In this document: positions 1 through 38,375 of the stretch, piece after piece | Position numbering within the stretch: the stretch's first letter is position 1 | How the letters are laid out: each line of letters opens with the position of its first letter | IMG/VR virus record: IMGVR_UViG_2541047847_000005 | From: a virus | Lineage: Duplodnaviria > Heunggongvirae > Uroviricota > Caudoviricetes | Direction: 5' to 3' (one strand) | Length of the DNA stretch: 38,375 nt | Program-made: the position numbers and the translations under genes | The notes under the pieces: generated by a model | What the model saw: the letters and a program-made list of their open reading frames with translations, nothing else | Database searches by the model: none | What the model was told of the DNA's origin: nothing

Positions 1-1026
1 ATGAAAAAGATGATGATAGCCACACTGGCTGCCGCCAGCGTGCTGCTTGCCGTTGCAAATCAGGCGCATGCTGGCGCGACGCTTGATGCCGTTCAGAAAA
101 AAGGTTTTGTGCAATGCGGGATCAGTGATGGATTACCTGGGTTCTCTTATGCCGATGCTGACGGTAAGTTTTCAGGTATTGATGTAGATGTTTGTCGTGG
201 TGTTGCCGCTGCTGTATTCGGTGACGATACGAAAGTGAAATATACCCCGCTCACTGCAAAAGAACGCTTCACCGCTTTACAGTCAGGGGAGGTGGATTTG
301 CTCTCCCGTAATACGACCTGGACTTCATCTCGCGATGCCGGGATGGGAATGGCATTTACTGGCGTCACTTATTACGACGGCATTGGCTTCCTGACGCACG
401 ATAAAGCGGGGCTAAAAAGCGCGAAAGAACTGGATGGCGCTACCGTCTGTATTCAGGCGGGGACTGATACCGAACTCAACGTCGCCGATTACTTCAAGGC
501 AAATAATATGAAGTACACGCCAGTAACCTTCGATCGCTCAGACGAATCAGCGAAAGCTCTGGAATCAGGCCGCTGTGATACTCTGGCCTCGGATCAATCA
601 CAACTGTATGCCCTACGCATCAAATTAAGCAACCCAGCTGAATGGATTGTCTTACCGGAAGTTATCTCTAAAGAACCACTTGGGCCGGTAGTTCGTCGTG
701 GCGATGATGAATGGTTCTCGATTGTACGCTGGACGCTTTTCGCCATGCTGAATGCTGAAGAGATGGGCATCAATTCCCAGAACGTCGATGAAAAAGCGGC
801 TAATCCAGCAACGCCTGATATGGCACATCTGCTGGGTAAAGAAGGCGATTACGGCAAGGATCTGAAGCTGGATAATAAATGGGCCTTTAACATCATCAAA
901 CAGGTGGGTAACTACTCGGAAATTTTCGAGCGTAACGTAGGTTCAGAAAGCCCGCTGAAAATTAAACGTGGGCAAAATAATCTCTGGAATAACGGCGGTA
1001 TTCAGTACGCGCCGCCCGTGCGTTAA
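1..1026 (+). CDS. yhdW: periplasmic substrate-binding protein of an amino-acid ABC transporter (YhdW/AapJ-like)
   Basis: 341-aa ORF starting at position 1; N-terminal Sec signal peptide MKKMMIATLAAASVLLAVANQAHA; resemblance to E. coli YhdW recalled from memory, not searched; followed by a permease gene. Confidence 0.8.
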   Translation: MKKMMIATLAAASVLLAVANQAHAGATLDAVQKKGFVQCGISDGLPGFSYADADGKFSGIDVDVCRGVAAAVFGDDTKVKYTPLTAKERFTALQSGEVDLLSRNTTWTSSRDAGMGMAFTGVTYYDGIGFLTHDKAGLKSAKELDGATVCIQAGTDTELNVADYFKANNMKYTPVTFDRSDESAKALESGRCDTLASDQSQLYALRIKLSNPAEWIVLPEVISKEPLGPVVRRGDDEWFSIVRWTLFAMLNAEEMGINSQNVDEKAANPATPDMAHLLGKEGDYGKDLKLDNKWAFNIIKQVGNYSEIFERNVGSESPLKIKRGQNNLWNNGGIQYAPPVR

Positions 1027-1093
1027 GTCGGTGTGAGGTAACGAGCGTCGCTACGGCGGCGCTCTCTTCAGCGTTATGCTTTCCGAGGTTTCT

Positions 1094-1423
1094 ATGTCTC
1101 ATCGCCGCTCAACCGTTAAAGGCTCACTCTCTTTTGCCAACCCTACGGTTCGCGCCTGGTTATTCCAGATCCTTGCCGTTGTTGCTGTTGTCGGCATTAT
1201 TGGTTGGTTATTTCACAACACTGTAACGAATCTCAGTAATCGCGGCATAACATCAGGATTTGCTTTTCTTGACCGCGGGGCCGGTTTTGGCATCGTTCAG
1301 CATTTGATTGATTATCAGCAAGGCGACACTTACGGACGCGTTTTTATTGTCGGCCTGCTCAATACGCTACTGGTTTCTGCATTGTGTATTGTGTTCGCTT
1401 CTGTTTTGGGCTTCTTTATCTGA
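1094..1423 (+). pseudogene. yhdX: 5-prime fragment of amino-acid ABC transporter permease (YhdX/AapQ-like), truncated by prophage insertion
   Basis: ATG at 1094 preceded by GAGG; hydrophobic permease-like N-terminus; frame runs into TGA at 1421..1423 after only about 110 codons, and downstream sequence is phage-like. Confidence 0.6.
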
Positions 1424-1430
1424 TCAGACA

Positions 1431-1463
1431 TGAGATAAATGAAGGGGGATCCGTGAGATAAAT
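1431..1463 (+). repeat. two direct copies of TGAGATAAAT (1431..1440 and 1454..1463) at the prophage terminus; candidate transposase end-binding sites
   Basis: exact 10-bp direct repeat spaced 23 bp start to start, 10 bp inside the inferred end. Confidence 0.35.
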
Positions 1464-1616
1464 AACGAATTGGAGTGGGTTAACATGGGTTCTGGTGAAC
1501 AGAACTGAAATTCTTTTCCGCTATACGATAGATAAGTCGGGCATTGAAATCATCCTTCCTGGCAACTTAGAATCGAGTTTGCTGAAACATGACCCGCAAC
1601 AAAAAGGATGATTCCA

Positions 1617-1778
1617 ATGACTACTCAAAACAATAAGCATGATAGCCTGGATTACTCAGAAAAGCCCAAAAGCAAGCACATCGTGACGTTCGAGCGCGAT
1701 TCCGGTAGAAAAGGAGAATCGTCTTCCTCTGCCAATAAAACCACTATGCCGGCAGCCCCTGCCCCAGGGAAAAAATAA
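1617..1778 (+). CDS. hypothetical small hydrophilic protein (53 aa), doubtful
   Basis: ATG at 1617 with AAGGA 9 nt upstream; below the ORF-track cutoff; low-complexity Lys/Ser-rich product; convergent with the gene at 1782..2414. Confidence 0.15.
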   Translation: MTTQNNKHDSLDYSEKPKSKHIVTFERDSGRKGESSSSANKTTMPAAPAPGKK

Positions 1779-1781
1779 ACA

Positions 1782-2414
1782 TCATTCATCGTTCGTTGCA
1801 CGAACGCGCCTGATCTCCACTCTGGCAATCTGATCTGCTGGAATATAGGTTGCCAGAGCTCCCCAGTACTTATCAACCACGCCTTTATACTCTTCCCATT
1901 CGTTACTGCCTGAAGGGCTGCTGTGCGTGACGTAAAGAACCATATCGCCTTTATTCCCCAGGGTAAACGGACCGTTAGGCCACTCTTCAAAGTTCCCTGG
2001 CAGCCGTGACATCATACCGGAACCATCGCGAAGAATCACTCTGACCTCGGTAACGCTGAAGCCTGTTTGATCAAACATTGCCTGCCATGCTGAGCTGGTA
2101 TCGTCAGACCATGAAACATCATTATTCCACAGTAATCTGTACATCCATTTGCGACCGTACCTGCGCCACCACGCACCGCATGTAACGGCACACAGAAGTG
2201 CTGGTGGTGTTGCCAGCCAGGCATTCAGACCTGCCCACATAACAGCCTGGTAAGCCATCATTGCTGTCAGGCCAAAAATCAGCGAAGAAAAAGTCACCTC
2301 AATGGGCTTGTGGTGATCCTTCAGTCCCACATTCGCAATAAAATACCCAATATAGCCACTGGTCAGGGTCACCAGTGTTGCCCATGGCAGATTTAACAAC
2401 GAAACGTCAAACAT
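1782..2414 (-). CDS. membrane protein of unknown function (about 3 TM helices plus about 120-aa soluble C-terminal domain); terminal moron candidate
   Basis: ORF 1782..2492; preferred start is the ATG at 2414 (MFDVSLL...) with AGGGAG 5 nt upstream; hydrophobic segments LVTLTSGYIGYFIANVGL, FSSLIFGLTAMMAYQAVMWAGL, ALLCAVTCGAWW; lies after the early-operon terminator. Confidence 0.55.
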   Translation of the reverse strand: MFDVSLLNLPWATLVTLTSGYIGYFIANVGLKDHHKPIEVTFSSLIFGLTAMMAYQAVMWAGLNAWLATPPALLCAVTCGAWWRRYGRKWMYRLLWNNDVSWSDDTSSAWQAMFDQTGFSVTEVRVILRDGSGMMSRLPGNFEEWPNGPFTLGNKGDMVLYVTHSSPSGSNEWEEYKGVVDKYWGALATYIPADQIARVEIRRVRATNDE

Positions 2415-2452
2415 ATTTTCTCCCTGCATCCTGAATACTAAAGAGAGAGCAT

Positions 2453-2488
2453 AAAAAAAGCACGGTAAGGGGTCTACCGTGCTTTTAT
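2453..2488 (-). terminator. rho-independent terminator ending the early operon
   Basis: stem GCACGGTA / TACCGTGC with 7-nt loop (2460..2482); on the minus-strand transcript it is followed by TTTTTTTAT; on the plus strand by TTTTAT, so possibly bidirectional. Confidence 0.7.
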
Positions 2489-2528
2489 ACAATAAGGAGA
2501 TTTTTGAAAGGACTTTAACAAGCAGGAA

Positions 2529-2927
2529 TTATCTGGATTTGTTAACGTCTTTCGTCTCCTCTGGCAGATCTTCATCAAACAACCTGCCCTGCATCCGATC
2601 CAGTTCTTCTTTTCTGACCCGCTTAACCACGCTGTAGACCCACTGAAGCGAAACACCAAACTTGCGGGCCAGTTCGTGGTGGTTGCGTCCGTTAAACTCC
2701 CTGAAGATTTCCCGGTCGCGCTGACTGACCTTCCATACCATGCCCATCGGGAAATAAACGTTTTGCCCGCCCCAGACCTGCATCATTCGGTTCGCGACGG
2801 CCTGACCAATCTGGTCGGCAATTGCGGGCTCAATATCAATAATCTCGCGAACGGTCTCAGAGGTATGCTGTGCCAGCTCCACCAGGAGTTCCGGCCCTTT
2901 ACTTCGAAACTGATTCAGGTCGCTCAT
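2529..2927 (-). CDS. mor: Mor/C-family transcriptional activator of middle/late genes
   Basis: 132 aa; C-terminal motif FNGRNHHELARKFGVSLQWVYSVVKR matches the Mor/C family helix-turn-helix; last gene of the early operon. Confidence 0.7.
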   Translation of the reverse strand: MSDLNQFRSKGPELLVELAQHTSETVREIIDIEPAIADQIGQAVANRMMQVWGGQNVYFPMGMVWKVSQRDREIFREFNGRNHHELARKFGVSLQWVYSVVKRVRKEELDRMQGRLFDEDLPEETKDVNKSR

Positions 2928-3348
2928 GTTTTACTCCCGCAGCTCTGTGCTGCCACTTCTTCAGTTTCTCAATAACACTGCTTGCCTGTTCAGTATTGAG
3001 CCAGCGCAGGGCGCTGATGCCCGTTTCCCGCTTGATCCACCGCGCTAATGCATTTTCTGAACGGTCACGAACAATGCCGGCAGCAGCCATTTCAAGCCAT
3101 AGCGCACGAATTTTCCTGGACTGCGGATGGTTATCCAGCGGTAAACCGGAGCTGGCTTTTCTGGCTGGTTTAACGCGAAAGCCTTTCTTTTTCATGGATT
3201 CCAGCACGCAGTTTAGTTGTGTGGTATCCATTCCTTTGGTTGAGGCTTTACCGGTCAGCCCCTGTAACATCTGGCGGTAGGTGTCTTCATCCATACCCAG
3301 TTCATTACGGGCAATATGGATAAGCTGTATCAGGCGTTTTTTCTGCAT
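2899..3348 (-). CDS. gemA: GemA-like protein (Mu gp16 family)
   Basis: 149 aa; N-terminal QLIHIARNELGMDEDTYRQML motif typical of GemA; AGGAG 5 nt upstream of ATG; overlaps mor by 29 bp. Confidence 0.6.
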   Translation of the reverse strand: MQKKRLIQLIHIARNELGMDEDTYRQMLQGLTGKASTKGMDTTQLNCVLESMKKKGFRVKPARKASSGLPLDNHPQSRKIRALWLEMAAAGIVRDRSENALARWIKRETGISALRWLNTEQASSVIEKLKKWQHRAAGVKHERPESVSK

Positions 3349-3349
3349 A

Positions 3350-3556
3350 TCATCTCCTTTTTTTCAGTCTGTCGGCAACAATGTCGGTTGCAGCTGGCAG
3401 GGTGACTGGCCAGAACAACATGACGGCGGTCATGTACAGGATGTAATGCGCGGTGTCGTAGTGCCTGCCATAGCCCAGGGAACGATGAAGTCTTGCGCTG
3501 CATGATCCTGCGTACATATACCAGAAAAGAAAACAGACAATGGTTTCAGTAGTCAT
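3350..3556 (-). CDS. small membrane protein, hypothetical
   Basis: ORF 3350..3712, preferred start ATG at 3556 (MTTETIV...) with GGGGAGG upstream; hydrophobic. Confidence 0.4.
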   Translation of the reverse strand: MTTETIVCFLFWYMYAGSCSARLHRSLGYGRHYDTAHYILYMTAVMLFWPVTLPAATDIVADRLKKRR

Positions 3557-3776
3557 TCTGAATACCTCCCCATTCGATATGAATATTACGGGCAGCAATG
3601 ACAGGGTCGTTATTCCACCATGCACCTGACATGTATTTTTCAACCTGTTCGCGTCCGGCAATAACACCAATTGTGATCCCCGGCCTGACGTTCTTAAAAA
3701 AGGCGCGGGCAAAAAGGTATCTGGCAGATATTCGGCAGGCTTTTAATTTCCGGCTGTTACCTGATAGCGTAATCAT
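3546..3776 (-). CDS. hypothetical early protein (76 aa)
   Basis: ATG overlaps stop of the upstream gene (ATGA coupling at 3773..3776). Confidence 0.4.
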   Translation of the reverse strand: MITLSGNSRKLKACRISARYLFARAFFKNVRPGITIGVIAGREQVEKYMSGAWWNNDPVIAARNIHIEWGGIQNDY

Positions 3777-4456
3777 CTGGCCTCCAGTTTCTGTTGTTCC
3801 TGCCCACTGACCGGGCGGTGCAGTCTGACGTTCTGCCCTTCACGAAACCCCGCATAGCGCGAGGCGTCGCCATTGCGGCTTCTTCCCGGTTTACGCGCCC
3901 TGGTGGTTTGCGTCTGCGGGTATTTATGTTCCAGCCACTGTTGCATCAGTTCACGCTCATCATCGGTCAGGGCAAAGGACTGTATTTCACTGATAACGGC
4001 CAGTACCCAGCCTTCAGCAAACTGGTCTCCACGGCTGGTACGGGTGGCGTTTTTTATTCTTTTGTTCTGTGCGCTGATATACTGCTGACGCGCCTTTTTC
4101 AGCTGGCGGACCAGCACTTCCCAGGTGTACGCAGCCAGTGCCGCTCGTTCCCGGTTACCGTAGAACCCCACAGACGGATGCGTGCCGGGGTGAATGATGG
4201 AGTTAACACCAAATGCCTCGCGGATGATGTTCATCAGGCCCAGCATGTAGCGCGGTGGACGGAGACTGCCTGTCGGCCAGTAATGACTGATGGTTTCATC
4301 AATATCACTCATAGCAATGTCGGAATGTGTGATGCCGTGAACATCCATCAGTTTACGGGCTCGGCGCAGTGCCAGAGCGGCCTCGTGCGGGTTGCCGGAT
4401 GCGGCCAGCGCCAGCAACTTTTTCAGTTTCTCAATGTGTTTATTCTGGTCTGTCAT
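3773..4456 (-). CDS. hypothetical early protein with DUF2786-like N-terminus
   Basis: ORF 3773..4492, preferred start ATG at 4456 (MTDQNKHIEKLKKLLALAASGNPHEAALAL...) with GGAGA upstream; ATGA coupling with upstream gene. Confidence 0.5.
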   Translation of the reverse strand: MTDQNKHIEKLKKLLALAASGNPHEAALALRRARKLMDVHGITHSDIAMSDIDETISHYWPTGSLRPPRYMLGLMNIIREAFGVNSIIHPGTHPSVGFYGNRERAALAAYTWEVLVRQLKKARQQYISAQNKRIKNATRTSRGDQFAEGWVLAVISEIQSFALTDDERELMQQWLEHKYPQTQTTRARKPGRSRNGDASRYAGFREGQNVRLHRPVSGQEQQKLEAR

Positions 4457-4668
4457 TGTTCTGTATCTCCGGTATTTTTCTGCCGTTTCCATGCCCGGAC
4501 AGCGTCGGACAGCTCTTTCAGGCTGTATGCTGCTTTAAGCTTTTCCCATAACCACTGTGTTGTTATGTGCATCAGCAGGGCAGCCAGGGCTGCCCCCGCA
4601 CTGAGGCATGTCGCCAGGCCAGTAAGAATCAGTGTCCATGCGGTGATTTCCCTGAGTATGTCAGCCAT
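4453..4668 (-). CDS. small membrane protein (71 aa)
   Basis: GGGAGG upstream of ATG at 4668; one long hydrophobic segment. Confidence 0.4.
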   Translation of the reverse strand: MADILREITAWTLILTGLATCLSAGAALAALLMHITTQWLWEKLKAAYSLKELSDAVRAWKRQKNTGDTEQ

Positions 4669-4682
4669 TGAATGCCTCCCGG

Positions 4683-4979
4683 TTACTCGTTCGTGTAAAT
4701 CACGCCCAGTCGTGCAGCCAGACGTTCCAGTTTTTTCTGTTTGTGGAAGTCAATCAGCCGGTCCATCCCCTGAAGGCGCAGTTGCTCTGTCATGATTTCC
4801 ACGTCTGCCAGCTCTGCCGCGAGGTCACTTTCGCTGCCCTGTCCGTTCAGATTGCGGGCAGCACTGGCCGCCAGTTCAGCGGCCTCTTCTGTCAGTTTCA
4901 GGGCCTGTGCGTCCGGCCCGAAACGCTGCAGGGCCAGACGGTAGAGGGCGGTGCGGGTGAGTTCGGTGTTTCGTGTCAT
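4683..4979 (-). CDS. MazG-like nucleotide pyrophosphohydrolase-domain protein (tentative)
   Basis: 98 aa; EEAAEL ... AELADVEIM pattern resembles the EExxE...ExxD metal-binding motif of MazG-type NTP pyrophosphatases. Confidence 0.4.
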   Translation of the reverse strand: MTRNTELTRTALYRLALQRFGPDAQALKLTEEAAELAASAARNLNGQGSESDLAAELADVEIMTEQLRLQGMDRLIDFHKQKKLERLAARLGVIYTNE

Positions 4980-4988
4980 GCCGCGCCC

Positions 4989-5261
4989 TCAGTGCTTCCG
5001 GCTGACGGTGATGTGCAGGCCGCCTTCTGCAGTGGTTTCCATCCGGTACGGCACCTCATGCTCTGCCGTGTGGGTGAGTGTGTTCATCAGTACCTGCAGG
5101 GCAGCCTCCTTTCCGTTGGTCGCCACAATGGCCTGTGTGGCCATGCTGATTAGCGCCGTCAGGACGTGCTTCACATCGGTGAGGTCGCGGCATTCACACT
5201 CGTTGACATAGTGTTCAACAAGAGTTCGGGTGCGCTGTCGTGCTTCCTGTGGGGTAATCAT
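4989..5261 (-). CDS. hypothetical early protein (90 aa)
   Basis: AGGGAGG upstream of ATG at 5261; 4-bp overlap with next gene. Confidence 0.4.
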   Translation of the reverse strand: MITPQEARQRTRTLVEHYVNECECRDLTDVKHVLTALISMATQAIVATNGKEAALQVLMNTLTHTAEHEVPYRMETTAEGGLHITVSRKH

Positions 5262-5452
5262 TGCGCGTCCTCCCTGTCAGGGCGGGAGAATTCTATGACG
5301 GGCACGTCCGCCGAAAAATGCTGGCTGCAGTACGGGCAGACCAGGGTGACACGTACTGCAGGTATGTGATACTTACCGGACATCACGGCGATGGCGCTGT
5401 GAAAACGCAGGGCTGTTATATCCCTCTCGCACTGAATACATTTAAATATCAT
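5258..5452 (-). CDS. small zinc-ribbon protein (CxxC ... CxxC)
   Basis: 64 aa with CIQC and CPYC pairs; GAGGAG upstream. Confidence 0.4.
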   Translation of the reverse strand: MIFKCIQCERDITALRFHSAIAVMSGKYHIPAVRVTLVCPYCSQHFSADVPVIEFSRPDREDAQ

Positions 5453-5549
5453 AATTTAATTCTCCTCTGTTTCCGGCGTGCAGAAGCCCGCGGCGCTGAC
5501 GCCGGAATAAAAAAGAAAATGTTTTTATTAAATAATTAACGTGGTGTGT

Positions 5550-6080
5550 TTACTGCACATCCTGCTCAAAAGGAATTATTGAAAAATCCTCAATATCACT
5601 TTTTATGGTAATACCGGGAATATTTTTCACAGCCTCTTTTTCATTCAGAATGGCATCTTTATTTATTTCCTCCTTTACACGAATAAAGCGCTCAAGCCCC
5701 AGACGTCTCAGTAATTCAATAACATTATCCGCCCCGCGAATGCTGACTGACGGCGGACGGTTTCGCCACTGCACCTCGCCGGTGGTGAGGTTAGCGAACT
5801 TCACCTTCCCGTTGCCGGTCAGTTCATCACGGTGCGCCTCACACCATGTCTGGATACCGGACTGCAGTTCGGCCATGCGTTTTTTCAGGCTCTCGGTGAG
5901 CGGGGCATAACGTGCAGTGATGTCGCCAATGGTGTCATTCATTTCTGTTTCAGCCCTGACCAGTTCACGTTGCGCGTCACCAAGCAGTCTGATTCCCTCA
6001 ATGACCTCTTCGCGTGTCCCCGGCACCCAGAGTGCTGCTGCGGCTTTGATACGTTTTGCCCCTTTTGTACTTTTTGCCAT
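5550..6080 (-). CDS. gam: Gam-like host-nuclease inhibitor (Ku-like DNA-end binding protein)
   Basis: 176 aa; colinear with Mu Gam as recalled (RIKAAAALWVP, LVRAETEMNDTIGDIT, WCEAHRDELT, VKSDIEDFSIIPFEQ). Confidence 0.85.
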   Translation of the reverse strand: MAKSTKGAKRIKAAAALWVPGTREEVIEGIRLLGDAQRELVRAETEMNDTIGDITARYAPLTESLKKRMAELQSGIQTWCEAHRDELTGNGKVKFANLTTGEVQWRNRPPSVSIRGADNVIELLRRLGLERFIRVKEEINKDAILNEKEAVKNIPGITIKSDIEDFSIIPFEQDVQ

Positions 6081-6107
6081 ATTTTATGACTCCTCCTGTT
6101 GTGCTGA

Positions 6108-6377
6108 TTACCACAAAGATTCCGGCCACACGACGCGACAGCCGTGCAGTTCGAAAACGCCCTGACGGAAATGTCCCCTGTGGTCATGACCGGTATACAG
6201 ATAACAGGCCTTTCCCTGCTCAAGCATGCGCATGCAATGCGCACTCCGGGAAACGCGGATGACAGGTTTGTTACCCCTGATGGTGATGCTTTGTACATCC
6301 GTGTTCGTCGCCTTAAGCGCCATAATGGCTGACTGCACTTTGCTGATTTGCTGGTTGATACCTGTGGTGGATTTCAT
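6108..6377 (-). CDS. hypothetical early protein (89 aa) in the position of Mu kil
   Basis: starts 2 nt after the stop of the B-like gene; AGGGG upstream. Confidence 0.4.
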   Translation of the reverse strand: MKSTTGINQQISKVQSAIMALKATNTDVQSITIRGNKPVIRVSRSAHCMRMLEQGKACYLYTGHDHRGHFRQGVFELHGCRVVWPESLW

Positions 6378-6379
6378 TA

Positions 6380-7546
6380 TTAAACCCCTTTGACAACGTC
6401 AGCGTTGACCTGTGGAACCCCGATTTCAGCGGCCAGATTCATGGCGGCTATTACCAGGTTACTGACGGCCAGCGGATACAGCAGGCTGACCATATTTTTA
6501 CGATGACTTCCCGGATTGCTCAGGCGGGCACGTATGGCATCCACTGCGCTGGCGTCCATAATGTCCGTCAGTTGTTTACCGGCCCGTTGCAGTTTGAACG
6601 TCAGAAACTCTTCAAGGTTATTGTCCAGAGGCAGAAGTTCGACCACCTCACAGCGCTGAACGACTTCACGGACTTCCATATTGCGTTCAGACAGTTTTGT
6701 CGCCAGTTCCGGCTGGCCAATCAGCACGATGGACAGCAGTTTTTTGAAACCGGACTCCAGCTCAAAAAAGCGTTTGAGGTGTTTCAGTGTCGGAATGGGC
6801 AGACTGTGGGCCTCCTCAATCACCAGAACGTGGCTGAACCCCGCCTGGCTGCTGTCTTTCAGGACGCGATGCAACTGGCGAAAGCGGGCGTCCTGACTGC
6901 GTCTGATGCTTTCCAGTGGTGCGATGGTACTGATAATGGCTTCGGCAATCGCTGCTGCCTTCAGGGTTTTCCCTTTCACATCGTTGTCTTCCATAGCGAT
7001 GATGTATGGCTCGATAACAATTACCGGCGCATTCTCGCGGTTGATACGTTCAGTCAGGTCGCGGCGCAGCGTGGATTTACCCGCACCGGACTCACCGATG
7101 ACGGCCATAAACCCACCATGACGGGCTGTCTGGTACAACGCCTCACGCACGTAGCGAATATCCGGGGTGGTGAACACATCATCAGAACCCTGCATGGCTT
7201 CGTCGGCGAACGGGTCACGGAAAAGACCAAACGCTTTTTTGGTTGCTGGAAATAACACCTGTTTTTTGAGTAACATATTCTCTTCCTCACTGAGGCTCGT
7301 TTTATCTGTGGTACCCGCTGTACGGGGCGTGGCCGCGCCCTGTACAGCATCAAAACTCTTCGTTGTATCAATCCCCTGACTTTCCAGCCAGGACGCAAGA
7401 CGCCGGCGCACTTCTCCGGGGCTGGTGCGGGGCCACGCGTTATGATTCACAATCTGGGCCAGCGTGGCCTCAGAAACATCGACAGCTCTCGCCACCACCG
7501 CCTGTGGAATACGGGCCTCTTTCAGTTGCTGCTTCAGTACCAGCAT
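6380..7546 (-). CDS. AAA+ transposition helper ATPase (MuB-like target DNA activator)
   Basis: ORF 6380..7585, preferred start ATG at 7546 with GGAGGGAAA upstream; Walker A GESGAGKST; Walker B-like HVLVIEEAH; immediately downstream of the transposase. Confidence 0.8.
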   Translation of the reverse strand: MLVLKQQLKEARIPQAVVARAVDVSEATLAQIVNHNAWPRTSPGEVRRRLASWLESQGIDTTKSFDAVQGAATPRTAGTTDKTSLSEEENMLLKKQVLFPATKKAFGLFRDPFADEAMQGSDDVFTTPDIRYVREALYQTARHGGFMAVIGESGAGKSTLRRDLTERINRENAPVIVIEPYIIAMEDNDVKGKTLKAAAIAEAIISTIAPLESIRRSQDARFRQLHRVLKDSSQAGFSHVLVIEEAHSLPIPTLKHLKRFFELESGFKKLLSIVLIGQPELATKLSERNMEVREVVQRCEVVELLPLDNNLEEFLTFKLQRAGKQLTDIMDASAVDAIRARLSNPGSHRKNMVSLLYPLAVSNLVIAAMNLAAEIGVPQVNADVVKGV

Positions 7547-7556
7547 GTTTCCCTCC

Positions 7557-9326
7557 TCAGTTGCCGTTAACAATGCTGATAACACTGCTGCTGGCCGGTG
7601 TGGTCAGCGTGGCCATGACTTCATCCAGTGCGGCTTCCGGTACGCCGTCCGGGTACTGTGCCGTTAACTGGCGGTAATGTTCCGGCGTCCAGGTAAGGCC
7701 GTCGGCGCTGAACTTATCGCGCAGGGCTTTCGCGGCCTCCACATGAGTCATGGGACGTTGTTCAGTGCGCGGCCCGCGTACGTCAGAGGCCTGACCACGC
7801 TTCGGCATATAGGCCGGAAGTGTGGTGTCGTCGATATGTTTATACGGGTCAAGCCGCCCGCCGAACGGCAGCGCCTTCGCCTTGCGTGCGGCGGCTGCAT
7901 CTGCGGCGTTGTCTGTACCGGTAACCAGCGCTTCAGTTTCTTTTGCCGCCATCTGTGCCGGGGTTTCCGGCAGGGCTTTGTAACTTTCGCCAAATACCGC
8001 CGCGCCTTCAGCAAAGCCAAACTCGTTCTTTCTGACCTCTTCGACCAGGAAGAACGTCTCGTGGCCGTCCTCACCGGTCAGAACCACCTGTGCCACATCG
8101 CTGCGCCATGGGTTACGGGTAATCATCAGTTTTTCACCAACCAGTACGCCCGGTACCGTTGATACGTCAAATTCAGTGCCCCGGAACGAGACACGAAGTT
8201 TTGGCGTGACTTTGCGGAGTTCTGGTGCCGCCACAGCCAGTTCACGACATACCTCAACGGAAGGCGCTTTTTTCAGCTGCTCAGCAGTAATCTTCAGCCA
8301 GATATCCGTGCGGGTTTTACCGTGGCGGCTGTGAACAGCCGTGGCGTTAAAGTGGCTGCGCCATTTCGCGGCCAGCGCGTTGAGTTCTTCCAGACTGTGA
8401 ACCGGCCGGAACTTCAGACCCGGCTCCAGCTTGCGTTCGATAATGTCCCGCGCCTTTTCCACCTGTCCGGTGGCGCGGGCGTTATGCGGCTTGTGCGCTA
8501 TCAGGTCAATGCCCAGTGAGCGGCACATGTTTTTCGTCATACCCGCGGTGTTTGCCGAGCCGGGGTCGAGATAGAGTATTTTTGGCACGCCGTGCAGCAC
8601 GTCTGCGCCGCCACGCTCCTGCATGGCGTTGATAAGCACAGAACACAGGTTCTCACCGGATTCCGCACCCGTCACATACTCAACGTAAATCCAGCCGCTG
8701 GCATGGTCGGTAATCTCATAACTCCACACGCGGTCACTGGCGATACGGGCAAGGTTAGCGGGCTTGTTCTTGTAGAATTTCGCGCTGTCCATCACCTGCA
8801 GCCCTTTGTGTCCATTGCTCAGGTAGTAAAGCGTGCAGAGCGAGGCATCAATCTGCCAGACGTGATTGGGATGCAGACTGGCCACTTCGGTATGCGGCGC
8901 AGGGGCATCCAGTTGTTCCGGGTGCAGGCCATAGTTACGCAGGGCACGGCTGATGGCATCTTCGGACAACGGGAAAAACTCACCGGTGGTTTCATCTGTT
9001 CTGCCTGCGGAGATAAAGCCGTTAGCCCGCAGGGTTTCCACTGCATCTGCGATGGAATAGAGACGCTTACCGTTCTTGCGGGTGGCCTCACGCAGTGTGG
9101 CAGATATCAGCGCGGCTTCGTCGCGGGTCAGGGCGCTGCGCCCGGCATCGGCGCGTTTTTTGCGTTTATCAGTCACAGAGACCTCCTTCAGCCTGCGCAG
9201 CAGAGTGGCGCGGGACATGCCAAGTTCAGCACAGGCAGCGTCGTATATTGCACCGCGTTTACCATGCCCCGCGTCACGTGCCGCGCGGGCGACATAAACC
9301 AGTCGTTCAGTCAGGGCAGCATTCAT
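7557..9326 (-). CDS. DDE transposase (Mu A-like, integrase-core fold)
   Basis: 589 aa; N-terminal HTH region; candidate DDE residues in WQIDAS, LYLDPGSAN and GQVEKARDIIE; GGAGG upstream. Confidence 0.85.
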   Translation of the reverse strand: MNAALTERLVYVARAARDAGHGKRGAIYDAACAELGMSRATLLRRLKEVSVTDKRKKRADAGRSALTRDEAALISATLREATRKNGKRLYSIADAVETLRANGFISAGRTDETTGEFFPLSEDAISRALRNYGLHPEQLDAPAPHTEVASLHPNHVWQIDASLCTLYYLSNGHKGLQVMDSAKFYKNKPANLARIASDRVWSYEITDHASGWIYVEYVTGAESGENLCSVLINAMQERGGADVLHGVPKILYLDPGSANTAGMTKNMCRSLGIDLIAHKPHNARATGQVEKARDIIERKLEPGLKFRPVHSLEELNALAAKWRSHFNATAVHSRHGKTRTDIWLKITAEQLKKAPSVEVCRELAVAAPELRKVTPKLRVSFRGTEFDVSTVPGVLVGEKLMITRNPWRSDVAQVVLTGEDGHETFFLVEEVRKNEFGFAEGAAVFGESYKALPETPAQMAAKETEALVTGTDNAADAAAARKAKALPFGGRLDPYKHIDDTTLPAYMPKRGQASDVRGPRTEQRPMTHVEAAKALRDKFSADGLTWTPEHYRQLTAQYPDGVPEAALDEVMATLTTPASSSVISIVNGN

Positions 9327-9329
9327 TGG

Positions 9330-10241
9330 TTATGCCTCCAGCCCGTTAATCTGTGGCGTCGGCTCAGTCAGCCATGAAGGCGCGGCATTGCCTGTTGGCT
9401 CATCCGGCAGGTCAAATGTGGAGCGCAGGCTACGCGCTGTGCTTTCCAGTTGACAGACCAGGCCTGCCATGAAGTCTCTGGGGGTATCAATCATGTTTTC
9501 AGCACAATATGCGCACAGCGTCTCAAAAGCGCTGGACAGTCGAACGGCGATGGCAGATTCCGCCTCAACCGCTAACGCGGTCACTTCTGCCCGCAGTTTC
9601 TTCACCTCTTCATCAGGCTCAGGTGGCTGAATACGGGATTTCTTCTCCAGTCTGGTGGAGAGTGAGTCTATTTTTTCATTTTTGTCGGCGAGTACGCGCT
9701 GTTGTGCTGCGTTGGTTTCGCGCGCTTCGCGCAGGGCCTGACGCAATTCACGTACTGACATGCGATCAACATCGTCAAGCGTCAGTCCGGCAACTGTGCC
9801 ACCGTCGGCCAGTTCAGCAAGGTCGTCGTCATCTTCAGCAACAAGTTCAAATAATTTTGCCTTACCTAAAAGCGACAACGTTGTCGCTTTTGGCTCTAGT
9901 TTTGGTGAAAGGTATTTCAAAGATGCTTTCATCATTCGTTGTGCTGCGCGCACATGCAGACCAAGTTGTTCTTCTACAATTCCAACAAAGTCCCCGTGAG
10001 GTTCATTTTCTTTGAGAATAATAAGTCGTTTACCTGCTTCCAGCATGGCCTCAGCGCTCTGTGCCATATAAAACCGAGCCTCATGAACTATGCGATCACG
10101 CTCATAGGGCTGACCATCGCCAAACTGCTGCATGATCTCCATACGATGCTGTGTCATGGCGTTCAGACTGACATTGAGATCATCCGACAGCGGTACCTCG
10201 GCGTTCAGTTCAGTGTTAATCGGTGATTTGGTGCGTCCCAT
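9330..10241 (-). CDS. hypothetical early protein (303 aa), acidic and coiled-coil rich
   Basis: AAGGAG 6 nt upstream of ATG at 10241; lies between the regulators and the transposase. Confidence 0.5.
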   Translation of the reverse strand: MGRTKSPINTELNAEVPLSDDLNVSLNAMTQHRMEIMQQFGDGQPYERDRIVHEARFYMAQSAEAMLEAGKRLIILKENEPHGDFVGIVEEQLGLHVRAAQRMMKASLKYLSPKLEPKATTLSLLGKAKLFELVAEDDDDLAELADGGTVAGLTLDDVDRMSVRELRQALREARETNAAQQRVLADKNEKIDSLSTRLEKKSRIQPPEPDEEVKKLRAEVTALAVEAESAIAVRLSSAFETLCAYCAENMIDTPRDFMAGLVCQLESTARSLRSTFDLPDEPTGNAAPSWLTEPTPQINGLEA

Positions 10242-10251
10242 TTATTACTCC

Positions 10252-10560
10252 TTACAAACGACTACCTGAAATGACACGTTGGTTGATTTCGTTAATGCGA
10301 TCCTGTGCACGTGCCATCTCGTTACTGTGGGCCATAGCGATCTGCAGTAACTGGATGCCCGGCGCGAAACGCCCGTTTTCCAGTTTCAGGGCCAACCCTT
10401 CTTCAATGAGGGTGTTGAGTGCCCGGTTGATGTTTGCCGGTGACTCGTGCAGTGCTGCCGCCAGTTCACCGTTGGAAATACCGTTCAGGGCATGACCGCG
10501 CAGCGCTTTGAGTACCCGGAGGATGCGACTGCCGGAGCTTGAAACATTCGTCTTACTCAT
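10252..10560 (-). CDS. winged-helix DNA-binding protein (putative early regulator)
   Basis: ORF 10252..10566, preferred start ATG at 10560; segment ILRVLKAL...ISNGELAAALHESPANINRALNTLIEEGLA looks like a wHTH. Confidence 0.45.
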   Translation of the reverse strand: MSKTNVSSSGSRILRVLKALRGHALNGISNGELAAALHESPANINRALNTLIEEGLALKLENGRFAPGIQLLQIAMAHSNEMARAQDRINEINQRVISGSRL

Positions 10561-10612
10561 CTGCATACCTCTTTTGCGATATGTGATAACCTTTTACAAA
10601 GACTCAAAATCT

Positions 10613-10801
10613 TCAGGCTGCCTGAGCTGTTGATTTCAGCCCCAACTTCACGGCGATTTCATGGGATTTACCGTAACGGGCTTTGGTCTGCCCATTGAGA
10701 ACGCGGTATACCTCATTGCGGTTGTAGCCGTTTTCTTCTGCCCAGCGGGTGAAAGTGATCCCGCGCTGGCGGAAGAGAGCTTTGACTTGTTCTGCAGTCA
10801 T
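10613..10801 (-). CDS. ner: Ner-like DNA-binding protein (Ner/Nlp family), first gene of early operon
   Basis: 62 aa; pattern ALFRQRGITFTRWAEENGY...LNGQ...G..IA..LG resembles Mu Ner / E. coli Nlp; AGGAG 6 nt upstream of ATG at 10801. Confidence 0.7.
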   Translation of the reverse strand: MTAEQVKALFRQRGITFTRWAEENGYNRNEVYRVLNGQTKARYGKSHEIAVKLGLKSTAQAA

Positions 10802-10901
10802 CGTTGTCTCCTTTGTTGATGCAATGATGTTTGCCTTATGTGTGATAGATTATGGTGCAGATTACCTCACCAGTCAACTTAAAGAGTGCAGAAAAACTCA
10901 C
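10802..10901. promoter_or_regulatory. divergent promoter/operator region between ner-like and repressor genes
   Basis: 100-bp AT-rich gap between divergent regulator genes; contains three GTGCAGA / TGCAATGA-like repeats. Confidence 0.4.
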
Positions 10902-11240
10902 ATGATCGGGTTACGTATTAAAGAAGAAAGAGAGCGTCTATCTCTTACACAGCAAGGGTTGGCTGATGCTATAGGTGTGGCAAAGAGAACTTTCATTGAT
11001 TGGGAAAAAGATCGCACTTCTCCTACTGCAGTGCAGTTATCTGCACTATCAGAAATCGGTGTAGATATTTTGTATGTAGTTACTGGGGTGCGGAGTCAGC
11101 CTGTTGTTGCACCTTATGTGTCACAAGAAAAGAAAGAGTTAATGGATGCATTCGACGAAATGAGCCCCGAACAACGGAGGGCAATTCTTGAGGTCGGCAA
11201 AGTCTTCATTCAACCCAAACCAAGCAAACTCGCAGGCTGA
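10902..11240 (+). CDS. XRE-family HTH repressor (prophage immunity repressor)
   Basis: ORF 10749..11240, preferred start ATG at 10902; N-terminal LRIKEERERLSLTQQGLADAIGVAKRTFIDWEKDRTSP is a Cro/C1-type HTH; no LexA-like peptidase domain; low GC. Confidence 0.7.
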   Translation: MIGLRIKEERERLSLTQQGLADAIGVAKRTFIDWEKDRTSPTAVQLSALSEIGVDILYVVTGVRSQPVVAPYVSQEKKELMDAFDEMSPEQRRAILEVGKVFIQPKPSKLAG

Positions 11241-11326
11241 TTTTGACCTGGACACAAAGGACAGGTGGTTGATCTGGATGCTTTCAGAAAACATCGCCAG
11301 TGACATAGTGGAAGTTGTTTGGTTTA

Positions 11327-11357
11327 CCGGAAAGCATTGTGCTTTCCGGTTTTGTTT
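11327..11357 (+). terminator. rho-independent terminator downstream of repressor gene
   Basis: perfect 10-bp stem CCGGAAAGCA / TGCTTTCCGG with 3-nt loop followed by TTTTGTTT; abuts the stop codon of the convergent methyltransferase gene. Confidence 0.6.
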
Positions 11358-12121
11358 CAGAAGTTGCAGATTACCAGTTCACGGCGCGGCGTGGATTTCC
11401 CCGCCAGACTGTAGTTGATGTTCACTGTCTGTATGTTCAGTCCAGTGAACACCTCGCGCATCTGTGGGATATCGTTCACCGAAATTATCATTTTTCCTCT
11501 GATGCACCGGGCCAGCTCTGCCAGCCGCGAGTAGTTCCCTTCAGGAAAATCCACACCATAGCCTTCCGTACCCAGGTACGGTGGGTCGCAGTAGAACAGT
11601 GTGTGCGGACGATCATAACGCTCAATGCACTGTTGCCAGTCCATGTGTTCTATGACTGTTCTGGAAAGCCGCAGGTGTGCTGCTGACAGTTCTTCTTCAA
11701 TACGCAGCAGGTTGAAGCGTGGCGGGGATGTGGTGGAGGTACCGAAGCTGTGCTCTGCCACCTTGCCGCCAAACGCCTGCTTCTGAAGGTAGTAGAACCG
11801 TGCCGCACGCTGGATATCCGTCAGTGTTTCTTCCGGGGTGATCTGCAGCCATTTGTAGATCTGACGGCTGACCAGCGCCCATTTGAACTGGCGGACAAAT
11901 TCTTCCAGGTGATGCTTTACCACCCGGTACAGATTCACCAGTTCACCGTTGATATCATTGATGACTTCGATCTTGCCGGGTGTCTTAAGAAAATAGAGCG
12001 CTGCTGCCCCACAAAACGGCTCCACATAACATTCATGCGCCGGAAACAGCGGCAGGATGTGTTTTGCCAGGCGACGTTTGCCACCAATCCATGGAACGAT
12101 GGGTAATGTCTTCATTTTCAT
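11357..12121 (-). CDS. orphan Dam-class (D12) N6-adenine DNA methyltransferase
   Basis: 254 aa; motif I FCGAAALYF and motif IV DPPY; no adjacent restriction endonuclease gene. Confidence 0.85.
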   Translation of the reverse strand: MKMKTLPIVPWIGGKRRLAKHILPLFPAHECYVEPFCGAAALYFLKTPGKIEVINDINGELVNLYRVVKHHLEEFVRQFKWALVSRQIYKWLQITPEETLTDIQRAARFYYLQKQAFGGKVAEHSFGTSTTSPPRFNLLRIEEELSAAHLRLSRTVIEHMDWQQCIERYDRPHTLFYCDPPYLGTEGYGVDFPEGNYSRLAELARCIRGKMIISVNDIPQMREVFTGLNIQTVNINYSLAGKSTPRRELVICNF

Positions 12122-12312
12122 AATCTGTAAGCCTTTTACAATTATTAAAAATATGGCAGGCTAGTCTGGTCTCGCGAGACTGACTGAACCTCGGTCGGCT
12201 CACAGCCACTTCTGTGGGACGATGGCCAGCCCGGTGGGTCCGAAGCACCGGGCTGGTCGTTCTTTCATGATGCGGCAGGGATAGTGGGATTTCTGTTAAT
12301 GTGGTTTAGGGA

Positions 12313-12528
12313 TTATCCGGGGCGATTTTCTGACCTTATCCGGTCCAGGGCATAAGTAATACCTTCTGCAAAAACAGAAGTATCAAACTGCTTTTGTATT
12401 CCCTGAAAATGAAAAGCGGCACGACAGACACTCAGTTCTCCGCGATGTAACCGGATAATATCTTCCAGAACATTGTTCACTGCTTCAGCACGGCGCTGAT
12501 GTTCTGTTAACGTTAATCGGGGATTCAT
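12313..12528 (-). CDS. hypothetical small protein (71 aa)
   Basis: ATG at 12528 with AAGGAG 6 nt upstream; about 190 bp upstream of the methyltransferase gene. Confidence 0.5.
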   Translation of the reverse strand: MNPRLTLTEHQRRAEAVNNVLEDIIRLHRGELSVCRAAFHFQGIQKQFDTSVFAEGITYALDRIRSENRPG

Positions 12529-12529
12529 G

Positions 12530-12931
12530 ATGCACTCCTTAAATGATGATTTTTATGCACTCACCGGCAAAATATTCTGCCGATTACTGAACACGCATCC
12601 GGCACCTCAGGTTTTGATTTATTCTGGTTTTTTCGATATCCCGGACCAGGTTGATCACGACCAGAAAAAGTGCCGGTATTTTATTGATACGCTGATATGG
12701 CTTCGGGATAACAGCTATATTCGTTACTCTCAGTTGCTGGCTGTGGGAGCGGCTGATGTCGTCCTCACGGAAAAAACGCTCCGTCTGCTCAATGCCACGC
12801 CGACCCTTCTGCAGCCCCGGCCCGCACCATTTAAAGAGTCACTTCTGGATGCAGTAAAAACCGGTGAAAATGCAGTCATCGCTGAATGCGTATCCCGGAT
12901 TATGCGTTACGTGTTTAATGAACGTAAGTGA
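12530..12931 (+). CDS. hypothetical protein (about 133 aa)
   Basis: ORF 12527..12931; about 400 bp open on plus strand with no competing ORF; ATG at 12530 has GGGGA 6 nt upstream; start overlaps the start of the divergent 71-aa gene. Confidence 0.4.
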   Translation: MHSLNDDFYALTGKIFCRLLNTHPAPQVLIYSGFFDIPDQVDHDQKKCRYFIDTLIWLRDNSYIRYSQLLAVGAADVVLTEKTLRLLNATPTLLQPRPAPFKESLLDAVKTGENAVIAECVSRIMRYVFNERK

Positions 12932-13650
12932 GGTTTATCCGCTGTCTGCATAATCCCGATAGCCAGTGCGAGGGGAAGTAATTCCGGGGAAACTCTTTCA
13001 AACAGCGACTCCCATTCTCCTCTCGCCATCACTCTGTCCAGCCCGCCCCCCAGTTGCATTTCAGCAATCTTCCTGATTTCCCGGAACAACGCCGCTTTGA
13101 TCTCTTCGTGCTCAGCTTTATTTTCCGGTGTCAGAATGTATTCGTCGAAGAACCGGGGAGGCTGGTTAACGGGGAGCGTGTTCACCGGGATGTGTTCCTG
13201 TTTCCCGTACTTCGGGGCAGAAAAACATTCTGTTGGCTGACCGGTGAGTTTACGTAGCTCCTTCATGAGCAGCTCCTGATCGTAAACTGTCATCAGTGCC
13301 GCAATGGTGGCATGCAGTGCATCGGGCAGTATCCAGGGTTGCCGGCCCGTGGGGCATATAACATCCAGCAGCTCATTCGTCCGACAGATACGCTCCTCGC
13401 CGTATGACAACAGGCCCTGTCCCGTGTATTCCTCTAGCCTGATCACTGTGCCACCCCGTGGCTTCTGCCAGGTCGTCAGATCTTCGCCATTCATACGGCG
13501 CTCATTCTCCACGTCAGCAGCATCGACAATGACGCTGTTTCCGAGTTCCTGTTTCACCATCTCTTCTATCCGCGCCAGTACGTAACTTTTACCGCTGCCC
13601 ACAGGACCGGACACAGTGACAGTGATGACCGGATTCAGTGTGTGCGTCAT
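12907..13650 (-). CDS. P-loop NTPase/kinase-like protein of unknown function
   Basis: 247 aa; Walker A GPVGSGKS at residues 15-22; GAGGAG 8 nt upstream of ATG; not a recognisable Mu core gene. Confidence 0.6.
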   Translation of the reverse strand: MTHTLNPVITVTVSGPVGSGKSYVLARIEEMVKQELGNSVIVDAADVENERRMNGEDLTTWQKPRGGTVIRLEEYTGQGLLSYGEERICRTNELLDVICPTGRQPWILPDALHATIAALMTVYDQELLMKELRKLTGQPTECFSAPKYGKQEHIPVNTLPVNQPPRFFDEYILTPENKAEHEEIKAALFREIRKIAEMQLGGGLDRVMARGEWESLFERVSPELLPLALAIGIMQTADKPHLRSLNT

Positions 13651-13780
13651 ATCGTATTCTCCTCTGTGAATAATTCATCGTTTATCCTGCACATCCCGTA
13701 TCCCCGGCTCTCTTAACGCGCTTTAAAATCCTTCGCGCCCTGTATTTGTGATGCTGTCTCCACCAGACAAGGAGACACAC

Positions 13781-14131
13781 ATGAAAAACCTGAAAAAATT
13801 CATTCCCCCTGTTAAAAAACCTCGCCTCAGCGGCTGGCTGCTGACCTCAGTGCTGTTGCTGGGCACCATCGCTCTGGTCTCGCCACAGCAGTTGCCTGTT
13901 GTGATCTACAAGCTGGCACTCATCACGCTGGCAGCAGTGCTGGGTTACTGGCTTGACCGTTCGCTCTTCCCCAAAGCCCGTCCCGGTCAGTACCTGAAAC
14001 ATGACGACAGGCTGATGGCTGAAGGGCGTTTCCCGGTACAGACCGGCCTTCACCTGGTGTTTTCTGCTGCGTTAATCCGCCGTGCACTGATTGTTGCAGC
14101 GGTCTGTCTGGCTGTTGCGATGGGGCTTTAA
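13781..14131 (+). CDS. holin-like membrane protein (first gene of lysis cassette)
   Basis: ORF 13748..14131, preferred start ATG at 13781 with GGAGA 5 nt upstream; about 3 hydrophobic segments; immediately precedes the endolysin gene. Confidence 0.5.
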   Translation: MKNLKKFIPPVKKPRLSGWLLTSVLLLGTIALVSPQQLPVVIYKLALITLAAVLGYWLDRSLFPKARPGQYLKHDDRLMAEGRFPVQTGLHLVFSAALIRRALIVAAVCLAVAMGL

Positions 14132-14133
14132 TC

Positions 14134-14871
14134 ATGAACTGGCCGCAGATCACCTGGATTGTATGCATGTCCCTGAAACTGGCTTTCGAAGCCTTTAGGG
14201 TCTTCATCAGAACCGAACGCCTGTCAGTCCGCGCCGGGACCTTTCTGGTTCATATGGCACGGGTATTCTTTGTCGCAATGTTGCTCTGGTGTGGCGGCTT
14301 CTTCAGTCAGGCCCGCGCAGCGCAGCCTCCGCAGGCAGCGCTGCAGTATCGCGATGATGTGATCCGTAATGCCCGGCTTGAATGGGGACTGTCTGCGCCG
14401 GTGGCTGATTTCGCTGCGCAACTGCATCAGGAAAGCGGCTGGCGACCTGATGCGATCTCGCCGGTTGGCGCTCAGGGACTGGCGCAGTTCATGCCCGCCA
14501 CCGCCGACTGGATAAGTCAGTTGATGCCGGGGCTTAACAGCCGTGAGCCATTTAATCCGGCATGGGCCATCCGGGCGCTGGTCAGCTATGACCGCTGGCT
14601 GTGGCAGCGCGTCAGCGCCGCCAGTGACTGCGAGCGTATGGCCATGACACTGTCGGGCTATAACGGTGGTCTGGGCTGGGTACAGCGGGACAGGCGGCTT
14701 GCATCACAAAAAGGGCTGGACAGCACCCGCTGGTTTGGTCATGTCGCCACGGTGAATGCCGGACGCAGCACTGCCAGCTGGCGGGAGAACCGTCATTATC
14801 CCCAGCGCATCCTGTTCACGCTGGCCCCGCGTTATCTCTCATGGGGAGGGGCAAGCTGTGTGGGTACGTAA
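14134..14871 (+). CDS. endolysin, lytic transglycosylase (SLT domain) with N-terminal signal or SAR sequence
   Basis: motif HQESGWRPDAISPVGAQGLAQFMP typical of SLT catalytic region; hydrophobic MARVFFVAMLLWCGGFFSQA near N-terminus; alternative start ATG at 14254. Confidence 0.8.
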   Translation: MNWPQITWIVCMSLKLAFEAFRVFIRTERLSVRAGTFLVHMARVFFVAMLLWCGGFFSQARAAQPPQAALQYRDDVIRNARLEWGLSAPVADFAAQLHQESGWRPDAISPVGAQGLAQFMPATADWISQLMPGLNSREPFNPAWAIRALVSYDRWLWQRVSAASDCERMAMTLSGYNGGLGWVQRDRRLASQKGLDSTRWFGHVATVNAGRSTASWRENRHYPQRILFTLAPRYLSWGGASCVGT

Positions 14872-15511
14872 GTTACGGTCGCTGCCGTGGCGGGTCATTA
14901 TGCTGGCCATTCTCCTGAACACCTTCCTGCTGGCGATCTGGTGGCTGGGATACAGCACAGGCCACGACCGGGCCTCCGCTGACGGTCAGGCGGCGCTCAG
15001 CCGCCTGCAGGCGGATTTTGACGGATACCGGGCAGAACAGGCCCGGCGTGAGGTGGCGGCGTTGCGCGCATGGTCTGAGCGTTATCAGGAGCAGGTAGCC
15101 GCCGGGCAACGGGCTGAAGCTGGTTATCTTGAGCAGATTGCTCAACTGGAGGACCAGAACAAACAACTACAGGGGCAAATTAACGATGTCACACAGCGCT
15201 GGATTGATGAAAAAGGTAAGAGCCATCCCATTGAGTGCGTGTTTACTCGCGGTTTCGTGCGCCAGTACAACGCCGCACTCGGATACGACAACGCATCCGT
15301 CGACACCGGTCATTCAGACTCAGTTGCCGCCGCTGGCACCGGCACTGGCGCAGCGACCGGGCAACCTGAAACCGCTGACGCCCGGTTACGCAATTCGGGT
15401 GTCTCCCAGCTTGACGTCCTTGCCAACATCATCGACAACGCAGGGCAATGTCGTCGCTGGCGAAACCAGATAAACGCGCTACTGGATGAACGGGAAGGAT
15501 TACAGAAATGA
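14858..15511 (+). CDS. i-spanin (Rz-like)
   Basis: ORF 14756..15511, preferred GTG start at 14858 with GGGGAGGG upstream; N-terminal TM segment then coiled-coil-like periplasmic domain. Confidence 0.6.
   Translation: MWVRKLRSLPWRVIMLAILLNTFLLAIWWLGYSTGHDRASADGQAALSRLQADFDGYRAEQARREVAALRAWSERYQEQVAAGQRAEAGYLEQIAQLEDQNKQLQGQINDVTQRWIDEKGKSHPIECVFTRGFVRQYNAALGYDNASVDTGHSDSVAAAGTGTGAATGQPETADARLRNSGVSQLDVLANIIDNAGQCRRWRNQINALLDEREGLQK
15207..15473 (+). CDS. o-spanin (Rz1-like lipoprotein) embedded in i-spanin gene
   Basis: ORF 15129..15473 in the +1 frame inside the i-spanin gene; from ATG at 15207 gives MKKVRAIPLSACLLAVSC lipoprotein signal followed by a Pro/Thr-rich mature part. Confidence 0.55.
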   Translation: MKKVRAIPLSACLLAVSCASTTPHSDTTTHPSTPVIQTQLPPLAPALAQRPGNLKPLTPGYAIRVSPSLTSLPTSSTTQGNVVAGETR

Positions 15512-15834
15512 CACTGCAGGTTGAATTCTGGACGGTGGTGAGTTTTTTGCTCACCTTCATGGGGTTTGTGGGAGGGCTCGCCAAATGGTTGTTCAGTAAA
15601 ACAGAAGAACGCCAGGCGGCACGATTCGCCTCCCTTGAGCAGGCCCTGCAACAGTCCGCCTCCAACTGGGGCGAACTGGAAAAAGAATTTATGCGATTTA
15701 AAGCGGATTTACCGCTGAATTATGTCCGTCGCGAGGATTATATCCGTGGCCAGACAGTCATCGAGGCCAAACTGGACGCACTCTACAACAAACTGGAAGT
15801 GGTACAGCAGTACCGCAATACCGGAGGTCAATAA
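15508..15834 (+). CDS. membrane-anchored hypothetical protein (108 aa)
   Basis: N-terminal TM segment then charged helical region; position between lysis genes and terminase. Confidence 0.45.
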   Translation: MTLQVEFWTVVSFLLTFMGFVGGLAKWLFSKTEERQAARFASLEQALQQSASNWGELEKEFMRFKADLPLNYVRREDYIRGQTVIEAKLDALYNKLEVVQQYRNTGGQ

Positions 15835-16145
15835 TGGTCGATATTACCCGGGTACGCCGCGAATCCCTGCGCTGGAGTCTGCTGGTTGCCCTGAACAAAA
15901 CCCGCCCTTATACCGCCAGCGAGACGCTGCTGCTGGAAGTGTCCCGCGCCATCTACCCGGACACCACGCAACTGGAGCTGCGCCGTGAGCTTGATTACCT
16001 GGCAGATCGCAAGATGGTGGAACTGGAGAAGAGGCCTTCCGGTGACTGGTTTGCCGATCTGAGTCGCCTTGGTGTGGATATTGTGGAATACACCGTGGAA
16101 TGCGGCCCCGGTATTGCCCGCCCGGAAAAATACTGGAGTGAGTGA
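15834..16145 (+). CDS. hypothetical protein (103 aa)
   Basis: start overlaps stop of upstream gene; position just before terminase genes. Confidence 0.45.
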   Translation: MVDITRVRRESLRWSLLVALNKTRPYTASETLLLEVSRAIYPDTTQLELRRELDYLADRKMVELEKRPSGDWFADLSRLGVDIVEYTVECGPGIARPEKYWSE

Positions 16146-16690
16146 TTATGGGACGTCGCAGCAGCATTGATTCTCTGCCGAAGGAGGTCCGTCGCTGGCT
16201 TGAGCGGGCACTGACGGAGAATAATTTCACCGGCTATGCAGAGCTTGAAAGTCTGTTGAAGGAAAAGGGGTACAGCATCACCCGCTCTTCCCTGCAGCGG
16301 TTTGGCTACAAAATGGAGCAGCAACTGGCCCGGGTGCGGGCGGCAACCGAGGCAGCGCGTCTGCTTGCCCGGGAGGCCGGAGACGATCCTGATGACCGTT
16401 CAGCCGGGCTGATAACCCTCGTCCAGACCGAAATGACGGATATCCTGATGCGCCTGCAGGAGTCGCGGGAAAACGACGATCCCTTCGCCCGGGCAAAACT
16501 GCTGGCAACGGCTTCAAAAAATATCGCCACACTGACCCGCGCCTCGGTCAACCTCAAGCGCTATCAGGCAGAAGTCAGAGAGAGGGTTGAACGTGCTGCC
16601 GCTGCCGCCGAGAAAATTGCCCGTAATGGCGGGCTCTCTGCGGAAGCCGTACAGGCACTGCGCCGGGAAATTCTGGGGGTGGTATCATGA
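16142..16690 (+). CDS. terminase small subunit (Mu gp27-like)
   Basis: 182 aa basic/helical protein immediately upstream of and overlapping the large terminase gene. Confidence 0.55.
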   Translation: MIMGRRSSIDSLPKEVRRWLERALTENNFTGYAELESLLKEKGYSITRSSLQRFGYKMEQQLARVRAATEAARLLAREAGDDPDDRSAGLITLVQTEMTDILMRLQESRENDDPFARAKLLATASKNIATLTRASVNLKRYQAEVRERVERAAAAAEKIARNGGLSAEAVQALRREILGVVS

Positions 16691-18210
16691 CGGAGCTGCC
16701 GCCGCACATTCCTGACACCGCGAGTTATAAGGCCCCTCCCGTTCTGTTGCCCTACCAGCAGCGCTGGGTGGCAGATGCCTCTCCGCTTAAGGTGATAGAA
16801 AAGAGCCGTCGTACCGGTATTACATGGGCTGAGGCATCCGATAACGTACTGACCGCCGCCTCTTCTGCGCCAGCAGGCGGGATGAATGTGTATTACATCG
16901 CTTATAACCAGGACATGACCGTCGAATACATTCAGGCGTGTGCGATGTGGGCACGGGCATTCAACTATGCGGCCAGTGAAATTGAAGAAGGATTCTGGGA
17001 AGAGGACGACGACGACAAACACATCAGGACTTACACCATCAAATTTCCTGACTCCGGCTTTCGTATTGTTGCGCTCTCCAGCCGCCCGTCTAACCTGCGT
17101 GGCCGTCAGGGTATTATTGTTATCGACGAAGCGGCGTTCCATGAGCAACTGGACGAACTGCTGAAAGCGGCGCTGGCGATGCTTATCTGGGGGGGAAAGG
17201 TACGCGTTATCTCCACCCATGACGGTGACGACAATCCGTTCAATACGCTTATCGGGGATATCCGTGCCGGACGTCAGGGAGGCAGCGTACATCGCATTAC
17301 TTTCCGGGAAGCCGTATCTGAGGGGCTGTTCCGGCGCGTTTGTCTGCGCACCGGGAAGGAATGGTCGGAGGCATCCGAGCAGGCCTGGATGGCGTCGGTG
17401 TACAAATTCTACGGTGCCGGTGCATCCGAAGAGCTTGACTGTATTCCGGCCAACGGTGGCGGTGCCTGGCTGTCCCGAGCCCTGATAGAGTCCCGCATGT
17501 CCGCTGATACGCCGGTATTGCGTCTGACCTGCAAGGAAGGTTATGAACTGCTGTCTGATGAGGTTCGCTTCCGCGAGACGCAGGACTGGCTTGATGAGCA
17601 TCTGAAACCATTACTGGAGGCGCTCCCCGCTGGTGCCCGCTCTTTTCTGGGGCGTGACTTTGGCCGTAGCGGGGATTTGTCGGTGGACTACCCGTTGTTG
17701 CAGGAGAAGAACCTGATACGACGCGTGCCATTCGTACTGGAGTTGCGTAACGTGCCGTTCAGGCAGCAGGAGCAAATCACCTGGTATCTGATGGATGGCC
17801 TGCCCGGTCTGCTGGGTGCAGCGTTTGATGCCCGTGGTAATGGTGCCTATCTGGCTGAATACGCCATGCAGCGCTACGGCTCCGGCCGGGTTCAGCAGGT
17901 GATGCCAACCGAAGGCTGGTACCGGGAGCATATGCCTCCGGTCAAAGCTGCACTGGAAGACGGTAACCTGGTGGACTTACCAAAGGATGAAGACACACTG
18001 GATGACCTGCGGGCCGTTCAGGTGGTGAACGGTGTCCCCCGCGTGCCGGAGCAACGCTCAAAAGCAAAGGCTGATGGTGGTAAACGTCACGGGGATTCAG
18101 CCATCGCACTGGCGCTGGCGTATTTCGCCAGCCGTGAAATTAACAAAGGGCCGGTGAAGGCAAGCTCACGCCGTCGTCGTCAGGCGGCCCGCATGCTGGA
18201 GGGGTACTGA
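16687..18210 (+). CDS. terminase large subunit (Mu gp28-like)
   Basis: 507 aa; ATPase-like N-terminal region (GIIVIDEAAF) and nuclease-like C-terminal region; position before portal. Confidence 0.8.
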   Translation: MTELPPHIPDTASYKAPPVLLPYQQRWVADASPLKVIEKSRRTGITWAEASDNVLTAASSAPAGGMNVYYIAYNQDMTVEYIQACAMWARAFNYAASEIEEGFWEEDDDDKHIRTYTIKFPDSGFRIVALSSRPSNLRGRQGIIVIDEAAFHEQLDELLKAALAMLIWGGKVRVISTHDGDDNPFNTLIGDIRAGRQGGSVHRITFREAVSEGLFRRVCLRTGKEWSEASEQAWMASVYKFYGAGASEELDCIPANGGGAWLSRALIESRMSADTPVLRLTCKEGYELLSDEVRFRETQDWLDEHLKPLLEALPAGARSFLGRDFGRSGDLSVDYPLLQEKNLIRRVPFVLELRNVPFRQQEQITWYLMDGLPGLLGAAFDARGNGAYLAEYAMQRYGSGRVQQVMPTEGWYREHMPPVKAALEDGNLVDLPKDEDTLDDLRAVQVVNGVPRVPEQRSKAKADGGKRHGDSAIALALAYFASREINKGPVKASSRRRRQAARMLEGY

Positions 18211-19706
18211 TGGCTAAAGGTATCTGGGTTTCACCCGATGAATTTGTTGCTTTTTCTGAGCCTCAGAAATCACTGACCGCGCAGATTGCCTCCCGCAGCC
18301 GCGCGATCGACTTTTACGGACTGGGCATGTATCTGCCCAATCCTGATCCCATTCTCAAGGCTCAGGGACGGGATATCCGTATCTACCGCGAACTGCGCAC
18401 CGACCCGCTGGTCGGGGGCTGTATCCGCAGACGTAAAGCAGCGCTTAAATCGCTGGAGCGTGGACTGGAGCGTGGTCACGCCTCTGCCCGGGTCTTCCGT
18501 TTCATCCGCGACATGCTCGACGATCTGGATCTGTCCCGCATCATCGGTGAAATGAGCGATGCCGTGCTCTACGGGTATCAGCCCTGTGAAATCATGTGGG
18601 GCCGTTCGGTCAGGTCGTGGGCGGTGACGGATATTGTCGGCAAACCGCCTGAGTGGTTTCAGTTTGATACGGACAACTGCCTGCGCTTCCGGGCGCGTGA
18701 TGCGGGTGTGGAGGGTGAGCTGCTGTCACCGTCAAAATTCGTGGTGCCGGCACAGGATGCCTCGTATGACAATCCTTACGGTTTCCCGGACCTGTCCATG
18801 TGCTTCTGGCCGGTCGCCTTCAAGAAAGGCGGGATGAAATTCTGGCTCCGCTTTGCCGAAAAGTTTGGCTCCCCGTGGGTGATCGGTAAGCACCCGAGGG
18901 GGGCAAATGATGCAGAGATTGAAAAACTGCTGGACTCCATGGAGCAGATGGTGGAGGACGCGGTGGCCGCCATCCCCGATGACAGCAGCATCGAACTCAA
19001 AGCCGCGGATGGTAAGGCGGACAGCAGCGAGGTATTCCGCGAGCTGATCACACTGTCACGCAGTGAGATCTCCATTGCATTACTTGGTCAGAATCAGACC
19101 ACGGAAGCGAACAGTAACAAGGCCTCTGCACAGGCCGGGCTGGAGGTAACGGCTGATATCCGCGATGCGGATGCGGACATCATTCAGGCAGCAGTGAATC
19201 AGGTTATCAGAACGGTGGTCACCCTGAACTTCGGCGATGTGCCGTGTCCGGTCTGGGCCATGTGGGAACAGGAGACCATTGATGACACCCGCGCCACCCG
19301 CGACGAAAAACTCACCCGGGCGGGTCTGCGTCTGACCCCGCAATACTTTAAGCGTGAGTACCAGCTGCAGGACGGCGATATTGACGAGACACCACCGTCG
19401 GAACGCCAGAATAACATGCTGCCGCTGTCATTTGCCGAGGCGATTGATGCCGATATTCAGGCTCAGCAGCAGCTTGACGACGCGCTGGACATTCTGATGA
19501 ACGGAGGTGTGTTAAATGGCACGCTGGAACCCGTCCTGGCACCTCTGTTTAAGCGGGTCGAAAACGGGGTTAACCCGACTGAGCTGCTGGGCGAACTGGC
19601 GGAGCTCTACCCTCAGATGAACACGGACGATCTGCAGGAACGGCTGGCCCGTATTCTCTTTGTGGCAAATATCTGGGGACGTCTGCATGAGCGTGACAAC
19701 GGCTGA
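18210..19706 (+). CDS. portal protein (Mu gp29-like)
   Basis: 498 aa; follows large terminase with ATGA overlap; size and position typical of a Mu-type portal. Confidence 0.8.
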   Translation: MAKGIWVSPDEFVAFSEPQKSLTAQIASRSRAIDFYGLGMYLPNPDPILKAQGRDIRIYRELRTDPLVGGCIRRRKAALKSLERGLERGHASARVFRFIRDMLDDLDLSRIIGEMSDAVLYGYQPCEIMWGRSVRSWAVTDIVGKPPEWFQFDTDNCLRFRARDAGVEGELLSPSKFVVPAQDASYDNPYGFPDLSMCFWPVAFKKGGMKFWLRFAEKFGSPWVIGKHPRGANDAEIEKLLDSMEQMVEDAVAAIPDDSSIELKAADGKADSSEVFRELITLSRSEISIALLGQNQTTEANSNKASAQAGLEVTADIRDADADIIQAAVNQVIRTVVTLNFGDVPCPVWAMWEQETIDDTRATRDEKLTRAGLRLTPQYFKREYQLQDGDIDETPPSERQNNMLPLSFAEAIDADIQAQQQLDDALDILMNGGVLNGTLEPVLAPLFKRVENGVNPTELLGELAELYPQMNTDDLQERLARILFVANIWGRLHERDNG

Positions 19707-20508
19707 ACTGGCGTACTGCATGACGCTTCCCCCGAAGCGGGCAGTCAGTTACCTGAAGTCCAAAGGGTATCAGATTACCTGGGACTGGGAAGAAATGTGG
19801 CAGGAGGCCCATGCCCGCGCCTTTACCGTTGCTAAAGTGACCCGCCTGGATATCCTGGAAGATATTCGCGGGGCACTGCAGCAGGCTGTCGATGAAGGAA
19901 AAACCGATCGCTGGTTCCGGCAGGAGCTGGAGCCGGTGCTGAAGCGTAAGGGATGGTGGGGACCACGTGACACGACTGACCCGGTAACGGGTAAGCCGGT
20001 CACCATTCAGCAGGGCAGTCCGTGGCGGCTCGATACCATCTTTCGCACCAATATGTCCGTACTCTACAGCGCCGGTCGTTGGGCGGAACAGATGGAAAAC
20101 GTCGACGACAGGCCGTACTGGATGTATACCGGCATCAACGACAGCCATACCCGCAGGAGCCATCTGGCGCTGCATGGTCTGGTGCTGCGCTGGGATGACC
20201 CGTTCTGGCAGGCATTTTACCCGCCGAACGGCTGGCGCTGCCGCTGTAGTGTGATTGCCCTGAGTGCGGCGGATGTCCGTGCCCGTGGCCTGAAGGTTAT
20301 CAGCTCCGGCTCTGCCATGGGCCAGGAACTGAAACTGGTCTCAGAGAAAACCGGCGAAATGCGGAACGTGGCCACCTTTAATACCGGCACCACGAAGGTG
20401 ACCACCGACGTCGGCTGGTCTTATGCACCGGGGGCAGCATACCGTCCCGACCTGGCCCGCTATCAGGGTACGCTTCAGCCACTGGCACAACAGGAACTGA
20501 GAGGATAA
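19687..20508 (+). CDS. head morphogenesis protein (Mu F-like)
   Basis: ORF 19660..20508, preferred ATG at 19687; motif HTRRSHLALHGLV...FYPPNGWRCRC typical of the Mu F family. Confidence 0.7.
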   Translation: MSVTTAELAYCMTLPPKRAVSYLKSKGYQITWDWEEMWQEAHARAFTVAKVTRLDILEDIRGALQQAVDEGKTDRWFRQELEPVLKRKGWWGPRDTTDPVTGKPVTIQQGSPWRLDTIFRTNMSVLYSAGRWAEQMENVDDRPYWMYTGINDSHTRRSHLALHGLVLRWDDPFWQAFYPPNGWRCRCSVIALSAADVRARGLKVISSGSAMGQELKLVSEKTGEMRNVATFNTGTTKVTTDVGWSYAPGAAYRPDLARYQGTLQPLAQQELRG

Positions 20509-20510
20509 CA

Positions 20511-20969
20511 ATGGCTTCCGATAACCTGGTCAGTATCACCATTAACGATAAATCCCTGCGCCGGAGCCTCCGTGCGCTGGATCTTGCTGCCACAGACCTG
20601 GAGCCCGCGATGCGCAAAATCGCCGGAACCCTGCTGGCGGAAACACAGTTTAACTTTCTTGATGAGGGGCGTCCGGGGTGGATCCCCTCGCTGGCAGCGG
20701 AAGAACGTGACGGGCAGACACTGCAGGATACCGGGCGTCTGATGGGGTCAGTATCAACCGACCATGACGACCGGCAGGCTGTTGTGGGGACCAACGTTGT
20801 TTACGGTGCCATTCACCAGTTCGGGGGTAAAACGGGGCGTAATGAGTCTGTTGAACTTCCGGCCCGCCCGTTCCTGCCGGTGACGGGGGATGGAGAACTA
20901 CAGCCTGAAGTGGTAATCCCCATCCTCGATACCATTGTCCGCCATCTTGAATCAGCGGCCCGTCGCTGA
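20511..20969 (+). CDS. virion morphogenesis protein (Mu G-like)
   Basis: 152 aa in the Mu G position between F and I. Confidence 0.55.
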   Translation: MASDNLVSITINDKSLRRSLRALDLAATDLEPAMRKIAGTLLAETQFNFLDEGRPGWIPSLAAEERDGQTLQDTGRLMGSVSTDHDDRQAVVGTNVVYGAIHQFGGKTGRNESVELPARPFLPVTGDGELQPEVVIPILDTIVRHLESAARR

Positions 20970-21183
20970 GTTTTCTCTCTTCAGGCGGGTGATTTATCAT
21001 TGCCAGCGAATGAGGGGCTGTATTACCTTTATAAAGGCTTTACAGCCTCTGTTTTATAACCGCCTCCGGTTCACCGCATTGCTTTCCCTGTCCTTCTCCC
21101 CTGATGTTTTCTAAAGCAGATTAAAATCGCCGGGCCTGCATTTCTCACAAACTGTCTCCGACAACATAACGCGGGACAGCAAA
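20970..21183 (+). promoter_or_regulatory. intergenic region upstream of the I-like gene; candidate late promoter
   Basis: 214-bp non-coding gap inside the otherwise tightly packed late region; two small hairpins followed by T-rich runs. Confidence 0.3.
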
Positions 21184-22299
21184 ATGTCAGCCATTCACAT
21201 TTTTAAAGCCGGTACTCATACCGATATGCACGGCAAAAAACTGCCGTTCACGCCAGACGATCTTGCCGCCTGCGTGAAAGCCTATGACCCGTCCGTCCAT
21301 GAAGCACCACTCGTGATTGGTCATCCCAGAATGGAAGACCCGGCGTGGGGCTGGGTGAAAGCCCTGTCGCTCAGCGGCGTCGATCTGATGGCAGAGCCTG
21401 CCCAGCTGGACCCGCAGTTTGCTGAGATGGTCACCGACGGACGATTCAAAAAAGTGTCCGCCTCTTTCTACCTCCCGGATTCACCGTCCAATCCGAAGCC
21501 CGGCGTGCTCTACCTTCGCCATGTGGGCTTTCTCGGGGCACAGCCACCTTCCGTCAAGGGGCTGAAACAGGTGTCCTTCAGTGAGCAGGAAGAAGGTGTG
21601 GTGGAGTTCGCCGACTGGCAGGCCATCACGAATGCCTCCCTGTGGGGAAAGCTGCGCGATTTTCTGATCGCCCGCTTCAGTCTGGACGAGGCAGAAAAAG
21701 TCCTGCCGGAATGGCAGCTCAACAGTCTGCGCGAAGAGGCGTACCGCGACACACTGTCGCAGGATGCAGCAGGTGCACAATTCAGTGAGACAGGCCCGGG
21801 GCCGTCTTCCGCAAGTAACGAGGAATCATCGATGACAAAAGAAGAGATTGAAGCCCTTCAGGAGGAGAACCGCCGCCTGAAGCAGCAGGCTGCTGATCGC
21901 GATGCGCGTGATGCACAGGTCAGACAGGAGCAACTGCATAAGGACAATGTGGCCTTTGCAGAAAAACTGGTCGCAGAGGGCCGTCTGGCTCCCCGCGCCT
22001 CCTCCGTGGTGGTTGCCCTGCTGGATGCCGTCGCCGGTGGCGACAAGCCGGTGGAGTTTGCTGAGGGGGAAAGCCGCACACCGCTGGCCACCGCCTTTCG
22101 TTCATTGCTCTCCGACGGGGAGCCGGTGATGAATTTCGCCGAACAGGCCACAAAAGAGCGTGTCGGCGACACGGTGAAGGTGGATGTGGCAGAGTTTGCG
22201 GAAGCCGATCCTGAGCGTCTGGCCCTGCATCAGAAAGCAGTGGCCCTGTCCAAAAAAGAAGGCATCAGCTATGAGGCTGCTGTCGCACGCTGCCTGTAA
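21184..22299 (+). CDS. head maturation protease/scaffold (Mu I-like)
   Basis: 371 aa; N-terminal protease-like domain and charged helical Ala/Glu/Arg-rich C-terminal scaffold-like region; directly upstream of the major capsid gene. Confidence 0.7.
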   Translation: MSAIHIFKAGTHTDMHGKKLPFTPDDLAACVKAYDPSVHEAPLVIGHPRMEDPAWGWVKALSLSGVDLMAEPAQLDPQFAEMVTDGRFKKVSASFYLPDSPSNPKPGVLYLRHVGFLGAQPPSVKGLKQVSFSEQEEGVVEFADWQAITNASLWGKLRDFLIARFSLDEAEKVLPEWQLNSLREEAYRDTLSQDAAGAQFSETGPGPSSASNEESSMTKEEIEALQEENRRLKQQAADRDARDAQVRQEQLHKDNVAFAEKLVAEGRLAPRASSVVVALLDAVAGGDKPVEFAEGESRTPLATAFRSLLSDGEPVMNFAEQATKERVGDTVKVDVAEFAEADPERLALHQKAVALSKKEGISYEAAVARCL

Positions 22300-22313
22300 T
22301 TTAAGGAGAGAGC

Positions 22314-23267
22314 ATGTCTGATTACTTAAAAGGTAAACGTGTCGTTGATCCGGTACTGACCAGTATCGCCCGTGGCTATAAAAATGCCGCATTCATCGGC
22401 GAACGTATTTTCCCCGTCGTGCTGACGGACAAGGAAGGCGTGCGTGTACCGACCTTCGGGAAAACCGCCTTTGTGGAATATGACACCGAGCGTGCCGTCG
22501 GGGCGGACAGCAATGTTCTGGTCCGTGAAAAAACAGGCACGCTGGACCTGGTGCTGGGTGAACACGATCTGGCTGCGCCGGTGGACTATCGCGAGCAGGC
22601 GGAGTCCATGTTTAACGAAGAGAGCAAGGCCATCCGTCGCGCCACGAATGGCGTGAACCTGCGCCGTGAACTTATCGCTGCCCGTCTGGCTCAGGATGAA
22701 AAGGTCTACCGTACCGGGCACGTCAAAAAACTGACAGCCAGTGATCGCTGGGCCGGTGGTAAGGGGGACCCCATCGGGGTGATTGAAGCCGGTATGGAAG
22801 CGGTCCGTACGGCCACGGGGCTGCGTCCTAACCTGATGACCATGGGGGCCGGCGTGATGGCGCTGCTGAAGTTCCACCCGGCGATTCAGGCCGCCATCGG
22901 AGCCAACGAACGCAAGCGCATCACCACAGAAATCCTGCAGGACCTCTTTCAGATCGAAGAGATCGTCATCGGTGCCCCGGTCTCCCTGCCGTCCATGAAA
23001 GCGGCAATGGATAAGAACAGCGTGCCGGCGGATATCTGGGGAGACAATCTGATGCTGCACTATGTCGGCAAACCGCAGCCGGGGGCGGACAGCGCGGACG
23101 AGAACGAGCCGTCCTTCGGCTACACCCTGCGTCGTAAGGGGATGCCTGTTGCCGACAAATACGACGGAGCCGGTGGCAAGGTGAAGTACTGCCGTTATAC
23201 CGATATCTACAAAGTCGCCGTGGTTGGTGGCGATGCCGGGTATCTCATTACCGGTATCAGTAAATAA
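22314..23267 (+). CDS. major capsid protein (Mu T-like)
   Basis: 317 aa; AAGGAG upstream; position after protease/scaffold. Confidence 0.8.
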   Translation: MSDYLKGKRVVDPVLTSIARGYKNAAFIGERIFPVVLTDKEGVRVPTFGKTAFVEYDTERAVGADSNVLVREKTGTLDLVLGEHDLAAPVDYREQAESMFNEESKAIRRATNGVNLRRELIAARLAQDEKVYRTGHVKKLTASDRWAGGKGDPIGVIEAGMEAVRTATGLRPNLMTMGAGVMALLKFHPAIQAAIGANERKRITTEILQDLFQIEEIVIGAPVSLPSMKAAMDKNSVPADIWGDNLMLHYVGKPQPGADSADENEPSFGYTLRRKGMPVADKYDGAGGKVKYCRYTDIYKVAVVGGDAGYLITGISK

Positions 23268-23276
23268 GGAGGCGTT

Positions 23277-23615
23277 ATGGGAACCACTCAGCAGGTCATT
23301 CTGATCACAACCGTAACGGCAGGGGCAGCACTGGCACAGCAGCGTTTTGTCGGGGCAGATAATACCCCCTGTAAAGCCGGTGCCGCAGCGCTCGGGGTTG
23401 CCGAAGTGGATGCTGTTACCGGCGACAGCACGCCGGTGAGCGTTCTGGGCATTATTGCTGTCGAGGCCGGGGCCGCTGTCAGCCGTGGTGTGGCTGTTCA
23501 GTCAGATGCTCAGGCCAGAGCCGTGCCGCAGTCCGGCGACGGTAAATCCTGTGGTATTGCACTTGATGAAGCCGGGGGTGAAGGCGACGTCATTCGTATC
23601 CTGCGCGGGGTGTGA
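23277..23615 (+). CDS. small Ala/Val/Gly-rich head-associated protein (DUF2190-like)
   Basis: 112 aa; AGGAGG upstream; position after capsid gene. Confidence 0.5.
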   Translation: MGTTQQVILITTVTAGAALAQQRFVGADNTPCKAGAAALGVAEVDAVTGDSTPVSVLGIIAVEAGAAVSRGVAVQSDAQARAVPQSGDGKSCGIALDEAGGEGDVIRILRGV

Positions 23616-23616
23616 C

Positions 23617-24063
23617 ATGTACTGCACCCTGGAGGATTTGCTTGCGCAGGTGCCGGAGCGGACGCTTATCGAGCTCACCAGTGAAGAGATGGACTTCGAC
23701 TCGCCTGCAACAGTGAATACCCGTGTGGTGGACAGCTGTATCCGCTATGCCGACGAGCTGATTGATGCCCATCTGCGCGGACGCTATATCCTGCCACTGG
23801 CAGAGATACCGACTGTTCTGCGGGACATTGCCATCACGCTGGTCCGTTACCGGCTCTACGCCCGCCGCCCGGAAGGTGACCTCCCGGATACGGTGAAGGA
23901 TGACCACAAAGAAGCGCTGCGGCAACTCAGGGAGTTACGTGATAACAGGCTCACGCTGGGGCTGCCGTCCACTCAGAAAGATGTGCCTGAGCCTGGCGAG
24001 TTTCGTGTACGCAGTCGCCCGGCCACTTTCGGCGGTCGTGACGGTTTACTGGAGAAATACTGA
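23617..24063 (+). CDS. head-tail connector protein (Mu gp36-like)
   Basis: ORF 23455..24063, ATG at 23617 overlaps upstream stop; conserved module position. Confidence 0.5.
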   Translation: MYCTLEDLLAQVPERTLIELTSEEMDFDSPATVNTRVVDSCIRYADELIDAHLRGRYILPLAEIPTVLRDIAITLVRYRLYARRPEGDLPDTVKDDHKEALRQLRELRDNRLTLGLPSTQKDVPEPGEFRVRSRPATFGGRDGLLEKY

Positions 24064-24527
24064 TGAACGTTCTGCCCGTCCTTGATGCGGTACTGGCCCG
24101 GTTACGCGAGAAGCTGCCGCAACTGCAGGTGGAGTACTTCCCGGAGAAACCGGCTGAATATCGCCTGAACCATCCGGTTGGCGCGTTGCTGTTGAGCTAT
24201 GCCGGTTCGCGCTTTGACAGGCCGGATGATACCGGTGCGGTGATCCAGTCTCAGACTATCCAGCTCTGCGTCACGGTGGTCTTCCGCCAGCTCAACGGTA
24301 AAAAAGGGGCGATTAATGTCCTGGATGCTGTCCGCCGCATTCTCGGTGGCCACACCCCGCCCGGCTGCCGCCGCCGTATCTGGCTGACCCGCGAGGTGTT
24401 TATCGGTGAAGTCAGGGGGCTGTGGCAGTACGCCCTCGACTTCGCGACTGAAAGCGTCTTTATCGAAGACAGCGATTTACCGTCCGGCCCGCTGTTAACC
24501 GAAGTGAACTATGAGGAAAGCGAGTGA
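24063..24527 (+). CDS. head-tail joining protein (Mu gp37-like)
   Basis: ATGA overlap with upstream gene; module position. Confidence 0.5.
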   Translation: MNVLPVLDAVLARLREKLPQLQVEYFPEKPAEYRLNHPVGALLLSYAGSRFDRPDDTGAVIQSQTIQLCVTVVFRQLNGKKGAINVLDAVRRILGGHTPPGCRRRIWLTREVFIGEVRGLWQYALDFATESVFIEDSDLPSGPLLTEVNYEESE

Positions 24528-24778
24528 TGAAAGAATACCGCTATTCCGGCCCGGCCAGCGGCGTCACGCTGTCGGACGGAACCGAAATCCTGCTCTGGCC
24601 GGGGAAGACGGTTTCCCTGCCGGAGGAGCATGACTACGTGAAGGTACTGGTGGCGCTGAAACATCTGACGCCGGTACCTGAAGAGACTAAACCCGCCGGC
24701 ACACCGGCTGTGCAGTCACCAAAGCGCAGAAGCAGCAGTGACAGCGAAGTGAAAACGGAGGACACCCATGGCAGCTAA
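24524..24778 (+). CDS. hypothetical small protein preceding sheath
   Basis: 84 aa; overlaps both neighbours. Confidence 0.45.
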   Translation: MMKEYRYSGPASGVTLSDGTEILLWPGKTVSLPEEHDYVKVLVALKHLTPVPEETKPAGTPAVQSPKRRSSSDSEVKTEDTHGS

Positions 24779-26195
24779 CTATCTGCATGGTCCCGAAACC
24801 ATTGAGGTGGAAAACGGTGCCCGCCCGGTTAAAACGGTGAAATCTGCCGTTATTGGCCTGATTGGTACCGCCCCGATGGGGGATGTCAATACGCTGGTAC
24901 AGTGCCTGTCTGAGAAAGACGCAGCGGCATTTGGCAGCCAGTTCACCGGCTTTACCATTCCGCAGGCGCTGGATGCGATTTATGACCATGGTGCAGGCAC
25001 CGTTCTGGTCATTAACGTCCTCGACCCGGCGAAACATAAAACGGCGATCGAGGATGAGGTGGTTACCTTTGACAAATCGACAGGGCAGGCCAGACTGGCG
25101 CATCCGGTTGTCGCTAATGTGGTGGTGAAAAACAGTGAAGGCAGCACCTCCCACACGGCGAACACGGACTACCGTGTTGATGCGCAGGCGGGTGTGCTCA
25201 CGAACCTGGGCAAGGCTATTGAGGCCGGTGGCAGCGTGAAGGTGAGCTATGAGTACGCGGACCCGTCGAAGGTGACTGCGGCGGACATCATCGGCGGGGT
25301 GAACAGCGCCGGAAACCGAACCGGCATGAAGCTGCTTAACGACAGCTTCAACCTGTACGGCTATTTCGCCAAAATTCTGATTGCGCCGGTGTTCTGCACC
25401 CAGAAGAGTGTCGCAGTTGAGCTTATCGCCATGGCAGAGAAGCTGGGCGCGGTAACCTACATTGATGCGCCTGTCGGTACCACCTTTGCACAGGCTCTGG
25501 CAGGTCGTGGCCCGGAAGGCACCATCAACTTCAATACCAGCTCCGACCGCGTCCGTCTGTGCTACCCGCATGTGAAGGTATACGATCCGGTGACAAACAC
25601 GGAGCGTCTGGAGCCGCTCAGCCAGCGTGCAGCAGGTCTGCGTGCCCGTATCGACCTTGAGAAGGGCTACTGGTGGTCATCCTCCAATCAGGAGATTCTG
25701 GGGATCACCGGCGTGGAGCGCCAGCTGTCCGCGATGATTGATGACCCGCAGAGTGAGGTGAACCTGCTTAACGAACAGGGGATCACCACGGTATTCAGCA
25801 GTTACGGCAGCGGCCTTCGTCTGTGGGGTAACCGGACGGCAGCATGGCCAACGGTCACCCATATGCGTAACTTTGAGAACGTTCGCCGCACCGGTGATGT
25901 GATCAACGAGTCCATTCGTTATTTCAGCCAGCAGTACATCGACATGCCGATTACTCAGGCGCTGATTGATGCACTGACGGAGTCGGTCAACGCCTACGGT
26001 CGCAAAATGACTGGTGATGGTGCGGTACTGGGCTTCCGTTGCTGGTTTGATCCGGCCCGCAATCCGGAGACGGAGCTGGCCGCCGGGCACCTGTTGCTGA
26101 GCTACAAATATACGCCACCACCGCCGCTGGAGCGACTGACGTTTGAGACTGAGATCACCTCGGAATACCTGTTAACCCTGAAAGGGGGCAACTGA
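24768..26195 (+). CDS. contractile tail sheath protein
   Basis: 475 aa; followed by the tube gene with ATGA overlap; order typical of Mu L / P2 FI. Confidence 0.8.
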   Translation: MAANYLHGPETIEVENGARPVKTVKSAVIGLIGTAPMGDVNTLVQCLSEKDAAAFGSQFTGFTIPQALDAIYDHGAGTVLVINVLDPAKHKTAIEDEVVTFDKSTGQARLAHPVVANVVVKNSEGSTSHTANTDYRVDAQAGVLTNLGKAIEAGGSVKVSYEYADPSKVTAADIIGGVNSAGNRTGMKLLNDSFNLYGYFAKILIAPVFCTQKSVAVELIAMAEKLGAVTYIDAPVGTTFAQALAGRGPEGTINFNTSSDRVRLCYPHVKVYDPVTNTERLEPLSQRAAGLRARIDLEKGYWWSSSNQEILGITGVERQLSAMIDDPQSEVNLLNEQGITTVFSSYGSGLRLWGNRTAAWPTVTHMRNFENVRRTGDVINESIRYFSQQYIDMPITQALIDALTESVNAYGRKMTGDGAVLGFRCWFDPARNPETELAAGHLLLSYKYTPPPPLERLTFETEITSEYLLTLKGGN

Positions 26196-26716
26196 TGTCA
26201 AAGATTGAGATAAACCGCATCACGAATGCCAACATCTATCTGGATGGTACTAACCTGCTGGGACGGGCTGAGGAAGTCAAACTCCCCGATGTCTCCATGA
26301 TTATGCAGGAACACAAGGCGCTGGGGATGGTGGGTAAGGTGGAACTCCCGGCTGGTTTTGACAAACTGGAAGGCGAAATCAAATGGAACAGCTTTTACCG
26401 CGATGCGATGCTGTCTGCCGCGAACCCGTACAGGTCGCTGGCACTGCAGTGTCGTTCCAGCGTCCAGCGCTACAGCTCGCAGGGGCTGATTGACGAAATC
26501 CCGCTGGTCACCTTCCTGACGATTATGTTCAAGAAGAACCCGCTGGGGACGTTCAAACAGCACGAGAACGCCGAGTTCTCCAGTAGCTTCACCTGCACGT
26601 ATATCAGACAGGTACTGGATGGTGAAGAGCTGCTGCAACTGGACTATCTGGCCAACATCTTCCGGGTCGGCGGTGTTGATCAACTGACTGACTACCGTAT
26701 CAATATCGGGGGCTGA
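26195..26716 (+). CDS. tail tube protein
   Basis: 173 aa immediately after sheath; order typical of Mu M / P2 FII. Confidence 0.8.
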   Translation: MSKIEINRITNANIYLDGTNLLGRAEEVKLPDVSMIMQEHKALGMVGKVELPAGFDKLEGEIKWNSFYRDAMLSAANPYRSLALQCRSSVQRYSSQGLIDEIPLVTFLTIMFKKNPLGTFKQHENAEFSSSFTCTYIRQVLDGEELLQLDYLANIFRVGGVDQLTDYRINIGG

Positions 26717-26718
26717 CG

Positions 26719-27000
26719 ATGAGTGTTGAACTGACGGATAAAGGAAGACGATGTGCGGCACTGGGCATGTCAAATGGTACGTGGTTTACCCTCCTTGATA
26801 TTCCGGGGGTGGAAACCCTTTTTAATACCCGTAAAACCAATGACCCGATTGACTGCACACGTTCAAAGGCCCGCAAACTGGCGGATTTGATTGAAGCATG
26901 GGAGCCTCCCGACCACTGGTTCTCCGGCACCGGCAAATCTGAGGGAAAGACGCTTCTCATCGCTTTCCTGCGTAACTGCAAGGGGTTTCGCACTTGCTGA
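26719..27000 (+). CDS. hypothetical protein (93 aa)
   Basis: ORF between tube and chaperone genes; followed by a GC hairpin and T-rich run. Confidence 0.4.
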   Translation: MSVELTDKGRRCAALGMSNGTWFTLLDIPGVETLFNTRKTNDPIDCTRSKARKLADLIEAWEPPDHWFSGTGKSEGKTLLIAFLRNCKGFRTC

Positions 27001-27097
27001 CATCACAGGGGCTCCGGCCCCTTCTTCTTAATCTCCTTTAATATCCGTCACGCGCTTCTCCCGACATACTGCCCTGAACTTACACAGGAGCACAATC

Positions 27098-27433
27098 ATG
27101 TCACAGACCCCATCCGATACTTTTAAATTGTCTTATCCCTTCACCACTGCTGCAGGCACCAGAATTGAGCAGGTTGAACTGAAACGCCTGACGGTAAAAG
27201 ACCTGAAGCAGGTGCGCAAAATCAGCAAAAACCCGGCAGACTGGGACGAACCGCTGATTGCCCGCAGTACTGGTCTTCTCCCGGAAGATCTCGACAATAT
27301 GGACCTGGCTGATTACCTGCAGTTACAGAAACGATTTCAGCTCATCACGGGGATGGGTGAGAGCGACAAAGGCGCTGACGCAGGCGCAGGGGCTGCTGGC
27401 GAGATGGTTCCGGTTTCAGCCGGGGGAGATTGA
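27098..27433 (+). CDS. tail assembly chaperone (P2 gpE-like)
   Basis: 111 aa; N-terminal motif LSYPFTTAAGTRIEQVELKRLTVKDLKQV; directly upstream of the tape measure gene. Confidence 0.65.
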   Translation: MSQTPSDTFKLSYPFTTAAGTRIEQVELKRLTVKDLKQVRKISKNPADWDEPLIARSTGLLPEDLDNMDLADYLQLQKRFQLITGMGESDKGADAGAGAAGEMVPVSAGGD

Positions 27434-27515
27434 TGCCCTCGATACTGACGATCTGGAGATGTGGCTGGAGCAGGCTGAAGAGCAAATAAAAAGCGAGTAC
27501 GGCGACAAATCATAA
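27258..27515 (+). CDS. overlapping ORF, candidate frameshift extension of the tail assembly chaperone
   Basis: second frame open across the 3-prime end of the chaperone gene and ending just before the tape measure gene, the conserved position of chaperone frameshift products; slippery site not identified. Confidence 0.35.
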   Translation: MPAVLVFSRKISTIWTWLITCSYRNDFSSSRGWVRATKALTQAQGLLARWFRFQPGEIDALDTDDLEMWLEQAEEQIKSEYGDKS

Positions 27516-27590
27516 TACAGACAGCCGCCAGTAGCGGCTGTTCTGCGTTATCCCCTCACGTCTTTTCACCTTCCCCGGAGGTTAACCACT

Positions 27591-30500
27591 ATGTCGGGAC
27601 AGTTTTCAGTCGGCGTTGTTATCGGCGGGATGATTGGCAGCACATTCCGTTCTGCAATGAGCGGTACCCGCCGTGCGCTTGATTCCCTGAGCGATACCTC
27701 ACGCCGCCTGCAGGAACGTCAGAACGCTTTAACCCGTGCAACAGAACGTTATGGTCAACTGGGTTCTTCCCGGATGCAGCATCTCAACAGCGAGCTGCTG
27801 CGGGTAAGCCGCACCATGGAGCAAATTGAGCGCCAGCAGCGCCGTCTGTCAGCGGCATCCGCTACCAGTGATGCGCTGAAAGCTAACCGCATGGCGCTGT
27901 ATGGTCAGGGGATTGAAGCGTATGGCATGGCTCAGACTGTTTATCATACGGTTTCCCCTGCCGTTCAGCAGTCCATGTTTTTTCAGGACAAAATGATTGA
28001 TATGTCGATCACCGCAAAATATGACAATAAAACGCGGGATGCACTTGCCGGACAGATAAAAGGCTGGGCGCTTAAATACAATCAGTATCAGGATGAGCTG
28101 CAGGAGGCGGTGGGTTCACTCATCAGCGACAATATTGATAATGTGTCAGATATCGGTTTTCTGATGCCGGATATTGCCCGCGCGGCAACGGCAACACGCA
28201 CGTCTGCTCAGGACTGGGCAAAAGTGGCCGCAGTCTGGCAAAACTCCCTGAAAGGTGCGGCCAGAGATTTTGGTGCCGTTCAGAATATTATGGCTTATGC
28301 CGGTGACCAGGGGTCATTTGAAATCCCGGATCAGGTCAAGTGGATGCAGTCCCTGGCCCCAATGATGGCGGGTATTGCCAGTGGAAAAGAGGCTGTTGCT
28401 GAAATCGGGGCCAGTCTCCAGATAGCAAAAATCGGTGCAGGTTCCACCGACGAAGCAGCCAATAATTTTAAAAACTTTCTTACCAAAATTTTTGCCCGCG
28501 ATACTCAGAAACAGTTTGCTGATCTGGGTATTGATTTGCAGGGATCTATTGCGAGTTATAAAGCTGCGGGGATCTCTCCGATTGAAGGGATGTTGAGTGT
28601 TATAGAACGTTACCTCAATGCCAAAAGCCCCGAAGCGCTGGCCGGCTTCAAATCCGCCATGAAAATAAAGAATGATACGGCAAGAGATGAGGCACTTCAG
28701 GCTCTGGCGAAAAACTTTGGTCTGGGTGATATGTTCGCGGATATGCAGGTCATGGCATTTATCCGCCCGATGCTGGCCAACATGGACAGATATCGCGAGA
28801 TCCGCGCCGGTGCTCTCAGGGCTGCGGATAACGATTTGCTTGCCAGTGCTTATGATCAGCGGCTGAAATCTCCCCTTGAAGCCACTAAAACACTTATGGT
28901 CAGCAGTCGCGATCTGGCAATTACGCTGGGCGATCAATTAGCTCCATCTTTTATTTCTTTGACTCAGGAACTGCTTCCACTCATTCAGGGGGCAAAACAC
29001 TGGGTAGCGACTCACCCGCAATTTGTCAGTGGGGCTTTTAAGCTCATCAGTGCGCTCCTTGCGATTAAGATAGCGACTGTTGGTCTCAAACTGGGGCTGA
29101 ATCTCCTTATTTCCCCCTTTGTGAACGTCTGGAAAACTACTGTTTTACTCCGGACCAACTGGCATCGACTGGCTACCGCACTCGGAGAAGGTGGCAAATT
29201 ACGCTGGCTTGTCACTGGATTCAGCCGACTGACCAGCGGAGGACTGAAACTCAGCAAAGTTCTGGCGGGCAGCCTCGTTCGCGGTTTTATGAGCGCTGCA
29301 CGTGCCGTTCTCTGGATTGGGCGAGCGCTGATGATGAATCCCATCGGTCTCGTTATCACCGCTGTCGCGGCAGCAGCTTACCTTATCTACCGCAACTGGG
29401 GGGCTGTCAGTGGTTGGTTTAAACAGCGCTGGGCTGACATTCAGGAAGCCTTTAACGGCGGCATTGTGGGAATTGGTAAGTTGCTGATTAACTGGTCGCC
29501 GGCAGGCCTGCTCTATAAAGCCTTTGCGGCTGCGCTGAAATATTTCGGCGTTGCTCTGCCGGCAAAGTTCACCGACTTCGGTGGCCATCTTATCGACGGT
29601 CTGATTAACGGTATCAAAAACAAATGGGGGTCGCTCAAATCCAGTGTAACCGGAATGGGTGACAGCATCAGTAGCTGGTTTAAACAGTGCTGGGCTGACA
29701 TTCAGGAAGCCTTTAACGGCGGCATTGTGGGAATTGGTAAGTTGCTGATTAACTGGTCGCCGGCAGGCCTGCTCTATAAAGCCTTTGCGGCTGCGCTGAA
29801 ATATTTCGGCGTTACTCTGCCGGCAAAGTTCACCGACTTCGGTGGCCATCTTATCGACGGTCTGATTAACGGTATCAAAAACAAATGGGGGGCGCTCAAA
29901 TCCAGTGTAACCGGAATGGGTGACAGCATCAGTAGCTGGTTTAAACAGTGCTGGGCTGACATTCAGGAAGCCTTTAACGGCGGTATCGCGGGAACTGGTA
30001 AGCTGCTGATTAACTGGTCGCCGGCAGGTCTGCTCTATAAAGCCTTTGCAGCTGCGCTGAAATATCTTGGTGTTGATCTGCCGGCAAAGTTTACCGACTT
30101 CGGTGGCCATCTTGTCGATGGTCTGATTAACGGTATCAAAAACAAATGGGAGTCGCTCAAATCCAGTGTAACCGGAATGGGTGACAGCATCAGTGGCTGG
30201 TTCAGCGAAAAGCTGGGCATTCATTCGCCGAGCCGCGTGTTTATGGGCTTTGGTGACAATATCGCGCAGGGGGCCGCCATTGGCCTGCAGCGGACCACTC
30301 CGCTTGTAGCTCTGGCCGGGCAGCGAATGGCCAGTGAACTGCTCCCCAGAATGCCCGTGAGCATTCAGGGGCCAGAAATACGGGATAACACTTCAGGTGT
30401 TCGCTTCAGTATGCCGTTGCCCGATATCAATGGGTTTATGTCGTCTGCTAAAAATGCGATCGGAGCCGTAATCAATAGTTTGTCTTCCATGCCCGCTATT

Positions 30501-30803
30501 CCGCTCTCCACCCGGGCATCGATTTTACCAGGGCAACGTCTGGCAAATGAGATGACACCGGATGTTCCCCGTATCCCCTCGCCTGAAATCCTGGCTGCCG
30601 GATATTCAGGCCGTGGTGCAGCTGCAACCGGCGGTGGAACGTCTGGTGGTATCCAGGTCAGCTTTAATCCTCAGTTTTTCCTCAATGGCAGGGAAACCAC
30701 AGCGCCTGCAGGACTGACTGGTGCCCTGAATATGAGTCTGCATGAGCTGGAAAAAATGCTGGAGCGTCTGCTGGCTCAGAAACAACGTAAGGAGTACCGC
30801 TGA
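27591..30803 (+). CDS. tail tape measure protein with internal tandem triplication
   Basis: 1070 aa; GGAGG upstream; long helical protein after the chaperone genes; contains 3 near-identical 87-aa repeats. Confidence 0.9.
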   Translation: MSGQFSVGVVIGGMIGSTFRSAMSGTRRALDSLSDTSRRLQERQNALTRATERYGQLGSSRMQHLNSELLRVSRTMEQIERQQRRLSAASATSDALKANRMALYGQGIEAYGMAQTVYHTVSPAVQQSMFFQDKMIDMSITAKYDNKTRDALAGQIKGWALKYNQYQDELQEAVGSLISDNIDNVSDIGFLMPDIARAATATRTSAQDWAKVAAVWQNSLKGAARDFGAVQNIMAYAGDQGSFEIPDQVKWMQSLAPMMAGIASGKEAVAEIGASLQIAKIGAGSTDEAANNFKNFLTKIFARDTQKQFADLGIDLQGSIASYKAAGISPIEGMLSVIERYLNAKSPEALAGFKSAMKIKNDTARDEALQALAKNFGLGDMFADMQVMAFIRPMLANMDRYREIRAGALRAADNDLLASAYDQRLKSPLEATKTLMVSSRDLAITLGDQLAPSFISLTQELLPLIQGAKHWVATHPQFVSGAFKLISALLAIKIATVGLKLGLNLLISPFVNVWKTTVLLRTNWHRLATALGEGGKLRWLVTGFSRLTSGGLKLSKVLAGSLVRGFMSAARAVLWIGRALMMNPIGLVITAVAAAAYLIYRNWGAVSGWFKQRWADIQEAFNGGIVGIGKLLINWSPAGLLYKAFAAALKYFGVALPAKFTDFGGHLIDGLINGIKNKWGSLKSSVTGMGDSISSWFKQCWADIQEAFNGGIVGIGKLLINWSPAGLLYKAFAAALKYFGVTLPAKFTDFGGHLIDGLINGIKNKWGALKSSVTGMGDSISSWFKQCWADIQEAFNGGIAGTGKLLINWSPAGLLYKAFAAALKYLGVDLPAKFTDFGGHLVDGLINGIKNKWESLKSSVTGMGDSISGWFSEKLGIHSPSRVFMGFGDNIAQGAAIGLQRTTPLVALAGQRMASELLPRMPVSIQGPEIRDNTSGVRFSMPLPDINGFMSSAKNAIGAVINSLSSMPAIPLSTRASILPGQRLANEMTPDVPRIPSPEILAAGYSGRGAAATGGGTSGGIQVSFNPQFFLNGRETTAPAGLTGALNMSLHELEKMLERLLAQKQRKEYR
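29415..30197 (+). repeat. 3 tandem copies of a 261-bp in-frame repeat inside the tape measure gene
   Basis: repeat units start at 29415, 29676 and 29937 (TGGTTTAAACAG...); each encodes WFKQ.WADIQEAFNGGI...KNKW..LKSSVTGMGDSIS with few substitutions. Confidence 0.9.
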
Positions 30804-31687
30804 TGTTTGCCGTACTGGGTGATATTGAGTTTGAGCTGATTACCTACTGGGACGGCTTCGAGGCCACGTTCGGCGTCGATTATGCGGAGCATGCCCGCAT
30901 CGGGGGTAAGCCTGGCCTGCAGTTCGTCGGCGACAGGCTGGACGAAATCCAGATAAGTCTGGTCTTCCATCAGCATTATTGTGTACCCGATGTGGAGCTG
31001 GCGAGACTGCGAACAACCATGAAAGCCCATCAGGCACTGGCGCTGGTCTTCGGCAACGGTGACTATCGCGGCTGGTTCGTGATTACCGATGTGACTGCAA
31101 CCAGCGAGCAGACTGACAGTACCGGCAACGTGCTGGCTGTCAGTGCCACCGTGTCTCTCCGGGAATACACCGGTGACCCGAAAAATCCTCTGCAACCACC
31201 GGCAATACGCACGAAGCTCCCGGGTGTCGGGGCGGTCTCCGGTGCCATTCCTTCACCTTCCGGGGTGGCGCAGTTCATCCGCAACGGCGTCAACTATGCG
31301 AAACAGGCGCAGTCTGTACTCCAGACCACTATCAGCGCCGTTCGGGTGACACAGAAAATGAAGGATAACCCCGTTGTCGCACTGACCCGTGTGCCGGGGC
31401 TGATGAGCGGACTGGGTAATATCTCCGGGGCTCTGGGGAAAAGTGTTCCGGCGTTTAACGCACTCTCTGAATCCATGCCCGATGCCATCAGTCTGGCCAG
31501 AACAGCCAGCGAAGCAGCCACGTATGTACAGCAGGCACAGTCTGCGCTGAGTGGTGTGGACAAAAGAAATATTGCAGGTGCTCTGGATACCGTTTCCGGG
31601 CAGCTTAACGCCGTCGGAACAGCATTCAACCGCATGTCTCCGGGATTAAGTGCAATGGCCGCCAGAATACTGACGAGGAGTGTGTGA
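30803..31687 (+). CDS. tail protein (P2 gpU-like N-terminal domain; Mu N position)
   Basis: 294 aa; ATGA overlap with tape measure gene; module order. Confidence 0.55.
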   Translation: MFAVLGDIEFELITYWDGFEATFGVDYAEHARIGGKPGLQFVGDRLDEIQISLVFHQHYCVPDVELARLRTTMKAHQALALVFGNGDYRGWFVITDVTATSEQTDSTGNVLAVSATVSLREYTGDPKNPLQPPAIRTKLPGVGAVSGAIPSPSGVAQFIRNGVNYAKQAQSVLQTTISAVRVTQKMKDNPVVALTRVPGLMSGLGNISGALGKSVPAFNALSESMPDAISLARTASEAATYVQQAQSALSGVDKRNIAGALDTVSGQLNAVGTAFNRMSPGLSAMAARILTRSV

Positions 31688-31899
31688 TGTTTCTTGAACA
31701 TGTTACCCGTGACGGAGAGCGCTGGGATTCGCTGGCATGGCAGTACTACGGTGACCCGCTGGGCTATCCCCGGATTATTGCCGCCAATCCGCACGTGGCC
31801 ATCACGCCGGTGCTGCCCTCCGGGCTGTTGTTACTGATCCCGGTGATTGAGGCTGAAGAAGCCCGTACAGAAGAGGATATTGCCCCATGGCTGAGATAA
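31687..31899 (+). CDS. tail protein X (LysM-like)
   Basis: ORF 31684..31899, ATG at 31687; motif WDSLAWQYYGDP...IIAANPHVA...VLPSGLLLLIP resembles P2 gpX family. Confidence 0.6.
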   Translation: MFLEHVTRDGERWDSLAWQYYGDPLGYPRIIAANPHVAITPVLPSGLLLLIPVIEAEEARTEEDIAPWLR

Positions 31900-33041
31900 A
31901 CAGCACTGCGCAAGTCACATCAGCGTTAACCGGCGTCAGCGATGTGCTGACACCGGTGTTCACTCTGTGGTATCTGCAGAAAAACATCACCTCTGATATC
32001 GCGCCTTATGTCACCCGTGTGACCTGGAGCGATAACATCAAAAATGAGTCCGATACCATTGAGGTGGAGCTGGACGACACCGATGGCCGCTGGCTGGATA
32101 AGTGGTATCCGGGCAAGGGTGACACGCTGACGCTGAAAATGGGCTATCAGGGCGAGAAGCTGCTGTCCTGCGGTACGTTCTCTATAGACGAGATCGAAGT
32201 GAGTTCGCCCGCTTCCGTTGTTTCTATCCGTGGGGTGGCCACCTCGGTTAACAGTGCCCTGCGGACTAAAACCAGTCGTGGTTTTGAGAACACCACGCTG
32301 GCAGCTGTTGCGGGGCGGATTGCCAGAAAGCACCGGCTGAAACTGGTGGGCAGCATTGAGTCCATCAGAATCGACCGGGTGACCCAGTATGCTGAAACCG
32401 ACGTGGGTTTTCTGCGCCGGCTGGCCAGCGAGTATGGTTATGCAGTGAAAGTGGTCAGTGACCAGCTGATTTTTTCTCATCTGGCCACACTGCGCAGTCA
32501 GGAGCCGGTCAGGCAGTTAAAACCGCAGGATGTGGCCCGCTTTTCCCTGCGTGACACCATCAACCGGGTCTATAAATCTGCAAAGGTAAAACACCAGAAA
32601 AGCAGCAGTAAAAAACTGATCGTCTACGAAGCTGATGGTGGTACCCGTGAAAGCGACAAAAAGCTCAAAGGTGGTAAGGTTACCAGCGCTGACTCACTTA
32701 AAGTTAACAGCCGCGTCAGCGACCCGGACAGTGCCCGGATTAAAGCGGATTCAGCACTGGCCAGACATAACGAATACCAGCAGAACGGCTCCCTGACGCT
32801 GACGGGAACACCTCAACTGACAGCAGGCAACAAAATTGAACTGGTGGGTTTTGGGCAGTTATCCGGGCCATGGCTCATAACCACTGCCCGCCATGCGTTT
32901 GACCGTAACAGCGGCTACACCACAGAGCTGGAAGTGGCACGGGGGCCAGTCACAAGAGGGAAAAAACAAAAAACTCAGAAACTCACGGTTTATCACCCGG
33001 ATGGCAGTACATCGACGGTGATTAAGGAGAAGAAAAAATGA
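31887..33041 (+). CDS. tail protein, late control D family (Mu P-like)
   Basis: 384 aa after the X-like gene; module order. Confidence 0.7.
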   Translation: MAEINSTAQVTSALTGVSDVLTPVFTLWYLQKNITSDIAPYVTRVTWSDNIKNESDTIEVELDDTDGRWLDKWYPGKGDTLTLKMGYQGEKLLSCGTFSIDEIEVSSPASVVSIRGVATSVNSALRTKTSRGFENTTLAAVAGRIARKHRLKLVGSIESIRIDRVTQYAETDVGFLRRLASEYGYAVKVVSDQLIFSHLATLRSQEPVRQLKPQDVARFSLRDTINRVYKSAKVKHQKSSSKKLIVYEADGGTRESDKKLKGGKVTSADSLKVNSRVSDPDSARIKADSALARHNEYQQNGSLTLTGTPQLTAGNKIELVGFGQLSGPWLITTARHAFDRNSGYTTELEVARGPVTRGKKQKTQKLTVYHPDGSTSTVIKEKKK

Positions 33042-33634
33042 CTGGTGTCACTCGTCAGGTCGGTACGGTCAGTGCCGTTGATGCCGACAGGGTTCAGGCC
33101 CGCGTTCGTCTGCCTGAATGCGATAACCTGCGCACAAACTGGCTTAACGTGCTGCAGCGCAATACCCAGGATAACAAAGATTACTGGCTCCCTGACGTGG
33201 GGGAGCAGGTTGAGGTGCTGCTCGATGCCAACGGCGAGGATGGTGTTATTCTGGGCGCGGTGTATTCAGACGTCGATAAACCACCGTTCAGTGACAAAAA
33301 TATCCGGGGAACCCGGTTTGCTGATGGTGCAGAGTACAGCTACAACCGGAAGACGCACACTCTGATCATCCGGGGCGGCATTGAGCATATTGTCATTGAG
33401 TGTGGTGCTGATGTGGTATTGAAAACACAGAAAGCCACGATTGACGCACCGGAAACCGAACTTACCGGAGATCTGCGTGTCAGGGGTAAACTGATTTACG
33501 AAGGAGGCATGGCGGGTTCTGGTGGTGAAGGTGTTACCGCGACCATCCATGGCAATATCGAGATTAAAGGGAATGCCCATGCCACGGGCAGTATGTTGTC
33601 TGATGGCGAAAACTCCAGCCACCACTCCCACTGA
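33038..33634 (+). CDS. baseplate spike/assembly protein V
   Basis: 198 aa; ATGA overlap with upstream gene; N-terminal OB-fold-like region and C-terminal Gly-rich tip. Confidence 0.7.
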   Translation: MTGVTRQVGTVSAVDADRVQARVRLPECDNLRTNWLNVLQRNTQDNKDYWLPDVGEQVEVLLDANGEDGVILGAVYSDVDKPPFSDKNIRGTRFADGAEYSYNRKTHTLIIRGGIEHIVIECGADVVLKTQKATIDAPETELTGDLRVRGKLIYEGGMAGSGGEGVTATIHGNIEIKGNAHATGSMLSDGENSSHHSH

Positions 33635-33688
33635 GCTTTTTAAACGCCTTTAATATCAGCGTTCCCGCACGGGGGCAATACTGCCCCC

Positions 33689-34036
33689 ATGAAAACAACC
33701 TCAGTATTCTGGCAACCAGCCCTGCAGGCTCCCGGCGAAATTGTCCGGGGGCTGGATGATATCCGGCAGGCGATTCAAATTATCCTGCGGACTCCCCGCG
33801 GCAGCGACCCGCATCGCCCGGAGTTCGGCAGCAATCTGCATCTTTATATCGACTGGCCTGTAGACCGGGCCATTCCGCATGTGGTGCGCGAATCCGTCGA
33901 TGCCATCCGGCGCTGGGAGCCCCGCTGCCAGCTTATGTCAGTTAAACCCGCCGTCGACGGCGAACATCTTACGCTCCGGGTGAGCTGGAAAGGCTCAGAC
34001 GGACAGACCCGGACTCAGGAGCTGCTATGGCGCTGA
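33689..34036 (+). CDS. baseplate protein W (gp25-like)
   Basis: 115 aa directly upstream of and overlapping the J-like gene. Confidence 0.6.
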   Translation: MKTTSVFWQPALQAPGEIVRGLDDIRQAIQIILRTPRGSDPHRPEFGSNLHLYIDWPVDRAIPHVVRESVDAIRRWEPRCQLMSVKPAVDGEHLTLRVSWKGSDGQTRTQELLWR

Positions 34037-35130
34037 CAGAACCCGATTTTATTGAACGCGATGCCGACAAAATCACGGCAGAAATGATTGCGAAGTATGA
34101 AGCGGATACCGGCAAAACGCTGTACCCGGCACAGGCAGAACGTCTGCTGATTGATCTGTGGGCCTATCGCGAAATGCTGGTCAGGGTTGCGGTACAGGAG
34201 GCAGCAAAGCAGAATCTGGTCGCCTTTGCCCGTGAGCCGATGATTGATTACCTCGGTGAACTGGTTGGTGTATACCGTCTTGCCGCGCAGCCTGCCACCA
34301 CCACGCTCCAGTTCTCCGTAGATGAGGCACTGGCCATTGATGTGCTGATCCCGGCAGGCACCCGCGTCAGCGCTTCCGACAGCGTTATTTTTGCCACCGA
34401 TACAGATGTGGTACTGAAGGCCGGATTGCTGCTGGTCAATGTCACGTCCACCTGTACCGAACCCGGTACCGCTGGTAACGGCTGGCAACCTGCGCAGGTC
34501 AGTCAGTTACTCGATGAGATTGATAACGTCGACCTGCTGGTGAGCAATCTGACGGCCAGTTCCGGCGGTTCAGAACAGGAAGACGATGACAGGCTCCGGG
34601 AGCGTATCAGGCTGGCCCCGGAGTCATTCACCAATGCCGGAAGCCGTGGCGCATACCGCTTTCATGCCATGCAGGCCCATCCCAACATTGTCGATGTTGC
34701 TGTGCTTTCCCCGGTTCCCGGGACCGTAGATCTGTATCCGCTGCTCAGTACCGGTCTGCCGGACGGCGGTGTTCTCACGCTGGTAGAGAGTTTCTGCTCT
34801 GATGAGAAAGTCAGGCCACTCACTGATACAGTGCGGGCTAAAACACCAGTGAAGGTGGATTACACCATTGAAGCCAGGATTACGATCTATCGTGATCAGG
34901 ATGCCAGGTCTGTAAAAGATGCCGCTAACAGCGCCATACAGAACTGGGTGGCATCACGTGCCGCCACGCTGGGGCGCGATATTGTCCCCAGCCAGATTAT
35001 CAGTGCATTGTCCGTTTCCGGGGTGTACCAGGTTGAACTGGTGACACCGGCACTGCGGGTGGTGGCAGAAAACGAATGGGCAAACTGTACGGCAATCACT
35101 CTTAACATGACTGGAGTGTCTGATGACTGA
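34027..35130 (+). CDS. baseplate protein J
   Basis: 367 aa; module order W-J-I. Confidence 0.8.
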   Translation: MALTEPDFIERDADKITAEMIAKYEADTGKTLYPAQAERLLIDLWAYREMLVRVAVQEAAKQNLVAFAREPMIDYLGELVGVYRLAAQPATTTLQFSVDEALAIDVLIPAGTRVSASDSVIFATDTDVVLKAGLLLVNVTSTCTEPGTAGNGWQPAQVSQLLDEIDNVDLLVSNLTASSGGSEQEDDDRLRERIRLAPESFTNAGSRGAYRFHAMQAHPNIVDVAVLSPVPGTVDLYPLLSTGLPDGGVLTLVESFCSDEKVRPLTDTVRAKTPVKVDYTIEARITIYRDQDARSVKDAANSAIQNWVASRAATLGRDIVPSQIISALSVSGVYQVELVTPALRVVAENEWANCTAITLNMTGVSDD

Positions 35131-35701
35131 GCCATTACAACTCCCGCCACCGCTTGAGGGTGATATCAGTCTCAGGACGCTGGGAAGACTGGCAGGACGG
35201 CTGGATAACATCGACCTGAGCGTACTGATGGTCTTTCTCGTCGATATCGTCGACAGTTCCGCGCTGCCATGGCTGGGCGAGCAGTTCTCACTGTCTGGCG
35301 ATGGCTGGGAGCTGGCGGAATCGGACGATGTTCGCCGCATGCTTATAAAAGCAGCCATCGAACTGCACCGGTATAAAGGGACGCCGTGGTCAATCCGGGA
35401 AGTTATCCGCCGTTTTGGCTTTGGTGAAGTGGATCTGATTGAAGGCACAGGTCGTCTCAGTTACGACGGCAATCGCAGCTATAACGGACTGTTTGTTCAT
35501 GGAGATGCAGCCGCCTGGGCAGTTTATCGCGTTATTCTGAAACAGCCCATTACTAACGATCAGGCCGCGATGCTGCGTCAGACGCTGGCTGCATTTGCAC
35601 CGGCCCGCTGCCATCTGGCCAGCCTGGAGTATCAGTCTGTGGCCATTCGCTATAACAATACTGCCATCCATGATGGCAGTTATAACCACGGGAGCAGTTG
35701 A
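35123..35701 (+). CDS. tail protein I (P2 gpI-like)
   Basis: 192 aa overlapping J and the fibre gene. Confidence 0.7.
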   Translation: MTEPLQLPPPLEGDISLRTLGRLAGRLDNIDLSVLMVFLVDIVDSSALPWLGEQFSLSGDGWELAESDDVRRMLIKAAIELHRYKGTPWSIREVIRRFGFGEVDLIEGTGRLSYDGNRSYNGLFVHGDAAAWAVYRVILKQPITNDQAAMLRQTLAAFAPARCHLASLEYQSVAIRYNNTAIHDGSYNHGSS

Positions 35702-35703
35702 TT

Positions 35704-37299
35704 ATGGGAAACCTGAATGAAACAGAAAAGTGGGAAGAAAATATCTATCAACTGGAGACATCAGATCCGGTTCTGGGTGGTGCAGACGGGATATCAAATC
35801 GAGCCCCCCGGCAACTGGCAAACAGGACGAAATGGCTGAAGAAGAAAACGGAGGAAGCCGCACAGTCACTGGCTGAACACGTACGTTCCCGTAACCACCC
35901 GGACGCGACACTGACAGCTAAGGGGTTCACCCAACTGAGCAGTGCCACCAACAGCACCTCTGAAACGCTGGCCGCCACACCAAAAGCGGTCAAGGCTGCA
36001 TACGACCTGGCAGCCGGCAAGGCGCCTGCCAGCCACACTCACCCGTGGAGTCAGATAACGGGAGTGCCTGCGGCTTCACTGACGGCAAAAGGCACCGTAC
36101 AACTGAGCAGCGCCACGGACAGTCAATCAGAAACTGAGGCTGCCACGCCGAAGGCTGTGAAAATCGCGTATGATCTGGCCCGGGGAAAATACACAGCCCA
36201 GGATGCAACAACGACCCGTAAAGGGATCGTACAACTGAGCAGTGCCATCAACAACACGTCTGAAACGCTGGCCGCTACACCGAAAGCTGTCAAGGCTGCA
36301 TATGACCTGGCTAACGGGAAGTACACAGCCCAGGATGCAACCACGACACAAAAAGGGATAGTTCAGCTCAGTAGCGACACCAACAGCACTTCTGAAACAT
36401 TAGCTGCAACTCCAAAAGCGGTTAAAGCTGCATACGATCTAGCAGCCGGAAAGGCACCATCCAGTCATACACATCCCTGGAATCAGATCACTGGTGTGCC
36501 AACAGCTTCATTGACAGCGAAAGGCATCACTCAGCTCAGTAGTGCCACTAACAGCACGTCTGAAGTGCTGGCCGCTACACCGAAAGCTGTCAAGGCTGCA
36601 TACGATCTGGCAAACGGAAAACAACCGGCAGATGCCACGCTCACTGCTCTGGCAGGACTTGCCACTGCAGCAGATCGGGTGCCTTATTTTACCGGAGCAG
36701 ACCGCGCAGCGCTGGCAACCCTTACAGCTATTGGTCGCGCTATTATCGCTAAGGGCAGTATAAAAGATGTCCTCAATTACCTTGGTTTAGGAGAAGGCTC
36801 GGCGCTACCCGTTGGTGTGCCTGTTCCATGGCCCACCGCCACGCCGCCAGCAGGCTGGTTGAAGTGCGACGGGCGCGCCTTTACAAAAGAACAATATCCT
36901 GTTCTGGCCAGAGCCTACCCGACCCTCCGTCTTCCCGATTTACGCGGTGAGTTTATCCGTGGATGGGACGACGGGCGCAAAGTTGATACAGGACGTAAGT
37001 TGCTGTCCGCACAAGGGGCAACGCTGTTAAGAACAGCAATGCTGGATTATTATAACCAGGACACTACGGGAACCTCGGGGATAGTCGGCATGGGATTCAA
37101 CAATGAAGATTCCATTACAGACCTTCGTGAGGGCAGCTTTAAAATGCCGGACGGGACAACATTCAGCGATCCTGTCGTGGCAATGTCAGACAATGGTATG
37201 CAGGCTACTATTCTGACCTCTATCAGAAGCGGGTATGCGAAGGGTATCACTGTCAGACCCCGTAGCATTGCACTTAATTACATTGTGAGGGCAGTTTAA
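35704..37299 (+). CDS. tail fibre protein with 5 tandem fibre repeats and collar-like C-terminal domain
   Basis: ORF 35698..37299 (TTG at 35698, ATG at 35704 with GGGAG upstream); repeats of the form KG.TQLSSATNSTSETLAATPKAVKAAYDLA.GK; C-terminal PDLRGEFIRGWDDGR motif. Confidence 0.85.
   Translation: MGNLNETEKWEENIYQLETSDPVLGGADGISNRAPRQLANRTKWLKKKTEEAAQSLAEHVRSRNHPDATLTAKGFTQLSSATNSTSETLAATPKAVKAAYDLAAGKAPASHTHPWSQITGVPAASLTAKGTVQLSSATDSQSETEAATPKAVKIAYDLARGKYTAQDATTTRKGIVQLSSAINNTSETLAATPKAVKAAYDLANGKYTAQDATTTQKGIVQLSSDTNSTSETLAATPKAVKAAYDLAAGKAPSSHTHPWNQITGVPTASLTAKGITQLSSATNSTSEVLAATPKAVKAAYDLANGKQPADATLTALAGLATAADRVPYFTGADRAALATLTAIGRAIIAKGSIKDVLNYLGLGEGSALPVGVPVPWPTATPPAGWLKCDGRAFTKEQYPVLARAYPTLRLPDLRGEFIRGWDDGRKVDTGRKLLSAQGATLLRTAMLDYYNQDTTGTSGIVGMGFNNEDSITDLREGSFKMPDGTTFSDPVVAMSDNGMQATILTSIRSGYAKGITVRPRSIALNYIVRAV
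35908..36620 (+). repeat. 5 tandem imperfect repeats (about 35-45 codons each) inside the tail fibre gene
   Basis: recurring TPKAVKAAYDLA and QLSSATNSTSE peptide motifs; approximate boundaries. Confidence 0.6.
36889..36980 (+). repeat. left copy of 92-bp near-perfect inverted repeat inside fibre gene
   Basis: reverse complement of 38200..38291 with 1 mismatch; flanked by lower-identity homology from about 36811. Confidence 0.8.
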
Positions 37300-37913
37300 T
37301 GAGTAACACTGCAGTTCTGGATGAAAACGGTATCGCCACTGTAGCGGGCGATATCACTGTATATCACTATGACGAGGAAACCCGGGAATACACCTCATCC
37401 TCTGTGGAGTATCTCGCCCTTGGGGTGGGTACTCCGGCACATTCGTGCGCCGATGCACCGCCGGAGGCAATTTCGGGTTACGTGGTTTGCCGGACTGCCA
37501 CGCTGAACGGGTGGGAGCATGTGCCTGATCACCGCGGCGAGACGGTATACAGCACGGAGAACGGTAACCCCGTTCTGATTACCCAACCGGGTGATTACCC
37601 GGCGGACACCACCACAAAACAGCCAGCCACGCCATGGGATACCTGGAACGGTGAGGCGTGGGTAACCGATACTGAACGGCAGCGAACCGCAGAGCTGGAG
37701 ACTGCCAGACTGCAACGCCAGAAACGGGTGGATCAGGCGATGAAGTCCATCGACCTCATCAACCTCAAACTGCGGGCAGGTCGCAGTCTGAAACCAGAAG
37801 AAACGGCAAAACTGAACGCCGTGCTGGATTATATCGACGAGCTGAACGCACTGGATATCAGCACGGCACCTGAAATCAGCTGGCCGGAAGCGCCACTGGC
37901 ACTTGCCAGTTGA
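37299..37913 (+). CDS. tail fibre assembly protein (Tfa)
   Basis: 204 aa; TAATG overlap with fibre gene; C-terminal APEISWPEAP motif typical of Tfa chaperones. Confidence 0.75.
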   Translation: MSNTAVLDENGIATVAGDITVYHYDEETREYTSSSVEYLALGVGTPAHSCADAPPEAISGYVVCRTATLNGWEHVPDHRGETVYSTENGNPVLITQPGDYPADTTTKQPATPWDTWNGEAWVTDTERQRTAELETARLQRQKRVDQAMKSIDLINLKLRAGRSLKPEETAKLNAVLDYIDELNALDISTAPEISWPEAPLALAS

Positions 37914-37919
37914 ACGGTA

Positions 37920-38375
37920 TCACGCCGCCCTCACGATATAGTTAAACGCGATATTGCGGGGGCGGGTTATGTTAAAGAATGCTCCGTTTAATTCGGCTTT
38001 TGCGCGACTGTTTGTTCCACCCAGCATTGCGTACCACAAATAATCGCTACGGTAATTCCCCGCAAACACCTTATCGCCGCCATAGTCAATATTATTTCCG
38101 TTACTCATGTACGAGATATCAAGCGCAGAATCGTTATCGTCATGACCGCCGACCAGTGTACCTTTCTGCCATGAAAGCAACTTACGCCCCTCGTCAATCT
38201 TGCGCCCGTCGTCCCATCCACGGATAAACTCACCGCGTAAATCGGGAAGACGGAGGGTCGGGTAGACTCTGGCCAGAACAGGATATTGTTCTTTGGTGAA
38301 CGTAGCTCCGTTGCACTGTAACCAGCCTGCTGGCGGTGTGGCGGTGGGCCATGGAACCGGTACACCAACAGGCAA
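37920..38375 (-). CDS. alternative tail fibre C-terminal module on opposite strand (5-prime end beyond window)
   Basis: translation shares about 70 aa (PVGVPVPWPTATPPAGWL...PDLRGEFIRGWDDGRK) with the plus-strand fibre and ends with the same NYIVRA tail; ORF is open to the window edge. Confidence 0.6.
   Translation of the reverse strand: MPVGVPVPWPTATPPAGWLQCNGATFTKEQYPVLARVYPTLRLPDLRGEFIRGWDDGRKIDEGRKLLSWQKGTLVGGHDDNDSALDISYMSNGNNIDYGGDKVFAGNYRSDYLWYAMLGGTNSRAKAELNGAFFNITRPRNIAFNYIVRAA
38200..38291 (-). repeat. right copy of 92-bp near-perfect inverted repeat
   Basis: reverse complement of 36889..36980. Confidence 0.8.

Follow-up and report, generated by a model that had tools for sequence, protein, structure and literature searches.

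The open reading frame at positions 12907-13650 of the window (the whole 38,375-nucleotide stretch of viral DNA analyzed here, IMG/VR record IMGVR_UViG_2541047847_000005) is a true gene, kept by selection, in a BcepMu-like transposable prophage. Its 247-aa product is conserved and serves this Mu-like E. coli prophage as an accessory protein. The product is best read, with low confidence (a probability of roughly 0.35), as a late-expressed, nucleotide- or phosphate-binding counter-defence accessory protein; this best explanation has it as neither toxin nor housekeeping kinase. The frame is a real gene, since the product matches PHROG 3787 along its full length (residues 1-247 vs profile positions 1-242 of 242, E 3.5e-164), it is under purifying selection in all 4 of its parts (dN/dS 0.24, 10 distinct alleles), and it was identified in 584 of 5426 complete E. 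coli genomes, vs 636 with the holin and transglycosylase genes of the prophage. The ST131 reference strains JJ1886 and EC958, counted among the carriers, have the latter 2 genes.

The start signals agree with those given in an earlier note on this DNA, as the ATG is preceded by CACAGAGGAGAATACGAT, which includes a strong Shine-Dalgarno sequence (AGGAG at 13663-13659) at 8-nt spacing. The 25-bp convergent overlap with a plus-strand neighbor was likewise confirmed (12907-12931 common to both coding sequences), the neighbor being 134 aa rather than 133 aa long. The strand of the P-loop gene, which is the minus strand, had been left unstated. The positions of all features are collected in Table 1.

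Table 1. Features of the P-loop gene, its product, its predicted promoter region, and its neighbors, in positions of the window
Feature	Positions	Strand	Basis or remark
P-loop gene, complete coding sequence, 247 aa plus stop, ATG start	12907..13650	minus	ORF list; PHROG 3787 member; architecture A-D-U-E
Shine-Dalgarno AGGAG, 8 nt 5' of ATG	13659..13663	minus	GGA kept in 7/7 aligned loci
Module A, residues 1-76, mini P-loop domain	13423..13650	minus	Sole part kept family-wide; HMMER, alignments A2/A4, stand-alone homologues
Walker A GPVGSGKS, residues 15-22	13585..13608	minus	G20 and K21 invariant
Conserved Glu50-Arg51	13498..13503	minus	E50 (nearly) invariant in A3/A4; ER in most A2 rows
Third strand (TVIRLEE, residues 68-74) with conserved Glu74 at its end	13429..13449	minus	Walker-B-like hhhxhxE; L72/E74 nearly invariant
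Module D, residues 85-137, helical	13240..13398	minus	Recurs in relatives with or without module A
Segment U, residues 138-190, Pro-rich, then helix start	13081..13239	minus	Present only in close relatives
Module E, residues 191-247, helical	12910..13080	minus	Homologous to separate 76-aa L012 protein
Converging 134-aa gene, phrog_2266	12527..12931	plus	Overlaps 3' end of P-loop coding sequence by 25 bp
71-aa gene, phrog_4490, next gene in same direction	12313..12528	minus	ORF list; PHROG match
Dam-family DNA adenine methylase, last gene of leftward unit	11357..12121	minus	TIGR00571, 117 bits, above cut-off
14-bp palindrome, predicted Mor/C-family activator site	13713..13726		Conserved in 7 loci; common to divergent holin and P-loop promoters
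Hexamer CAGGAT, invariant, predicted -10 of P-loop gene	13684..13689	minus	GCAGGAT starts exactly 30 nt from palindrome center in 7 loci
Mirror-image hexamer GATGCT, predicted -10 of holin/late lysis operon	13750..13755	plus	Exactly 30 nt from palindrome center in 7/7 loci

The mini P-loop domain and its variable modules

Most homologues recovered by HMMER among 1.84 billion representatives align to residues ~1-76 only, and stand-alone forms of this unit, module A, occur as 74-90-aa proteins in many unrelated phages, with the distant ones matching the first ~75 positions of the PHROG 3787 profile. Module A begins with a strand, the Walker A motif, and a helix; a second strand, Glu-Arg, and Trp..Pro follow, and the last strand has Glu at its end. 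The GPVGSGKS motif that the earlier note had placed at residues 15-22 was found there in the 247-aa product, and the alignments indicate that it is not a chance match, because G....GK[ST] is kept by every member with the N-terminal domain except 3 with GKN, and G20 and K21 are invariant among sequences just 28-54% identical to the window protein. In the module A alignments, G15, I28, E50, L72, and E74 are nearly invariant. A strand before the motif and a helix after it are predicted: the full-length AF2 model, which is of low confidence, has strand 8-14 and helix 21-36 at these places, whereas the better model of the N-terminal domain has helix 21-39 and no strands, with the helix thus present in both models and the strand in the full-length model only. 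The full-length model also has a strand at 69-76 around E74, and E74 at the end of strand 68-74, plus E50-R51, could fill the role of Walker B. The acidic stretch pointed out previously is present as IVDAADVENERR (residues 41-52), but D43 is not conserved and the stretch is probably not a Walker B motif.

A complete alpha/beta P-loop core (at least 5 strands, ~150 residues or more) was not found in the conserved unit of ~76 residues, which is below the size of a kinase or NTPase, and structure comparisons gave no match to solved P-loop proteins. When the protein, its neighbors, and 10 relatives were scanned against Pfam, NCBIfam, and PADLOC, the matches were all sub-threshold and confined to the Walker A region, including KAP_NTPase (13.8 bits vs a cut-off of 20, residues 4-43 only), ABC_tran (12.5 bits vs 25, with no LSGGQ in the window protein), and Zeta_toxin (11.8 bits vs 22.3); the PADLOC matches were all weak and local (best E 0.0098). 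Searches of the PDB with the single sequence and with profiles of modules A, D, and E gave only generic Walker A matches. With the module A profile, these were to the ABC B-family (E 5e-5) and cytidylate kinase (E 2.4e-4), along with UreG and EF-Tu, over ~30-40 residues; they end after the strand following Walker A, and no fold match beyond local Walker A similarity was found. No homology to a housekeeping kinase was found in the Pfam, PHROG, NCBIfam, and PDB searches, and the description in the earlier note, of a protein with a P-loop motif and no assigned function, holds, as does its placement in an accessory region of the phage. RefSeq names the 141- and 158-aa forms "ABC transporter ATPase" and some fragments "KAP family NTPase"; these names over-reach for the truncated forms.

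The C-terminal part, formerly described as some 170 residues with no motif, is a row of modules recombined among relatives, and sequence comparison showed the 247-aa product to be a mosaic of 4 parts, A-D-U-E. Module D (LPDALHATIAALMTVYDQELLMKELRK) also lies at the C-terminus of P0024 and P0028 and lies within a separate 161-aa protein of locus L012, while P0058 and P0063 carry it without module A. Segment U has the lowest model confidence up to residue ~170 and is possibly a flexible linker on account of its pLDDT of 25-28 at residues 141-170. Module E (GGLDRVMARGEWESLF...) is homologous to the C-terminal parts of P0030, P0035, and P0036, with D, V, R, W, L, and L invariant. In L012, 3 consecutive small genes (88, 161, and 76 aa) correspond in turn to the N-terminal region, the middle, and the C-terminal region of the fused proteins, the middle gene matching fused proteins with E 2e-36 and the last one matching a relative with E 1e-9 and window residues 191-225 with E 1e-3. 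The module map has D and E exchanged among relatives, and family members range from 141 to 364 aa, including 141-, 158-, 247-, and 291-aa forms. The segment LLPLALAIGIM was considered as a membrane tail anchor and rejected as too short and not kept hydrophobic in other E modules.

Predicted late promoter and gene neighborhood

No sigma-70 consensus promoter was found 5' of the P-loop gene, and an Rfam scan of 10000-16000 found no RNA family. The palindrome TTAAAGCGCGTTAA and the 2 hexamers flanking it (Table 1) are unchanged in 7 loci with diverged flanks, and the spacing from the palindrome center (13719.5) to the hexamer at 13689-13684 is invariant in all 7. Palindromes of related sequence, set at an equal distance from -10-like hexamers, were identified 5' of the tail (27028-27041) and baseplate (33640-33653) genes, and the palindrome pattern had 11 matches vs 1.9 expected. 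The sequence has a Mor/C-type layout, with a dyad ~43 bp 5' of the predicted transcription start, a weak -10-like hexamer (CAGGAT), and no -35 element. In Mu, the dyad bound by Mor is centered at -43.5, and the promoter has no -35 element (PMC4287176). Positions 12250-13750 of the window are identical to the syntenic E. coli K56-43-un prophage, in which RefSeq annotates a gene of the Mor transcription activator family; by gene length and order, it corresponds to the window ORF 2529..2927, the positions of genes at the mor end being offset by 221 bp. The start of the P-loop gene is always 131 bp from the divergent holin gene in BcepMu-like phages. From this arrangement, the P-loop gene is probably switched on with the late lysis genes, from an activator-dependent promoter. 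The P-loop protein was also considered as the late transcription activator itself; this was rejected, as the protein has no DNA-binding motif and a variable C-terminus, one BcepMu-like record is without the gene, and RefSeq has a separate Mor-family gene for this prophage type.

Like the Mu com-mom and other Mor/C promoters, the window has a dyad ~42-43 bp 5' of the predicted start, a weak -10, and no -35, and, like com-mom, its prophage has a DNA-modification gene in the predicted late unit. Unlike com-mom, one palindrome, the predicted activator site, seems to serve 2 divergent promoters, the methylase is of the Dam type and not Mom, and no Com-like zinc-finger protein is present.

The converging 134-aa gene, of which a 53%-identical relative is named DUF2513, is missing in L009, L021, and L023, where a 17-18-codon remnant is left next to an intact 247-aa allele, and a 28%-identical homologue converges likewise in L012; too few differences were available for its dN/dS to inform. 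In L008, a truncated 158-aa form keeps modules A and D with neither the 71-aa gene nor Dam nearby, and L015-L020 have kept the P-loop gene with both of these absent. No neighbor is thus an obligate antitoxin, given the 3 alleles without the 134-aa gene and L008 without the other two, and no constant adjacent antitoxin gene was found among the variant loci. The P-loop gene is itself dispensable, as one BcepMu-like record, KP12, has Dam and lacks the gene.

Proposed function and competing explanations

In the proposed explanation, a late Mor/C-activator-dependent promoter would drive the P-loop gene from a palindromic activator site common with the divergent holin operon. The protein would accordingly be produced in lytic growth rather than by the lysogen, and its gene would probably share a transcription unit with the downstream Dam. 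The P-loop of module A would bind a nucleotide or a phosphate-bearing ligand, and module A would probably work as an oligomer, since it supplies only about 3 strands of the P-loop sheet; the variable helical modules would dock it onto variable partners. The role would be counter-defence directed against restriction or signalling, while lytic growth goes on or after it; conceivably, the protein helps to shield progeny DNA or travels into the next host.

The gene contexts of the family in unrelated phages, together with Dam in the window unit, argue for counter-defence. An Acb2/Tad1-hairpin gene lies 250 bp 3' of the family gene in L049 and ~4 kb from it in L005 and L006, Lar is 2 genes downstream in L045 and 2 kb downstream in L046, and an orphan N6/N4 DNA methylase is directly upstream in L041. 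Against this, such contexts make up about 6 of roughly a dozen, and genes of this kind are common in phage accessory regions. Against the counter-defence reading as a whole, 3 members have GKN instead of GKS, and anti-signalling proteins are seldom expressed late. Expression timing would not be uniform across the family, because in lytic phages the genes around the stand-alone domain are early or replication genes. A more specific and improbable version takes module A to be a natural free-standing "half" P-loop domain (~75 residues) that would be oligomeric and bind phosphate ligands without the rest of the NTPase fold, and that phages would use in counter-defence to sequester nucleotides or bind nucleic acids, either by itself or joined to exchangeable targeting modules.

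The position of the gene would also suit a helper of lysis timing or late morphogenesis, co-regulated with holin and endolysin and modulating lysis or DNA packaging in an NTP-dependent manner. The constant distance to the holin gene and the predicted common activator site point that way, as do 3 lambdoid contigs in which the family gene lies between small genes at the usual lysis-cassette position and HNH/terminase, with a holin Pfam match in L010 only. This explanation is nonetheless unlikely: KP12 is without the gene, the protein has no membrane segment, lytic phages have the stand-alone domain among early or replication genes, and the C-terminal modules are freely swapped or deleted (141-, 158-, 247-, and 291-aa forms), which fits poorly with a conserved partner such as holin or terminase. 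The interval between lysis genes and terminase is, moreover, a classic accessory-gene ("moron") site. The co-directional arrangement of the P-loop gene and Dam, with short gaps in L009, the predicted late promoter, as for Mu mom, and, in the unrelated L041, the orphan methylase immediately 5' of the family gene would be consistent with an accessory subunit of the phage Dam, analogous in function to Mu com-mom, that helps load or direct Dam on progeny DNA. Such a subunit is quite unlikely, however, as L008 and L015-L020 have the P-loop gene and no Dam, KP12 has Dam without the P-loop gene, and most stand-alone homologues have no methylase nearby.

The earlier note had leaned toward a toxin or abortive-infection protein, that is, a prophage effector that kills or arrests the cell or blocks a superinfecting phage, with a small neighboring gene as antidote or sensor. 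Small P-loop proteins are known in several defence and toxin systems, the convergent overlap with the phrog_2266 gene recurs in L012 at 28% identity, the variable C-termini of the family fit an arms race, and sub-threshold matches to Zeta_toxin, AAA_21/AbiEii, SngB, and HerA were obtained within the Walker A region. We nevertheless consider such an effector distinctly unlikely, as all of these matches are under the curated cut-offs and cover about 30-45 residues, no gene in the slot has a PADLOC match above threshold, and the intact alleles without the 134-aa gene, with L008 lacking the 71-aa gene and Dam, argue against a toxin-antitoxin pair. Lytic phages also carry the stand-alone domain, and because the predicted promoter is activator-dependent and common with the lysis operon, production of the protein by the lysogen, in which a defence protein has to be present, is improbable. 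The motif itself raises the possibility that the protein is a genuine enzyme of small size, with module A as the catalytic core of a kinase acting on nucleotides or other substrates, or of an NTPase modifying nucleotides or DNA: GPxGSGKS is typical of nucleoside-monophosphate kinases and ABC ATPases, the above profile matches to cytidylate kinase and the ABC B-family extend over Walker A, the helix, and the next strand, and one metagenomic record names an 82-aa homologue thymidylate/uridylate kinase. With ~76 residues, however, the conserved unit does not reach half the size of any known kinase or NTPase core, it lacks a lid, a substrate-binding domain, and an ABC signature, the Mg-binding Ser/Thr is lost in 3 members, and no Pfam or NCBIfam model at cut-off or structural match was obtained, making an enzyme very improbable.

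Relation to known systems and significance

PHROG 3787, which the window protein matches along its full length, carries no annotation, and the limits of module A, its stand-alone forms, and the shuffling of modules are additions to its description. With P-loop NTPases (nucleoside-monophosphate kinases, the ABC Walker A), module A shares the succession of strand, GxxGxGKS, helix, and second strand, and its hydrophobic strand with a conserved terminal Glu resembles Walker B; unlike them, it has ~76 residues and about 3 strands, and it lacks further strands, a lid, a Q-loop, the LSGGQ signature, and a base-specificity motif. Its small size and strand-P-loop-helix core are also those of the laboratory-made minimal P-loop proteins 6c2u ("phosphate-loop protein") and 9jix ("de novo designed ATPase PL2x4_2"), which were among the best PDB sequence matches (E 0.037 with the single sequence; 3.4e-4 and 7.1e-4 with the profile). 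As both are designed consensus sequences, the match reflects the Walker A consensus and not descent, and the family differs from them in being natural and phage-borne, with Glu-Arg and Trp..Pro elements of its own. The polyvalent proteins of phages and conjugative elements, which are reportedly large with recognizable enzymatic or anti-restriction domains, resemble the window family in combining small independent modules that elsewhere are separate genes, whereas the members of this family are 141-364 aa long and have no recognizable module.

In isolated phages, tblastn with 3 family members found almost nothing besides PhiKM, a genome scan with a narrower family alignment identified a single species-representative genome (Citrobacter braakii), and a literature search by the accessions of family members found no papers. 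The P-loop gene is present in about one in nine complete E. coli genomes, yet it is without a Pfam family, a structure, or literature. Even if it proves to be an inert or plain accessory gene, the names "ABC transporter ATPase" and "KAP family NTPase" on its fragments are not to be trusted. The conserved palindrome provides easy access to the control of late genes in BcepMu-like phages. If the protein is a counter-defence factor, its exchangeable modules and split-gene form would provide a ready map for dissection. If the 76-residue domain binds nucleotides alone, it would be, to our knowledge, the smallest natural P-loop unit and would bear on the origin of the fold, and if it acts as an oligomeric half P-loop in counter-defence, anti-defence proteins would gain a new structural class, and the minimal P-loop prototypes built in the laboratory would have a living counterpart.

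The P-loop gene and its N-terminal domain

We located the P-loop gene on the minus strand, which the earlier note had left unstated, and its reading frame, Walker A motif, Shine-Dalgarno sequence, and 25-bp convergent overlap were all as described there; the neighbor on which it converges encodes 134 residues rather than 133. PHROG 3787, a family already catalogued without assigned function, matched the 247-aa protein across its entire length (E 3.5e-164); Pfam, NCBIfam, and PADLOC gave only sub-threshold matches confined to approximately 30–45 residues around Walker A. The protein lies outside every characterized family, and its top PDB match by sequence was a de novo designed ATPase (E 0.037). 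Truncated or frameshifted copies (P0016, P0018, P0023, P0087, P0100, and P0101) carry the RefSeq/NCBI names "ABC transporter ATPase," "KAP family NTPase," and "P-loop NTPase fold protein"; no match to the ABC, KAP, or P-loop NTPase families so named was found above cut-off.

Features of the P-loop locus and of related loci (window coordinates unless stated)
Feature	Position	Strand	Remarks
HTH regulator genes	10252..10566; 10613..10801	-	in early operon
HTH repressor-like gene		+	between early operon and Dam in gene order
Dam methylase	11357..12121	-	followed by 71-aa (-), 134-aa (+), and P-loop (-) genes
134-aa gene	12527..12931	+	converges on P-loop ORF, overlap 25 bp
P-loop ORF	12907..13650	-	ATG start, 247 residues
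Walker A GPVGSGKS	residues 15-22	-
Acidic stretch IVDAADVENERR	residues 41-52	-
Shine-Dalgarno AGGAG	8 nt 5' of P-loop ATG
Late genes beyond P-loop gene		rightward	holin, SLT transglycosylase, spanin, terminase
Palindrome TTAAAGsGCnTTAA	13713-13726		14 bp; invariant block, seven loci
GCAGGAT		P-loop gene's	invariant block, seven loci
ATGCTG		holin's	invariant block, seven loci
Hexamer CAGGAT	13689-13684		starts exactly 30 nt from palindrome center, 7/7 loci
Hexamer GATGCT	13750-13755		starts exactly 30 nt from palindrome center, 7/7 loci
Palindrome of same type	27028-27041		upstream of tail-chaperone/tape-measure genes
Palindrome of same type	33640-33653		upstream of baseplate gene
Candidate late-promoter regulon sites	13684-13755; 27028-27076; 33640-33688		palindrome TTAAA-N4-TTTAA; -10-like hexamers CAGGAT, GATGCT, CATACT, AATACT, exactly 30 nt from palindrome
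L012 gene 1			88 aa; module A by itself
L012 gene 2			161 aa; begins 4 bp before gene 1 end; modules B-C-D of fused proteins, E 2e-36
L012 gene 3			76 aa; module E; E 1e-9 vs a relative, 1e-3 vs window residues 191-225
134-aa family, other sites	L012 8965-9531; L024 6627-6944; L027

A word-based protein search recovered close Escherichia coli relatives only, including natural variants of 182 aa (residues ~53–124 missing) and 141 aa (no C-terminal half). HMMER over 1.84 billion representative proteins gave 62 matches, the majority restricted to residues ~1–76 (module A) and followed by unrelated sequence of 0 to about 290 residues; this ~76-residue P-loop-motif domain also stands alone. Among the 26 diverse N-terminal domains that we aligned, G20 and K21 were invariant and G15 and I28 nearly so, and there was wide conservation of the E50-R51 pair, of W61 and P64, and of a hydrophobic strand with terminal E74; the acidic stretch noted earlier is present, but its D43 is unconserved. 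All family members but 3 keep GK[ST], and those 3 have GKN. From this conservation pattern, module A reads as strand, Walker A, helix, strand, short helix with Glu-Arg, loop, and a strand ending in Glu, which, given what is established for the fold, would correspond roughly to strands one to three in a P-loop sheet of the kinase/GTPase type. A full-length AlphaFold model from a shallow alignment (pLDDT 47) was too poor for use; at this low confidence it had strands at 8–14, 41–46, and 69–76 and helices in the remainder. The PDB profile search matched only Walker A, the helix, and the next strand in ABC proteins, cytidylate kinase, UreG, and EF-Tu, with 2 designed minimal P-loop proteins also among the matches. 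Because these matches end after the strand following Walker A, the fold assignment rests on motif and secondary structure, with no structural match behind it.

Mosaic architecture and setting in the phage

The gene product is a mosaic of modules defined by BLAST as A (1–76), D (85–137), U (138–190), and E (191–247), and relatives join module A to modules B, C, D, E, F, G, H, I, and J in many orders. In a metagenomic BcepMu-like phage (L012), 3 consecutive genes occupy the position of the P-loop gene, and module D is present in 2 proteins without module A. The approximately 170 residues described earlier as without recognizable motif did lack PDB relatives in searches with modules D and E, but they make up modules D-U-E, and D and E each have their own invariant residues. 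Across 10 distinct alleles, dN/dS was 0.33 for A, 0.18 for D, 0.17 for U, and 0.14 for E (0.24 overall), and purifying selection acts on all 4 parts.

The P-loop gene region had 95% identity to Escherichia phage PhiKM, a member of the genus Bcepmuvirus, and 12250–13750 was identical to a prophage in E. coli K56-43-un. The window and that genome (NZ_CP053079.1) are not colinear throughout, with mor-end gene positions shifted by 221 bp; the tape-measure gene is broken in K56-43-un according to RefSeq and is one intact 1070-aa ORF (27591–30803) in the window. Of 5426 complete E. coli genomes, 584 carry the P-loop locus and 636 have this prophage type's holin and transglycosylase genes. We recovered BcepMu-like loci from E. 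coli, Citrobacter braakii, and metagenomes, with holins as little as 64% identical, and in all of them 131 bp separate the start of the family gene from the divergent holin gene; the BcepMu-like record labeled Klebsiella phage KP12 has no copy of the family gene. The P-loop gene is a real, conserved, and dispensable accessory gene.

No neighbor is obligatory for it, since 3 loci with the same 247-aa gene (L009, L021, and L023) have the 134-aa gene cleanly deleted to a 17–18-codon remnant and the loci with a 158-aa form (L008 and L015–L020) have neither the 71-aa gene nor Dam. In L008 (E. coli MSB1_4I, 1336–3452), 3 plus-strand genes, encoding a 153-aa HTH protein with weak RmrA-like matches followed by 328-aa and 193-aa proteins, replace the Dam/71-aa/134-aa block, so the stretch from repressor to P-loop gene is a cargo-exchange site. 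The 134-aa family (phrog_2266, DUF2513-like; a 53%-identical relative is labeled DUF2513) recurs in this slot, always directed opposite to the P-loop gene, with 2 diverged copies in L024 and an allele with an internal stop in L027. A 28%-identical homologue converges on the last module gene of L012 with an overlap of 45 bp, and the pairing of the 2 families is old. Further, two unrelated metagenomic phage contigs have a DUF3307 gene upstream of the stand-alone mini P-loop gene, immediately adjacent in L014 (3273–3719) and at a distance of 1.4 kb in L013 (4264–4653).

A candidate late-promoter regulon

Alignment of the divergent P-loop gene/holin region from 7 loci identified 3 invariant blocks amid otherwise diverged sequence, and the palindromes upstream of the tail-chaperone/tape-measure and baseplate genes had the same spacing to hexamers CATACT and AATACT. 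The palindrome pattern was enriched, with 11 matches in the window where 1.9 were expected and none of 100 shuffles reaching 11, and no sigma-70 consensus promoter was found 5' of the P-loop gene. In Mu, Mor binds a dyad centered at -43.5 at a promoter without a -35 element (PMC4287176). The syntenic K56-43-un prophage has a gene that RefSeq assigns to the Mor transcription activator family; the presumed window counterpart of this gene, judged by gene length and order, is ORF 2529..2927. A single palindrome seems to serve both divergent promoters, and we infer from the sequence a bidirectional late promoter, on which reading the P-loop protein would be made along with the lysis and structural proteins. 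Transcription of the P-loop gene probably continues through the 71-aa and Dam genes, which in L009 come shortly after it.

Ten codons before its annotated start at 13781, the holin ORF contains another in-frame ATG (13751; MLSPPDKETHM...), found also in Citrobacter (L007), and a 6-bp inverted repeat, GTCTCC-N9-GGAGAC (13748–13783 region), invariant in 7 loci, contains the Shine-Dalgarno sequence of the downstream start. One possibility is a dual-start holin/antiholin controlled by a hairpin; another is that the -10 hexamer and discriminator by themselves account for the conservation. The ATG of the baseplate gene (33689) lies only 6 nt beyond the predicted -10 hexamer AATACT (region 33677–33691), and either its mRNA is leaderless or the true start codon is further downstream. 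Just past the presumed Mor-family gene are a related palindrome, TGAAAGGACTTTAA (2505–2518), and, within 2440–2518, a hairpin with a T-run (CACGGTA..TACCGTG TTTTTTT); this region looks like the early-operon terminator beside what may be an activator site for the final gene of the left end.

Contexts in unrelated phages and possible roles

We propose, at a probability of approximately 0.35, that the P-loop protein is a late-expressed, ligand-binding accessory protein of counter-defence: its expression would be activator dependent, the P-loop would bind its ligand probably as an oligomer, and the protein may act against host defence. Genes of known counter-defence type near the family gene are suggestive for this role, in small numbers: L049 has an Acb2/Tad1-hairpin gene at a distance of 250 bp and L005/L006 also have one, Lar is found in L045 and L046, L041 carries an orphan N6/N4 methylase, and the window has Dam. 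Dam could instead be the partner that the protein helps, a reading we judge quite improbable; the 158-aa form occurs at loci without Dam. The toxin or defence effector suggested by the earlier note is likewise a poor prospect, as no gene found in the P-loop slot matched a known defence protein.

In lambdoid contigs (L010, L049, and L050), the family gene is flanked on one side by small genes at the usual position of a lysis cassette and on the other by HNH/terminase, with a holin Pfam match in L010 only; in phages that are larger or lytic, the domain is found on its own, amid small genes of the early or replication region. A lysis or morphogenesis helper, for which the divergent holin gene might also speak, is unlikely. 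That the protein is a true small enzyme seems very unlikely; the PDB profile matches, cytidylate kinase among them, cover only the start of the fold. The probability left over from these readings is unassigned. Our database and literature searches gave no earlier description of the mini-domain, of its occurrence as a stand-alone protein, or of module shuffling accompanied by gene fission, and the P-loop family is an informative piece of widespread phage dark matter.

Follow-up and report, generated by a model that had tools for sequence, protein, structure and literature searches.

[quoted passage not shown] The window (the whole 38,375-nt stretch of DNA analysed, IMG/VR record IMGVR_UViG_2541047847_000005) belongs to a BcepMu-like myovirus prophage of E. 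coli, and its tail module, recognised from the ORF list and Pfam, spans the region in question (Table 1). Tail chaperones are known to be extended by frameshifting, in the -1, -2 or +1 direction depending on the phage (PMC5009743), and the direction suggested here is an uncommon one. Based on comparison with related loci, we propose, with a probability of about 0.8, that a longer chaperone is made by a minority of ribosomes slipping +1 on a conserved UUU_C, which would yield a 138-aa E+E' protein.

A second reading frame overlaps the chaperone gene

The genes run in the order sheath, tube, chaperone, tape measure and gpU, which places the chaperone between the tube and tape measure genes, as in the lambda G/GT paradigm. 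The tape measure protein is presumably the client of the chaperone pair. A 1-kb stretch around the overlap shares 98.9% identity with Escherichia phage PhiKM, a phage assigned to Bcepmuvirus, and is matched in 641 of 5426 complete E. coli genomes. The 111-aa product, labelled 'phage tail assembly protein' in RefSeq, matches PF10109 (Phage_TAC_7, the P2 gpE / Mu gp41 family; P2 E / Mu gp41 / gp14) over residues 8-81 with 78.7 bits, and the predicted E+E' fusion scores 83.2 bits against the same profile; the gathering threshold is 25 bits. NCBIfam gave no match for the chaperone, the extension or the fusion, and a PDB sequence search with the fusion profile gave no meaningful match.

Table 1. 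Features of the tail module and of the chaperone overlap, in window coordinates.
Feature	Position	Strand	Basis or remark
Sheath	24768-26195	+	ORF list, Pfam
Tube	26195-26716	+	ORF list, Pfam, RefSeq
Small DUF7739-like ORF	26719-27000	+	ORF list, Pfam
Frame-0 tail assembly chaperone gene (short E-like product, 111 aa)	27098-27433	+	ORF; PF10109
Upstream part of the mechanically listed +1 ORF, TTG start at 27258	27258-27335	+	+1 pN/pS 1.4 upstream of the site
CGA codon (would be in the E site with UUU in the P site)	27332-27334	+	nucleotide-level conservation in Arg-bearing lineages
Candidate +1 shift site UUU_C	27335-27338	+	conservation and stop-codon bracketing
+1-frame coding part, E'-like extension (F80, S81 to S138)	27336-27515	+	stop TAA 27513-27515
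-1 frame open stretch, non-coding	27379-27489	+	36 codons (27379-27486), stop at 27487; pN/pS 1.8 to 6
G5 run resembling the Mu -2 site	27422-27426	+	not the shift site; database assembly-indel hotspot
Tape measure protein, 1070 aa	27591-30803	+	PF10145; RefSeq 'phage tail tape measure protein'
gpU-like protein	from 30803	+	ORF list, Pfam

The sequence-only reading of this DNA had pointed to an ORF in the +1 frame that overlaps the 3' end of the chaperone gene and finishes before the tape measure gene, and had taken it for the signature of a programmed frameshift. The ORF is indeed at 27258-27515, and frame arithmetic shows it to be +1 (equivalently -2) with respect to the chaperone; 75 nt separate its end from the tape measure ATG at 27591. 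Its interpretation as a frameshift signature is now backed by gene position, by homology of the extension to P2 E' and by frame-specific selection. The -1 frame, described in the same reading as open for about 30 codons past the chaperone stop, is in fact open for 18. Lying in another frame, lacking a conserved start codon (the point at which it opens varies widely among relatives), ending before the tape measure gene and being kept in relatives, the +1 ORF has the profile of a tail-chaperone frameshift. The part of the listed ORF that precedes the candidate shift site is probably never translated in the +1 frame.

Coding constraint passes from frame 0 to frame +1

In total, ~160 related loci were compared. 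The close relatives comprised 79 loci from IMG/VR, representing 62 distinct sequences. A diverse set of 79 loci was taken from one-genome-per-species contigs of gamma- and beta-proteobacteria, and individual phage records were added. Pooled pairwise values of pN/pS were then obtained by segment and by frame.

In frame 0, pN/pS was 0.22 over 27098-27333, 0.56 over 27338-27352, 1.1 over 27353-27409, not defined (pS = 0) over 27410-27430 and 1.0 over 27432-27512. The values for frame +1 in the same five segments were 1.4, 1.4, 0.29, 0.025 and 0.35. Coding constraint thus moves from frame 0 to frame +1 between 27338 and 27353. The -1 frame is never constrained, with pN/pS of ~1 or higher in every segment (1.0 to 6), and is dismissed for that reason. 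By this measure, only residues 1 to ~85 of the chaperone frame are constrained, and the Gly/Ala-rich tail encoded after ~27353 is neutral. Judged by the same frame-specific values, the +1 ORF is a real second coding region, under purifying selection from ~27353 onward.

The substitutions themselves give the same picture. Among the close relatives, the frame-0 stop falls at three different places (the equivalents of 27368, 27410 and 27431), and the +1-frame peptide GW.RATK.L.QAQGLLARWFRFQPGEIDALDTDDLEMWLEQAEEQIK is kept throughout despite the moving stop. Substitutions in this stretch are silent in +1 but not in frame 0. The variants ttc cgg, ttt aga and ttc agg, for instance, are all read as Phe-Arg in +1, whereas frame 0 has Pro, a stop or Gln. 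In the diverse set, all 74 loci with scorable chaperone and extension motifs carry the extension in the +1 frame. Comparison with related phages had been suggested beforehand as a check, and it found the +1 ORF kept in frame and sequence in every related locus examined, with mostly synonymous substitutions.

The +1-frame extension is homologous to P2 E'

The predicted fusion, join(27098..27337,27339..27515), is a protein of 138 aa and ~15.5 kDa that consists of M1-F80 followed by SSSRGWVRATKALTQAQGLLARWFRFQPGEIDALDTDDLEMWLEQAEEQIKSEYGDKS. Its predicted junction reads ...LQLQKRF/SSSRGWVR..., and the tryptic peptides predicted for the +1 frame include ALTQAQGLLAR and FQPGEIDALDTDDLEMWLEQAEEQIK.

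The extension matches phrog_8286 with E=8e-34. Its C-terminal part resembles that of P2 E' (FRFQPGEIDALDTDDLEMWLEQA in the window vs FHWPPSELYPMSLTELITWREKA in P2), with the P2 pattern ..FHWPPSEL...W.EKA corresponding to ..FRFQPGEI...WLEQA here. When a profile built from 22 extensions was set against the P2 E' tail, the alignment was collinear (hhalign E=4e-5, probability 70%). The match of the extension to PF06528 (Phage_P2_GpE) was weak, at 18.3 bits and E=0.0017, and lies below the Pfam gathering threshold of 23 bits. On the strength of these alignments, the +1 extension is a homologue of the P2 E' extension. The alignment with the Mu extension was not significant (hhalign E=0.028).

Counted from the Phe at the end of the chaperone domain, the tail has a uniform length of 54-61 aa in 23 of the 24 lineages sampled. 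A conserved Trp follows 3-6 residues after the Phe; in the window it is encoded at 27354-27356.

A conserved UUU_C marks the probable shift site

In all 75 loci that were scored by script (74 diverse loci and the window), the homologous codon is an in-frame TTT with C as the next base, and TTT_C is also found in loci L154 and L167, in phages Bise and phiE255, and in BcepMu, as TCC TTT CGC. In all, 77 of the 83 diverse loci that could be scored carry UUU_C, as do 62/62 distinct close relatives from IMG/VR. The TTT_C lies ~eight codons after the Asp of a DLAD motif (seven in one locus). Codon preference does not favour it. In GC-rich hosts, TTC outnumbers TTT in neighbouring genes by 10:1 or more, up to 25:1, and the site is still TTT. 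The joint probability of finding TTT throughout is ~1e-13 over 21 clusters (<60% identity), with the clusters taken as independent, which only approximates the phylogeny.

The sequence around the site differs between lineages. It reads cga TTT Cag in enterics, Salmonella, Pectobacterium and Photorhabdus, cga TTT Ctg in Ralstonia, Pandoraea and Verminephrobacter, gtg TTT Cgg in Pseudomonas, tcc TTT Cgc in BcepMu and Acidovorax, and gcc TTT Cgc in other lineages. Across the lineages with TTT_C, the residue after Phe is therefore Gln, Leu or Arg, and the first base of its codon is always C. Where the residue before the Phe is Arg, its codon is CGA in every lineage bar one (CGG in L118); given local Arg codon use, the joint probability of this conservation is ~2e-5 over 5 clusters.

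Stop codons in relatives bracket the shift. Ralstonia-type loci have a +1-frame TGA three codons before the TTT. On the other side, a frame-0 stop lies two codons after the TTT in L137 (ggg ttt ttt cgc tga) and 6-9 codons after it in several other lineages. The shift must therefore fall within 27327-27341 in window coordinates, and UUU_C is the sole conserved feature inside this bracket. The window codons here are AAA (27329-31), CGA (27332-34), UUU (27335-37) and CAG (27338-40). As at known UUU_Y sites, an in-frame UUU is followed by a pyrimidine, and the +1 frame stays open as far as 27515, with constraint setting in at 27353. Conservation is poor across the five +1-frame codons that separate UUC from the conserved Trp, so that selection by itself does not distinguish a shift at UUU_C from one slightly later; it is the relatives that decide.

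These results locate the event differently from the sequence-only reading, which had favoured the neighbourhood of the chaperone stop and the segment 27380-27440. The comparison places the shift 32 codons upstream of the stop, at 27335-27338, so that a reporter limited to 27380-27440 would yield a false negative, the likely site lying outside it. The same reading had seen no canonical slippery heptamer, and we likewise found none leading into an extension. The sole in-frame X_XXY_YYZ is A_AAC_CCG at 27229, which falls within the Pfam domain, where the -1 frame is soon closed by a stop. The conserved slippery sequence is the +1 tetramer UUU_C and not a -1 heptamer.

In the proposed mechanism, most ribosomes would stay in frame and make the short protein, of which the last ~25 residues are unconstrained. 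A minority would shift +1 with peptidyl-tRNAPhe in the P site on UUU (27335-27337), the anticodon GAA exchanging a G:U wobble for a G:C pair on the overlapping UUC (27336-27338). Decoding would then resume at AGC (27339-27341) and run in the +1 frame to the TAA at 27513. We regard slippage at UUU_C itself, in the +1 direction rather than by some other route, as most likely. A -2 route is unavailable in the window because no tRNA at or next to the site re-pairs two bases back. Three lineages carry UUU_UUU_C, where -2 re-pairing is also conceivable.

No stimulator was seen at the window site. RNA folding gave no structure near it (z = -0.39 for the 103 nt downstream and z = +1.37 for the 61 nt upstream), and the upstream sequence, UUACAGAAACGA, holds no Shine-Dalgarno (SD)-like element. 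The site thus differs from that of prfB in lacking an SD-like element and in that its A-site codon is CAG rather than a stop or a very slow one. Because no stimulator was seen and the zero-frame A-site codon CAG is not rare, the efficiency of the shift could be very low.

In six Pseudomonas loci, the +1 extension is retained although UUG_C stands in place of UUU_C (gag gtg TTG cgg gaa), which shows that UUU_C is not strictly required across the family; the window is unaffected. At this TTG, tRNALeu is unable to re-pair. A candidate alternative site in these loci is CGG_G, with an SD-like GAGGUG exactly 3 nt upstream, a geometry like that of prfB; among the relatives, this SD-like sequence is confined to those from Pseudomonas.

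Other routes to the second product

The first alternative keeps the +1 direction and moves the slip downstream. In this case tRNAGly would slip on GGG_A (27350-27353), giving ...QLITG/WVRATK... just before the conserved Trp of the extension. This would fit the moderate frame-0 constraint through the TG encoded at 27347-27352 (pN/pS 0.56) and the fact that the Trp is the earliest strongly conserved +1 residue, and re-pairing from GGG to GGA is possible for tRNAGly(UCC). However, GGG_A is not kept even among enterobacterial relatives, being GGC_C in L079, GGA_U in Photorhabdus and AGC_A in Salmonella. Furthermore, a frame-0 stop precedes any GGG_A equivalent in many lineages, such as L137, L136, L131 and L145. 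We therefore consider a slip on GGG_A improbable.

Much the same low weight attaches to independent initiation, in which no frameshift would occur and a separate protein of ~52 aa would be made from an internal start, for example the GTG at 27357, which follows GGGGA. Current annotation agrees with this reading, as PHROG family 8286 is made up of such separately called small ORFs, and BcepMu gp42, phiE255 gp16 and a hypothetical protein of Komp_PAO1_1 are annotated as separate ORFs. The relatives do not. Close relatives have GCA where the window has the GTG at 27357, Ralstonia, Salmonella and Pseudomonas have different candidate starts or none, and any shared start comes after the conserved Trp and the residues preceding it. 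Nor would independent initiation account for the invariant TTT_C or for the uniform length of the tail from Phe, and the homologous P2 and Mu extensions are known as fusions.

A Mu-type -2 shift on CC_GGG_GGA_G is less probable still. Here tRNAGly would move back two bases (...VSAGG/EIDALD...), with ...VPVSAGGEIDALD as the junction peptide. The G5 run resembles the verified Mu site CGG_GGG_CGA, which likewise leads into the +1/-2 frame, and it lies inside the segment that the sequence-only reading had named. At a site of this type, constraint on the new frame would begin at the G run, but in the window the +1 frame is already strongly constrained ~23 codons (~70 nt) upstream of it (pN/pS 0.29 and 0.025). 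Most relatives have a frame-0 stop upstream of the run (a TAG equivalent to 27410, or, in L004/L006, a stop equivalent to 27368). In place of the run, L077/L079 have ccgagtgag and Salmonella has cccagtgaa, with the extension still kept, and the BcepMu, Ralstonia and Pseudomonas relatives lack the run.

Two further readings carry almost no weight. A -1 shift into the 36-codon ORF of that frame would draw on the fact that the frame is open across the chaperone stop in the window, but no heptamer leads into the ORF, the part of it beyond the stop varies between 1 and 458 codons among relatives and its Arg/Trp/Cys-rich peptide is without homologues. Which product is made had been left uncertain at the outset; a programmed frameshift into the +1 frame is supported, and the -1 option is contradicted by pN/pS and by this variable length. 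An assembly error or decayed prophage, in which an indel has split one true ORF, would account for the 138-aa single-ORF versions that exist in databases, but the points at which these join the frames differ and are unrelated, often reflecting a G missing from the G5 run, and most of the versions derive from assemblies prone to error. The two-frame arrangement is shared by the 641 complete E. coli genomes and by all lineages examined. Among the fused database proteins, seven are exactly 138 aa and others are 129-194 aa, with scattered junctions; from their sequences they look like indel artefacts. No sequence with the junction predicted for a slip on UUU_C was found in protein databases.

Comparison with known frameshift systems

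P2 gpE / gpE+E' shares PF10109 and the gene order FI, FII, E, T, U with the window. In P2, the codon on which the tRNA slips is a Phe UUU where the domain ends, no more than ~3 profile positions from Phe80 of the window. P2 shifts -1 on a canonical U-rich heptamer, GGU_UUU_UUG, 7 codons before the E stop, whereas the extension in the window is in +1 and the putative site, 32 codons ahead of the stop, consists of the tetramer UUU_C alone.

In Mu, the extension is in the same relative frame as in the window (+1 = -2) and likewise precedes the tape measure gene. The gp41 / gp41-42 fusion of Mu is reportedly produced by a -2 frameshift verified by Xu et al. 2004, and both the P2 -1 fusion and the Mu -2 fusion are annotated in their database records. 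The Mu chaperone domain (PF23746) is distantly related, scoring 24.7 bits against PF10109, just below the cut-off. Mu slips back two bases on CGG_GGG_CGA, whereas the look-alike G5 run of the window is not the shift site. A canonical -1 heptamer, A_AAG_GGA, is present in a Pasteurella relative. With -1 in P2, -2 in Mu, a predicted +1 in the window and -1 in the Pasteurella relative, the family would therefore reach the same architecture by -1, -2 and +1 shifts.

Lambda gpG / gpGT follows the same two-product logic, using frames that overlap between the major tail gene and the tape measure gene, but has no sequence similarity to the window. Lambda shifts -1 on G_GGA_AAG at ~3-4%. The functional model for the chaperone pair is drawn from lambda gpG / gpGT (PMC5009743). 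By analogy with this pair and with P2 E/E+E', the shared N-terminal domain would coat the tape measure protein and the extension would recruit the tube subunit, with the efficiency of the shift setting the ratio of the two products.

UUU_Y sites of +1 frameshifting include the E. coli argI error site, Yersinia YopN-TyeA and influenza A PA-X (UCC_UUU_CGU); in these, P-site tRNAPhe moves from UUU to UUC/UUU with no obvious stimulator and at low but functional efficiency (PMC5009743). The genes concerned are unrelated to tail chaperones, although the BcepMu site, UCC_UUU_CGC, is nearly identical to the influenza A PA-X cassette. A survey by E. coli cell-free assay lists TTT_C as one of the tetramer types that characterise its most efficient +1 sites (bioRxiv 10.1101/2025.10.02.679949).

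We lean slightly towards a broader reading, in which a large clade of P2 E / Mu gp41-type chaperones from BcepMu-like phages and prophages of gamma- and beta-proteobacteria uses a stimulator-less UUU_C, the tetramer of influenza PA-X, close to the Phe used by P2 for -1 slippage. The -1, -2 and +1 shifts would then give this one family its two products from nearly the same point, and the conserved rare CGA in the E site may be a previously undescribed enhancer of +1 slippage in bacteria. Such a clade would provide a natural, deeply conserved bacterial +1 site without detectable stimulator, and one whose output ratio must matter for tail assembly. It would also mean that one chaperone family switches the direction of frameshifting with its protein architecture unchanged.

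Annotation of the second product

In the RefSeq E. coli genome H4, one of the 641, only the 111-aa product is annotated, with no second product. The fusion is likewise unannotated in the other records examined (PhiKM, KP12, phiE255, Bise and Komp_PAO1_1). The literature searched, which did not include Xu et al. 2004, describes no +1 site for BcepMu-like chaperones, and the KS10 paper reports an unsuccessful search for a frameshift site. We found no description of UUU_C use by tail chaperones of the PF10109 family in the papers and records searched. A simple rule for annotation would be to find the conserved in-frame TTT_C, which follows the DLAD motif by ~eight codons, and to join the frames there.

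BcepMu itself is a case in point. The arrangement of its gp41, gp42 and gp43 (AY539836) matches that of the window, and the two phages fall in the same genus, PhiKM being placed in Bcepmuvirus. The BcepMu record puts slippage between gp42 and gp43, an annotation that looks wrong. The present analysis points to gp42 as the +1 extension of gp41, with gp43 being the unconstrained read-on in frame 0.

Slip-site context and frameshift direction

The rare arginine codon CGA lies directly 5' of UUU in the window (27332–27334), and at the homologous codons the nucleotides themselves are kept in every lineage that bears arginine there. This includes GC-rich hosts, with a single exception, which is CGG. 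It is possible that CGA before UUU influences slippage through an E-site effect.

In six Pseudomonas loci (L142, L155, L157, L160, L164 and L165), UUG_C replaces UUU_C at the homologous codon, yet the +1 extension is retained. In this sublineage, a Shine-Dalgarno-like GAGGUG is found 3 nt upstream of CGG_G. Since this geometry resembles that of prfB, the sequences suggest that these loci may use a different +1 site.

For Pasteurella phage AFS-2018a (about 1700–1900), whose chaperone belongs to the same family, the extension is in the -1 frame and is preceded by a canonical heptamer, A_AAG_GGA, located directly at the stop, showing that frameshift direction switches within the chaperone family. 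Only the short product is annotated in this record.

Annotation, assembly errors and contamination

In the BcepMu GenBank record (AY539836, 6603–7364), gp42 is labelled lambda-G-like and gp43 is described as the slippage product of gp42. The present analysis indicates instead that gp42 is the E' homologue in the +1 frame of gp41 and is entered via TCC_TTT_CGC, while gp43 looks like a frame-0 read-on without constraint.

Fused chaperone proteins, most of them 138 aa, are present in public protein sets (including P0003–P0009); Logan and ENA assemblies are the source of most of these entries. They arise where a single G of the G5 run (27422–27426) has been lost, or from indels elsewhere; such homopolymer assembly errors imitate an in-frame fusion. 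The contig NZ_PJIO01000028.1 (8241 bp), which is labelled as Arthrobacter sp. GMC3, holds this enterobacterial prophage tail region, probably as contamination of that assembly. The protein of chaperone plus extension encoded there shares 84% identity with that of the window, and the slip-site context is identical.

Neighbouring features of the tail region

Further features around the chaperone and tape measure genes
Feature	Coordinates	Description	Location
ORF	26719–27022 (including hairpin)	93 aa; function not assigned	Between tube and chaperone genes
Hairpin	27521–27541	9-bp stem, 6 G-C pairs	75-nt gap from extension stop to tape measure ATG
Tandem repeat	29407–30202	261 bp (87 aa), 3.0 copies, 95% matching	Inside tape measure gene

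In the GenBank record of PhiKM, the tape measure gene is interrupted by a sequencing gap, probably because of the tandem repeat. A change in repeat copy number would alter tail length.

The stem sequence cagccgcc of the hairpin before the tape measure gene is found again in most relatives, and this hairpin may serve as an attenuator or as an element affecting mRNA stability.

The ORF between the tube and chaperone genes matches phrog_1239 and, below the cut-off, DUF7739. It could be a moron-like insert within the tail operon. Downstream of this ORF lies a terminator-like hairpin with a T-rich tail (27007–27022).

Follow-up and report, generated by a model that had tools for sequence, protein, structure and literature searches.

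Near-identical prophages of Escherichia coli carry a tape-measure gene with one, two or three tandem copies of an 87-residue unit, and the gene in the window (the whole 38,375-nucleotide stretch of DNA analyzed here) has the three-unit form. Its middle unit is a chimera of the two unit types, A and B, that flank it. We consider it probable that a single module was duplicated into an A|B pair in the E. coli lineage, that later unequal exchange between the units gave rise to one- and three-copy alleles, and that a longer ruler produces a longer tail.

The tape-measure gene and its three-unit array

The array lies within the only long ORF of its region, which is intact and encodes a protein of 1070 aa (Table 1). 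This ORF is the tape-measure gene, based on domain matches and its position in the tail module. PF10145 matches residues 159-340 (E = 2.1e-20; 73.9 bits against a cut-off of 33.2), TIGR01760 scores 56.2 bits against a cut-off of 28.8, and PHROG tape-measure families also match. Tape-measure proteins (TMPs) of the PF10145/TP901 type include P2 gpT and Mu gp42. The tail module is ordered as sheath (24768-26195), tube (26195-26716), chaperone, TMP, gpU (30803-31687), gpX, gpD (31887-33041) and baseplate genes. The ORF that overlaps the chaperone in another frame has a weak match to PF06528 (E = 0.006, under the Pfam cut-off), and in the one-unit allele L004 the place equivalent to the chaperone is annotated in RefSeq as "GpE family phage tail protein."

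Elsewhere in the window we identified genes for an rve-type transposase, a MuB-like ATPase and a Mu-type portal, and the closest phage record is Escherichia phage PhiKM (PQ738613), a member of Bcepmuvirus. Thus, the element is a Mu-like transposable prophage with a P2-type contractile tail. PhiKM shares the same gene order and 97.7% nucleotide identity over the tape-measure gene, but its record has a sequencing gap exactly at the array and the copy number is not readable from it; our literature search found nothing on this phage. The prophage is inserted in yhdX (window position 1420/1421), and no sibling at this site was found among complete E. coli genomes. Strain N61 is 100% identical to the left arm of the window (1420-5000). 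With a diverged tail module, in which the gene shows 67 differences in its 5' portion, and two copies of the unit, it was ruled out as the direct parent.

Table 1. Tape-measure gene, repeat units and neighboring features (window positions).
Feature	Position	Strand	Basis or remark
Tail assembly chaperone, gpE-like	27098-27433	+	PF10109, E 3.5e-22
Other-frame ORF overlapping the chaperone, C-terminal 46 codons	27375-27515	+	Weak resemblance to the P2 GpE/E' frameshift extension
Tape-measure gene	27591..30803	+	ORF; PF10145; TIGR01760; PHROG; between gpE-type chaperone and gpU/gpX/gpD
Second hydrophobic segment	29019-29114	+	Residues 477-508; Kyte-Doolittle scan
Hydrophobic segment	29304..29390	+	Residues 572-600, just 5' of the array; Kyte-Doolittle scan
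Unit 1, type A	29407..29667	+	Residues 606-692; first-unit border variant, G at unit nt 6
Border microhomology TCAGTGGTTGGTT	29407..29419	+	Encodes S-G-W-F; array start; flank print-out
Unit 2, B/A chimera	29668..29928	+	Residues 693-779; variable-site tables
Unit 3, type B	29929..30189	+	Residues 780-866; 18 nt from unit 1
Border microhomology, second copy TCAGTGGCTGGTT	30190..30202	+	Directly 3' of unit 3; Tandem Repeats Finder array runs 13 nt beyond three units
Post-array motif SGWFSEKLGIHSPSRVF	30192..30242	+	Translation

Tandem Repeats Finder reported one array at 29407..30202, with a period of 261, 3.0 copies, 95% matches, no indels and a score of 1445. An ungapped repeat finder returned the three copies listed in Table 1, the second 98% and the third 93% identical to the first. 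Because 261 is 3 x 87, the array is in frame and encodes three units of 87 aa. An array of such length and identity cannot have arisen by chance, and the 261 bases on either side show no alignment with the unit except for the 13-nt border motif. The three in-frame, head-to-tail units described in the first-pass annotation are confirmed; the interval given there (29415-30197) corresponds to this 783-bp array with its phase slightly shifted. The copies had also been called nearly identical, which is correct for units 1 and 2 (5 nt apart) and not for unit 3, which is ~7% diverged (18 nt from unit 1 and 17 nt from unit 2).

Unit 2 has B states at unit nt 6, 8 and 21 and A states from nt 56 on, along with two private substitutions. 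Unit 3 is 2-3 nt from the last unit of the E. coli alleles L002, L003 and L006, and the first unit of L006 differs from window unit 1 at two sites. The B/A structure of unit 2 is the pattern expected of unequal crossover in a two-copy A|B parent. In such an exchange, unit 2 (B) of one two-copy molecule would have paired with unit 1 (A) of another, and a crossover between unit nt 21 and 56 would have created the new middle unit. The array had been read as a recent triplication. Triplication in a single event is rejected by the chimeric unit 2 and by the A/B dichotomy common to the alleles, which instead point to an older duplication that gave types A and B (18 of 261 nt apart, and found in all multi-copy alleles), followed by a recent crossover that gave the chimeric unit.

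Copy number and probable unit exchange among E. coli prophages

Of 5426 complete E. coli genomes, 636 have a match to the tape-measure gene, among them records labelled ST131. Copy number was scored in a systematic sample of 60 of these 636 genomes, drawn at even steps down the ranking, and is thus a sample rather than a full count. Two units (2952 bp) were found in 38 of the 60 genomes and three units (3213 bp) in 14, and single-unit genes are either 2691 bp (two genomes) or a more distant form of 2454 bp (three genomes). The remainder are a truncated two-unit gene (one genome) and partial matches (two genomes). The recurrent lengths in the protein collection are 1070, 983, and 896 aa. Two units are the commonest form and the window phage is one unit above this norm; the "two extra units" originally proposed are correct relative to the one-copy state, whereas relative to the commonest form the window has one extra.

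Related prophages clearly do not all carry the same three fixed repeats, and they are polymorphic in size. Identical search statistics assign 32 of the 60 sampled genomes to a single two-copy allele; the array is polymorphic at the population scale but not hypervariable. The length variants that had been proposed do exist, as near-identical one-, two- and three-unit prophages, with one contraction at a fixed site.

That contraction involves the prophages of strains AVS0947 (one unit; L003; NZ_CP124460) and 4/1-1 (two units; L002; NZ_CP023844). Their flanks differ at 1 of 8430 bases overall (0 of 4815 nt upstream of the array and 1 of 3615 nt downstream). The single unit of L003 equals unit 1 of L002 to nt 21 and unit 2 of L002 from nt 101, and the exchange point falls within a stretch where the two L002 units are identical. 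Both prophages, and the two-copy prophage of strain 81009 (NZ_CP021179), adjoin aroA-serC-ycaP. A transposable phage inserts at many sites, yet these share one, which indicates lysogens of common descent. It would follow that a unit was lost inside a resident prophage lineage. The two one-copy alleles L003 and L004 are A/B chimeras with two different switch points. One-copy alleles of this kind are therefore derived by deletion rather than ancestral, and the same exchange between units could have produced them.

Three-copy alleles, one of which is in NZ_CP103710, also differ in their mosaics. Among 17 three-copy proteins we distinguished 14 mosaic patterns, and in all 17 the middle unit is of type B at its 5' end and mostly of type A in its body. 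The B-to-A switch lies at nt 21-56 in the window, near nt 74-77 in L006 and at nt 8-21 in L031, all three of which have intact three-copy ORFs. The differing switch points and mosaics indicate that expansion occurred more than once, or that gene conversion followed it. Sequence by itself does not distinguish unequal crossing-over from gene conversion, and copy number may have changed fewer times than the mosaics suggest, with later conversion accounting for part of their diversity. In addition, types A and B might owe their differences to recombination of two phage alleles that were already diverged, instead of divergence in place.

Strains ST131, FDAARGOS_1303 and GN04979 share 12.4 kb of sequence at 100% identity, with the three-copy gene inside it, and this stretch runs into different host DNA in each of the three. 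The window prophage, in yhdX, occupies a further site. No other genome among the matches listed has the dsrB junction of the ST131 three-copy prophage. The identical stretch at different sites indicates that the phage moved between sites and strains after gaining its third unit, and would argue that the three-copy phage makes working particles.

It is extremely improbable that the third unit is an artefact of short-read assembly and that the true gene has two copies. The window does come from a draft assembly (GCA_000459535.1), and other records show the difficulty that the repeat can cause: the PhiKM record is gapped at the array, many "partial" database proteins end within the repeat, and a scaffold with at least four units (L038, IMGVR_UViG_2740892433_000005) is joined by N inside its array, so that its count is not trustworthy. 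However, many complete E. coli chromosomes contain the three-copy gene intact at 3213 bp, the source contig already has a database entry for the identical protein of 1070 aa, and the window units differ at diagnostic sites, by which they are distinguishable and consistently placed.

Could copy number instead be switched as a strategy? Frequent recombination between units would give mixed tail lengths in each lysate or culture, which might be favored, for instance, in relation to envelope or capsule thickness. We find this quite improbable. Neither a dedicated recombinase nor a dedicated site is present at the array, and the predominance of one two-copy allele suggests that copy change is rare on the time scale of clonal spread, as does the single near-identical one-copy derivative that we found. 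These observations weigh more with us than the several independent expansions and contractions, the contraction of a resident prophage at an unchanged site and the repeated amplification of the module in other lineages, all of which such a contingency locus would also explain.

The repeat also affects database records. In at least two genomes, intact three-copy genes are annotated in RefSeq as two partial pseudogenes, and the repeat breaks short-read assemblies. Calls of prophage intactness can therefore be wrong for these prophages, and the case is useful for annotation.

Ancestral state and wider distribution of the module

Relatives of the gene in ~20 other genera all have one unit, based on a scan of one genome per species. 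These genera include Intestinirhabdus, Trabulsiella, Mixta, Pantoea, Erwinia, Brenneria and Xenorhabdus. The IMG/VR loci comprise 59 with one unit, 12 with two and 2 with three. The distant one-unit E. coli allele (L005) is equidistant from the two unit types, with 27 differences from A and 27 from B. Together with the single unit in other genera, this indicates that one unit is ancestral in the clade and that only the E. coli lineage acquired the A|B duplication. An ancient, fixed repeat is rejected, given that all relatives in other genera have one unit.

All one-unit relatives, even those with only 34-41% overall identity and including those from Xenorhabdus and Brenneria, have the motif [VI][SG]xWF on both sides of the unit. 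The border motif of the E. coli genes is a 13-nt direct repeat, TCAGTGGYTGGTT. We infer that the border microhomology seeded the first duplication. The ancestral gene would have had one 87-aa module with the conserved S-G-W-F, a direct microhomology of 13 nt, at both edges, and an illegitimate event between these borders would have produced the two-copy gene of the E. coli lineage. The two copies would then have diverged by ~7% into types A and B, after which repeated homologous exchange among the 261-bp units, by unequal crossing-over or gene conversion, could have generated the three-copy arrangement (A, B/A chimera, B) as well as the one-copy A/B chimeras.

The module itself is widespread. 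A search of 1.84 billion representative proteins with the 87-residue unit returned 557 clusters at E <= 0.001. Even with relaxed thresholds no Pfam or NCBIfam model matched the unit, and no relative was found among solved structures in the PDB at E <= 0.01. The hydrophobic segment LLMNPIGL...AAYLIY is kept in distant relatives, and the post-array motif SGWFSEKLGIHSPSRVF also closes the module arrays of distant tape-measure proteins. Many of these proteins have several diverged tandem copies, with four in a row in P0122 and three in P0123. We counted copies with a profile built from the matches; of the best 150, the 91 that are full-length representatives entered the count. One copy was found in 66 of these 91, two in 21, three in 3 and four in 1, so that about a quarter of the full-length representatives counted have 2-4 diverged copies. 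The commonest module spacing in this profile count is 76 residues.

Close relatives show further duplications of this region, in other registers. The duplicated segment is 101 aa in P0001, 188 aa in L062 (564 nt; copies 97.5% identical) and 235 aa in L105 (705 nt; copies ~93% identical). The latter two were detected with an offset-identity script, as their periods of 564 and 705 nt exceed the Tandem Repeats Finder limit of 500. Duplications in other registers in close relatives indicate that amplification of the ruler region is recurrent, and the window is the youngest stage of this recurrent amplification. A broader interpretation, to which we assign a low probability, is that the 87-residue module is the natural tail-length unit of a large, undescribed class of P2/Mu-type TMPs. 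Recombination would then create heritable, selected length classes ~13 nm apart that might, for example, match the envelope or capsule of different E. coli hosts.

Predicted tail lengths and their significance

Under the established ruler model the TMP sets tail length. In-frame length mutants are said to have been described for lambda gpH by Katsura and Hendrix in 1984, for T4 gp29 by Abuladze et al. in 1994 and for the TP901-1 TMP by Pedersen et al. in 2000. To our knowledge, the evidence for the ruler stems almost entirely from mutants engineered in a small number of model phages. An extended helix usually measures ~0.15 nm per residue, by which one unit of 87 residues should correspond to ~13 nm, or roughly three tube rings. 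With the TMP acting as the ruler for polymerization of tube and sheath, each extra module would lengthen the tail by about this amount, and three discrete classes of tail length would be expected. For one, two, and three units we predict tails of roughly 134, 147, and 160 nm, respectively. The window phage should thus gain ~13 nm over the commonest two-unit allele and ~26 nm over the one-unit state, and the ~25 nm estimated in the first-pass annotation agrees with the latter prediction.

These values depend on the conformation of the unit. An AlphaFold2 model of the full TMP, built from a 15-sequence alignment, is mostly helical by DSSP, with low confidence (mean pLDDT 32, pTM 0.21); given this unreliable model, a helical and extended unit is only assumed. 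Furthermore, glycine and proline make up 16 of the 87 residues, so the length per residue could be below that of a continuous helix. We found no usable calibration of tail length in the KS10 paper.

The extra modules might alternatively be length-neutral, whether folded, looped or placed in the baseplate or hub, in which case copy number would reflect tolerated drift in a permissive segment. The Gly/Pro-rich unit, with predicted helices that are broken in the low-confidence model, is compatible with this, and the other in-frame duplications of 101, 188, and 235 aa that the region tolerates would fit a permissive segment. We nevertheless regard a length-neutral change as unlikely, because TMP deletions and duplications changed tail length proportionally in each tested case (TP901-1, PMC5099701; lambda and T4, as described in PMC13585406) and because diverged arrays of 2-4 copies are kept in many lineages, which suggests that the added length is retained.

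Variation in TMP length by way of internal tandem units is already a known phenomenon, from engineered mutants and from 11-residue units. In TP901-1, removing or adding ~29% of the TMP residues changed tail length by ~30% (Mahony et al., 2016; PMC5099701), and in lambda and T4 engineered changes in TMP length are cited as altering tail length proportionally (PMC13585406). The E. coli alleles resemble these mutants in that the ruler changes length in frame and a proportional change of the tail would be expected, and T4 extends the ruler rule to a contractile tail. On the other hand, the E. coli variants are natural, coexist in E. coli populations and would have arisen through recombination of a 261-bp repeat.

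Natural 11-residue repeat units with histories of duplication and loss have been described in TMPs (Belcaid et al., 2011; PMC3271669). As in that case, the TMPs of related phages vary here in the number of tandem units, and the history is readable from nucleotide differences. However, the unit described here has 87 residues, which is no multiple of 11, and it occurs in few copies (one to three) in a phage with a Mu-like genome and a P2-type contractile tail, where chimeras expose the crossover points. Tandem repeats and homorepeats have also been reported to contribute to tape-measure length, and so to tail length, with contractile-tailed phages relying mostly on homorepeats (Moreno-Rodriguez et al., 2026; PMC13585406). 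In contrast to that picture, the contractile-tailed phage described here has a long tandem repeat. No paper joining "tape measure" with "unequal crossing" was found in our literature search. The present case differs from the known ones in the 87-residue unit, the contractile tail and a natural, near-isogenic series of one, two and three copies in a common E. coli prophage, with crossovers that can be read.

A single temperate phage with a contractile tail and near-isogenic alleles of one, two, and three units permits a direct test of the ruler rule. The natural series of alleles also suits tests of tail length against host range or infectivity. If the module is indeed a general unit of tail length, the E. 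coli one-, two- and three-copy series would be a ready natural allelic series for relating tail length to infection in a contractile-tailed phage.

The 87-residue unit and duplications of the same region

When the 87-aa unit (window 29406-29666, as protein) was searched against 1.84 billion representative proteins (E <= 0.001), matches were found in 557 representative clusters. The unit is a tape-measure module of wide occurrence, for which there is no Pfam or NCBIfam model. Diverged tandem copies, two to four in each case, are present in distant proteins such as P0122, P0123, P0132 and P0141, and the motif that closes the array, GWFK..LGIHSPSRVF, is also repeated in some of them (P0132, P0134). 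Both P0132 and P0141 also have a separate long repeat array, proline-rich or Q-rich, close to the C-terminus.

Three close relatives (P0001, L062 and L105) each carry an independent tandem duplication, in frame, of the corresponding region of the tape-measure protein, in registers other than that of the window array. The duplications in L062 and L105 take in the hydrophobic segment and the entire 87-aa unit, whereas that in P0001 includes the hydrophobic segment but reaches only ~28 residues into the unit.

Positions of features in the window and in related sequences
Feature	Sequence	Position	Strand	Size	Remark
Host DNA/prophage left-end junction	window	1420/1421
gpE-type chaperone ORF	window	27098-27433
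Other-frame ORF overlapping the chaperone ORF	window	27258-27515
Antisense ORF across the array	window	29199-30224	-	341 aa
Tail-fibre gene	window	35698-37299
Tail-fibre assembly gene	window	37299-37913
Inverted ORF after the fibre and assembly genes	window	37920-38375	-		tail-collar domain
Tandem duplication	P0001	residues about 533-734		101 aa
Tandem duplication	L062	2013-3170		188 aa/564 nt	copy identity 97.5%
Tandem duplication	L105	2019-3300		235 aa/705 nt	copy identity about 93%
Three-copy tape-measure ORF	L006	3001-6213			equivalent to window 27591-30803
Three-copy tape-measure ORF	L031	2626-5838			equivalent to window 27591-30803
Sequencing gap	PhiKM (L001, PQ738613)	3414-3740			falls exactly on the array

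Mosaicism of the tape-measure gene

Compared with its relatives L012-L029, the tape-measure gene (window 27591-30803) is mosaic. Identity to these relatives is 70-90% over residues 30-115, about 494-725 (the hydrophobic segments and the unit) and the last 85 or so, and 20-35% over the central residues 117-465, within which the PF10145 domain falls. The G+C content at 28-30 kb of the window dips to 0.51, compared with 0.55-0.59 nearby.

In Erwinia tracheiphila (L025, 1501-5177) the tape-measure match extends over 3677 nt yet contains one unit only, and thus the gene has probably been broken up by an insertion. Premature stops occur in several further relatives (L011, L016, L022). Arthrobacter contigs with 96-99% identity to the E. 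coli phage gene (L008, L026 and L028, from sp. GMC3 and Y81, as well as L042) are small and of low coverage, and come from two assemblies, one of which is a species representative; these matches most likely reflect contamination.

The repeat array in annotations and assemblies

In at least two complete genomes, RefSeq (PGAP) splits the three-copy tape-measure ORF, itself intact, into two pseudogenes. For the E. coli alleles L006 and L031, both pieces are labelled 'incomplete; partial in the middle of a contig'. On translation, each ORF gives 1070 aa without an internal stop. The pseudogene calls are probably a by-product of alignment against two-copy reference proteins.

The 261-bp repeat also breaks assemblies in several records, including that of Escherichia phage PhiKM. 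Many database tape-measure proteins of 844-979 aa, labelled 'partial', terminate within the repeat. In the IMG/VR scaffold L038, an N join lies inside the array at position 3200; its 3.4 + 4.0 units hint at an allele of four or more units, a count that is not trustworthy.

Other features of the prophage

The antisense ORF across the array is owed solely to the repeat copying a stop-free antisense frame three times, and therefore is almost certainly not a gene. The final 46 codons of the ORF overlapping the gpE-type chaperone weakly match P2 GpE; overlapping chaperone ORFs of this kind are the usual layout for a programmed frameshift ahead of a tape-measure gene.

The prophage interrupts yhdX, encoding an amino-acid ABC transporter permease. 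This insertion was found in no complete E. coli genome, as expected since the phage is transposable.

At the other end, window 35698-38375 looks like an invertible host-range region of the Mu G-segment type. In relatives, a recombinase gene comes next after the corresponding fibre region, and RefSeq labels the fibre fragments at this place partial.

Follow-up and report, generated by a model that had tools for sequence, protein, structure and literature searches.

Most of a probable Din-family tail-fibre inversion switch, with a single tfa gene between alternative tips, at the right end of a BcepMu-like E. coli prophage

The window, a 38,375-nt stretch of DNA from a virus of the class Caudoviricetes (IMG/VR record IMGVR_UViG_2541047847_000005), ends on its right with a tail-fibre gene, a tail-fibre assembly gene and an opposite-strand reading frame. 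These genes, together with the repeats and the recombination site found among them, are as follows.

35704..36782, plus strand: constant 5' part (Sc) of the tail-fibre gene, with an N-terminal attachment region and five Phage_fiber_2 shaft repeats
36770..36795, plus strand: left 26-bp crossover site, TCCTCAATTACC TT GGTTTAGGAGAA, with its central dinucleotide at 36782-36783; it lies within the fibre frame and encodes ..LNYLGLGE..
36784..37299 (stop included), plus strand: expressed variable module Sv1, with a Collar domain (Pfam E 1e-15), a variable tip and the conserved C-terminus RPRSIALNYIVRAV
36808..37007, plus strand: left arm of an inverted repeat, including the core 36886-36980; conserved N-terminal Collar part of the module
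37299..37913, plus strand: single tail-fibre assembly gene tfa (Pfam Caudo_TAP, E 7e-27), with a start that overlaps the stop of Sv1; the invertible segment pivots on it
37920..38375, minus strand: silent alternative module SvA, with a Collar domain (Pfam E 1e-15), a different tip and the C-terminus RPRNIAFNYIVRAA
38173..38372, minus strand: right arm of the inverted repeat, from a repeat search and base-by-base comparison

Sc is identical to the RefSeq coding sequence of the related locus L001; it matches PF03406 five times (E 2e-96) and contains direct repeats of 124 nt at 35898-36621. Sv1 is homologous to the collar of the T4 gp37 tip (2xgf, E 5e-14) and belongs to a module cluster (cluster 4) that is invariably attached to tfa. 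The SvA frame has 151 aa in the window and runs into its edge, the first 8 codons and a crossover site lying just beyond the end. A preliminary description of this DNA had proposed that the fibre gene and the minus-strand frame carry homologous C-terminal modules with only one Tfa gene between them. Both points were borne out: the two modules are homologous, and 37299-37913 is the single Caudo_TAP gene between them. A sequence search of the PDB with Tfa gave no match.

The element that hosts these genes carries an rve transposase, Mu Gam and a Mu portal protein, and its early genes run leftward. The insertion sites of the prophage differ between genomes and disrupt genes. A relative, PhiKM, is classed as a Bcepmuvirus; its fibre gene is rearranged in the partial record available.

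The sole Din-type site in the window, 36770-36795, exactly matches the published Phi2_5prime site of E. coli EC958 (PMC4134206). In the related loci L094, L002 and L001, an inverted partner site, also with a central TT, is located 10-35 nt beyond the position of the window end, so that two 26-bp, imperfectly dyad-symmetric, inverted sites with equal central dinucleotides are present when the left site of the window is taken together with the right site of its relatives. For the window, we predict the partner at 10-35 nt past the end on the minus strand, with the sequence GAGAGATAAACG TT GGTTTGGGGGAA, and a 573-nt invertase gene beginning about 90 nt past the end. The window stops 10 nt short of this site, and we infer both the site and the invertase from relatives whose identity to the final 1.1 kb of the window reaches 100%. 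Among 192 candidate modules, each consisting of a site and a reading frame, in 92 related loci, 189 have a central TT and an inner half-site GGTTT[GA]GG[GA]GAA. Crossover at the TT is predicted to generate in-frame fusions for both alternative modules, and the predicted fusions also exist as intact annotated genes in other genomes.

In L001, L002, L003, L005, L094 and L096, the last module has an invertase gene as its immediate right-hand neighbour. The product, a serine recombinase of about 190 aa with Pfam Resolvase and HTH_7 domains, is encoded in all close relatives, outside the window. It matches the Gin structures 4m6f/3uj3 (E 2e-93 over 181 aa) and shares about 77% identity with Mu Gin; its catalytic serine falls within the motif YIRVSTNDQ, which aligns with YVRVSTNDQ in Gin. 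The preliminary description had suggested looking to the right for a serine invertase gene and the rest of the minus-strand frame. Both were found in the relatives, including L094, which is 100.0% identical to the window over 37250-38375 (the last 1126 nt), whereas the window itself ends 90 nt before the position of the L094 invertase ATG. The first 240 nt of the invertase gene have 77% nucleotide identity to gin, and two Fis-like G-N13-C 15-mers, at nt 94 and nt 140, are conserved between the two genes, with a spacing of 46 nt versus the canonical 48. Support for a putative Fis-dependent enhancer is limited to this 5'-end identity and the two 15-mers. When species-representative genomes were scanned with the invertase, 5 loci were detected, mostly at contig ends.

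Inversion of this segment has occurred in nature. The E. coli strains SK0189 and SK1144 bear the same prophage at the same insertion site, with a 1620-bp block inverted between them at 99.94% identity. Their inner half-sites are exactly swapped, which puts the breakpoints in the 26-bp sites, with the repeat core about 100 nt further downstream. AR_0067, in which tfa and Sv1 are on the minus strand, has exactly the flip that was predicted, and the fusion of Sc to SvA is colinear in 103 E. coli genomes. Forde et al. 2014 (PMC4134206) described identical sites in prophage Phi2 of E. coli ST131 EC958 and observed its two orientations in PacBio reads; in the EC958 culture, about half of the PacBio reads had each orientation at Phi1, and a contig with the alternative orientation was assembled for Phi2 (PMC4134206). 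The sites, the neighbouring invertase in relatives and the occurrence of both orientations in nature support the earlier proposal of a Gin/Cin/Pin-type invertible tail-fibre switch. The evidence for both orientations comes from these other strains and from the published EC958 reads.

Taken together, these findings make it very probable that the window contains most of a Din-family (Gin/Pin/Cin/Min-type) inversion switch at the right end of a BcepMu-like transposable E. coli prophage. In the mechanism that we propose, the serine invertase would pair the site at 36770-36795 with the inverted copy 10-35 nt beyond the window end, cut each of them in its central TT, rotate the cut ends and rejoin them, so that about 1.6 kb with Sv1, tfa and SvA is inverted. 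In the fibre, the final ~170 codons, comprising the Collar domain and the receptor-binding tip, would be exchanged in frame for the alternative module, and a changed receptor specificity would be expected from the tip exchange. The catalytic details and a dependence on Fis and an enhancer are assigned here by homology with Gin and Hin, and a change of host range upon inversion is likewise presumed. Invertase-driven swapping of fibre tips is textbook host-range bet-hedging of temperate phages.

It is unlikely that the switch in this genome is a fossil with a missing or defective invertase or partner site and no autonomous flipping. The window does end before both of these elements, and related prophages include defective invertases, one truncated in EC958 Phi4 (PMC4134206) and one annotated as split Hin1/Hin2 in vB_EcoM-813R1. 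However, the nearest relatives (99-100% identical) encode an intact invertase of 190 aa, WP_000904922, and Din invertases act in trans on heterologous sites (PMC4134206).

We then considered the inverted repeat inside the segment. The repeat search yielded arms of 200 nt (36808-37007 and 38173-38372) that are 88% complementary, with 1165 nt between them; this length and identity are far above chance expectation, so a shuffle test was unnecessary. Both arms code for the N-terminal Collar domain (PF07484) of the two homologous C-terminal modules, and the arm homology reaches left to 36784, abutting the 26-bp site. The repeat is the common N-terminal coding part of both modules, within the invertible segment. 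Base-by-base comparison agreed with the preliminary description that 36889-36980 and 38200-38291 are identical but for one base, the mismatch being at 36914. The full near-identical run is 36886-36980 (95 nt, one mismatch), and the 78 nt flanking it (36808-36885) have 15 mismatches. The 92-bp core was rejected as a conserved nucleotide element, as its third-codon-position conservation across 168 unique module starts did not exceed that of the other positions in the N-terminal 200 nt.

Such a repeat might suggest that RecA-type homologous recombination between the 200-nt arms drives both inversion and homogenisation, the invertase being incidental. A near-perfect inverted repeat of 95 nt is long enough for homologous recombination. 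Moreover, the N-terminal regions evolve in concert within loci, with a nucleotide identity in the arm region of 0.888 within a locus versus 0.807 between loci, and mosaic N-termini exist, as in CE10, in which SvA bears an Sv1-type N-terminus. These two observations indicate that some homologous exchange or gene conversion does happen. As the motor of inversion, however, it is very improbable: the natural flip between SK0189 and SK1144 exchanged sequence exactly at the 26-bp sites, the ~189 modules all keep the central TT, which only a site-specific mechanism needs, and the read proportions in EC958 (PMC4134206) imply a flipping rate far above that of homologous inversion.

Even less credible is a crossover by the invertase within the 92-bp core, with the core as its footprint, as the preliminary description had it. 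The core is the best-conserved stretch between the arms in the window, and it opens with a partial dyad, the 16-mer GAACAATATCCTGTTC (36889-36904), at or near which the exchange would take place. This dyad is retained in just 42 of the 189 family modules, whereas the 26-bp site is present in nearly all, and it was rejected as a recombination site. Strand exchange between SK0189 and SK1144 maps to the TT of the 26-bp sites with exact exchange of half-sites, the published EC958 junctions are the same 26-bp sites (PMC4134206), and third-position conservation of the core is not raised across the family. Thus, of the interval reported earlier, 36808-38375, the repeat stands, but the placement of the crossover does not; the true site is upstream of the reported start. 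The 95-nt core is best read as a recent, locus-specific gene-conversion tract inside the invertible segment and not as a recombinase site. As a practical caution, the near-identical core of a repeat should not be taken for the recombination site.

The remaining alternative in the preliminary description, that a different element to the right has a complete fibre gene of its own, with the minus-strand frame as its 3' end, draws on the lower-identity homology that continues to the window edge but has hardly any probability left, because the L094 invertase starts 90 nt past that edge and, in all relatives, homology stops at the crossover site and is followed by a spacer of about 55 bp, the invertase gene and host DNA.

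The inversion switch proposed here is of a type already known, and the window adds an instance, not a principle. It has been documented in EC958 Phi2 (Forde et al. 2014, PLoS One 9:e104400, PMC4134206), a prophage of the same family with an identical gpI protein, the identical invertase WP_000904922 and 26-bp sites identical to those here (TCCTCAATTACCTTGGTTTAGGAGAA and GAGAGATAAACGTTGGTTTGGGGGAA). As in the window, Phi2 combines a Phage_fiber_2 constant part with Collar modules, and its segment contains an imperfect inverted repeat about 200 bp long. Phi2 has two silent modules in a 2067-bp segment, whereas the window most likely has one in about 1615 bp, as in CE10 and B771, and the silent modules of the two are of different types. 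PMC4134206 portrays the alternate alleles as mirror-image, with a cognate gene for the minor fibre; this description fails for both Phi2 and the window, each of which has one tfa.

The sites also share the 12+2+12 design of the 26-bp sites of the Mu G segment, including the inner half GGTTTA..GAA, although the central dinucleotide is TC in Mu (gix, TTATCCAAAACC TC GGTTTACAGGAA) and TT here. In Mu, as here, the site is in the fibre gene where constant and variable parts meet, and the invertase gene directly adjoins the right side of the segment, the right end of a transposable phage being the location in both cases. The 3-kb segment of Mu holds two variable parts, each with its own Tfa in mirror image (S-U, S'-U'), whereas a single tfa forms the pivot here; the tips here are short (~150-170 aa) gp37-like Collar modules, unlike the S-type tips of Mu, on a BcepMu-like backbone. 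The mirror-image design of Mu G, P1 C and e14 P (S-U and U'-S') is therefore not what we found, as there is one Caudo_TAP gene, which is antisense when flipped.

The C segment of P1, inverted by Cin, contains inverted repeats of about 0.6 kb, and the cix sites are located at the outer ends of these repeats. This is the geometry of the 200-nt repeat here; P1 differs in having two Tfa genes (U, U') and just two sites. The collar cassette is also found in P1-like phage-plasmids. The Min system of the P1-related plasmid p15B, studied by Sandmeier, Iida and Arber in 1990-1992, reportedly comprises a 3.5-kb region with six crossover sites and several alternative fibre 3' ends. In the relatives of the window, which include P1-like elements, as many as 9 modules occur, and every module has a site. 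More than two sites are present in many relatives, among them L001, L005 and L096 (three each) and L081 (9 modules); the 100%-identical B771 has two only. Inversion at an internal site is documented. R64-type shufflons likewise shuffle several short alternative C-terminal modules of an adhesin-like protein by inversion, but they use a tyrosine recombinase (Rci) and 19-bp sfx sites. Membership in this group was rejected, since the recombinase in the relatives is a serine resolvase/invertase.

Across the 92 related loci, the cassette has 1-9 collar modules. In about 45 of the loci there is a single tfa, always between the plus- and minus-strand modules, and 18 have two Tfa genes. Because it is always at the pivot, tfa is turned over by every inversion. 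The preliminary description had anticipated that a single Tfa gene would leave the alternative tip with none downstream in the inverted state; in AR_0067, the flipped state does place tfa antisense, downstream of the alternative tip. We also examined a possible hidden mirror gene antisense to tfa (ORF 37395-37715, 106 aa) and rejected it: this frame is open only in tfa of the Phi2 type and is broken in diverged Tfa types, the longest stretches being 38-63 aa.

The same Tfa type (at least 90% identical) is encoded after 7 different module types, certain module types are found both attached to tfa and free, and the C-terminus RPRN[IV]AFNYIVRA is common to all modules. Tfa probably serves all collar modules as a generic chaperone, and the association of one Tfa type with 7 module types and the common C-terminus suggest that all tips need the chaperone. 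A simple sigma-70 scan for a promoter of antisense tfa found none in the window at 35600-38375 or, in L001, in the spacer that separates the right site from the invertase. By eye, we noted an extended -10-like motif, TGAGATAAT, on the minus strand of this spacer; the spacer differs between invertase subtypes, and the motif was therefore not relied on. Given that tfa is antisense in the flipped state and that no rescuing promoter was found, one state of the switch may be non-productive. If all tips need the chaperone, it is conceivable, though we hold it only tentatively and think it rather doubtful, that in two-module loci such as that of the window, where the alternative tip can be expressed solely with tfa antisense, the switch acts as a parity ON/OFF control of fibre assembly, or that an undescribed supply of Tfa exists. 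Candidate supplies are a promoter that works in either orientation, transcription running leftward from the side of the invertase, and complementation by the Tfa of resident prophages.

For annotation, these results mean that silent "phage tail protein" fragments are cassettes, each having a 26-bp site, and that the stop-codon region of one cassette forms the outer half of the site of the next. The design extends across the family, with up to 9 cassettes of at least 28 types in BcepMu-like prophages and P1-like phage-plasmids, and with one pivot chaperone gene. If it is true instead that most collar modules fold without Tfa, that would also be new for this fibre class. The single tfa at the pivot thus turns the chaperone requirement of gp37-like tips into a testable question, which matters for engineering tips to retarget host range.

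A repeat search of the window located two 200-nt arms of an inverted repeat, at 36808-37007 and 38173-38372, with 88% complementarity, both of which are coding sequence. Base by base, 36886-36980 differed from the partner arm only at 36914, and 15 mismatches occurred in the 78 nt preceding this near-identical stretch. The genes concerned are as follows:

35704-37299, plus strand: fibre gene, whose Collar domain comes after five Phage_fiber_2 repeats
37299-37913, between the two Collar modules: tfa, the tail-fibre assembly (chaperone) gene and the sole Caudo_TAP gene there
37920-38375, minus strand: second Collar module (151 aa), an open frame

The inverted repeat, the homologous modules and the lone tfa were thus borne out as first described. 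The fibre shaft consists of five diverged 124-nt repeat units with 132- or 168-nt spacing (35898-36621); fibre gene lengths among close relatives (1596 nt in the window, 1629 in AR_0067, 1932 in SK0189 and 2064 in B771) suggest that these repeats expand and contract.

Close relatives are common, with a match in 929 of 5426 complete E. coli genomes. We examined the right flank in six relatives (Z0117EC0117, CE10, AR_0067, EC958, B771 and SK0189), all of which encode a 190-aa "recombinase family protein" about 55 bp past the last minus-strand module. Another complete minus-strand fibre gene, which the preliminary description had offered as an alternative, does not hold in any relative. This Gin-like serine invertase has Resolvase and HTH_7 domains and aligned with crystallised Mu Gin over 181 residues (E 2e-93, roughly 77% identity). 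In B771, 100.0% identical to window 37250-38375, a 26-bp site lies 10 nt, and the recombinase ATG 90 nt, beyond the point matching the window end. B771 also carries an ogr/Delta-like zinc-finger gene (P2-type late activator) between the invertase and host ybjL (4965-5183 of its locus); in the other relatives this gene is missing from that position, and the invertase is followed by host DNA.

A site scan of the window found one crossover site of this type, TCCTCAATTACC-TT-GGTTTAGGAGAA, in the fibre gene at 36770-36795, upstream of the interval 36808-38375 to which the switch had been assigned. In the relatives, an inverted GAGAGATAAACG-TT-GGTTTGGGGGAA adjoins the invertase, and those with a second silent module have an extra site, CGCATAAAAACG-TT-GGTTTGGGGGAA, between modules. 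Mu gix, which the Mu record gives as TTATCCAAAACC TC GGTTTACAGGAA, is built on the same 12+2+12 plan as these sites. With strand exchange at the central TT, either silent module is predicted to be fused in frame to the constant part (...VLNYLGLGEGSALPVGVPVPWP...).

A synthetic flipped junction, joining the constant 5′ part of the fibre gene (Sc) to the silent minus-strand module (SvA), had a colinear match in 103 E. coli genomes when at least 80% of its length had to be covered; in each of the 25 matches listed, coverage was 98-100%. The arrangement in AR_0067 is exactly the one that flipping should give: the Sc+SvA fibre gene on the plus strand, tfa and Sv1 (the module expressed in the window) on the minus strand, and the invertase on the plus strand. 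The sharpest evidence of flipping is the pair SK0189 and SK1144, which carry the same prophage at a common insertion site (ssuB/pepN). Between colinear flanks, a block of 1620 bp lies in opposite orientations in the two strains, at 99.94% identity. The inner half-sites are polymorphic, and GGTTTAGGAGAA and GGTTTGGGGGAA have traded places between the fibre site and the middle one, showing that an internal site is used and that strands are exchanged at the central dinucleotide of the 26-bp sites, not where the crossover had been placed initially. The same two 26-bp sequences are given as the crossover sites of EC958 Phi2 by Forde et al. 2014 (PMC4134206), who describe an invertible segment of 2067 bp and an imperfect inverted repeat of 227 bp; in their PacBio data, the alternative orientation assembled into a contig of its own. 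The invertase protein of EC958 Phi2 (WP_000904922) is identical to that of the nearest relatives of the window. The proposed switch is a genuine Din/Gin-type invertible tail-fibre switch, with both orientations seen in relatives, and it is already known, essentially the same system having been published. In CE10 (8203-8668 of its locus) and EC958 (3203-3652), the fibre constant part is annotated as pseudogene fragments and the cassette and invertase are intact; the switch can keep flipping in a prophage with a dead fibre gene.

The 92-bp core of the repeat, taken at first for a footprint of the inversion system, is part of the segment that inverts and is about 100 nt away from the point of crossover. 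In a comparison of 168 unique module starts (92 loci), third codon positions were no better conserved in the core (0.65-0.80) than elsewhere in the N-terminal 200 nt, and the 16-mer dyad at the core start was kept in only 42 of 189 modules. Identity of the N-terminal region was 0.888 within a locus versus 0.807 between loci, and the CE10 SvA module has an N-terminus of the Sv1 type. From these comparisons, the best explanation of the core is a tract left by recent gene conversion or homologous exchange between two inverted copies of one conserved domain, a product of concerted evolution and no recombinase footprint. The geometry is similar to that of the P1 C segment, in which 0.6-kb inverted repeats lie inside the segment, with the sites at the outer ends of the repeats.

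Using tblastn, we placed the modules, Tfa and the invertase on 80 viral contigs with 84-100% identical invertases; about 45 loci had a single Tfa and 18 had two. Most of the 18 show the classical mirror arrangement, the partner being a non-collar one, and a few are aberrant (L054, L090). L054 has two Sv-Tfa units, and within the cassettes of L079 and L090 a piece of the fibre constant part lies inverted; these arrangements probably arose by recombination between co-resident switches or by deletion/duplication. All single-Tfa loci fit the layout Sc (m+)n T(+/-) (m-)k invertase. Their modules number 1 to 9 in total, each with its own site, and the outer half of a site between two modules consists of the final codons and stop of the module before it (...GCCGCATAAAAACG). 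Plus sites all lie left of tfa and minus sites all right, so each allowed inversion spans and flips tfa; where the constant part was visible, tfa was sense in 14 loci and antisense in 9. The inverted state with no Tfa gene downstream of the alternative tip, pointed out at first for the window, is thus a family rule and not peculiar to the window. Very large cassettes occur on some viral contigs, with 9 modules in L081, 8 each in L088 and L078, and 7 in L091, where the locus is truncated, each module again with its own site.

At 85% identity, at least 28 module types can be told apart, which makes for a shufflon-like repertoire with a serine invertase driving it. Every module ends in RPRN[IV]AFNYIVRA, some types occur both immediately upstream of tfa and as free cassettes, and one Tfa type (≥90% identical) stands behind seven different module types. 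The Collar part is homologous to the T4 gp37 tip collar (2xgf, E 5e-14). Published work on Mu Tfa, as summarised in PMC9608196, assigns binding of the distal part of the fibre to the N-terminal domain and trimerisation to the C-terminal domain. Together these points favour one generic chaperone that would recognise invariant parts of all collar modules. A sigma-70 promoter scan of window 35600-38375, and of the spacer ahead of the invertase in relative L001, found none able to express tfa when antisense to the late operon, nor was a conserved gene found antisense to tfa. In such states, free modules may fold without Tfa; antisense tfa may be transcribed by means invisible in the sequence, or Tfa supplied by other prophages; or the particles may be fibre-defective.

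The window is a transposable BcepMu-like prophage, with P2/Mu-type tail genes and the following:

5550-6080, minus strand: Mu Gam
6380-7585, minus strand: AAA ATPase
7557-9326, minus strand: rve transposase
18210-19706, plus strand: Mu-type portal

Its first 1026 nt are a host solute-binding-protein gene. The relatives' insertion sites differ and disrupt resident genes (rfaH, fliZ, ssuB, next to aroA, inside a lambdoid prophage), and the relative PhiKM is classed in Bcepmuvirus. The early region encodes a D12-class N6-adenine DNA methyltransferase (11357-12121, minus strand). The tape-measure gene (27591-30803) contains three tandem 261-bp units of 95% identity at 29407-30202 (87-aa repeats), and its homologue in L001 is annotated as incomplete; repeat copy number, and with it tail length, may be variable.

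In the complete E. coli genome search, 920 of 4333 matching places were on plasmids. Plasmid p1_000837 (92.5 kb) and Punavirus vB_EcoM-813R1 both have the same collar-module/tfa/invertase cassette following a P1-type tail-fibre operon. In P1-like phage-plasmids, the cassette reaches up to 99% nucleotide identity, indicating that the whole switch has been exchanged between BcepMu-like prophages and P1-like elements.
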